DNA from: Ylistrum balloti
Taxonomy: Eukaryota
Direction: 5' to 3'
Length of the DNA: 64,000 bases
Assembly: GCF_031769215.1 (NCBI RefSeq)
Contig: NW_026782240.1
Span: 310,001-374,000 of the forward strand
Shown: positions 1-64,000 of the stretch, piece after piece
Layout of the letters: each line of letters begins with the position of its first letter
Numbering within the stretch: position 1 is the first letter of the stretch
Translations under genes and position numbers: made by a program
The notes under the pieces: model-generated
The model's database searches: none
What the model saw: only the letters and a program-made list of their open reading frames with translations
Told to the model about the DNA's origin: nothing

Positions 1-10973
<10,973 letters not shown>

Positions 10974-13406
10974 TTCGTGTGTAATTTCCAGTTTTCATAA
11001 TTGCTTTGTGTTTGAAAAGAAAGAACTGGTCAAGAGTAAATAGGATGTGAAATGACTGAACTGACCAATCCCAATCAGCAAAATTGTTTTGTGCTAAATT
11101 TTAGAAATATTTACAATATTGAGTCTAGGAGGTTTTACATCCAGACCATGTTTGCCCCTTAACTTCCCAGACACATGTACAAGTTTTGGGTGGATTTTAT
11201 TCTCATACCGAGGAGATAGGAACCATTTCTTCTTAGTGCTTATATCTACTTATTACTGACGTCAATGGTTTGGATATGATTCAGATATCCACATATCTAA
11301 GTAAACAAGATTTACTGGAAGTTGTTGAATAATGGGTTATTATCATATAATGTGCCAACTTGAAGATGAATAGATGTACACGTGTAAGAGAATTTATATA
11401 ACATTACTACCCCAATATACTGTTGATTAGAATAACTTATGCTTATATACTTAATGTTACTTCCATTTAGAGCGCTAACCTGTCATGTTAGAACTTTATC
11501 ACAGTTCAGCATATTGACAGAAGAGAGGGGCTGCACTGAATCAGTCTGTAGAGCATTGACCTACATTGAGGTGCATGCTACGACACTCCTTACAACACTT
11601 CTTACCCATGGTGGTTTGTGTTTCTCAGGAAGCTGAGAAACAGACTGGTCTGTACTGATATCATGGTGTTACTCTGGATGCCTTGCAACAGACAACCTGT
11701 ATATTGTTCAGTGATGAAGCTACCAACTTCTACACTTTACCCAGCCTTAAAATGACCCTGACTGTTCATGGGTAGAAAAGCACACTAAACATGATAAAGG
11801 ACAACTAAAACACAAATATGTATATCGGGTTACTAAACAAAACAACATGTGTCCTCAAATACTGTATAAAGAGTTGTACTTATCCTGGTTTATTGTTTTG
11901 TAAAATTTCAAGTTCTTTATATAATAACAAATGAATGTGCTTAATGATACAACCGTAGCTTACCGGGTAGCTACTGAATTGTAGTTTGTGGGCTTCATAC
12001 AAACACAAACAATGATTACAATTGGAAGCAACCTTTGGAATAAATAACACTTTATCTTGATGAGTTGTATTTTTCAGTCTGAAAATAGAATCTTTCTTAC
12101 TCTCTGTATGTGTGAGTTGTAAGTGTACTATTGCTCAAATGGAGTTCACTCTCAACCAATAAATTAAAGCATATTTTGCACCAGTGTGTTCATCATCTAC
12201 TTTATAGTTCACATTGTTTTACAGTATTCTGAAGTGTGGTTGTTTGGATTCACGTGCTTGTTGCTGTTTTGAGTGATGTGTAATATATAGTTAAGTTTTA
12301 AACATTTTGTATTCATTAGGAAAATGTATCAGTGTGTGAAAGGAAGAAAAAACCTTTGAGCTTCACTACAAGTAGAATCTAAGTCTTCATAGTGTAAAAG
12401 GAGATGTGGCCTGTACATAGTGTTAAAAAGGTCTCTGTTACTCTGCTGTTGGAGAATGCTTTTTGACTTAGTTGGTAGAGCTACAGATTATAGGCAAGAA
12501 ACACAAGATCAATTGTTTTGGGTCTGTGCAGGAATTTGTTTTTCCTTTTTCCTCTTACTCTGATGCTGTGACCCTCTTCTGGTTATATCCAGCCATGTTT
12601 GTGTGTTGTGGGTAACTAGACAGTCACAGACTGGAAGGTTTTAGAATAAGTTTAGTTGGCCTTATTCCATGGCAGGTGGATTGCTTGATACTGAAATACA
12701 GATTGGTAAGGTGACCTGGACACTTCACTTCCACAACAGCATGACCTTGCATGTTTAGAAAATCTCGTTTCTTCAATTCCATTTTTAGTACAGTAGTTTC
12801 TTATTGATAGCCGAGTTAAAAGCTTACTGTGGATTATTTTTGCATATCAATTACTTTGTAGTTGAGGACATTGGGGTCAGAGGTTAATTGTCTATTCAGT
12901 GTACCTTGTACATAATGTAGGGGTTTTTTTCACAATCTGTAAAGTGAATCTGTGAATGATCCATTCATTAGGTTTTCAAATCAGTAATAAATGTTTACAT
13001 TTGTGTGATAGATTGATAAAGCAAATGATGTATAAGATTAAATTTATAAATTTTCAATAAAATGATTATTTAAGGATTATTACAAAGTTGAAGCATTCTT
13101 TGTTTTCTATTTGAAATGTTTGTTCATTTGAAACACTATAATGGTATTTGACAAAGCTCACAACAATTATGATCAACCTTGAGAATAAAGAAACACAAAT
13201 AAGGGTCAGACCCATCCTCTAGAAGACACCATATGAAACCAAAGCTGACCACAATATAGGAAGGGAGCTCAAACATTGGGTCAGTCAAACGTAAATTTTG
13301 ATTTGCTTTGAATCTCTTGGACAAGTACGACATGCAATGTTAGCTGATATAGTACTTATTAAATTAACTAGGAAACTGATTTCAACTAGTTTTCATATAT
13401 GCAGCA

Positions 13407-14520
13407 GAAACTAGAAAATCTCAGCAAGACCTTATAGCCCCCACTGTTTGATGCATACAACATTATCTATCAAAACATAAACAGTGACCTTGACCTTGGA
13501 ACCCTGAACTCATCTGAGTTATTGCCATTCTTGACCTTAGCATCATGAAGTTTGATGGAAATCTCTAAAGAAATAAAGTCCCTTGTAGTCATTGAGACAG
13601 GACATCAGAACACAGGTAAAATATCCTTAGCGAAATTTGCTACCCATCAACAATTTTTTTTTTTTTACTTTGATAAAAAAATCACACAGTCCATCCAAAT
13701 TCAAGATTGTTACTTCTCTGCCATTGTAATTTTTCAAATTTTTTTTTAAAAACTGACCATGGGCAATCATACATTTTGACACCATATTAAATTAAGAAGT
13801 GTTTTGCTGATCTGTTTATCATAAGATACAGCAGTTAGTAACTTCTAATGTGAAAAATCCAAAATGGCTTCTGACAGCAATCTTTGAAATTTAGTCGTAC
13901 TCAAAATGTAGCTATGCAACTAAGAGCCATATTAATCATTTAATATAGATGGAGTTTCATGAACATCCCTTCAATAGATGCAGAGAATGGGCAGTCCCAA
14001 AATTCAAATATCCAAGTCCAAAAAGTATGCTGGCAGTCATCTTGAAATTTGGATGTTGCCAAACTTATGACATGTATACCTCAGATCATATTGATTAGGT
14101 TATAGTCTTCAGTGGTTCTGGAGAAAAAGTTAACACAATCCATAATGATCATTAACCTTAACCAAAGACCATCAAAACTTAATCAGATGTCGATCTAAAT
14201 GTCACAATACTATACCAAGTAACCAACACAGTTTTCTATCAGAATGTAATAATTACCTCTCCTGCATTTGTTAAAAAAACCATCTACAATTTGATTGCTT
14301 ATCTCCTGCTGTCCAGCACCAAGCATTCCCTTTGCATGACCTCTTCTCAATAACCAAAAAGCATTGGGTCTGTAACATGCTGGGATGAAGGGCTACCAAG
14401 TTCAAATGAATGACCTTGACCCACTTTCAAGGTAACTGGGGTCAAAGGTTAAAAACTGAAAACAATTTCTTCACAATAACAAACAGGTATGTAACATTCT
14501 GGGATGAAGGGCAAACATGT
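13407..14520. mobile_element. Composite of decayed interspersed repeats between the LRRC40 and CLCC1 3' ends
   Basis: gtgaccttgacct motifs; tgggatgaagggctaccaag / cttctcaataaccaaaa segments shared with 29815-30396. Confidence 0.45.
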
Positions 14521-16076
14521 TTGCTCAAATGAATGAATCCACAATGAAATTTACATGGGTCAAAGGTGTGAAGAAAATTTCTTCTTTCCTACGAGCATTA
14601 AGTCCTGGGTACAGGTACTTGTATGTAGTATGCTTGAAGGATACACTTTCAAGTTTGTAGAAATTGACTTTAGGAACTGACAAAGTCTTCTGTGTAAGCT
14701 GCAGAACAGATGAAAGATTCAGGCCTGTTGCTCCCCACCACCTTTTTCTTCTTCTGAATATTCCATTCATCAAAGATGCCAAAAAAGAAAACACAACAGG
14801 TGGTATCTTAACTTGAACATTTTACTTTGTTTTGACATCATAACATTATGTACAGTGATGCTAATTTCATCCTTCCTAAAGCTCTAATGCTACAAAAGTA
14901 AATCATCTTCAGTTTTACTGGCATCAAGACAACACATGGACCTATTTCACACACAATACTCCAACAAACTTAAGTTTGCTTGATAAACACAATATTATAA
15001 GCTTAATACATGTATACAAAATCTCATAAATATGTAGAAGTTAGCATTCACAAATTAAATATACACTTGATAAATGAGTTAATAAAGAATTGCCAAGTCC
15101 AATCTATAAACCAAATTTGTTGTATCACAAGCAACATTTTCCTCTGACTAAATTATACAACATTCTGTGTCAATGTCTTTATGCCCAGCACTTTGTGTAG
15201 GGAATCAAGCACAGATATTTAAATCTGTACATCTCACATACCCTGCTTCTTAAACTGTTTTGATTATGAACAATTCAGCATGAAATTAGTTTGATATAAA
15301 AAAAATATCATTAAGAAGACTGTTTCGGTTTGAATACATACATAGAAAAAAAAATGACAATGTATGTGATGTACTGCTATTCAAAGGGGTCTTCCAACAT
15401 TTATGCATGTCTATTAGACATTTTTCTAAATACATTCTTTCATTATTATCTACATAATGATATGGAATAAGAAATCCAATACCAATATCCACTACAGATT
15501 TGATAAATCAACAGCTGTTTTTCCAGTTTTCTTAAATATTCCTTTTTGACAGTGCTGGGTACTGGTAATTCTGGAATATTAAGTAGTAAGGGAATTTCAA
15601 TTGTCAAGGTATTGTTTTACTACGAAATGATGGTAATAACCATCTAGGTAATACATATGTATTAAGTATCAGACGTAAGAGTACTTTTCTTTCAAATAAT
15701 CTGGTGAATCCAGAAAACTGTACACAATATTTTAGTAGCATTACAGAACAGTCCACCTCCTCAACCCTCAAATCTCAACTCATTTGTACAGTTTGTGATC
15801 TGCTTTTGATACCTACTGAGGCAGCATTACAAATATACTTGGGAAATGAAAATTATTATGTTGCTTCAGCGAAAAAAAACCAAAACAAAACAAAATACAA
15901 ATGGAATGTAGCTGGGCTAATAACTTCAAATTAGACAATGGAACAAACTGTGAATGAGATTAACATGAAACGTAACTATTAAAGTTGTTCAAGGGAGATA
16001 ATGCACCTATATTCATGAAAACAAATAAGCAAAACAACCTAAATCAATACTGATGGAAAAGGAATAAGGAAGACAA

Positions 16077-19000
16077 TCAAGAGGGTTCAGGACTGATAAG
16101 ACCTGCTGGTTGAAGTGTCACAACCTCATTAGACTGTTGTGTAGGACTAGGAGTTGTGGCTGTTCCCTCACCAGTACTAGCTACCGGTGGAGAGGAACCG
16201 GTGTCTGTTTTAACACCTCCATCCTCCTCATTTTTTACTATGTCAGCATTTGTAATCTGCGTCCAGTTTTCTGAATCAGTTACCTCAGAACATGGAATTG
16301 GTGTTTTAATCTCTATATTTTCCATGTTAGGATAAAGCTCAACAATGCTACCTCCTGATGAGGCTGACGATAAACTTCTCTCCACATCATGCTCTGGGGC
16401 CTCTATTGACATTTGTTGGGTCGCTGGGGGATTACTTCCTCTCTGTGGTAGGGTAGGAAGGCGGTCCCCTGCACCCTGCTGTTGTAATGATGCACCATAT
16501 TCAATAGCAGCCATCTGGACTTTCTCCATGTGCATGATCCTCTCCATAACCTTCTCTTCCTGATTAACCAGTGCTTCTTGGATAGCCGTCATCTGAAACA
16601 TATTGCAAATATATACTTGTCTATAGCACAAATAAAAAGGTACTCCTGTCTATAGCAAATTACACACCTGTATACACAAATATACAGATATACCTGTCTC
16701 CAAACATATAAATAAACAGGTTCACTTTTCTATCAAAATAAATATACCAGCACACTTGTCTTTAAACACATATATACATACACATCTCTCTATTAATGCA
16801 AATATACAGGTACACCCATCTTATAACACAAATTAACAAATACAAATGTCTGTTGACACAAAAATACAGGTAAACCTGTCTTGAAACACAATTATACAGG
16901 TATAACAGATATAAACAATACTATATTGGTCCATATGCTAGTAAACACAAATCTTCAAGTGCCTTGCAATATATTTTTCTACAAGCTCTGACAAGGCTCC
17001 TACAGAAAAAAAAGGTCAGTTTTAATATGTATGTAGAGTTAAGCCATGCTATTCCATATGGTCATCACTCCCTGAATAATGGAAGACTGACCTTTTTCTA
17101 GAAACTCATACCGTCAACTGAAACTGGCTGGATTGACCAAACCCCAAAGTAGATGGGCAGTCATAATCACATGTTAGATTAAAGCATTTTTGTCCAATGA
17201 AAGATATTGGTCCCAAATTACATGTATGTCCCTCTTGGGTAACCTCTTTCCATCAAGATATAAGTCAACAGAGCCTACCTAAAAGTTGAAACTCAAAAAA
17301 GATTAAAAAGAAACACCTTGTGATAACTCACAAGTATTCACACACACCTGGTTCTGTAATTCTTTGCTATGCTCCTCTATTGCTTCCTGAGTACCTGTGT
17401 CTCCACTTGCAACAGCTGGTTGACCGGGCTCAATTGACAAAAAGAATGGCAGACGAATACTGTAGCCCATCCACATAAACAGAAAGAGGAATAAGAATAA
17501 AGTCACTGCAATAATGGCTATCGGATACATTGTTATAGGTAGGTCAATAAGTAAGGCTCTAAGGAACTCTCCTAAAGCTTCACCAACATCCTTTAACGGG
17601 GACACGAAAAAACGGACAAATGTCACAGCTAAGGCCTGAAATATACAAAAAGAAAACATTGATGAAGTACTCTTAGGCATGCTGATTAGTATGATCAAGA
17701 AAGTGCCCAAATTTTTTAACTGAACTTTTTGTATCTTAAAAATGGCATAAGTTAATATGAAGAGAAGCACAAATAAAAAAAGATGAAATAAACTTTCATT
17801 ATAATGGTAAACAAAACTGAATAAATTAAAACAATAACCATTCTAATACCCAACTTTCATTAGAATCAATATTGTTAAGAAAAGGAAATGGGACACTAAC
17901 ATTCCTAACCTTGGGAAGTTGTTCCTCTTATGAAGCTTTTAAGAACCTTTCCTTACCTTTGTAGGTGGTACCTTCAGAAATGGGCTTATCAGCATGTGTT
18001 CATAGTATTTCTGACAATTGTCTTTTTCAAATGTGAACAATTGACGGAATGCTGATTGAGCCACACCAAACCAGTTGTCAAGTACACCATCATCTACATC
18101 TTCTTTATCTCTCACACACTCTGGTGGTGCATCCTTCATGGCAACAGTCTGCTGCTGGATCTCTGCCGCCTGCAAGTAAGATCAGGAAATTTCTCCACTA
18201 AAACCTGCTGTACATTTTATCTTTTCATTCAGTTTTTAACTATATTGTAGGAGCTAAATATTGGAAGGTCATTTTTTTTTTTTTTTTTTTAAATATTTCA
18301 CTTTTTGGTATTTTTGAGGATGGAATAAATTTTCAAAAAAAATAATAGACATGTTGAAAGGAAAATTAATGGAGAAAACTGAAGTCTTTTTCAAGACTGT
18401 ATGAAACAAGTGGCCCAAGGGCCTTGACAGTCAACTGAGGTACAATGCTTCTTGTAACATGTCATAGAAATTATTTTGTAAGATAGCTTTCATTACATTG
18501 TACAAATGCAAACTGTACATAACATTGTGCTATCCCACGCTAAGGCTTCTAACCAAGTTTGAATTTTAAAAAATTAAACTAAAAACCAGTAGAACATCTT
18601 TGTAATTCTAGTCAATTTGACCCATTTTGGGCCCCACTCATCAGTCCCTGGGGGTTAGCCAAGGTCAATATGTGCATCTCAAAAAACTCTCATTTTATAC
18701 TGATAATTCTAACAAAGTTTGAACCATTACCAATAGAAAATAAGCAAATAATGTTCAAAAATGTAATTTTATTATATAAACTATAGTAAACTTTACCCCC
18801 TCCACAAAGAGAAAGGTAATTCCTGGGGTCGTAAAAAATTTCAATTTTGGTTAAGCCTCTGAAGGACTTTCCATCAATAACAAGTATTTGATTCAACCAT
18901 ACCTGTGATCTGAGAAGAAATTTTTGAAGTTTCAATCAATTTGACCATTTTTGGTCCCACCCCTTGGAGTTGGGGGGGCCATATGATTTACAATTTTGGT

Positions 19001-22000
19001 GCAAATTTAGCACCAAAAAATGTAAAATTTCATTGAAATTGATTCACAGGTTTGCCAGAAGTCAAAACTATTAAAAGTTTATGATGCATGACACCAGACA
19101 AAAGGGAATCACATCAGGTCACTCTGAGACATAAAAATCATTTTCACCCCAATGTTTTGGTAATCCACCCCGCCTTCCCACCTAAAAATTTTTTTTTTAA
19201 TGAACAAAATGTCCCTTTTCTTACTTTAGTTCAATCATCTTACCAAGTTGCTCAACACCCTTTCAAGACAAAAATAAAACTAGAGAAGAAATTCTTCTAT
19301 TCAATCGATTGATGAGGTGATAAGCATTCACTATACCTGAATCAAAACTTTAAAAGGGACAGAGTATTAATCTGGAAACAAAAGCTTGTCACCATTAAAA
19401 CACTGAAATACAAAAATAAACACAACCAAAATTACCAACCACAAGATACATCACTAAGAACCACCTTGGAAATTTCAGAGATGGTTGCTGTAAAGAAAGT
19501 CTGTAAATCTCACCTTAAAGAGTTCATACCAGGTCATTGGAATACTAATCAGGAAGGCCAGGATACATGCTTTAAGGACAAACTGACGCCAAGTCAGTCG
19601 TATGTTAATTCCTGCTGCCATGGTAACACACACCAATGCTATCATAGTGAGAACCTAAAAATGAAGATTTTATATTAATGTGAATTTGATAATGGTTACC
19701 ATTGCTGGTTTTCCATCTTCATTGTGTCTGTATCAGAGGTATGGCAGAATTCATGCATTGTTAAACATTTCCTCCAACAGCATCCTTGATACTCCTCCCT
19801 GGAGTATTAAGTGATGCTCCAATATGTATAAGGCATAAATGTAATTTGTATATCTACTGGAGCATAACTATAAGCTGTTTACACATTTATATATGTTTTC
19901 CATCAAACTCTTTTGCAGCAATAAAAAACTGAAAAGCACCTTAAAACATGCTGATTAATAGCATAAATACAAATTAACTATGAATTTCCTTTCTTGATTT
20001 CATTTCCATGGTATCTTTTTGTGACTTTATTCTATTCTCAAAAATAGCAACTTAGAACATTGCAAAAATAACAATTTTTCCAAGAATAACAATGTTTTTG
20101 GCAAATTCATAATAGTTCTTTACTGTTACATGGATGGACCTCATTATCTTGAATTAAGCAGGACTGTAGGAAAACTTCAAGTTATCCGAGTATTCGATTT
20201 AAGGGAGTTCAAATGTTTGATGTGGAGTTTGCCTGGGACTGATGAAATACTTCAACTTAAACAGGGTCTTTGAGATACATGATTTCAAGGTAACAAATTT
20301 TGAATTGATTTTAAATATAAATTTAAGTGTATATGCTAACCGTATGTAACGACAATTATATTGCTTACAATGTATTCACAACAGACACATTCTAGATCAC
20401 AAAACAATAATATGACATCATTTTTTATCAATGTTAACCTATATAACATAGACTCTTTGCATGTTGCCTCAGATAACACACATTATAGCTTTATGTCAAA
20501 CATTCAAATTATTATGATTTTCAAGAAGCTCTTTCAGAAGATAGACTCATATATATCAATATTTCAAAATAATATCTGAAATGTAAATTCAATCATTGTA
20601 CAATGGTCAGTTTGTACTTATTTCCAATGGGAATGCAATATGGATGACTTAAATCCTCCTAACACATATTATTCTACATATCTGTAACTAGATTGCATTC
20701 ATAATGACAATAGATACAATCTGATTACCTTTTGATGATTCAATGACAGACAAGCTAGACTGCAATCTATAAAGTTAAATTAATGGTATATATTGATTTT
20801 CACTTACTTTGATTATGTCCCACATGGAGACACCAAACTTCTCCTGGAACCATGCCTGCATTTTGTCTGTTGTCCCATAATGGGACTTTGTGACTCTTTT
20901 TAACATGGAGGTCAATATTTCATGAGCATCATGAACATTATCAGACTGACCGGCGGCAAATATTTCAAGATTATTCACATCTTCTCCCGACAGTTTTATC
21001 CACAACAGGAATTCTTCTGTTGATGATGACTGTGACAGCTAGAAAACAGACAGCATAAGTTTATTGGGATCTTATCTTCAGAAACAAATATAGAGTGAGT
21101 GTGGGACACAACATTTCATTTCTACCTGAAAATAATTTATGTGTAATTACTTGTAATTCCTCTTTAAGGTTATTGAAAAGTGGTCAAGTTTAATCTTTTA
21201 CCCTTAAAACTTTAACAAAATGTAATTAGTATGTAGAATTTTATGTTATGACACTGCAATGTAAACAATCTACCTATAATCAATTCTGAATTTTATTCAA
21301 ATAACATTTTTTAACCGATTTTTTTTAAATATAATTTTCCACTATTTAATGGGACTAGATCATCTCTCAAAATTCGTACCTTTGCCTTTAGTTTTTCATT
21401 TAACTGACAATGAGATTTTGACTTTATTTTATTTAACTCTCTATACCTTAGTTAACTGACTTTAAAAAAGTTTAGAAAATATGCTTTCCTTTATGCCTTT
21501 ACCTGACACATATACTGATCTTCACATAACTCCTCAAATATTGAGAGGTTGTGAGATGTACATTTACAGTTAAGAAGCAGCTTAAACTGCTGTTGTATCA
21601 AATCAAACAACACATACCTTTCCATAATAACAAATAACTCTGATACCAAATTTCTAATACATCAAAAGCAACAGACCCCAAGTTTGCATAGAAGAAGTTT
21701 CCTTATACACATAGTTTGAAAATCAATTAAAACAACTTACTTTTCCACGAAATTTTCCAAGTAAAAACTTGACATAATTTCGAAACAATATATTTGACTG
21801 TGACTTTGAATCAGGATTATCACAACTCTTTCCTCCATTTTCTTCTGATTTGACAGGTGGTGGCACAGTGGAAACAGGAGGAGATGACTTAGGTGTAGCT
21901 TTGGTGGTTGGTTCAGCAGAATTTGCTGGCATTAAATTCTCATCAACATCTTGAATGGACTTGAAAAATAAAGCAAAAAGTGTTAAATGTATTACAATTA

Positions 22001-22425
22001 TTAACCTGTAGTGTTCTTTAATTTAGAAAGTTTGTGAAGTCAATATACAAATATACTACTTACAGCAATTTACAAAATTGAAGTCCGTACAATCAAGGGA
22101 AATTCAAATGTAGGTCATGATAGTTTGATGGACTAGCTGTAGTTAACTTCTATACAGAAATGTTTTAAATCCAATTCACTCAAAACCCAAATACATTAAG
22201 TGACTTTGTTATAGTATAAATTATTTAGAAATGATTCCATTGAAAGCTCACCTTTTTTTGTTGCGGAGACTTTTTTGTAGATGGATGCTGAAAATTTTCC
22301 ATATCAAATGGATCAATGTATTCCTCATCCCCTTTAGCCAATGGATCATCTGACATACAGCTTGGTAAAGGGTCAAGTATTAACATTACCACCAAAATGG
22401 GCAAACAAAACCTCCAGGTCAACAT
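16077..22425 (-). CDS. CLCC1: Chloride channel CLIC-like protein 1 (ER membrane protein), about 593 aa. Exons in transcription order: 22425-22252, 21959-21741, 21038-20808, 19654-19514, 18169-17957, 17635-17348, 16592-16077
   Basis: All phase-0 GT/AG joins. Signal peptide followed by YIDPFDMENF (human WIDPTDMLNY), LFRNYVKFLL, a TM exon VLTMIALVCVTMAAG..AFLISIPMTWYELFK, then [51 protein letters not shown] (human [37 protein letters not shown]). Confidence 0.95.
16603..16915. repeat. Degenerate ~28-bp tandem repeat (acaaatatacaggtacacctgtcta..) in the last CLCC1 intron
   Basis: Recurrent aaatatacagg / cctgtct motifs abutting the acceptor of the last exon. Confidence 0.7.
18404..19136 (-). mobile_element. 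Non-autonomous Helitron/Helentron-like element in a CLCC1 intron
   Basis: Begins aaacaagtggcccaagggccttgacagtcaactgag (reverse complement of the same 3' end); degenerate internal gaccatttt..ggcccc units; the far end resembles the family 5' end. Confidence 0.6.
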
Positions 22426-22789
22426 GGTCAATACTGAAGAAAACATTAAATAATCATTTTTGAGTATACCAGTTGCATTTTGACATTCTGATAATGTGGT
22501 ACCAAATTGGAAATCAAAATCTATACAGGTATTTGCACTGATGGGTAGAACGGGGGTAAACAACATTCATGAGAATAACACAATTTGATTTGTGAAAATG
22601 TACCTTTGTAAAAGGAGACTATATAAGTTTAATAGGTGTATGATGCTGTTAAATTTGTTTTGCTCTACTGAGTCTTACTCTAAATTATTAAAAAGTGTTA
22701 TTCACTTGTGTCTTTTGTACAATCTTATATATGTTCTATCTATGCTGTGTATAACTTAATGTAGAAATATACGTGTATGTCATTGATTA

Positions 22790-23196
22790 AACCTCCAGTG
22801 TCAAAATTCAAATATGTCATTGCATTGTTGCACGATGGCCATGGTTAGAACTTCGACCTCAGGTAGTGGTCTCGTCTGTCAAACACCATTTATATAAAAG
22901 TATAAAGAGTATACCCCTTGGGGGCTGAGATCCACTGTTTATACAAAACTAATTGCTCTTCACCTCAACATGATTCAGGCCAAATTTGGACTAAAGCAAA
23001 TCATTCCTACAGGAGGAGTGGGATTTTAAAGAGTTTACTCCATTTCCCATCAGGATGCTTCTGACCAAATATGGTCAAAATCCCCTCAGTCGATCATGAC
23101 AAGTAGCATTTTGTTGAAAAATTGACAGACTACAGAATACGGACAGGCGACGGACGCCGCGGTATCCCTTGGACTTCGGGCCGTGTGAGTTAAAAA
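22790..23196 (-). mobile_element. Helitron-like non-autonomous element fragment in CLCC1 intron 1
   Basis: Reverse complement begins tttttaactcacacggcccgaagtccaaggg...gcgtccgtcgcctgtccgt, resembling the 5' end of the same repeat class. Confidence 0.5.
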
Positions 23197-23302
23197 TAGC
23201 TGGCTATATAACGCAATAACAAACTTCAATTTAAGCAATCTAGAAATGCCCAATACTCCAGGAGCAGTGGATAAAACAACTTCATTTCGTTCTTTACATT
23301 AC

Positions 23303-23425
23303 CTACGATGTATATTTCGATGACACTTTCTGAAATTGTCTACTTATCAGAGAACAAATAGCCGACATGTATTGTTAACTTTCATTTTTGCGTGAGCAGG
23401 CGCGAAAAATAAACTTCCGGCTCCT
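23303..23425 (-). promoter_or_regulatory. Probable CLCC1 promoter and non-coding first exon
   Basis: Minus-strand donor AG|GTAAT at 23303/23302. ETS-type CCGGAAGT on minus at 23413-23420 and a locally CpG-richer stretch. The coding exon has an acceptor only 8 nt before its ATG (22433), so an upstream exon is required. Confidence 0.5.
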
Positions 23426-24749
23426 GACTGCTAGGTGTGTGATATGACAAAATGGGACGCATTCGCGTAACCCGGTTGAAACGGTTCAGATGTCTGGCAT
23501 TATATCATTATACGAACGCACTTGTACCGGATATTTGATATATGTAAAACTTAAAATGCACAGTTTCGGAATTTCATGTCAAGCATAAATCAGTGATCTG
23601 AAATTAAGATATCATCCTTATACTTTAAAGCATAATGCTCCTCAAAATATGTGAGTGCAGTGAAGCAACCATTTATGTTGAAACTCTGAAAACTAATGAT
23701 GGTCAGCAAGTTAGTTCCGAACAGGTACGGCTGGACCCCTTATATTCCAATTTTCTCCACATGCATAACTAATATTTTCATATAATGAGTTTGGTTTGGT
23801 TTAGTTTAACTGTATCATAATGATAGTGACGAAATATTTACTTCTACCAAATTATTTACCTACCTCAACATACTGAGTATCATGTCAATTTTGGTATTGA
23901 GTAATGATGATGATGTTGACGTAAGACGTGAATGTGTTGTGTTTGAACGTCTTCGTTAACATAAATGCTTCTATTGACGCACCTCATACTTCTTTGTTTC
24001 GACTGCATGGTTGTGCAGTGCGATTAATCATATATCTCGATTTATATGTATGTGTTTTTATCGGGGGTGGGGGGAGGGTGTCTCTATCTAAAACAATTGA
24101 AAGGGAGGGTTTTTGACAGCACAGCTGGGTCATAGTAGAGTTCTACGTGTTTACGGTTCTATTAAACTTGCCCCCAGATATTTGTACTGCATCTTATTTT
24201 TGTAAACATTTCTCCTTGTGTTTTGATTATCTAGGGGGAAATAAGGCTGACCGATTGGCTAATTTTAGTAGCCGTTCACAATCAATCTTAAACTTCTTTA
24301 ACTTGATCCTATAATCTTCTATATTTTAGTGTTGGAAGACTCTTTTTTTTATTTGGTCAGGATACGAAAAATCTGTACTGATTGAATTAACTTGGTTGAA
24401 ATTAGTCTCTGGATTTTTTAAAAACAATGCAGTCTTTCCGGAAGATACTTACAGTTGTAGTCTCTGAGCATACATTGTAGTTTTCAATGATTAGACACAC
24501 TAGAAATTTAATGAGAAAAAATGTCTTCTTTCATACATTTGAATATTTTTAATATTGATCCTACTTTCATGTTCGTTTCAGCTATAACTTTGTTAACATG
24601 CTCATTGAATTTTTGGTTCTTTCAGTTAACATGCCGAGTTAATTATATCGTTTAATTAAAAAAATTGTTTGAAATTTACGAAGATGTAGTTTGTCACTAA
24701 TTCTTCATGTCATATATAGTTTTCTAATGATTGTAAATGGCGATTAAAT

Positions 24750-24843
24750 ACCGCAACCGGAATCACATAACATTTTGATATTCAAAGTAGCAGTCTTCTT
24801 TCATTTCCGGAAAAGTGCATTCTGGGTAACATCAAACATGGCG
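24750..24843 (+). promoter_or_regulatory. UQCRH proximal promoter with ETS-like and YY1-like motifs
   Basis: CCGGAA cores at about 24757 and 24807; AACATGGCG (YY1-type) overlapping the ATG at 24835-24843, as is typical of TATA-less housekeeping promoters. Confidence 0.45.
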
Positions 24844-27800
24844 CTAGGTGACGAACTTGTATTAGCCGGTGATCCTGAAGAGGAGGTGTGTTTACTACTT
24901 GCGGTGTTATCTCCTTAAAATTGCACATATCTTAAGAGGCTGATTTTGAATTAACAACTGATAATTCATTGATAATTCATGTCTACATGTATAGACTTCT
25001 CGAACCGAATGTTGCTTTTTTCTTCGCCAAACTCAATGTCAACAGCAAAGTCACGTTAGTTCCGTACTGAGCGTACTCTGCTACGGTCCTGGATAAGAAA
25101 TTCCTCTTTGCAGTAAATACTCAAAAATTCTATCCTTTTTCAAATCATAAGTTTCCATCTTTTTAGCGTTGTAAAACAAACCAGAGATGAGTAGTTTGAA
25201 AAGAAATTGAGCCGAAAGATTGAATGCTCACCCTCCCCTCTCCCCAACTGCCCCACCAGCCATATAAGTCACACACATGCACACCAACGTACTCACACAA
25301 ACACCTTCTCGATCACATACAAAAAATGACAAAGTTACAGGCTCAAGGCTATAGTTATTTTTGTTTGGTTCTGTTTTAAAACACTTTAAATTTTCACACA
25401 GTACCATAAAGTGATGGTGATCACCATGATCCTTAACCATTTTGAAGGAAAATTGTTAACTCTATACAGAAGTTAACACTATCAAAATTGTAATTGCATC
25501 TTAACCTTCTCCGAAGGAGGACCTATCATACCTAAATTATTCTTAATGAATAACAGGAGAAGGTGTAAGTAAACTTCTGTCTAAACTTGATCATCGTGTG
25601 CTGTGGGACCTGACATGAACAAGACTAAAGTCTTCATGGTGTTTATTTCCAATCATTCTACACATCTTTTCAACTGCTGTCTGCATGTAGGTGAAGTACC
25701 ATCTGACTGGAAGCCTACTAATATTTGTCACTGCTACAAGGAAGTCCTAAATATAACCTCTAACTAACTGGGGCCACTCAAATACCTGAGTCCTAAAAAT
25801 CACTCTTTACTGTCCAATATCAAAAAACAGGTCAGACACTGAAAGTTCTGAACCTGTTCCTTTATTTCCAATTCAAAGTTGGATTTTTATTGCCTTAGCT
25901 ATCATAGTCCATGTTTTAGATTCTACTCCTTATAGATAGATTATTGTCATAATGTATATGCTTTTTTTTTGTAGCCAGAAGCTGAGGAAGAAGAAGAAGA
26001 TGAAGAGGACACGGTCGTACGTACAAATATTTGTCTTGTGGATTTGAGATTTCCTCCTATTCCCATAAGCTGTTGGTTAAGAGGATATCCATGTATATGA
26101 AGACAATGGCAAATGTTAAATTATCTGAATTTTGTCACAAATTCATGCAAAAAAATCTCAGAAAGTGTAGAATATAAATTTAATTTATTGTGTAATAAAA
26201 CTTTTCACACATTCTGATTGGCAGAAATAGAAGCATATGATTCTTATTCAGAAGGTGATAGCTGTGCGTAAAAAGTTGGTAAAATTAATGATTGACTTGG
26301 CATTTCGAAGAATAGATATGTTGATTTGTAAATGTAACAAAAGTAGGTCACTCTTACCTTTGACCCACACCAAAGGAAAATTTGTGTGGTATCTATCTTC
26401 TACATTACTAGTCACTGGAACTTCTTACTTCAGGCATGGGTTCATTTGCAATGCATTCTTGGTACACAATTTCATACTCTTGGACGACTGTCATTTGTCA
26501 AATTGTCTTTCTAATTCATTTTGAAGTAATTGTTGTAGTTGTTTATTTGTGTTTTGGTCTTTAAGACTGTTGACACTGTATAGAAACCTAAAAAATATAT
26601 AATTTCATTGGTCTTTTACTCCAGACTTTGAGCAAAACCAACGACTATAATCTTATTTGATTGATAAAGGAAAAAATGTCAATCTTGGACAGTCTTCAGT
26701 CAACATTTTTTCCTGGGATAATAAAACCATCTATCAACTTCTTTAACGGTTATGATTAGAAAATTGATTTTTGTTTATTTCCAGGACCCACATGATGTCA
26801 TCAAAGAAGAGTGTAAACAGTCTCCAGCTTGTCAGAAATTTGATTTAAAACTTGTTGAATGCACTAAAAGGGTACAAAGTGCATCAGAGACAGAAGAAAC
26901 CTGCCATGAAGAATTTAGTAATTTGGTTCACTGCATAGATCATTGTGTAAGTTTGTAGTTAACTTCTAAGTGTTTGGTCTTTAGTATAATGTTTTCTTTG
27001 TATTTTAGGCGAATGAACAAATTTTATCAGGAAAAGCACATACAAAAACACTTTAAGTATACTTTTTATACAGATGGAATTTTCTGAAAATATTTGTATT
27101 TAGTAGGAATGTCAATTTGATAAGAAATTGCTATTCGAATATTTAGTTCAGTATTTGAACTTTCAGTTCTGTCATGTACCGGTAATGTTTTACCCATGCA
27201 AAACATAATGGTACCTAAAAAGACTTTTTTCTTTTTTTAGTTTTAAAAACTTAGCACATAACTAGTTTGACTGCAAAAGTTTTTCTAACTTAAGAGATTG
27301 CTTTTAAAAATGCGAAATAATACGAAAATATGTCATAGGAAATGATTGAGGACATAAACGTATTCTCTCATATTTCAAAAGTTGGACAATAGAATTGGTA
27401 TCATAACGTAGGAATGTTTTTTTTTTTTTGTTTTTTTCTATAGAATAATTGTCATAATATTTCATAACATCAATTATTTTGCTAATCACATATATATATA
27501 AACAACGTTTAATCCACATCTGGTACAATGATGGCCTGTACTTAATACAATTGAACTGAATGTTAATAAACACTTCTATCCATAAGATCATTCAACAGTG
27601 CTTTAAATGATTTAAGTGGTTTTCACTGTTCATAAGTACTCGTTATCAAAGTAGCAATTAAAATGTCTGCTGGAATTAATCAAAGAAACCATCAGATGTA
27701 TAGTGGAATACCACCTGTATTTTATAAATACTGCCCTGAAACGTCCCACAGATAGGCCCCAATTAAATGCTGATTAAAGTGGCTGACAATGGTGTAAATC

Positions 27801-29061
27801 CAAAGTTTGCGACAATATCACAGGTACAGATTTGATCCATGTTGTTTCACGCACATGAGATGGAAAGTTTACCTGAATATAGGTGATCTCAAACCCTCCG
27901 GCGATAGGTTAATCAGTGTCATGATGAGTTCTACAGGAGTAGAACTTTGAACACTAATTATACCTTGATAGTTTAGCCAACAAAACACTAATCAGAATGA
28001 AAATTGGACAATCAGTTGGCAGAGAAAGAAATAATTTTAATGACTTTTCCAAATGATGATATTCAAAAATTGCAAAAACAAACATTCGAATATCAATTTT
28101 TGAATTTTCATACTGTCTTACTGAACAAAAATTGAAATACTCGTTGATATACTTGGTATTTAGTTAAGAGGAAAAAAGATGTAGATTTTCAATTTCAGTT
28201 TGAACGATGTGAGACATGTAATATTTATGAAGGTAATTAATTTATTTAAGAATTGAAGCGTGGAATAAAGTTCGTTGTGATATATAGAATGGAAGTGATC
28301 ACCTTGAAATCAATATCGGTATCATACTGGACTTCACCTTTGAGATGATCGCTAAGGAAGGAATTTTCATTCAATTTATATTTTCAAAATGATTTCACAA
28401 ATTTCCACAAATTCAGTTGTCAAAAGTCAATAAAAGAGTTCCAAAAGATAAAATTGATTTAGTGTTAGATCAGAATATCACCATAACACCATATTGTCTC
28501 ACCTTGATGAGGGAGCAGAAGGGTGTTACTTTTCCGTTGACATCCACTCTCCTTATTATGAAGTCAATAAGAAATTAAAAATACCAGAACCAAATTGAGA
28601 ACACTGTACACATCACTTAGATGATAAGTGTGTACTAGCTAGATCAGTACAAATGAAGAGATTTGGATTACTTCAATTCATTCATGGGGGAAAAAAGCAT
28701 GATTTTTTTTTTTAGAATAAGCAAGAACTCATTCAAAAATATTCAAATTGACCAGAATTTTTTTCAATAATCCTCCACAAATGATATCTGTAACAGGTTT
28801 TATGATTTGTTTTTTAATCAATTCCCCACAGACCATAAATTATGGCATATTTACCATCACAATTCATCTCGGACTATAAGTGTTGTATATACACCATTGA
28901 TTTTCCCAAGTTTTACATATTGTGATGTATATATTTACCATATCCATGTCATATAAGGTGATATCACTGAAATTTATCTTCATGTCTTTCCTAAAACAAA
29001 TTTTGATTGTTGGGGTTTTATTTTTCAGGTCGCACCAAAGTTGTTTAGTAAGTTGAAGTAG
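24838..29061 (+). CDS. UQCRH: Cytochrome b-c1 complex subunit 6 (hinge protein), 93 aa. Exons 24838-24885, 25975-26013, 26785-26946, 29029-29061
   Basis: MALGDELVLAGDPEEE|PEAEEEEDEEDTV|DPHDVIKEECKQSPACQKFDLKLVECTKRVQSASETEETCHEEFSNLVHCIDHC|VAPKLFSKLK*. Acidic N-terminus, hinge-protein Cys pattern and the LFxxLK end; four-exon layout with a 162-nt third exon. Confidence 0.97.
25549..25780 (+). mobile_element. CR1/L2-type LINE RT N-terminal fragment in UQCRH intron 1
   Basis: ITGEGVSKLLSKLDHR/AVGPD...LFNCCLHVGEVPSDWKPTNICHCYK..SN*: a degenerate form of KLLxxLxxxKAxGPD..LFNxxLxxGxVPxDWKxANIxPxYKK..NYRP. Confidence 0.8.
27906..27965 (+). other. 60-nt hairpin containing a canonical kink-turn, UQCRH intron 3
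   Basis: Pairs read by hand: AGTGT/ACACT stem, 3-nt bulge CAU, G.A, A.G, U.U, then GAGTTCTAC/GTAGAACTT with an AGGA loop. Confidence 0.5.
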
Positions 29062-29559
29062 TTGGCATTGTTTTATAGACGATGTACCTGTGAACTTTGT
29101 ATTGGACAACTATAACAGAAACATCAACAGGAAAATCTGCGGAGTCTTAAACAACATGGAATTATCACTGTAAAAGGATGAGTGTGTTACAGAAATCCAA
29201 CAGTTTTCTCCATTTGCATTGGATAAACAATTTTAGAAAGAAAAAAACTGACAGATATTTACAAAATTCCATATTGTGTGCAAATAGTAAGAAGATGCGT
29301 TATGTGACAGGTTAATAAATTTGTATTGGATGTTCTCTGATGTTGTTTGACTTATCATTAATGTGGCTCTGTTTGTAGAGGAAATTTGCTTAAAAGTGTT
29401 TTTGCCTCACTTACTTTTTAGTTGTGGAAATTGTTCAGAAAATGATTCCATTTTTTTTATGTCAATACCAGACAACTTCAAATCTGTCTTGTAGATGTCA
29501 TTATGTAGTGAAGGTAGGATCATCCTGCAGGCCTCATACTTTGGCAAGCTCACTGTTCA

Positions 29560-29810
29560 GGAGATCAATATTCTCCTGACTTGGTTCAACCTCCTGCTGT
29601 TACATCTCTATGATATCGACTTTTCTCTGGATAACTTGTGTTACAAGTTTGTCAATCAGTTGATGACTTCTGGCATGTAAATCGTGATAATGAGAACAGG
29701 CCTTGAGTATCGAATCCACAGCAACATTTAAACACCATAGGTTAGGGATCGAGGAATCACTATCTAGAATCAGAAAATTCACAATATCAATTCTAAATAT
29801 GATTTTAATG
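29560..29810 (-). mobile_element. Second Penelope-like RT C-terminal fragment (pseudogenised, different lineage)
   Basis: Minus strand reads DIVNFLILDSDSSIP/YGV*MLLWIRYSR/ACSHYHDLHARSHQLIDKLVTQ across frameshifts, matching the PLE motif IVNFPFLxSxIPxxPAYGVYISQLIRYxRACS. Confidence 0.75.
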
Positions 29811-29814
29811 CTAC

Positions 29815-30396
29815 ATGTCAGCAAATGCTGGAATGAAGGACTACCAAATGTGTTCATATAAATGACCTTTCAAGATCACAAGGGTCAAATATGTTCAAAA
29901 CTTTAAAAAAAAAAAAAAAACTTCTTCTCAATACCCAAATGGACCAGGGTGCTGTTATTGAGCCAGTGGCATGATGGGATGAAGGACTACCAAGTTTGTA
30001 AATATGAATGACCTTTATATTTTTCAAGGTCACAGTGGTCTGATATGTTTAAATGACTTCTCAATAGGACGCAGGGTGCTGATATAAGGTCTGGAGCATG
30101 CTCAAATGTGTTGAAATGTGTAAGCAACTTCTCAATAACCAAAAGGCCAAGGGTCTTAATATTGGGCATGTAGCATGTTTTTTCACCAAGAAATATGTTT
30201 GGAGTAATGGCATTTGTATAGTGCACATATAAAGAATATTATTTCAAGTTTGCAGAAAATGTCTTTTTGAACCAACCAATTTTTACTTTATAAGCTGTAG
30301 TGTATTTATGCAATTTGCTTTATGGTTATTTGGCCTCTTTCATATAATTAAAGGTCTTTACAGTCCGATGACCTTAAGGCCCGTGGGCCTCTTGTT
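29815..30396 (+). mobile_element. Helitron-like element with internal ~170-bp degenerate units
   Basis: Two or more copies of tgg(g/a)atgaaggactaccaa..aaatgacc..caaggtcac..cttctcaata; ends gaccttaaggcccgtgggcctcttgtt. A related unit occurs at about 14300-14520. Confidence 0.6.
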
Positions 30397-31277
30397 CTCG
30401 TATAGGATATTAAAAATGTGGAAAAAAAACTCAAATCAGCTCTTAAATGATGAAATTTTAAAAACAAAATATTCGATTTGATAAAATGCGTCTGTTTCAC
30501 AAATTTAAAAGATTGCAGTGAACGAACCGGGATACGTGGCGTCAAACGCGCAGAATAATTAGTAAAGGGGCGGAACTCTTATCGTCTTCCACAGAAATGA
30601 ATGAGTCACTGTTCATCAGATTTAAGCGTTTTAGATGAATGTTAATTCGTTATAACTTATGATTTACTGATACAGGAGTGACCTCAATACTTTTGCGTGT
30701 GTGTAATGATATATGTGGATTTTTAAAAAATCTATATTGTTAGTATTGAAATTTATCAGTTTGATCAATAATTCGCGAATAACATTAATAACGGGTGTAT
30801 ACCCATGGTCCCGTGGGGTTCGTTTTAACTCGAAGTTAATAATATTTTAACGAGCTTCACCTTTTGAAGTACAAAGCCCTTGTTGAAAGAAACAACATTC
30901 GATGCCTATTATTACGCTAATCATAATTTTTAGTATGTGTGGTTGAAAGAAGGCCAACTTTCGACTTGCTATGAAATACTGACTTATTTTAGAAATCACA
31001 AAACGTACCTCTAATATATTACATATTATGCTGATTATTATTATATTGATGAAATAAGATAAAAGTTGAATGATTTATGTTGACTATGTTATGTAACCTG
31101 ACAATCCAATTATTAGTCGGAAGTTTCTTTCGTCTGATTGCTTACAGTTGACTTGGCTATGAATTTTTGCTGGAAAAGTTTACCATATCCGACTTATCAT
31201 TGTACTCCAAAAAGTCGTCTAGTTTGACGGTAACTGGTCAATGTTTGCTAGTTTTACAATACTCTGTGAAATAACTC

Positions 31278-32025
31278 GTCGAATGTCGCTCTAGCTTACC
31301 GATACTCGAGGGAATTATAACTTGTCGAATGTCGCTCTAGATTACCGATACTCGAGGGAATTATAATTTGTCGAATGTTGCTCTAGATTACCGATACTCG
31401 AAGGAATTATAATTTGTCGAATGTTGCTCTAGATTACCGATACTCGAAGGAATTATAATTTGTCGAATGTCGCTCTAGATTACCGATACTCGAAGGAATT
31501 ATAATTTGTCGAATGTTGCTCTAGCTTACCGATACTCGAGGGAATTATAATTTGTCGAATGTTGCTCTAGCTTACCGATACTCGAGGGAATTATAATTTG
31601 TCGAATGTTGCTCTAGATTACCGATACTCGAAGGAATTATAATTTGTCGAATGTTGCTCTAGATTACCGATACTCGAGGGAATTATAATTTGTCGAATGT
31701 TGCTCTAGATTACCGATACTCGAGGGAATTATAATTTGTCGAATGTTGCTCTAGATTACCGATACTCGAGGGAATTATAATTTGTCGAATGTTGCTCTAG
31801 ATTACCGATACTCGAGGGAATTATAATTTGTCGAATGTTGCTCTAGATTACCGATACTCGAAGGAATTATAATTTGTCGAATGTTGCTCTAGATTACCGA
31901 TACTCGAGGGAATTATAATTTGTCGAATGTTGCTCTAGATTACCGATACTCGAGGGAATTATAATTTGTCGAATGTCGCTCTAGATTACCGATACTCGAG
32001 GGAATTATGACTTGTCGAATGTTGC
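31278..32025. repeat. Minisatellite, 46-bp unit (ctcgagggaattataatttgtcgaatgttgctctagattaccgata), about 16 copies
   Basis: Direct periodicity. Confidence 0.98.
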
Positions 32026-32119
32026 TTTTGATTATAATTGGCGATATTCTGGGGAAATACATGGTCGAAACTTGTTATAGTCTGAAAATATTCTGGTAAA
32101 TGTGATCGAATATTAATAT

Positions 32120-33690
32120 AATAGATCTTATAACTCAAAAGGAAGACTACTAAAAAGTGACGTTTCGATGACTCCTCAGACAAATGACCAGCGTAAAGCA
32201 CTGAAGTATGGTGTGTACGAGACAGTAAGGAATCGATCAACTTTTTCGGCTGATCCTATGTACACTAAGGTAGACAATAATTTGACGAGATGACAAAGAG
32301 ATTATAGAAAAAAGTACATACGATTTTAACAGTGTACTATAGAAGATTCGTCTACGCTTTGTTTAACACTTGATCGTAGATATACGGTGGTCTCGTCCCT
32401 CTTTCTGATCTGGTGAATTTTCTGCCTTCTTGGGATTCCGCATCTTCCTGACTACCTATCCGTTTTCCGGTATACTTACTATACGTCACAGTTCTAAGAT
32501 CCGATCTTGTATACGCATATACGACATTCTCTTTGGAAGTTTTGAGATGGACTAGGATACTTTTTAGGTTTCATGGCCGCTGCAATACCATGACTATGGT
32601 AAATCCTCTGAATGGTTTCTGACAGGCCTTTGATGTACGGGGTGAAAACCTGCCCTTTCATTTTGTTCTTTTCCTTAGTGTTTCGTCTCTCGGCCTTTTC
32701 TTTGCTTTTTGCTTTCCTAAAATTTGTTCTGAACTCTCTTGATTGTCCAGTCAGAGTATCGATGTTTTCATAGCGCAATGGATGTGATTTTGTTCTTGCT
32801 TCTTGTCTTGCTCCGATGTAACAGGAATCTCACATCAAAGTTCGTACAACGCTCAGTCTGTGACCCTTCCTTGACCATTCCTTGACTATTTCCAATACGT
32901 CATCGTTTCCAAAGACTAGGCTTCATTCTACAGGACCATGGCTTTAGCTCCTTTCTCCACGTGCTCCGTGAATATGTTGTCAACAACCGGCTACACCTGA
33001 CAGTGCCAAACCGACGCTGATGGATGGCATTTCGAAACGCAAAATATGTTGCAAGTACAAACTCTAGTAAATCCATGGTGCGTTGGATATTCATTGCCGG
33101 TCTAGGTGGCTACGAATTATGACAAGCGCTTTGCCAGTGAGTGTGCCAGTATAGTCGACTATTGGCCGTAATAGGTTCCATTCTTTGTAGATCTTGGGTG
33201 TGCAGTACATTCTATGAGCGCCATGTGTAGAGGGCCACGATACATAAAACGGCTGTCTATATTGTATTTCAGTAACCTTATTTTCTTATTCTTGTTCTGT
33301 CCCTGTCTTTAAGCTGTGTGTTAAAAATGCTAATTACCCAGGTGTTTAGTGTGGTTTCATTTAAACTCTCACCTGTTATTGTGAATCTCGCAAACCAACA
33401 CTTGTTTAAACACTGTGTGTTAAAAATGCTAATTACCCAGGTGTTTAGTGTGGTTTCATTTAAACTCTCACCTGTTATCGTGAATCTCGCAAACCAACAC
33501 TTGTTTAAACAAAGCGTGGCCGAATCGATGATATATTGTTACCCATGTTATGTACCTATTTTTTCCATCTCGTACATTACGTACATCAGTGTTATCTCAT
33601 TTCGCACTGGTCATTTGTTGGACGAAGGTGGCAGTGTAGCCATTGAAATGTTACATTTAAATCTTCTTCTGGTTGTGTTATAGAAACTTG
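32120..33690 (-). mobile_element. Decayed, internally deleted Penelope-like retroelement (RT plus GIY-YIG) with inverted terminal repeats
   Basis: Minus-strand remnants in the canonical order: TPKIYKEWNLLRPIVDYTG (about 33140-33200), MDLLEFVLATYFAFRNAIHQRRFGT (about 33000-33075), GHRLSVVRTL (about 32840-32870), GQVFTPYIKGLSETIQRIYHSHGIAAAMKP...VYKIGS*NCD (GIY-YIG start, about 32480-32660), GRKFTRSER (about 32400). Contains frameshifts and stops. Confidence 0.9.
33314..33510. repeat. 99-bp direct duplication (2 copies)
   Basis: ctgtgtgttaaaaatgc...cttgtttaaaca starts at 33314 and again at 33413. Confidence 0.95.
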
Positions 33691-34348
33691 GCTAGGACAT
33701 TACAGTCCGAAGAAAATGTTCTGAAATAGTCCAATGTTGTTCTAGATTAGCGATATTTTGGGGAAACACGTCAAAAATTGCTCAACATTTATAATGTTCT
33801 ATAGAAATACATGGTGGAATGTTACTCTTAATTGATTAATTATATTCTTGAGAATATCTGACTGCATGTTCCTTCAAATTGACGGTAATTTCTGACACAG
33901 ACGGACTAGTCGATAGTTTCCCGTCTACATATCTAAGTTATATATATTTGCGGATTTGGATAGGTAAGGGATGTCTCATTGACATTTTGGATAATGGTGA
34001 TACTAATTACTGATACATCATTTAAAGATTCCTGTTTATATCAGTGGCACGGACTGAATGGGGATTACTTGATCAATGACAAGACCCAACCACGCGTTTC
34101 AGTTGGACAGAAATATACGGATAATGCTTTAACGAAGCCTTCTTTCATCGTGTCAAACATGCTGTTTATATATTGTCGAGTTCAAAGGTCACATGCTATT
34201 TGAATGATACCTTCGTAATTATTTATATGTAGATATTCGTATCATAAGTCCCTATGTCCTCTAAAATCTCCGACTACTATCGACTGTTCTAGATATCCTG
34301 TAACTATTCTCCGACTTTTTCCCAGGATTTAGCGACCTTTCCACTGAA

Positions 34349-35194
34349 CTAGTCCCATCGTGTAACCCTACCATCGGCTAGTCCCATTGTCTTGTGGACC
34401 TACCATCGGCTAGTCCCATTATCTTGTAGACCTACCATCGGCTGGTCCCAGTATCATGTAACCCTACCATCGGCTAGTCCCATTGTCTTGTGGACCTACC
34501 ATCGGCTATTCCCATTATCTTGTAGACCTACCATCGGCTGGTCCCAGTATTTTGTAACCCTACTATCGGCTGGTCCCAGTATCATGTAATTCTACCATCA
34601 GCTAGTCCCAGTATCATGTAACCCTACTATCAGCTAGTCCTCCTACTATCGGCTAGTCCCAGTATCATGTAAACCTACCATTGACAAGTCCCAGTATCTT
34701 GTAACCCTACCATTGACTAGTCCCAGTATCTTGTAAACCTACCATTGATAAGTCCCAGTATCTTGTAGACCTACCATTGACAAGTCCAAGTATCATGTAA
34801 CCCTACCATTCACAAGTCCCAGTATCTTGTAACCCTACCATTGACAAGTCCCAGTATCTTGTAGACCTACCATTGACTAGTCCCAGTATCTTGTAAACCT
34901 ACCATTGATAAGTCCCAGTATCTTGTAGACCTACCATTGACAAGTCCAAGTATCATGTAACCCTTTTTACCATTCATTAGTCCCAGTATCTTGTAAACCT
35001 ACCATTCACTTGTCCCAGTATCTTGTAGATCTACCATTGACTAGTCCCAGTATCTTGTAAACCTACCATTGATAAGTCCCAGTATCTTGTAGACCTACCA
35101 TTGACAAGTCCAAGTATCATGTAACCCTACCATTCATTAGTCCCAGTATCTTGTAAACCTACCATTCACTTGTCCCAGTATCTTGTAGATCTAC
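34349..35194. repeat. Minisatellite, 32-bp unit (ctagtcccagtatcttgtaaacctaccattga), about 26 copies
   Basis: Direct periodicity, with sequence drifting along the array (catcggct on the left, cattgac on the right). Confidence 0.96.
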
Positions 35195-35599
35195 CCCCGG
35201 ATTATTCGCATTTGAATGTCAACCTTCTACCGCACGGTAACCAGTAGCTCTTCCATCGGACTAGTCATCGAATCCTGTAGCCCTTCCAATGAACAAGTTC
35301 CAGTATTTAGTAAGCCTACCACCGGACAAGGAACAGTATCCTGGATTTCTGCCCCTTGGAGTAATTGCTTTGCTCATATCGTCCAAAATCGACCTTTTGA
35401 CATAACGTCTACGCTTACCCGATTGACAAAGCTCGATTGTGTGAAACCTCGTTCTTCATCAGTGAAATCATTGTCGTGACATTTGTATACTAATGACGCT
35501 GATAGAATGATTGTTACGTTTTGAAAATAAACATACACTGATTACTATTGCATGGTTGTGTTGTGACCAGAGGCTAATATGTGTACTTATCTATACCTA

Positions 35600-36710
35600 T
35601 GTATGACAATGACTCCGCCCCGGGGCCATGGCAATATCACTTTGTTTTCTTCTCGCTTTTGTTGAATCTGTAAGTCCTCCGATCTTACACACCATTTTGC
35701 GTAATATCCTATACCAACACTGAAGGCTTAAGAAAACCAGGTGTTGGTCAAGAATGGATTTGGTCAGCTTGGACAATGGAGACTAAATAAACTTAGTAAA
35801 CTCACGTAAGTATCTATTAAATATTTTTTGTAGTGTTTTGGGTTTCGTGTGTGAAACTCTTTCGATCATATTCTACCGTGAAGTCGCTACCACACGTGAA
35901 ATGTCAACTGGAAATGGACATGTTCTTTTAAAAGCCTAGTCAGCATACACTCTTAGTATCGAAACATGATTGACAGATATGTTCCTGTTCATGCCTATGG
36001 AGTTATTCCTAGATCCGAATCACCGTGCACGTTTTTGTGTAATTCATGTCTTTCATTGCGGATTAAAATATACGCTTTTATGATACCAGTAAGAAAATGG
36101 GTGTAATGTGTGTTTCGGGGTATTTATTAAACGATTTGTCATATGTTTCTTGAAAATCACATCTCCCTGTGTAAATATTAAGCTTTCTTTGGTAATTTTG
36201 CTTGTCAATATATTTTCTTATATTTGTTTCCAGTGCGAAGCGCCTGGATTGAACCTAACCAATCTCGGTAGCGACACCTGGTCACCGCCTGGTGGGGCGG
36301 GACTATCGAATACGTACCCTATGAAACCCGGCCGATTGACAAGTATACCAGCATTCTTTACTTTTATATTTATGCTTTTGTATGTTCCAATCTACCTGTG
36401 CCATAGTGGCTAAATCGTCCTACCGGCTGCGGATATTATCTGTACTTTACCTGTGTGTGTATATATCTAGGTAGTTTAATGTTGCAGCTAACGTAATCAC
36501 TGAGTGATGTGACGACCGGGGGGACAGACGTATTTATGTATCTATAACTAGTTCGTTGGTGAACGTTTTGAGACATGTTGCCTCTAGCTATGGAATTTTG
36601 AACAGAAAAAGTGGATATTTATGTGATAATAATTATGATTCATAAAACTACAATTGGCGATGTACTCCTTGATCTGTGTCCTTCGTCACTGATGTGGAAA
36701 AACCTGTCAA
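35600..36710 (+). promoter_or_regulatory. Probable promoter and 5' UTR exons of the Dact-like gene
   Basis: GC box CCGCCC at about 35615; strong donor CAC|GTAAGT at 35805/35806; pyrimidine tract plus CAG| acceptor at 36233. No open frame links these to the CDS, so they would be non-coding. Confidence 0.45.
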
Positions 36711-39700
36711 ATGATACTCCGTCGGGATAGTCCGGATACGGGAATGGGGTCCACTACCCATAGCTCATTTGGAGACTGTGACCAGTCAAGTTTGTCTCCG
36801 GACAAAATCATTGCTTTTACTAGGAGCCCGAGGAGACCTCCTGAATTCAAACCCCGGAGTCACTCACCTACCCGCCTTCCCGGGGGTCTTAGGGTATCAG
36901 TTTTACAGAAGCCTACTCCAAGGTTACGTCCACGAATTGAGGAGTCGCTGGCTGGTCTAGCCGAACTTAAAATGTTGAGAGAGAAACAGCTTCAGAGAAT
37001 ACAAGATGCCAAACTGACCACAAATGACCATGGTCAGCAACTCGATGTTCTGGTTAGTATTCTTTCCAACCCAGTATTTTCTATGGTGTGAAAAAAATGA
37101 CCATCACTATTGCATTTAGATAATTTAACATCATATAAAAAAATCAACGTAAGTAGAAAGTTGGATTTTATAGTTTGAATTTTTATACACAAGATAAGAT
37201 CTTATCGCATGTCTCCATTGCTTTTTAACTTCACGCATTTTTGTTCTTTAAAATTCATGAAATCCTGCAGCCGACTTTTAAAGACGTTTCATTATATATG
37301 ATACTATTCAACCCGATTGTATTATGAAAACAAGCACATTGATATCATTATGTAATTTGAGAAACTCACTGAGCACCGGACGTTTATTTTATTGACTAGT
37401 TAGAGAGATTAAATCAGAACAGATATACAACAATGCAGGCTTCGGAATTCATGTAACGTGTTCATTTCCATGTTTAAAACATATAGGGGAAATGAAAAAA
37501 GCGTGGAAACAGGTCATTTATAATTTATCTTAATATTTGATCTTTACACAATGAATAATATCAACAAAGTGTACCATTCGGAGACGAATGATTGTAAGAT
37601 TCTCTCATACCTAAACTATCAAATAACCTTTCCACTTGATAGAACAGACCTCCCTACTTTGTTAATTAGGCAACGTCATACCACAATTTAGACGCAATAT
37701 AAACCCAGAACCTTACAAAAAGTCTGGGAGGTAATGTAAAAGTTCAAACTGGAATACATTGCAGGGGATATTTAGATTTAACTGTACACGTAAATTACTT
37801 TTAGATTGATATCAAATAGATATCAGTATTTTTTTGCTGACTTTCCTCAGCTTGGAAATTAAGCTGTAATATCTGTATACTATCTAAACATATTGTTATA
37901 CGCTGAAAATATTCATACTTACGGATGCTTATCTCAATATGAGTAATGCTTTCTTTACAAAATGACTTTTATATTTAAGTCCCTGCTTTATATTAATTCA
38001 GGGATGTTATGAAGTTTACGTATAACTTAGTTATATGGAGTTTAAATGCTCAAAGAGAAAATATCGAGTTTACATAAACAATGTTCAATTGAATTAACAC
38101 ATATAAAATGTATATATATATATGTGTGTGTGTGTGATGAAATGCATCATAAAGTGACATTGTCAGGAGGATAAGATCAATCAAACTTTTCAAAACTCAA
38201 TTTCGAAAATCCATAGTTTTGTTAAAATCACTCCTTCGTAAAGTAGTGCAATATTTCTCCTTCAGTCACCTTTTCATCAGTGATACCTTCCTCTCTAGTC
38301 ACCGCTACATCAGTGATACCTTCCTCTCTAGTCATCTCTACATCAGTGATACCTTCCTCTCTAGTCATCTCTACATCAGTGATACCTTCCTCTCTAGTCA
38401 TCACTACATCAGTGATACCTTCCTCTCTAGTCATCACTACATCAGTGATACCTTCCTCTCTAGTCATCACTACATCAGTGATACCTTCCTCTCTAGTCAT
38501 CTCTACATCAGTGATATCTTCCTCTCTAGTCATCACTACATCAGTGATATCTTCCTCTCTCATCTCTACATCAGTGATCCTCTCTAGTCATCACTCCGCT
38601 CTCTACATCAGTGATACCTTCCTCTCTAGTCATCTCTACATCAGTGATACCTTCCTCTCTAGTCATCACTACATCAGTGATACCTTCCTCTCTATTCATC
38701 ACTACATCAGTGATACCTTCCTCTCTAGTCATCTCTACATCAGTGATACCTTCCTCTCTAGTCATCACTACATCAGTGATACCTTCCTCTCTAGTCATCT
38801 CTACATCAGTGATACCTTCCTCTCTAGTCATCTCTACATCAGTGATACCTTCCTCTCTAGTCATCTCTACATCAGTGATACCTTCCTCTCTAGTCATCAC
38901 TACATCAGTGATACCTTCCTCTCTAGTCATCACTACATCAGTGATATCTTCCTCTCTAGTCATCACTACATCAGTGATATCTTCCTCTCTAGTCATCTCT
39001 ACATCAGTGATACCTTCCTCTCTAGTCATCACTACATCAGTGATGCCTTCCTCTCTAGTCATCACTACATCAGTGATGCCTTCCTCTCTAGTCATCACTA
39101 CATCAGTGATATCTTCCTCTCTAGTCATCTCTACATCAGTGATACCTTCCTCTCTAGTCATCTCTACATCAGTGATACCTTCCTCTCTAGTCATCTCTAC
39201 ATCAGTGATACCTTCCTCTCTAGTCATCTCTACATCAGTGATACCTTGCTCTCTATTCATCACGACATCAGTGATACCTTCCTCTCTAGTCATCACTACA
39301 TCAGTGATACCTTCCTCTCTAGTCACCACTACATCAGTGATGCCTTCCTCTCTAGTCATCACTACATCATTGACACTCTAGTCATCTCTACATCAGTGAT
39401 ATCTTCCTCTCTAGTCATCACTACATCAGTGATATCTTCCTCTCTAGTCATCTCTACATCAGTGATACCTTCCTCTCTAGTCATCTCTACATCAGTGATA
39501 CCTTCCTCTCTAGTCATCTCTACATCAGTGATACCTTCCTCTCTAGTCACCACTACATCATTGACACTCTAGTCATCTCTACATCAGCGATACCTTCCCC
39601 TCTAGTCATCCCTATATCATTGACTCCCGCCCCTCCCTCCCACCCCCCCCCCCCACCCCCACCACCAATGCAGTCACTTGTCCCCTCTCCGACCCTTCCT

Positions 39701-42700
39701 CCTCCTAGGTAATCTTTTCAGCCATTACTTCAGCACCCACATACAATATGACAGTATGGGGATGTTATCATATCTATCACGTGGATGTTTTATCTTGGAT
39801 ATCGTATTTATAATAAGATAAGTGTTATTTATAACTCTTCTGATCCCAGTATTATTACTCAGCATTATTCATATTTAATGACTGATGGGTGTGTAATATA
39901 TTCCCCTCAGTAGTTTATGCATATTCTGCTCTGTTTTTTTGCCCATTTTATTTTAACATTATTTCTATCCTTTAGATTGTCATAGCTTTGGACGAAAACG
40001 GAATGAAGTAAACGGAAGCAATGTTATTAGCATACAGTGTAATATAAAGAAAACAATACTCTTGTATATCGAGGTTGTAACTCTCGTTCATCTCATTAAG
40101 GTTGTGACTCTACTCCATCTCGTTAAGTCTGTGACTCTACTCCATCTCGTTAAGGCTGTGACTCTTCTTCATCTCGTTAAGTCTGTGACTCTTCTTCATC
40201 TCGTTAAGGTTGTGACTCTCGTTCATCTCGTTAAGGTTGTGACTCTCGTTCATCTCGTTAAGTCTGTGACTCTACTCTATCTCGTTAAGTCTGTGACTCT
40301 CGTTCATCTCGTTAAGGCTGTGACTCTTCTTCATCTCGTTAAGACTTTGACTCTACTTCATCTCGCTAAGGTTGTGACTCTTCTTCATCTCGTTAAGACT
40401 TTGACTCTCCCTCATCTCCTTAAGGTTGTAACTCTCGTTCATCTCGTTAAGGCTGTGACTCTCGTTCATCTCGTTAAGGCTGTGACTCTCGTTCATCTCG
40501 TTAAGTCTGTGACTCTCCCTCATCTCATTAAGGTTGTGACTCTCGTTCATCTCGTTAAGGCTGTGACTCTCGTTCATCTCGTTAAGGCTGTGACTCTCGT
40601 TCATCTCATTAAGTCTGTGACTCTCCCTCATCTCATTAAGGTTGTGACTCTCGTTCATCTCGTTAAGGCTGTGACTCTCGTTCATCTCGTTAAGTCTGTG
40701 ACTCTCCCTCATCTCGTTAAGGTTGTGACTCTACTCCATCTCGTTAAGTCTGTGACTCTCGTTCATCTCATTAAGGTTGTGACTCTCGTTCATCTCGTTA
40801 AGACTTTGACTCTCGTTCAACTCGTTAAGGTTGTGACTCTCGTTGATCTCGTTAAGTCTGTGACTCTACTTCATCTCGTTAAGTCTGTGACTCTACTCCA
40901 TCTCGTTAAGGCTGTGACTCTCGTTCATCTCGTTAAGGCTGTGACTCTCCCTCATCTCGTTAAGACTTTGACTCTCGTTCATCTCGTCAAGACTTTGACT
41001 CTCGTTCATATCGTTAAGTCTGTGACTCCCGTTCATCTCGTTAAGGCTGTGACTCTACTTCATCTCGTTAAGTCTGTGACTCTCCCTCATCTCATTAAGG
41101 TTGTGACTCTCGTTCATCTCGTTAAGACTGTGACTCTCGTTCATCTCGTTAAGTCTGTGACTCTCCCTCATCTCATTAAGGTTGTGACTCTACTTCATCT
41201 CGTTAAGTCTGTGACTCTACTCCATCTCGTTAAGTCTGTGACTCTCGTTCATCTCGTGAAGACTTTGACTCTCGTTCATCTCGTTAAGTCTGTGACTCTC
41301 CCTTATCTCATTAAGGTTGTGACTCTCGTTGATCTCGTTAAGTCTGTGACTCTACTTCATCTCGTTAAGTCCGTGACTCTACTTCATCTCGTTCAGTCTG
41401 TGACTCCCGTTCATCTCGTTAAGGCTGTGACTCTACTTCATCTCGTTAAGTCTGTGACTCTCGTTCATCTCGTGAAGACTTTGACTCTCGTTCATCTCGT
41501 TAAGGCTGTGACTCTCGTTCATTTCGTTTAGGCTGTGACTCTCGTTCATCTCGTTAAGTCTGTGACCCTCCCTTATCTCATTAAGGTTGTGACTCTCGTT
41601 GATCTCGTTAAGTCTGTGACTCTACTTCATCTCGTTAAGTCCGTGACTCTACTTCATCTCGTTAAGTTTGTGACTCTACTTCATCTCGTTAAGGCTGTGA
41701 CTCTCCCTCATCTCGTTAAGACTTTGACTCTCGTTCATCTCGTTAAGACTTTGACTCTCCTTCATCTCGTTAAGTCTGTGACTCTCCTTCATCTCGTTAA
41801 GTCTGTGACTCCCGTTCATCTCGTTAAGGCTGTGACTCTCCCTCATCTCGTTAAGACTTTGACTCTCGTTCATCTCGTTAAGACTTTGACTCTCGTTCAT
41901 CTCGTTAAGGCTGTGACTCTCGTTCATCTCGTTAAGTCTGTGACTCTCCCTCATCTCATTAAGGTTGTGACTCTACTCCATCTCGTTAAGTCTGTGACTC
42001 TACTCCATCTCGTTAAGTCTGTGACTCTCGTTCATCTCGTGAAGACTTTGACTCTCGTTCATCTCGTTAAGTCTGTGACTCTCCCTGATCTCGTTAAGTC
42101 TGTGACTCTACTTCATCTCGTTAAGTCTGTGACTCTACTCCATCTCGTTAAGGCTGTGACTCTCGTTCATCTCGTTAAGACTTTGACTCTCCTTCATCTC
42201 GTTCAGTCTGTGACTGCCGTTCATCTCGTTAAGGCTGTGACTCTACTTCATCTCGTTAAGTCTGTGACTCTCGTTCATCTCGTGAAGACTTTGACTCTCG
42301 TTCATCTCGTTAAGGCTGTGACTCTCGTTCATCTCGTTTAGGCTGTGACTCTCGTTCATCTCGTTAAGTCTGTGACTCTCCCTTATCTCATTAAGGTTGT
42401 GACTCTCGTTGATCTCGTTAAGTCTGTGACTCTACTTCATCTCGTTAAGGCTGTGACTCTACTTCATCTCGTTAAGTCCGTGACTCTACTTCATCTCGTT
42501 AAGTTTGTGACTCTACTTCATCTCGTTAAGTTTGTGACTCTACTTCATCTCGTTAAGACTTTGACTCTTCTTCATCTCGTTAAGACTTTGACTCTACTTC
42601 ATCTCGTTAAGACTGTGACTCCCGTTCATCTCGTTAAGGCTGTGATTCTACTTCATCTCGTTAAGTCTGTGACTCTACTTCATCTCGTTAAGTCTGTGAC

Positions 42701-45700
42701 TCTACTTCATCTCGTTAAGGCTGTGACTCTCCCTCATCTCGTGAAGACTTTGACTCTCGTTCATCTCGTCAAGACTTTGACTCTCCTTCATCTCGTTAAG
42801 TCTGTGACTCCCGTTCATCTCGTTAAGGCTGTGACTCTACTTCATCTCGTTAAGTCTGTGACTCTCCCTCATCTCATTAAGGTTGTGACTCTACTTCATC
42901 TCGTTAAGTCTGTGACTCTACTCCATCTCGTTAAGTCTGTGACTCTACTCCATCTCGTTAAGTCTGTGACTCTCGTTCATCTCGTGAAGACTTTGACTCT
43001 CGTTCATCTCGTTAAGTCTGTGACTCTCCCTTATCTCATTAAGGTTGTGACTCTCGTTGATCTCATTAAGTCTGTGACTCTACTTCATCTCGTTAAGTCT
43101 GTGACTCTACTCCATCTCGTTAAGGCTGTGACTCTCGTTCATCTCGTTAAGACTTTGACTCTCCTTCATCTCGTTCAGTCTGTGACTGCCGTTCATCTCG
43201 TTAAGGCTGTGACTCTACTTCATCTCGTTAAGTCTGTGACTCTCGTTCATCTCGTGAAGACTTTGACTCTCGTTCATCTCGTTAAGGCTGTGACTCTCGT
43301 TCATCTCGTTTAGGCTGTGACTCTCGTTCATCTCGTTAAGTCTGTGACTCTCCCTTATCTCATTAAGGTTGTGACTCTCGTTGATCTCGTTAAGTCTGTG
43401 ACTCTACTTCATCTCGTTAAGGCTGTGACTCTACTTCATCTCGTTAAGTCCGTGACTCTACTTCATCTCGTTAAGTTTGTGACTCTACTTCATCTCGTTA
43501 AGGCTGTGACTCTCCCTCATCTCGTTAAGACTTTGACTCTCGTTCATCTCGTTAAGACTTTGACTCTCCTTCATCTCGTTAAGTCTGTGACTCCCGTTCA
43601 TCTCGTTAAGGCTGTGACTCTACTTCATCTCGTTAAGGCTGTGATTCTCGGTCCATATAAATGCTGATCGACGGTTATATTTGACTTATATTAAATAATC
43701 CAGGACGGTTATATACTATTTGTCAACATTACACAGGACTGACATTGACACCCTATTAATTGTAGGTATAAACTAGATCATACACGTTTCATAGCAGGTA
43801 ATGAATTATACATTCACGTGGCATGGAGTCCGAATGTTTTATCAGACTTCTGATAAAAATTCAACGTCCAGAATTTGATTAAACCGTGTCTATAACCAGT
43901 GTCATCTTAAGATGTATCCACCTATCTACAGAAGATAATGACTGGGTTTAGAAATAGGCGGAGTATTAAATAGACGGTCATAAAACGGCAAACTCGATAA
44001 ATTGACGTATTGATGTAAAGCAATGTCTCACTGTGTAGATTTAATTAATGTCTCCCCGGGAAATCACACCAACAACTCATTGTATATTGCTATCACAGCT
44101 CTGTGCATTAGATTTTCTTATTAGGATTTCAATTCTAAGGTTGTATTTTAATTTGCGAATAGCATTTTTATTTCGTTAATGATATTTGTTTATGTTTTTC
44201 ATATTTATCGGGCCAGTCTATATTGTTCAACTATGTAATATTTTATTCATTAGGTTGTTATAGTGTATCTATCGGACAGACCTCGACAGTGTCTGTTTGT
44301 GAGCAGGACCAGGACAATAGATATTTGTCAACAAGACCATGGTATCGTCTAATTGGCATCAATGTTGTGATGTTATCTAGTTAGCATCATGGCTGTGACA
44401 TTTTATGATTGACATCAAGGCCGCGATATTGTCTAATAAGAATCAAGACCATGACATTGTCTTATTGGTAACAAGGTCATGACATTGTCTTATTGGTAAC
44501 AAGGTCATGACATTGTCTTATTGGTAACAAGGTCATGACATTGTCTTATTGGTAACAAGGTCATGGCATTGTCTTATTGGTAACAAGGCCATGACATTGT
44601 CTTATTGGTAACAAGACCATGACATTGTCTTATTGGTAACAAGGCCATGACATTGTCTTATTGGTAACAAGACCATGACATTGTCTTATTGGTAACAAGG
44701 TCATGACATTGTCTTATTGGTAACAAGGCCATGACATTGTCTTATTGGTAACAAGACCATGACATTGTCTTATTGGTAACAAGGCCATGACATTGTCTTA
44801 TTGGTAACAAGACCATGACATTGTCTTATTGGTAACAAGGCCATGACATTGTTTTATTGGTAACAAGGTCATGACATTGTCTTATTGGTAACAAGACCAT
44901 GACATTGTCCAATTGGCATTATGATCGTGATATTGTCTTACTAGAATCAAGGTCAGGGCAATGTTTATTTTTCAGTGGAGCATGGACAGTGCCTATTTGA
45001 TAGCTAAGCCAGTATCCATTTGTCATTGAGGCATCGCTTTTTTCATACATGACCTGGTCAATGTCTGTTCGATTTTTCTCAGCTATGCCACTGTCTGTGC
45101 AATATTTTTTGTCAACAAAGTGTGGGCAATTGATATTTGTCAGTTAGGCATGAACAATATTTTTCGTCAGCTAGCAAACCACTGTTTATTTGTCAGTTAA
45201 GCCAGGTCAATATCTATTTTTCATGAGCTAGGTCAGGCCACTGTGCATTTGTCCGCTGGACCAGGACAATGTCTATTTGTTAGCTAAGTCAGGCCAGGAT
45301 CTATTTGTTAGCTAGGTCAGGGCAGGATATATTTGTTAGCTAGGCCTGACCTAGGCAGTGTCTATTTATTGCGTAGCCCAGGCCAGTATCTATTTGTTAG
45401 CTAGGCCTGACCTAGGCAGTGTCTATTTATTGCGTAGCCCAGGCCAGTATCTATTTGTTAGCTAGACCTGACCTAGGCAGTGTCTATTTATTAAGTAGGC
45501 CAGGCCAGTATCTATTTGTTAGCTAGACCTGACCTAGGCATTTAAGTATTTACCAGATGGACAAAGCCACTGTCGGTCTGGGTAGCACCCGTCCATTTCT
45601 CAGTGATTGATACAGCTCTGTACGTTTGCATGACGTAAGATTGGACCAATAAGTCTTTCCTTTACCAGACGACTTGAATGTAGTCTTGTCTGTTTTCAAT

Positions 45701-48700
45701 AGTCAACTTTACACTTACACCTCACGAGCGTCGTGCGTGTGTTCCGTCATATGACAGATTTATAAAACAGCGTTTAAGCGGCAAACACGACCACGTGCTC
45801 TATATCATTAGTCACACTCAACTCAGCTCGACTGCTTCACTTTTTTTTATCTGTTTACCTGTCAACAACCGTAAATTTGCCGATTACCTGTACTTACCTG
45901 GACGATTGGAATGTTAAAAATGCAGGTCCAGGTCACATACTTTCATGAATGCTTTAGTGCATGTAATATGCAGAAAGCAGTTAAGTGCAATGTAGGAATT
46001 ACATGACCATAAAATCTCAATTGATTATGGCTGTAAACTTTGAGTCACTAACCATTACAAGATGTACACTGAAGACTATATAATTGATTGAACTCGTAAT
46101 TAATTCATTCATAGTACAAAACCGCCAGTAATATATTACATCATATTGAAGGAACATTATTTTCTAATTTAAAAGCTCCTTGGCTTTATGTTGCATGGAT
46201 CAATGTTAAAATCGAACAGACACTTTTTTCGGAATTATATTTGTATACCATGTCGATATTTTGTCTGTGAAATGTGAATACTAAGTAGAAATTTTGTCGT
46301 TACAGATATATATATATACCATGTCGACATTTTGTCTGTGTGAAATGTGAATACTGAGTAGACATTTTGTCGTTATGTCTATACCAAACAGACATTTTGT
46401 ACGGGTAAGATGTGTATACCGAGTAGACGTTATGTCTGGGTAAGATGTGTATACCATGTAGACGTTTTGTCTGGGTAAGATGTGTATACCGAGTAGACGT
46501 TTTGTCTGGGTAAGATGTCTATACCGAGTAGACGTTTTGTCAGGGTAAGATGTGTATACCATGTAGACATTTTGTCAGGGTAAGATGTGTATACCATGTA
46601 GACGTTTTGTCAAGGTAAGATGTGTATACAATGTAGACATTTTGTTTGGGTAAGATGTGTTTACCGAGTAGACGTTTTGTCTGGGTAAGATGTGTATACC
46701 ATGTAGACGTTTTGTCAGGGTAAGATGTCTATACCGATTAGACATTTTGTCTGGGTAAGATGTGTATACCATGTAGACGTTTTGTCAAGGTAAGATGTGT
46801 ATACCATGTAGACGTTTTGTCAAGGTAAGATGTGTATACAATGTAGACATTTTGTTTGGGTAAGATGTGTTTACCGAGTAGACGTTTTGTCTAGGTAAGA
46901 TGTGTATACAATGTAGACATTTTGTCAGGGTAAGATGTCTATACCGATTAGACATTTTGTCTGGGTAAGATGTGTATACCATGTAGACGTTTTGTCTGGG
47001 TAAGATGTGTATACCATATAGACATTTTGTCTGGGTAAGATGTGTATACCATGTAGACGTTTTGTCTGGGTAAGATGTGTATACCATGTAGACATTTTGC
47101 CAGGGTAAGATGTGTATATCATGTACACGTTTTGTCTGGGTAAGATGTATATACCGAGAAGACATTTTGTCTGGGCAAGATGTGTATACCTAGTAGACGT
47201 TTTGTCTGGGTAAGATGTGTATACCATGTAGACGTTTTGTCTGGTTAAGATGTGTATACCATGTACACGTTTTATCGCCTAAAGATGCACAAATCAAGTG
47301 TTGTGTAGTGTTGTGTAATGTAAGCTCTCTGTCATTTCTAACTCAACTTCACAGTGACAAACGCCTATGGTCACAATCAGCCGTAGACCTACAAGTAGAT
47401 TAGTTCTCAAATACACATTGAAAATCTTTGTGAATTACAAGATAAACTCTCTTTGAAGATATTTTTCTCGTATTTATTCCTCTTCCCGTTTCAATAAACC
47501 CTACAGTGAGTACACATTTTCCTTATTCTCCCAACCGGACTTTGGTTGTAATATAGCTATGTTATCTACTGGGATTTAGGCTATCAATCTGTTTACTAGT
47601 TACCACACAGCACGAGGTGCGGGAGTAAAATTCTCTCAAAATATATTCCCTATCCAAATGAAGTTTGCCTTGTGTCAACATCATTCAGTTGATATGTTTG
47701 TATATAACGGGTTGTCGACTTTGTTGAACTTGTCTGGGTATGTCTGGTTTGGGCCACTCCATATAAGTTCCATTTTCGAGACGCTCCGTCACCGGTGTTT
47801 ACCAAAATTGTTAAGAAATGTTTCACAAGCAATCAAAATAAAACAGAAAATGGAATGTCCATGCCTAAAACTTCAAATCAAACTTGGCAGCACCTTGTCT
47901 TAAACACAGTAATTTTACATCAATATCATTAGACATGACGACACCCTGTCTTAAACACAATATGTTTACATCAATATCATTAGACATGACGGCACACTGT
48001 CTTATACCTAGTAGTTTTACATCAATATCATTAGACATGACGACACCCTCTCTTATACCTAGTAGTTTTACATCAATATCATTAGACATGATGACACCCT
48101 GTCTTATACCCAGTAGTTTTACATCAATATCATTAGACATGACGGCACACTGTCTTATACCCAGTAGTTTTACATCAATATCATTAGACATGACGGCACA
48201 ATGTCTTATACCCAGTAATTTTACATCAATATCATTGTCTTATTCCCAGTGGTTTAACATTAATAAGGGAAATATTTTCTCATCAGGAACATATTTGTCC
48301 TCTGACAGCGACAGACTTTGATACCTTACCATAAGTCTTTATTATATATCATATTAGTTTGTGATATTGAATTTCTTACTGAAAACTACTTTGAACAAGT
48401 CATATTAAACAAAGTCATGTTTCAATTCAGTTACGTATTAATTTATCGTAAAAATAATTATCATTCTATGTCAATTTAACAAAAACTTTCTTTGTCGTGA
48501 AAGTGCATTGCCACAACCAATGAGATTAGTGAAGAACTGATGTCGATCATCATAGCCTTCCATTTGGGTGCCAATCCTACAGTGCTTCATTCATGTCTTT
48601 ATAAACCTGTTTTACAGACTATGTATTTACGAGACTCGATGTCCCTAGAGTATGATGACACACTAATGTGGATCAAAGTTACGCCTTATCACACGTTTCA

Positions 48701-51700
48701 CGCAGTCTATTCAATCTATTTTCATTTTATATTTCTAACAATTGATAATGATATATAAAGAAGCTTTTAATAAACATCCTTTGTTAATTTGAATTTGAAT
48801 TAATAGACTTGTTTTTTATTACCGTCTTTTCAAGTCTGTTCATGTTAAGGTCTTGCTTATGTATTGATAACATTGCCACCTGTGCTAGCGGGCCCACAAG
48901 AGTTTAGTCATAGCTGTCTAGCACATAGTCGGGAGCTTTTCAAAGTGCTCAACATTATCACTGTTGTATCATTATAGGGAAATAAAACTTTCTTTTAGGA
49001 AAATAAAATACGACTGTTACTTGCGAACAAACAGTGATGAAAGATGGGCGTCTTTTTCTGTTGGCGGAATAAACCCCCAAAAATAAAAAAAAAAAAAAAC
49101 AAAAAACCAAAAACAAACAAAAAACCCAATGTAATTCATACTCAAAGCTGGTGTATATATCTAAATTTAAACATCGTCTACACGCTGTTTGTCTGCCAGT
49201 ACAGAATTGTGATAAATATAGTAAATATTATTTGTGTTTAGATAAATGACCTGCAAAGGATAATACCCGTGTTTGATTAAAATGTGACACAGTTAAAGAA
49301 CCTTTTTTTCTTTTGACAAAATATTTACCTAATATACAGTTTAAGTAATGCAAACTTTGGTATATAATTAATGCATGTATTCAGATGTAACAAGTCCAGT
49401 TAAATGTCGTGCTTTCACCTCGGGGAATGGAAGAAATTGCCCGGCCAGGTAAAAACTGAATTGTAATTAAGCGACGATCTGGGAAATGCGATTAGGGATT
49501 GGCAGTGATCTTTAACTTATTACCTTTAAAATAATCAGCACCTTTATTTCAAACTTAACACCAATGGCGCTATAGGGCTTAATCTGGATTAACTCAGATG
49601 TAGCGAAATCATTTAAGTGTATCCTATCACGAAATGACGATAAGAAATCGATGTTATTTGACAGGTCAGTGGCACAAATAAGAGAGCCATATTCGACGAT
49701 GTTAAATTAATTTTGGTAGATATGACGTCGCTTCTGTGTGACGTTCGAGAGATATATTTATAATAATAGTGGTAAACAAATACATAAATAGGATATAATA
49801 GTATAGATAGAAATTGTCAAACCATGATAATATTCTTACTTTAATTCTACTCTTTGGCACATGAACCTGTTCGGAAGAAGAAATACTGGATCAGAAGTAG
49901 TTTTTAATACGGGAGTATTACGAAAACACCTCGAGAAACATACGTGGACACAGTGATTCAGCTGGTCTAAATGCTTTATTCGTGAGAAGTAAATATACTC
50001 TCCAATGTTTCGCTCTAGACAAAAGTAATCGATCAAGTTTGTTGTCACATATTTCACACAGCAGGATCCATCGTAATTACCCGGAATACCTCACCGTTCA
50101 ATCGTGATACTCGAGATTCTACATATTGTTAGCTGTCGAAGATATAAAGCATCTTCAATTATTTTATGTGGAGATCTTTAGCACTATGGAAGAAGTTTAA
50201 CTTTCAGTCTTACAAAACACATAGCCAGAGAAAGTTACCAAGGAATAACTATTTCCAAACGCGCTAACCGAAATAAGGCATTCACCCATTGTGTTAGCTA
50301 TGGTTATTCGTCAATGACTATTAGCAGGGTTTTACTATAAGCTAACAATACAGAGATTGTACATGGGTATGACGCCATGTCCACTACGCGTGGAAATGAC
50401 CACTGGCAGATTTAAAGATGTGACACCTTACCCAGATAAGTCTTCTTTTATATAAAGGGCTCTTTGGAGACCTTGGAATACCATTGTTTCCCTTCGGTTC
50501 ACCGACTTAGCCTCGGTTTGATACGAAGATAACAATAGGTTAAGGACGAAGAAAAAAAATTGGAACTGTTTTTTTGTGTCGTTATGGTGTTACTAGTTAC
50601 ATGAAAACGTTTCCTGATGTTTTCCTTTTTTTGCGTTCATACCTTGCCAGTGAACTGCTTTTAAGTCATTTATAGTCGATATGAAGGACATTGCAAGTAA
50701 ACATATTGCATGATAAATAGCCTGTTTTTATTATAGTGTTGCGTGAATTTTATTAACTGACATTTACATGCCAATACTTGTTGGTATTGATTTAGTTGGA
50801 TTTGAGGAATATATTAATTAATTAACTATTATGTGGAACAACCATTTTAACTCGTGTACTGTCAACGTTATCAAGGCATTATATATGACATTTAGAAAAT
50901 TATAGGGAACTTATAATTATAAATAAGAACTGTTGTCATTATACAGTTGTAAATAATAGAGAACTGATATCGTTATACCATTGTAAATAATAGAGAACTG
51001 GTATCGTTATACAATTGTAAATAATAGAGAACTAATATCGTTATACCATTGTAAATAATAGAGAACTGGTATTGTTATACAATTGTAAATAATAGAGAAC
51101 TGGTATTCCTATACAATTGTAAATAATAGAGAACTGTTATTCCTATACAATTGTAAATAATAGAGAACTGATATCGTTATACAGTTGTAAATAATAGAGA
51201 ACTGGTATCGTTATACAATTGTAAATAATAGAGAACTGGTATTGTTATACAATTGTAAATAATAGAGAACTGGTATCGTTATACAATTGTAAATAATAGA
51301 GAACTAATATCGTTATACCATTGTAAATAATAGAGAACTGGTATTGTTATACAATTGTAAATAATAGAGAACTGGTATCGTTATACAATTGTAAATAATA
51401 GAGAACTGGTATTCCTATACAATTGTAAATAATAGAGAACTGGTATTCCTATACAATTGTAAATAATAGAGAACTGGTATTGTTATACAATTGTAAATAA
51501 TAGAGAACTAATATCGTTATACCATTGTAAATAATAGAGAACTGGTATTGTTATACAATTGTAAATAATAGAGAACTGGTATCGTTATACAATTGTAAAT
51601 AATAGAGAACTGGTATTCCTATACAATTGTAAATAATAGAGAACTGGTATTCCTATACAATTGTAAATAATAGAGAACTGGTATTGTTATACAATTGTAA

Positions 51701-54700
51701 ATAATAGAGAACTGGTATTCCTATACAATTGTAAATAATAGAGAACTGGTATTCCTATACAATTGTAAATAATAGAGAACTGGTATCGTTATACAGTTGT
51801 AAATAATAGAGAACTGGTATCGTTATACAATTGTAAATAATAGAGAACTGGTATTGTTATACAATTGTAAATAATACAGAACTGGTATCGTTATACAATT
51901 GTAAATAATACAGAACTAATATCGTTATACAATTGTAAATAATAGAGAACTGGTATCGTTATACAATTGTAAATAATGCGAAACTGTTATCATTATACAA
52001 TTGTAAATAATAGAGAACTGGTATTCCTATACAATTGTAAATAATAGAGAACTGGTATTCATATACAATTGTAAATAATAGAGAACTGGTATTCCTATAC
52101 AATTGTAAATAATAGAGAACTGGTATTGTTATACAATTGTAATTAATAGAGAACTAATATCGTTATACAATTGTAAATAATAGATAACTAATATCGTTAT
52201 ACAATTGTAAATAATAGAGAACTGATATCGTTATACAATTGTAAATAATAGAGAACTGGTATTCCTATACAATTGTAAATAATAGAGAACTGGTATTGTT
52301 ATACAATTGTAATTAATAGAGAACTAATATCGTTATACAATTGTAAATAATATAGAACTGATATCGTTATACAATTGTAAATAATAGAGAACTGGTATTC
52401 CTATACAATTGTAAATAATAGAGAACTGATATCGTTATACAATTGTAAATAATAGAGAACTAATATCGTTATACAATTGTAAATAATAGAGAACTGGTAT
52501 TCCTATACAATTGTAAATAATAGAGAACTAATATCGTTATACAATTGTAAATAATAGAGAACTGGTATTCCTATACAATTGTAATTAATAGATAACTAAT
52601 ATCGTTACACAATTGTAAATAATAGAGAACTGATATCGTTATACAATTGTAAATAATAGAGAACTGGTATTCCTATACAATTGTAAATAATAGAGAACTG
52701 GTATTCCTATACAATTGTAATTAATAGATAACTAATATCGTTACACAATTGTAAATAATAGAGAACTGATATCGTTATACAATTGCTAACTCATCTCTTC
52801 GATTATTTGGGCGAGCTTGACAAAAGTAAAATAACAGGAAGTGACGTCATTGTCTACTGACGATGAACCCACAAGGTGAGGTGTACATCGCTCCTCGTTT
52901 CTCGTGTCATTAGGTAGTATTTACTTATTACATTCCGTTGAGGTGATATTTTCAGCCCATTTAGTTTTTTTTTTAAAGCTCATAACGTTTAACATGTACG
53001 CAGAAAAGTCACGTAAACATGTATAAATGTATACAAACATGTTATTAAAGCACTTGACTGGTGGCCCTTTAAAGAAATATACAATTTTTTACATGTTGTC
53101 TTTATTTGCTTTCTTTCAACTTTTAATTTGCTTATTTATTCGTTATTCGAATAAATATTTGAGTTTCAGCCAATGCCCTTGCTAAGGGCCGATAGCAAGG
53201 GAGAGTTAGGTATGATTAGCAGATAAAAAAAAAATCTTGGAAGCCATCTTTGACGGATTAATACAATGAACATGACGGACGTACACGAATTATTTTTTTA
53301 TAAGATATAGCCTACAGTGAGTAACACTGTAAACTTATATCATACAATTTGTGAAATGGCTCGAGAACAGCACGTCTCTTGTGAACTGCGGTAATCTAGA
53401 CTCTACAACCCCTTATACCCGCTTCCGACTTTTTTTCTGTCAACAATGAAAGGCGATGGGATAGAAATCTGAGTAAACAGGAGTTCGCTTTTGTCCTTCT
53501 CTTTGCCGAATGTCGCCCTCCACCAAGAAAAAATATATGTTTGACACATAGGTATACATACGGGAGTGAAAGACGGTTTAATTAATAGTTACCTGCCTAC
53601 CAGTACGTTTTACGTAAATCAAAAACGAAATCAAAGTCATTATCGCCTGGTATTAAATATTTAAGTGGAGGGATACGAAGTACGAAACACTAAGGTTACC
53701 AAAACACTTAGCGCCTTCTCTGTTAAGCTGGCCGTATCTACTCTACCAGACAGAATGAGAATGGTTTTGTAACTGATTAACGTTCTTAAATCTAGCAATA
53801 TTACTCAAAATAAAACTTCTTCTCTTTCTTTTTGTTGAATCTTTCCAAGGAATGTTTTAATTGCACATAGAAATATTGCAAATGTTTGCATATCATATCC
53901 AAAATGGTCGGAAAAACAGAATTCTGAAATGCAGCAAGATCTTGTATGCCTTAAATAGCACAGCTTCTTAATTACGACAATGACACCGACAATGGTCAAT
54001 GGTCAATGGATACAGAAATGATTAGAAACAGAAAGAACCCGAGATATCTTACATCAAAATAGGATAGGAATGAATATTTCTGATTGATCTCTTAGTATGT
54101 CTTTACAATGCCGACAAATATTCTGTATTTTCGAAATAAAATATTGGTTCAACTGAAAAATCGTATCAGAGAAAGCAAATATCACGCCACAATCAATCAT
54201 ATGAAATGCTCTTTTAATCGACTGTTACAAATCATGTCCTAAACTGAATGCCTGCTCAAGGACATTTGATTCAGGGAGTGTTTTCTCTTCAGTTCAAAAA
54301 GACTGTTCTAAGGGTAGTTATCATACATAGATGTTCCGTCGCATACGCACATGTTTGAATCGGTATTACCTTGTTTATTGGGGGTATAAACGTGCTTACA
54401 TATAACTGGTTCACTTAAGCAACGCTGGAATTTCTTTCTGAATTACGTAACATCTTAAAGGTTTTTCATGAGTAGATAATTAATGGCAAGGTTCCAACAT
54501 ATCTATTCAAAGTGTCAATATAAAATCCACATTTCCATTTGAATGAGTTCCAGACACTTTCGAACAAAACAAATAAAAAAAAATGTTCTCAGATAAAAGT
54601 TGATAATTCTAAATTTAGTTTACATTGATCAGTCTTGCAGTATTTCTTTTGATATATTGCATGTCGTTCTCGGGTACACATACTTAAATACATAACTTAA

Positions 54701-57700
54701 ACAATGTCATCAACAATCATAATATCTTAAATGTATTAAACAAATAATGATATGAATGGAATTTGTCAAAAATATCTATATTCTTTTGTTCAGTTTCGCA
54801 AATTGACATGCAATGATAGCAATAGGTTACTGTGTAAATACACTTCTGTACATGTGTATGGGTTACTGTGTAAATATACTACTGTTCTGTACATGTGTAT
54901 AGGTTACTGTGTAAATACACTACTTTACTGTACATGTGTATAGGTTACTGTGTAAATACACTACTGTACTGACATGTGTATAGGTTACTGTGTAAATACA
55001 CTACTGTACATGTGTATAGGTTACTGTGTAAATACACTACTGTACTGACATGTGTATAGGTTACTGTGTAAATACACTACTGTACATGTGTATAGGTTAC
55101 TGTGTAAATACACTACTGTACTGTACATGTGTATAGGTAGCTGTGTAAATACACTACTGTACATGTGTATAGATTACTGTGTAAATACACTACTGTACAT
55201 GTGTATAGATTACTGTGTAAATACACTACTGTACATGTGTATAGATTACTGTGTAAATACACTACTGTACATGTGTATAGATTACTGTGTAAATACACTA
55301 CTGTACATGTGTATAGATTACTGTGTAAATACACTACTGTACATGTGTATAGATTACTGTGTAAATACACTACTGTATATGTGTATAGATTACTGTGTAA
55401 ATACACTACTGTATATGTGTATAGATTACTGTGTAAATACACTACTGTACATGTGTATAGATTACTGTGTAAATACACTACTGTACATGTGTATAGATTA
55501 CTGTGTAAATACACTACTGTATATATGTATAGATTACTGTGTAAATACACTACTGTACATGTGTATAGATTACTGTGTAAATATCACTGTAGCAGTACAT
55601 TACTATTGTGAATGTTATACGTCACTTGTAATCTTATCTATTTATGGGTAAAATTTTCGCGGTTTAACCGGAAGCTTGATGCAAAATGGATGCACTTAGA
55701 CGGAAGTCAGATAATAGACTTTTGTTTTCTTTAACATATACCGTTTTGTGACGTCATCGCCAGTTACAACTTTTGCGACGTCTGGGCGAAGTTAAGGTCC
55801 ACATCATGGTCGTCGTTATCCTTTTTGACACTAACTCCGATCCTCACCAAACTCATAGCCTGTAAATCATCTGTTGAGTCTACCAATTATTCACTTACAT
55901 TTGAAGTGCGTTTAGTGGCACATAGGTAACATGGAAATATCAGAGGTTTTATAAAAACTTACGATAACAATTCATTAGCATCCGAACAGATAAAAAATAT
56001 TTTTAAAAATGCATGTACTCCAATATATATTTGTAATAATGTCATGACGTAACCTTATAAAGACAGATGAGTTCACTTTTATGCTAAATACGTGAACGTG
56101 TCGTATCAAGCAACCTAAAGTTATGAACTACAAACCGTGAGCTTTATTGGTAGTCCGACAGCTATATTAACAACAAAATAAAATAAATATAAGTATATTG
56201 TACCTTCACGTGCTTTTTCTGTAACCTTGTAAATTAACTGTTTTTTTTTCTTTCCAGCATGTTAAAGACAAAGAGCTGAGTCTACTATGGCATTCGCCTG
56301 GCAACCTTTCTAGTATATCTGAAGAGGAAGTTCCCGTTAACCGGAACAATATTAAACCCGAAACTGAAAATAAAGGTATTTATCTAAATGGAACAGAGGA
56401 CGGATCGTCTCTTAGTCGCAACAGTTATGCGAGCAATAACAGTCTTGACTCGCTTGATAGTGACGTAAGTTCTGACGAACAAAAGGCGGAGAAATCGTTA
56501 AGTGATGACGGAGTTGGACGCAAATTGTCTTCCTTCAAAGGCTATCAATCCGTTAATTTACAAATGACGTATCCAGATCCTCGATATCTCGGTCAAAGAC
56601 GGGCAAGCACGCAGTGTATTCCGCAGTCTAATCTGACCGGTCATGTCTTGTCTGACAAAAAAGTCTACCAACGCCAAAGAAGAGCGAGTTTTCAATGCGA
56701 GGCCGTGTTGACAAAGTCTCGAAACGAGGACACCAGTTCTAAAATCATATCAGATATGAAACTAAATTATAACTCTCCTGGTCCCCTTCACGCAGTCATG
56801 AGACAGTATGGCAGCTCTTCAAATCTTTCACATAAATCAACTCCTAGTTTGTCATCAACATCTTTAAACATTGGAAAATTAGAGGCGAAAAATCCTATGG
56901 ACGTTTTACGTGATTGGGAACTCGAAAAAACTAAAGATGCTGAAAACACCAAAACAGCTGCCTCTTCACAACAAGTGTCGACACAAAACAAAGCGCAAAT
57001 CGTGAGCAATAGTGTGTGTCAAGAAAAAATGATGCCAAGAAGTGATAAAGGTATTAAATCAAACATGGTTGATGAAGCTGAAAAAGAAAATAACAATGAA
57101 AATAAGGTTTGTTCATCGTCAGAATCAGAAGATAGAATTAAAGCAAACGCTGTGGACAATGGGGCGGAAGAAAAACAGAGACCAAAGGTTACCAAATACC
57201 TAAATACAGATAAAGACAAAGAAAAGGCAAACGTTATCAATCGTAGAACAAATATTTCCACGGAACTGTCAGTTTCTACATCAAACTTCGACCACATACG
57301 CGAGCAAAGCTTTACGTCAGACTATTACGGGTCTATCGAGACCATTCATTCCGTCCAGTCACTTCCTGTCTCACGGGTACCGTCTTCTAATTACAAACAA
57401 AGCACTAGTTCTGCGGGATCTACCTTCAAGGACCAATTCGTGTCCAGTAACAGACGTCATAGCCTTCCGTGTAACAGTTCCAAAAACTTTTTGTCTACGC
57501 CATCGAGAACGCGAAGCCAAGTGCATAATCTACCAAATGGGGTTACGGCTCCAGATTTCGCGAGGAAACCAAACAGTACACGTGCGCTAAAAGTACCAAA
57601 TTCTTCATTAGATACCAACCTCCGCGCTTCATCTGGAAATCTTTCCTGCGGCGATGATGACGTGTTTGACAACACAAAAACTACGACAACTTTCGATGTT

Positions 57701-58126
57701 CAACGCCAGCAGACAACAGCTGTTAGTGCGGATGTGTCCGGGGAAGAAACAATCAATGTGCTCAAAGAGTCCATATCTAGAAAATGTAAACCAAACTTTC
57801 ATCAAACCACTGAACAGGTATGGAACCTGTCTGCACCACCGCCACATTGTTCTAACAAACGTGTTCCAGATAACAGTGGTTTACAAAATACGCAAACGTA
57901 CGTTACCAAAGCGACAGCGGATGAAGGATATGTTGCTTCAGTGTCGTCGAGAGAAAATTCGTACGAGGATTTGATAGGAGGTGAAATCATACGAGAAACT
58001 GGAAAGTTGACGGATGTTAATGGGAAAACGAATTCAGACATTGTAGAGATACCAGGAAAAAATGATAAAGATTCTAAAGACACAAAAAAGGTTGTGACGA
58101 AGACTTTTCTAGAAACGACGCTCTAA
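36711..58126 (+). CDS. Dapper/DACT-like scaffold protein, 736 aa. Coding exons 36711-37052 and 56258-58126, separated by a 19.2-kb intron
   Basis: In-frame stop just upstream of ATG 36711; donor CTG|GTTAGT at 37052; acceptor (T)10CTTTCCAG|CAT at 56258; phase-0 join; 623-codon terminal exon. N-terminal RLRPRIEESLAGLAELKMLREKQLQRIQDA matches recalled DACT3 RLRGWLEGSLAGLCELHWLRERQEYRVQQA; C-terminus LETTL* (DACT: L/VMTTV). The two exons are secure; their joining and the family name are inferred. Confidence 0.78.
38275..39621. repeat. Minisatellite, 33-bp unit (catcagtgataccttcctctctagtcatcacta), about 40 copies
   Basis: Direct periodicity; source of the MTREEGITDVE, SVIPSSLVIST and SDTFLSSHLYI ORFs. 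Confidence 0.98.
40073..43650. repeat. Minisatellite, 27-bp unit (aaggctgtgactctcgttcatctcgtt), about 132 copies, with higher-order blocks
   Basis: Direct periodicity; source of the VKAVTLVHL ORFs. A rare TAG variant recurs at 41531, 42341 and 43313. Confidence 0.98.
44444..44909. repeat. Minisatellite, 28-bp unit (tcatgacattgtcttattggtaacaagg), about 17 copies, within a longer degenerate array (about 44270-45540)
   Basis: Direct periodicity with decayed related units on both sides. Confidence 0.96.
45330..45540. repeat. 61-bp tandem repeat, about 3.5 copies (tatttgttagctaggcctgacctaggcagtgtctatttattgcgtagcccaggccagtatc)
   Basis: Unit starts at 45330, 45391, 45452 and 45513. Confidence 0.92.
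46243..47273. repeat. Minisatellite, 35-bp unit (gtagacgttttgtctgggtaagatgtgtataccat), about 29 copies
   Basis: Direct periodicity. Confidence 0.97.
47888..48236. repeat. Minisatellite, 51-bp unit (catcaatatcattagacatgacggcacactgtcttatacccagtagtttta), about 7 copies
   Basis: Direct periodicity; gives a 17-aa repeat in both strand ORFs. Confidence 0.96.
50900..52785. repeat. Minisatellite, 34-bp unit (ttatacaattgtaaataatagagaactggtatcg), about 55 copies
   Basis: Direct periodicity. Confidence 0.98.
54822..55583. repeat. Minisatellite, 36-bp unit (gtatagattactgtgtaaatacactactgtacatgt), about 21 copies
   Basis: Direct periodicity; source of the YRLLCKYTTVHV ORFs. Confidence 0.97.
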
Positions 58127-60122
58127 ATATTTTAACAATGAATAATTTTTTTCTGGATTTGACAGCTATCCCTTCAGTTTTTTTTAATACCATACAAACT
58201 GTTGTTCCCGTGAGTAATAAACATCAGTGAAGTGTATTATTTAGCCAGAAACCGTGGATTAGCATTATAAATATTACACGTGTGTTTACGAACAATGCAT
58301 TTACATTGTCGAGATTTCCACATGTTTTGTTGCTTTTGTTTGTGTTTCACCATTATTTCATGTAATTAAAACACCAGACCTGCTTCGTGTGGACAACTGC
58401 GCTGCAAAAGAAACATACTGCATTCGCTCATTCTTTCACAAGTTGCAATCTGCTTTGATATAGTTTATAGTTTGAAATTGAATTGTAAACTCTAACATAA
58501 TGTCGTTAACTTCAGATAAGATATTTTCACGTGGTAAGATGTACTGCTGATCATTCACATGTCTCACTGACCCGTCAGCGAAGTGATTAATTCTATTTGT
58601 CCTGTGAATTTTCCAAGGTCGCTAAACGAGGTTGTAGAGCAAGTTCAAAATAAAAGCGAAGCTTCGACTGCTTTTCTGTGTTCTGTATTTTGTATGTTGT
58701 TTTTGCTGTTGTTTTATTTTTGTTTTTTTTGTTTTTTGTTTTTGTTTTCGTTTTTTTTTTTTTTTTTTTTTTGGGGGGGGGGGGGGAGGGGGGAGTCGAT
58801 TTTATTTCGAGGACGCATTCTGCTATAGAAAGTTAGAACGTGTCTGATTTGTTTGCGATGAAAGTGGTTTACAACTGGACCTGGTTTTTAGGATATATCG
58901 GAATTAATCGACAAGCAACTTTAGGCTGAACAAATATCATTTTCATTCCTTGACTTCGGATATTTATGTTTGTAAAGAAGTGATAATTACTTAATGTTCT
59001 TTTTTTAATTTAATCATTTCTCATTGTTATTCACCAGCCTTTATATTCGTATCAGCCTTTCCCCCTCTATTTCTAACACGTTAACTGATCGGCAGGTCTG
59101 CTGTATATTGGTATCATTGGTTATTAAGCTAGGTGGTGATGTTATCAAGTCAGAAAATATAACATTTTCATATCATGTAAATCAAAACAACAATTAACAT
59201 AAAGATTAAAATATCATTCATTGTTGCTTTGATATGTATAGTATATAATGAAACTATAATATATCTCAGAATAATGCAGTCCTAGACAAGTCTGTAATAC
59301 ATATCGCTGTACATATTGACTCACGTGATTTATCTACCAGAGACACACTCATCTATATACGCCTACGTTACCGAACATAGTTCAATTTACAAAATCTTCA
59401 GCAAACACGCACAGATAATGATGACCTTATTTAAACTGTTAACAACTACTATCATTTAGACGTTTTCTTACACAGTGATCGGACAGGTAAAACATGGGTC
59501 GTGAGTTCTGCTCTGCAGTGCATCGATAAGTCACACAAGTCAGATGTTTCGCTATCTATACAGTCTTTCTGGTATCAGTAAGAATAATATGAAGGGTACA
59601 AGAGATTTTATAGTTTATCTGGAAGTTACACGAGATTTCAGGATAAATTTGAAGGTTACACGTTTTTATAAAAAAATTGAAGGCATTTCAATTGCGCACG
59701 AGACATTTGGAAGTTGCACGAGATTTCGTTGTCATTTGAAGGTTGCATGCGATATTATGATACGTTTCAAGTTTTACATTGTATGTATAGATACACGTTT
59801 ATGTTTATTGTGTGACATGTGTACATATATATCTAATATTTTAGAATAGTTGAATTCGAGTTTGACATAATCATATCGATGCTGACAGCAATATTACCTT
59901 TCGTGCCAGCCCCCAAATGGATACAAAATAGCATTTTATATTTCGTCTATAAAATACTTCATTAGAATTAGTAAAAAGACCTAAACATCTTCCGTTACAA
60001 TGTTTTTTTATTATCATTTATTTATTTTTCTTATTTTTTGTGCCGCCATTTTGCCCTCATATATATTAGGAGTGTCTATATCAACATGCAATATACCCCC
60101 ACAACAGCGGTGCCAATCACAT

Positions 60123-60856
60123 GCACTTGCCCCCACTTATTTTCCTGTTTGGTTGTTTATTATCACAGGCATTTGTCCCCACTTATTTTCTTGTTTGGTT
60201 GTTTAGTATCACAGGCTCTTGTCACCACTTATTTTCCTGTTTCGTTGTTAAGTATCACAGGCTCTTGTCCCCGCTTATTTTCCTGTTTGGTTGTTTAGTA
60301 TCACAGGCACTTGTCCCCACTTATTTTCTTGTTGGTTGTTTAGTATCACAGGCTCTTGTCCCCACTTATTTTCCTGTTTGGTTGTTTAGTATCACAGGAT
60401 CTTGTCCCCACTTATTTTCCTGTTTGGTTGTTTAGTATTACAGGCACTTGTCCCCACTTATTTTCCTGTTCGGTTGTTTAGTATCACAGGCACTTGTCCC
60501 CACTTATTTTCTTGTCCCCACTTATTTTCTTGTTTGGTTGTTTAGTATCACAGGCACTTGTCCCCACTTATTTTCTTGTTGGTTGTTTAGTATCACAGGC
60601 ACTTGTCCCCACTTATTTTCCTGTTTGGTTGTTTAGTATCACAGGCACCTGTCCCCACTTATTTTCTTGTTGGTTGTTTAGTATCACAGGTTCTTGTTCC
60701 CACTTATTTTCTTGTTGGTTGTTTAGTATCACAGGTTCTTGTCACCACTTATTTTCCTGTTTGGCTGTTTAGTATCACAGGCACTTGTCCCCACTTATTT
60801 TCTTGTTGGTTGTTTAGTATCACAGGTTCTTGTCCCCACTTATTTTCCTGTTTGGT
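60123..60856. repeat. Minisatellite, 45-46-bp unit (ttgtccccacttattttcctgtttggttgtttagtatcacaggcac), about 16 copies
   Basis: Direct periodicity. Confidence 0.97.
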
Positions 60857-62596
60857 GTTATGTATTAATACTTATAAATATATACTGTTGTTGCTGAGGT
60901 TTATCCGATAGAAGATTTGTATTTGTAAAAGGGTCTGTAGTAAATCTAACAGTTATGTAATTGTGAGCCTTTTACTAGCAGTATAATATATGTAGGTTTG
61001 TATTGGAGAGACAGGGTCGGTAAAGGCTGGGTTAGTTACACAGTGGAATATAATGGTCGTATTTACTATTTCTTTCCTGATGTGTACAACTTGTACTGAT
61101 TTCAATCGATCAGACTTTGCTAAAATTCCACGGACAATATCTTTGGTGTAGTAACTTGTGATCCAATTACACTTAACAGATCAATTATAGGGTCATATTT
61201 AGGTCCTTCAAATCCAAGATATTTCTTTGAAAGTGTTTAATTGTTACAATGACTGCTTTAAAAAGATTATATCGCACATTAAAATCAAACAATGATAAAA
61301 CAGGAATGTGCCAGGTGTGAAAAAACCCACATAAATATACACACAAACAGTCAATAAATTTTACAGTATTCTTAGTAAAAGACTTAGTATCCAGCCAGAT
61401 TAGTCACAAATAATACAAAAATGTTTTAGCCAGAGCTTAGCGGTCAAGACACTTGAGATTTTTTACGTTACGAAAATAAATACAAGAGAAAATATCATGC
61501 AGGCTTTGAGCTGTTTGAGAGAAGATCAGTTGGGAGCCAAGGCTGTTGTTTGTGTAAGGTATGGGCGGTACGGTAACACCCTGCTTTCCCATCTGCCATG
61601 ATACTCCCAGAATAACTGGATATTTTACCTTATTATAGATTAAGGATTAGTGGTCGAGCACCTGTATCTTGACCAGGTTCAAGTGGAAGATTTCGTTTAT
61701 ATTTAGAAATGTACGCCATTTACACAAAAAAGATATCACTTGACTTTTTGAAGAAAATATCATAACTTTGTATGGATAAAGGTATTACCGGTTTTAATGC
61801 CGGGGAGAGTTTGACTTATAATCATATACTATTCTTTATCATGACTTTTTAAAAAGTATTAAAAAAATATATAAATTTATAAATAAATAATGCTTATGAC
61901 CGCTGGTTTATACTATAAACAGGGGTGACACGTACTTATACTGATCACCCGACGCGACGTTACATAGCCACATTGCACCACTGATGTGACGTAAAGAGCT
62001 TTACCTGCAACTGGCAGTGTCATTGTCGGGAACATCTACCACATAATAGTTTTGCTTTATTCGGCATTAACGGAAAATAGTTGTATTTTAACACGTTTTG
62101 TGTTGCTATTTACGAAAATTCATCAAATCTGTCATTCGTTGAAGGTTGGAACTATGTTTCTGCGCGGAGCATTTATTTTGACATACGTCATTAGGCAATA
62201 AACAAAGAGTAAACTACAAAATTGTCAAAGTTTCAATAGTCTGATTTTCAATCAATATTGCAGAATTAATAGAATGAAAGGTCAGTGTCTTAGACATATA
62301 AGCTGTATTTTGGCTCGGGACACAAAAAGAAAAAAATGGCACACCAGACGCTCGCCACTTTTGTCTTTCATCACTCTCGCCAAAATACATCTTGTTATTT
62401 AAGGCACTTCCACAAATCCTCTATATACTGGTCTCTTGACGTGGTGTATATAGCTGTTCTAAACACGTGACGCGACGTGTTGCACCATTTTCAGTTAATG
62501 CCATTGTCTATATTAGGACTTCACCAATTATTTCTGAATGGTGCAAGGTATGTAACACAAGTGACATACACACAAAAATATGGGTAATTTCATCCC

Positions 62597-64000
62597 TAAA
62601 ATGGAAAGTAACAATACTGAACCTCTAACATGAGAACTAACAATAATGAACATCTAACGTGTGAAGTAACAACATTGAACCTCTAACATGGCGAGTAACA
62701 ATAATGAACCTTTAACGTGGGAAGTAACAATATTGAACCTCTAACGTGAGAACTAACAATATTGAACCTTTAACATGTGAACTAACAACATTGAATCTCT
62801 AAAATGGTGAGTAACAATAATGAACCTTTAACGTGGGAAGTAACAATAAAGAACCTTTAACGTGGAAAGTAACAACATTGAACCTTTCACGTGGGAAGTA
62901 ACAACATTGAACCTTTAACGTGTGAACTAACAATATTGAACCTCTAACGTGTGAAGTAACAATATTGAACCTCTAACGTGTGAAGAAACAATATTGAACC
63001 TTTAACGTGGGAAGTAACAATATTGAACCTTTAACGTGGAAAGTAACAATATTGAACCTTTAGCGTGTGAAGTAACAATATTGAACCTCTAACGTGTGAA
63101 GTAACAATATTGAACCTCTAACGTGTGAAGTAACAATATTGAACCTCTAACGTGGAAAGTAACAATATTGAACCTCTAACGTGGAAAGTAACAATATTGA
63201 ACCTTTAACGTGTGAACTAACAATATTGAACCTCTAACATGTAAACTAACAATATTGAACATCTAACGTGTGAACTAACAATATTGAACCTCTAACATGT
63301 GAACCAACAATAATGAACCTTTAACGTGGGAAGTAACAATATTGAACCTCTAACATGTGAACTAACAATATTGAACCTCTAAAATGGCGAGTAACAATAA
63401 TGAACCTTTAACGTGGAAAGTAACAATATTGAACCTCTAACGTGGAAAGTAACAATATTGAACCTCTAATGTGGAAAGTAACAACATTGAACCTCTAATG
63501 TGTGAAGTAACAACATTGAACCTCTCAAATGGCGAGTAACAATAAAGAACCTTTAACGTGGAAAGTAACAACATTGAACCTTTAACGTGGGAAGTAACAA
63601 CATTGAACCTCTAACGTGAAAAGTAACAACATTGAACCTCTAACGTGGAAAGTAACAACATTGAACCTCTAATGTGTGAAGTAACAACATTGAACCTCTA
63701 AAATGGCGAGTAACAATAAAGAACCTTTAACGTGGGAAGTAACAATATTGAACCTCTAACGTGAGAACTAACAATATTGAACCTTTAACATGTGAACTAA
63801 CAACATTGAATCTCTAAAATGGTGAAAGTAACAATAATGAACCTTTAACGTGGGAAGTAACAATAAAGAACCTTTAACGTGGAAAGTAACAACATTGAAC
63901 CTTTCACGTGGGAAGTAACAACATTGAACCTTTAACGTGTGAACTAACAATATTGAACCTCTAACGTGTGAAGTAACAATATTGAACCTCTAACGTGTGA
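62597..64000. repeat. Minisatellite, 29-bp unit (aacaatattgaacctctaacgtgtgaagt), at least 48 copies, runs off the window
   Basis: Direct periodicity; a variant block recurs at a 1015-bp (35-unit) offset. Confidence 0.98.

Follow-up and report, generated by a model that had tools for sequence, protein, structure and literature searches.

A mollusc-wide family of disordered proteins with collinear Dact motifs, seen from a scallop gene

A two-exon gene for a long disordered protein

The window, a 64,000-nucleotide stretch of contig NW_026782240.1, carries between positions 36,711 and 58,126 of its forward strand a two-exon gene for a long, mostly disordered protein. The host, which the letters had suggested to be non-chordate and mollusc-like, is indeed a mollusc and not a chordate: Ylistrum balloti, of the Pectinidae. 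The gene and the conserved blocks along its product are as follows.

36711..37052, + strand: coding exon 1 (aa 1-114), 114 codons from the annotated ATG at 36711
36801..36911, + strand: mollusc-conserved N-terminal block (aa 31-67), ..IIxFTRxPxxPPxxKPRS...LPGGLRV.., with a short predicted helix at aa 30-38
36918..37016, + strand: Dact motif 1 (aa 70-102), RLRPRIEESLAGLAELKMLREKQ..., core of a predicted helix at aa 73-105; Pfam Dapper positions 2-27
37053..56257, + strand: single intron of 19,205 bp, GT...AG, phase 0
56258..58126, + strand: coding exon 2 (aa 115-736 and stop), 622 codons plus stop, Ser/Thr-rich, with disorder predicted for nearly its whole length
56303..56329, + strand: SLSSISEE block, with L131, I134 and E136 invariant within the family
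56594..56716, + strand: two basophilic-kinase consensus sites, QRRASTQC (aa 227-234) and RRASFQCEAVLTK (aa 255-267), both conserved
56741..56824, + strand: Dact motif 4b (aa 276-303), IISDMKLNYNSPGPLHAVMRQ..., found with the mollusc HMM and hhalign; [FY]PSPLHAV elsewhere in the family
57299..57376, + strand: bivalve-conserved block REQSFTSDYYGSIETIHSVQSLP (aa 462-487), with no significant chordate counterpart
57449..57472, + strand: near-invariant RRHSLP (aa 513-518), with P518 in at least 90% of family members
57917..57973, + strand: conserved acidic D-E-G-Y block (aa 668-686)
58100..58126, + strand: C-terminal tail KTFLETTL and stop, class I PDZ-ligand consensus, with T734 invariant in the family

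Exon 1, whose translation contains ...KIIAFTRSP...RLRPRIEESLAGLAELKMLREKQLQRIQDA...GQQLDVL, is followed directly by a GT donor (GTTAGT), and an AG acceptor, TTTTCTTTCCAG, lies directly 5' of exon 2. Joined in phase 0, as the original prediction had it, they give a 736-aa protein (14.1% serine, 7.7% threonine) that ends ...KKVVTKTFLETTL* and matches in every residue the entry that NCBI names "uncharacterized protein LOC132553479" (Ylistrum balloti). Other bivalves conserve a start at the MGS... methionine of aa 12 (36744); the annotated ATG lies at 36711. A 1.87-kb open frame in DNA of 33-40% GC, with scallop orthologues in two other species at 57-62% identity to the Ylistrum protein, is far beyond chance. 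The intron is long and repeat-rich, with tandem-repeat arrays making up more than 9 kb of it, as might be expected if exons of different genes had been joined or coding exons within it had been missed. We consider such an annotation artefact very improbable, since the splice sites are canonical and in phase, the NCBI model makes the identical join, and the flanking residues are unchanged in Mizuhopecten orthologues and in two transcript-like contigs, all of which run straight on across the junction. An uninterrupted 683-codon open reading frame covers that junction in L001, a Logan contig of 2506 nt that comes from a relative; both exons are therefore part of a single transcript, not of different ones, and nothing is spliced in between. 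Hidden middle exons were considered and rejected: the open reading frames of the intron are translations of tandem repeats, and because orthologues and cDNA-like contigs are collinear over the junction none is needed.

We regard the gene model as demonstrated, and equally the predicted disorder, with 604 of the 736 residues below pLDDT 50 in the AF2 model and a confident helix at aa 73-105 (pLDDT 85-95). RRHSLP fits R-x-x-S-x-P, the phospho-dependent 14-3-3 consensus, and is on that ground a putative 14-3-3 site.

Dact motifs in a mollusc-wide family

An exhaustive profile search of 1.84 billion representatives returned 40 matches at E<=1e-3 with the same conserved blocks. Every named relative comes from a bivalve or a gastropod, and none is annotated as Dact; the family, mollusc-wide and not named before, has this gene as its scallop member, and its conservation we take as demonstrated. 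Pfam scans do not support "CUPID domain-containing" and "LIM domain-containing protein A-like", the names under which an Elysia marginata and a Gigantopelta relative are recorded.

The original prediction assigned the gene to Dact from motifs (EATLAGLAELEYLRQRQ, GSLAGLCEL and L/V-MTTV) that all match those listed by Schubert et al. 2014 (Additional file 9), and proposed the Pfam Dapper model as a check. That check came out in part. Dapper (PF15268) is the sole Pfam match of the exon-1 piece (E 0.006, 15.9 bits, profile positions 2-27) and the top match of the N-terminal fragments of 10/10 members (profile positions 1-41, E 7.8e-6 to 0.011), with no non-Dact family coming out ahead of it. These fragments score between 15 and 25.5 bits, the best being P0031 at 25.5, and none of the family members tested reaches the gathering cut-off of 27 bits. 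A weak precomputed Dapper match was already on record for P0039. It had also been anticipated that whole-protein searches would miss the relationship, and they do: full-length Pfam scans of 11 + 10 family members, P0001 included, gave no Dapper match, the match is lost in the fragment P0001:60-310, and mid-length fragments lose it in 3/10 cases. Searches outward from the mollusc proteins likewise stayed among molluscs. No chordate Dact was retrieved with the mollusc profile in the exhaustive search at E<=1e-3, nor any Dact in a word-seeded search with aa 40-115 at E<=10, and a profile word-search for chordate Dact sequences also gave molluscs only. Look-alikes in the ESM Atlas, for the whole protein and for aa 31-115, were generic disordered proteins with scores <0.9 and no Dapper among them, and a PDB sequence search with exon 1 gave designed helices only, at E about 1.

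Such results could also be read as those of a mollusc-specific disordered protein whose likeness to Dact is chance or a convergence of short linear motifs, namely an amphipathic Leu/Arg/Glu helix, a proline-rich motif and a common PDZ tail. The Pfam matches are all sub-threshold and fragile, the exhaustive and word-seeded searches bring back no Dact, just two of the tested Dact motif groups match, and class I PDZ tails are common; moreover the gene was picked in a very large scan, so its N-terminal match carries selection bias. But Dapper is the single consistent match of the N-terminal fragments among 24,736 Pfam models, and the comparison can be run from the chordate side, where motif sequences and consensuses from Schubert et al. 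2014 (Additional file 9) stood in for full natural sequences. When 47 chordate peptides were compared without bias with the mollusc profile, motifs 1 and 4b alone stood out. They follow each other as they do in chordates, motif 1 first, and in bivalves 182-207 aa separate them. All 9 chordate variants of motif 1 match positions 56-85 of the mollusc HMM, which 0/1000 shuffles do, and hhalign aligns the motif at 96.4% (P 1.1e-9), the best of 100 column-shuffled controls giving 21.6%. At 23-25 residues, with 14/23 identical to the Dact1 consensus and scores of 32.4 bits for that consensus and 29.3 bits for the natural lamprey dactB, the motif 1 match is too long for a typical linear motif. Motif 4b peptides of Dact2, Dact3 and Dact4 score 10.5-15.7 bits at HMM positions 256-276 (0/1000 shuffles), and hhalign gives 92.8% with P 3.9e-7, the best control reaching 4.2%; this second motif, at P about 4e-7, had no part in picking the gene. 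The collinear Dact motif homology we therefore hold to be demonstrated. Convergence seems to us improbable, and we are rather confident that the gene is a real, highly divergent Dact homologue.

Motif 4b (PSPLHAV) had gone unused in the original prediction. The window's own copy reads SPGPLHAV, and PLHAV fragments alone give no Dapper match against Pfam, the motif being too short for HMMER's filters.

Kept and missing features of chordate Dacts

Like vertebrate Dact1 and Dact3 (Dapper/Frodo; PF15268), the mollusc proteins have motif 1 in exon 1, R-x-R-x-R-[LI]-E-x-[ST]-L-A-G-L-x-E-L-x-x-L-R-x-[KR]-Q, ahead of a central motif 4b, Y-x-[YF]-P-S-P-L-H-A-V-x-x-Q, which has [LI]-[VI]-S upstream at a Dact4-like spacing. 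They are also long, Ser-rich and disordered, are encoded mostly by one large last exon and end in a T-x-aliphatic tail of PDZ-ligand pattern. Unlike them, they lack the leucine zipper (motifs 2a-c), for which peptides compared with the mollusc profile gave nothing above shuffles; within the aa 70-106 helix three or more leucines never fall into one heptad register, and the helix stops at aa 105. The RPSSGFY motif, which the original prediction had reported missing, has no match above shuffles either, and the same holds for motifs 2d/2e (DSRPSS-GFYELSD) as a whole and for motifs 2f, 4a, 5 and 7-10, so that the nuclear localisation motifs 8a-c are missing as well. There is no match to 5b/5c of the central Dishevelled-binding region of vertebrate Dacts. 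Motifs 11a-f are all absent, the Vangl-binding/Ser-rich 11d-f peptides SDSEYSAEC, FGDSESS and LIWSQF doing no better than shuffles; the basic stretch before the tail (motif 11g) has no match, and the KIKASHxLKKK stretch that precedes the vertebrate tail is lacking. A D-[DE]-G-Y acidic/Ser block in the mollusc proteins resembles the Vangl-binding region, by eye only. The mollusc gene has two coding exons against four in vertebrate Dacts and three in amphioxus, and LPGGLRVP, RRASFQCEAVLT, SFTSDYYGS and RRHSLP are specific to molluscs in this comparison. Synteny with the vertebrate loci was looked for as well: of the gene's neighbours in the window, Schubert et al. 2014 name not one at any Dact locus.

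Accepted members of the family also lack some of these motifs. The Dact of this kind that has diverged furthest, Branchiostoma floridae dact (Schubert et al. 2014), is without most vertebrate motifs and resembles the mollusc proteins in having motif 1 with a degenerate motif 4b (YPYSPMHAI), in having fewer exons (three), and in a printed C-terminus, ...HLVTEL, that fits the mollusc T-x-L pattern; it differs in that motifs 2b-e, 5 and 8b, along with the leucine zipper, are retained. The mollusc motifs 1 and 4b come nearer to those of vertebrate Dacts than the amphioxus motifs do, with vertebrate and lamprey peptides at 20-32 and 10-16 bits and amphioxus at 14.4 and 0.9. Vertebrate Dact4 is an accepted member that keeps motifs 1 and 4b without the leucine zipper and other motifs, and it shares with bivalves the exact [LI][VI]S-to-PSPLHAV spacing, though it differs from the mollusc proteins in having lost the PDZ-binding tail. 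Some Dact3 are also without the leucine zipper (Schubert et al. 2014).

The C-terminal tail and the age of the Dact family

A T-x-[L/V] C-terminus, the pattern of a class I PDZ ligand, closes 31/32 long members. The mollusc tails (LETTL, LETAL and RQTAV, against KLMTTV in vertebrates) share the consensus [E/Q]-T-x-[L/V], which differs from MTTV at residues -3 and -1. The generic class I PDZ optimum is E-[ST]-x-[VL], and the PDZ domain of Dishevelled is atypical. The mollusc tail fits a generic class I consensus and not the MTTV of Dact1-3; the Dishevelled PDZ domain would be a candidate partner, by analogy with vertebrate Dacts.

On balance we favour the view that the family consists of divergent Dact/Dapper homologues acting as disordered PDZ-docking scaffolds that modulate Wnt/planar-polarity signalling. 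The conserved elements of the 736-aa scaffold are, from N to C terminus, the amphipathic helix of exon 1 (motif 1), the RRxS kinase-consensus sites, [FY]P-x-PLHAV (motif 4b) and the [E/Q]-T-x-[L/V] tail. The analogy of vertebrate Dact1-3 makes it most likely that the free tail binds a PDZ domain, that of Dishevelled being first among the candidates. Recruitment or oligomerisation of partners would fall to the helix and the central motifs; phosphorylation would adjust the interaction, and the protein would in this way modulate Wnt/planar-polarity signalling. PDZ and Dishevelled binding, and any signalling role, are proposed here from that analogy.

Another model accepts the Dact homology, with the tail serving other PDZ proteins (e.g. 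Dlg/Scribble-type class I) or the function unrelated to Dishevelled; the Dact-Dishevelled link would then be a chordate or vertebrate acquisition. It is consistent with E or Q at -3 in place of the Met of K-L/V-MTTV, with the closeness of the tail to the generic optimum rather than to an atypical PDZ domain, and with the lack of a match to 5b/5c, the second, central Dishevelled-binding region; Schubert et al. 2014, moreover, left undecided when Dishevelled binding arose. We nonetheless think it unlikely, if well worth keeping in mind, as it is precisely in T at -2 and an aliphatic last residue that the tail agrees with MTTV, it does not vary across the bivalve-gastropod split, as expected with a conserved partner, and no PDZ partner of the family other than Dishevelled is known.

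Wnt/beta-catenin, planar-polarity and TGF-beta signalling meet at the Dact proteins, which the literature regards as a level of control that arose late and is confined to chordates. Schubert et al. 2014 looked for Dact in Aplysia and further protostomes without success, a 2025 study of Dact1 still calls it chordate-specific and builds its rationale on that specificity, and we found no published report of a non-chordate Dact. A mollusc-wide homologue would date the family to the ancestor of Bilateria, and the "chordate-specific" Dact family probably predates the protostome-deuterostome split. Of the Dact-Dishevelled module that the original prediction placed in that ancestor, the Dact half is supported by the collinear motif homology and the Dishevelled half we infer. 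We lean slightly towards a fuller scenario in which Dact is no chordate invention, persists in molluscs, and has either vanished from flies, nematodes and tunicates or changed there past recognition. In that scenario the PDZ-binding tail is ancestral, and the VTEL of amphioxus dact is a retained variant, beside the MTTV, MTMV or MTLV of Dact1-3 (Schubert et al. 2014, Additional file 9). If it is true, the picture of Dact-driven Dishevelled regulation as a chordate-specific add-on to planar polarity needs revising.

The evolutionary core of Dact would be motif 1, motif 4b and the tail, with neither motif 1 nor motif 4b having an established mechanism. For spiralian developmental biology the family offers a new candidate regulator of Dishevelled, and its recovery from a short N-terminal piece is a case of how disordered scaffolds evade whole-protein homology searches.

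The two-exon gene and its mollusc family

The gene under study is read from two exons on the forward strand, in a window with an N count of 0:

36711-37052 (+), 114 stop-free codons from an ATG, translated as ...DKIIAFTRSPRRPPEFKPRS...RLRPRIEESLAGLAELKMLREKQLQRIQDAKL...GQQLDVL, with GTTAGT directly 3'
56258-58126 (+), 622 codons and a stop, with TTTTCTTTCCAG directly 5' and the C-terminal end ...KKVVTKTFLETTL

Joined in phase 0, they encode 736 aa identical letter for letter to the NCBI entry "uncharacterized protein LOC132553479 [Ylistrum balloti]", which makes the host a scallop (Mollusca, Bivalvia, Pectinidae) and not a chordate. The original prediction of a two-exon, phase-0 gene in a mollusc-like genome thus stands, and the junction is also read through in orthologues of Mizuhopecten and two other bivalves (QPLDIL|HLRDKG, HPSDTL|HMKDKD), one of which comes from a cDNA-like record, a 2506-nt contig with an uninterrupted 683-codon ORF. 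The start codon is uncertain: annotation places it at the first ATG, 36711 (MILRRDSPDTG...), and other bivalve orthologues start at or align from an MGS/MGT methionine corresponding to Ylistrum residue 12 (36744).

An exhaustive search of 1.84 billion representative proteins with a profile of 11 bivalve sequences gave 40 matches at E<=1e-3. Every match with a named source is a mollusc, either bivalve (Mizuhopecten, Pecten, Mytilus, Pinctada, Saccostrea, Sinanodonta) or gastropod (Elysia, Plakobranchus, Lymnaea, Haliotis, Gigantopelta, Lottia), and none of these is annotated as Dact. Two carry the names "CUPID domain-containing" (P0033, Elysia marginata) and "LIM domain-containing protein A-like" (P0025, Gigantopelta aegis); no Pfam match at E<=1 supports either name, and both seem to be spurious labels put on a disordered protein. 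The family alignment consists of conserved islands within variable Ser-rich sequence.

Conserved islands of the family alignment
1: ...RSRSLxxLPGxLRVPxL...
2: RLEAxxAGLxELxxLRExQ
3: SLxSIxEE
4: RRASxQCExVLT
5: [FY]PxPLHAVxxQY
6: RRxSLP, with SFTSDYYGS in bivalves
7: D[DE]GY
8: C-terminus [E/Q]-T-x-[L/V]

Resemblance to chordate Dact proteins

The sole Pfam match of the exon-1 piece is Dapper (PF15268; profile positions 2-27, E 0.006, 15.9 bits). Dapper is also the top match, over profile positions 1-41, for N-terminal 81-aa fragments of all ten members tested, bivalves and gastropods among them (E 7.8e-6 to 0.011, 15.1-25.5 bits), though none of these matches reaches the 27-bit gathering cut-off; one of the ten also has a weak precomputed Dapper match on record. 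The match disappears in some longer fragments, Pfam scans of full-length family proteins give no Dapper match, and the protein is not formally a member of Pfam Dapper.

The 47 motif peptides that Schubert et al. (2014, Additional file 9) print for Dact1-4, lamprey dactA-D and amphioxus dact were scored against an HMM built from 19 mollusc proteins, with 1000 shuffled versions of each as control, so that the chordate side consists of printed motif peptides and not of natural full-length Dacts. Only motif 1, the N-terminal helix motif, and motif 4b, the central PSPLHAV motif, score above shuffles (maxima 10.2 and 1.3 bits, respectively).

Chordate motif peptides against the mollusc HMM (bits; shuffles scoring as high)
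Motif 1 (HMM 56-85), Dact1: 32.4; 0/1000
Motif 1, lamprey dactB: 29.3; 0/1000
Motif 1, Dact3: 23.9; 0/1000
Motif 1, Dact2: 22.7; 0/1000
Motif 1, lamprey dactC/D: 20.7; 0/1000
Motif 1, Dact4: 15.9; 0/1000
Motif 1, amphioxus: 14.4; 0/1000
Motif 4b (HMM 256-276), Dact4: 15.7; 0/1000
Motif 4b, Dact2: 11.4; 0/1000
Motif 4b, Dact3: 10.5; 0/1000

Alignment of chordate motif alignments to the mollusc alignment with hhalign gave a probability of 96.4% for motif 1 (P 1.1e-9, aa 71-93; best of 100 column-shuffled controls 21.6%) and 92.8% for motif 4b (P 3.9e-7, aa 284-297; best control 4.2%). Taken alone, the Ylistrum protein matches the Dact1 consensus of motif 1 at 14/23 residues (Smith-Waterman 69, shuffle maximum 46), and its motif 4b is significant against Dact4 and Dact3 (0/3000) and marginal against Dact2 (34/3000). 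Motif 4b follows motif 1, the order also found in chordates, at a distance of 182-207 aa in bivalves; it had no role in the original choice of this gene and is therefore an independent test. In heterobranch gastropods (P0031-P0034, P0038; ~1000-1120 aa) the spacing is 394-482 aa, with ~200 added residues between the motifs.

No above-shuffle match to the mollusc HMM was found for the leucine zipper (motifs 2a-c), DSRPSS-GFYELSD (2d/e), whose absence had been remarked from the outset, or motifs 2f, 4a, 5a-c, 7-10 and 11a-f and the pre-tail basic run. Protein-language-model look-alikes were uninformative as to Dact.

Could the resemblance be due to chance or convergence? A 23-25-residue match, an independent motif 4b (P ~4e-7) and an invariant PDZ-type tail would have to arise together, in the correct order, and be kept across the bivalve-gastropod split. 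Homology with Dact is favoured for these reasons and is, in our judgement, very probable. The Dact interpretation is thus supported, and the Ylistrum protein is most aptly called a divergent Dact-like branch that lacks the zipper. Dact was judged to be chordate-specific by Schubert et al. (2014), whose searches covered Aplysia, insects, nematodes, a sea urchin and Saccoglossus, and a 2025 paper still uses that term for Dact1. Full-text searches of the literature outside subscription journals turned up no account of a Dact in a protostome; "Dapper" in bivalve papers is an author surname. Our results support a new divergent member of the Dact family in a phylum thought to lack it.

The C-terminal tail and possible function

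A T-x-[L/V] C-terminus is present in 31 of the 32 long family members, as LETTL, LETSL, LETAL, RQTAV, KQTAV or RQTEV. The C-terminus is [RKQ]QTAV in the heterobranch members (P0031-P0034, P0038) and FRQTEV, FRQTSL or FKQTSL in Haliotis and two further contigs. Dact1-3 end in MTTV, MTMV or MTLV (Schubert et al. 2014). Amphioxus dact is said there to have no PDZ-binding motif, yet the C-terminal residues given for it (...SCHLVTEL; Additional file 9, motif 11g) fit class I T-x-L, as do the mollusc tails. Judging from these sequences, the PDZ-type tail may be ancestral rather than a vertebrate gain.

AlphaFold2, run with the family alignment, predicts a disordered protein (pLDDT <50 at 604/736 residues) with one stable helix at aa 73-105 (pLDDT 85-95); the C-terminal end is free and of class I PDZ-ligand type. 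Short helices are placed at 30-38, 275-283, 290-298 and 327-339, and no heptad register of the stable helix holds three leucines. Conserved kinase-consensus sites are two RRAS and one RRHSLP, the latter fitting R-x-x-S-x-P. By analogy with vertebrate Dacts, the tail would probably dock into the Dishevelled PDZ domain, the helix and PLHAV region would bind or cluster partners, and phosphorylation, possibly with 14-3-3, would regulate docking or clustering, so that Wnt and planar-polarity signalling would be tuned overall. The tail could instead bind a different class I PDZ protein: its -3 residue is E/Q where MTTV has Met, and nothing recognisable in the mollusc protein corresponds to the second, central Dishevelled-binding region of vertebrate Dacts.

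Neighbouring genes and repeats

Three other genes lie in the window:

3200-10650 (~3.2-10.6 kb) (+), leucine-rich-repeat gene, originally read as LRRC40
~16.0-22.6 kb (-), MCLC/CLCC1-like chloride-channel protein gene
26752-26958 (+), UQCRH hinge-protein exon (Pfam UCR_hinge, E 2e-19)

Their human orthologues and RPA2 are all on chromosome 1p, a shared placement that is a possible linkage-group hint. RPA2 adjoins amphioxus dact, and none of the three neighbours is named at vertebrate Dact loci in Schubert et al. (2014).

Tandem arrays fill >9 kb of the 19.2-kb intron (37053-56257):

38264-39623, 33 bp x 42
40076-43649, 27 bp x 132
44416-44969
46315-47273, 35 bp x 27
47891-48236
50922-52785, 34 bp x 55
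54822-55588, 36 bp x 21

Long spurious ORFs arise from these arrays on either strand, and extra coding exons within the intron were rejected, its ORFs being tandem-repeat translations only. Tandem-repeat tracts outside the gene, at 2230-3080 and 60000-60900, likewise contain repetitive ORFs, on one strand or both.
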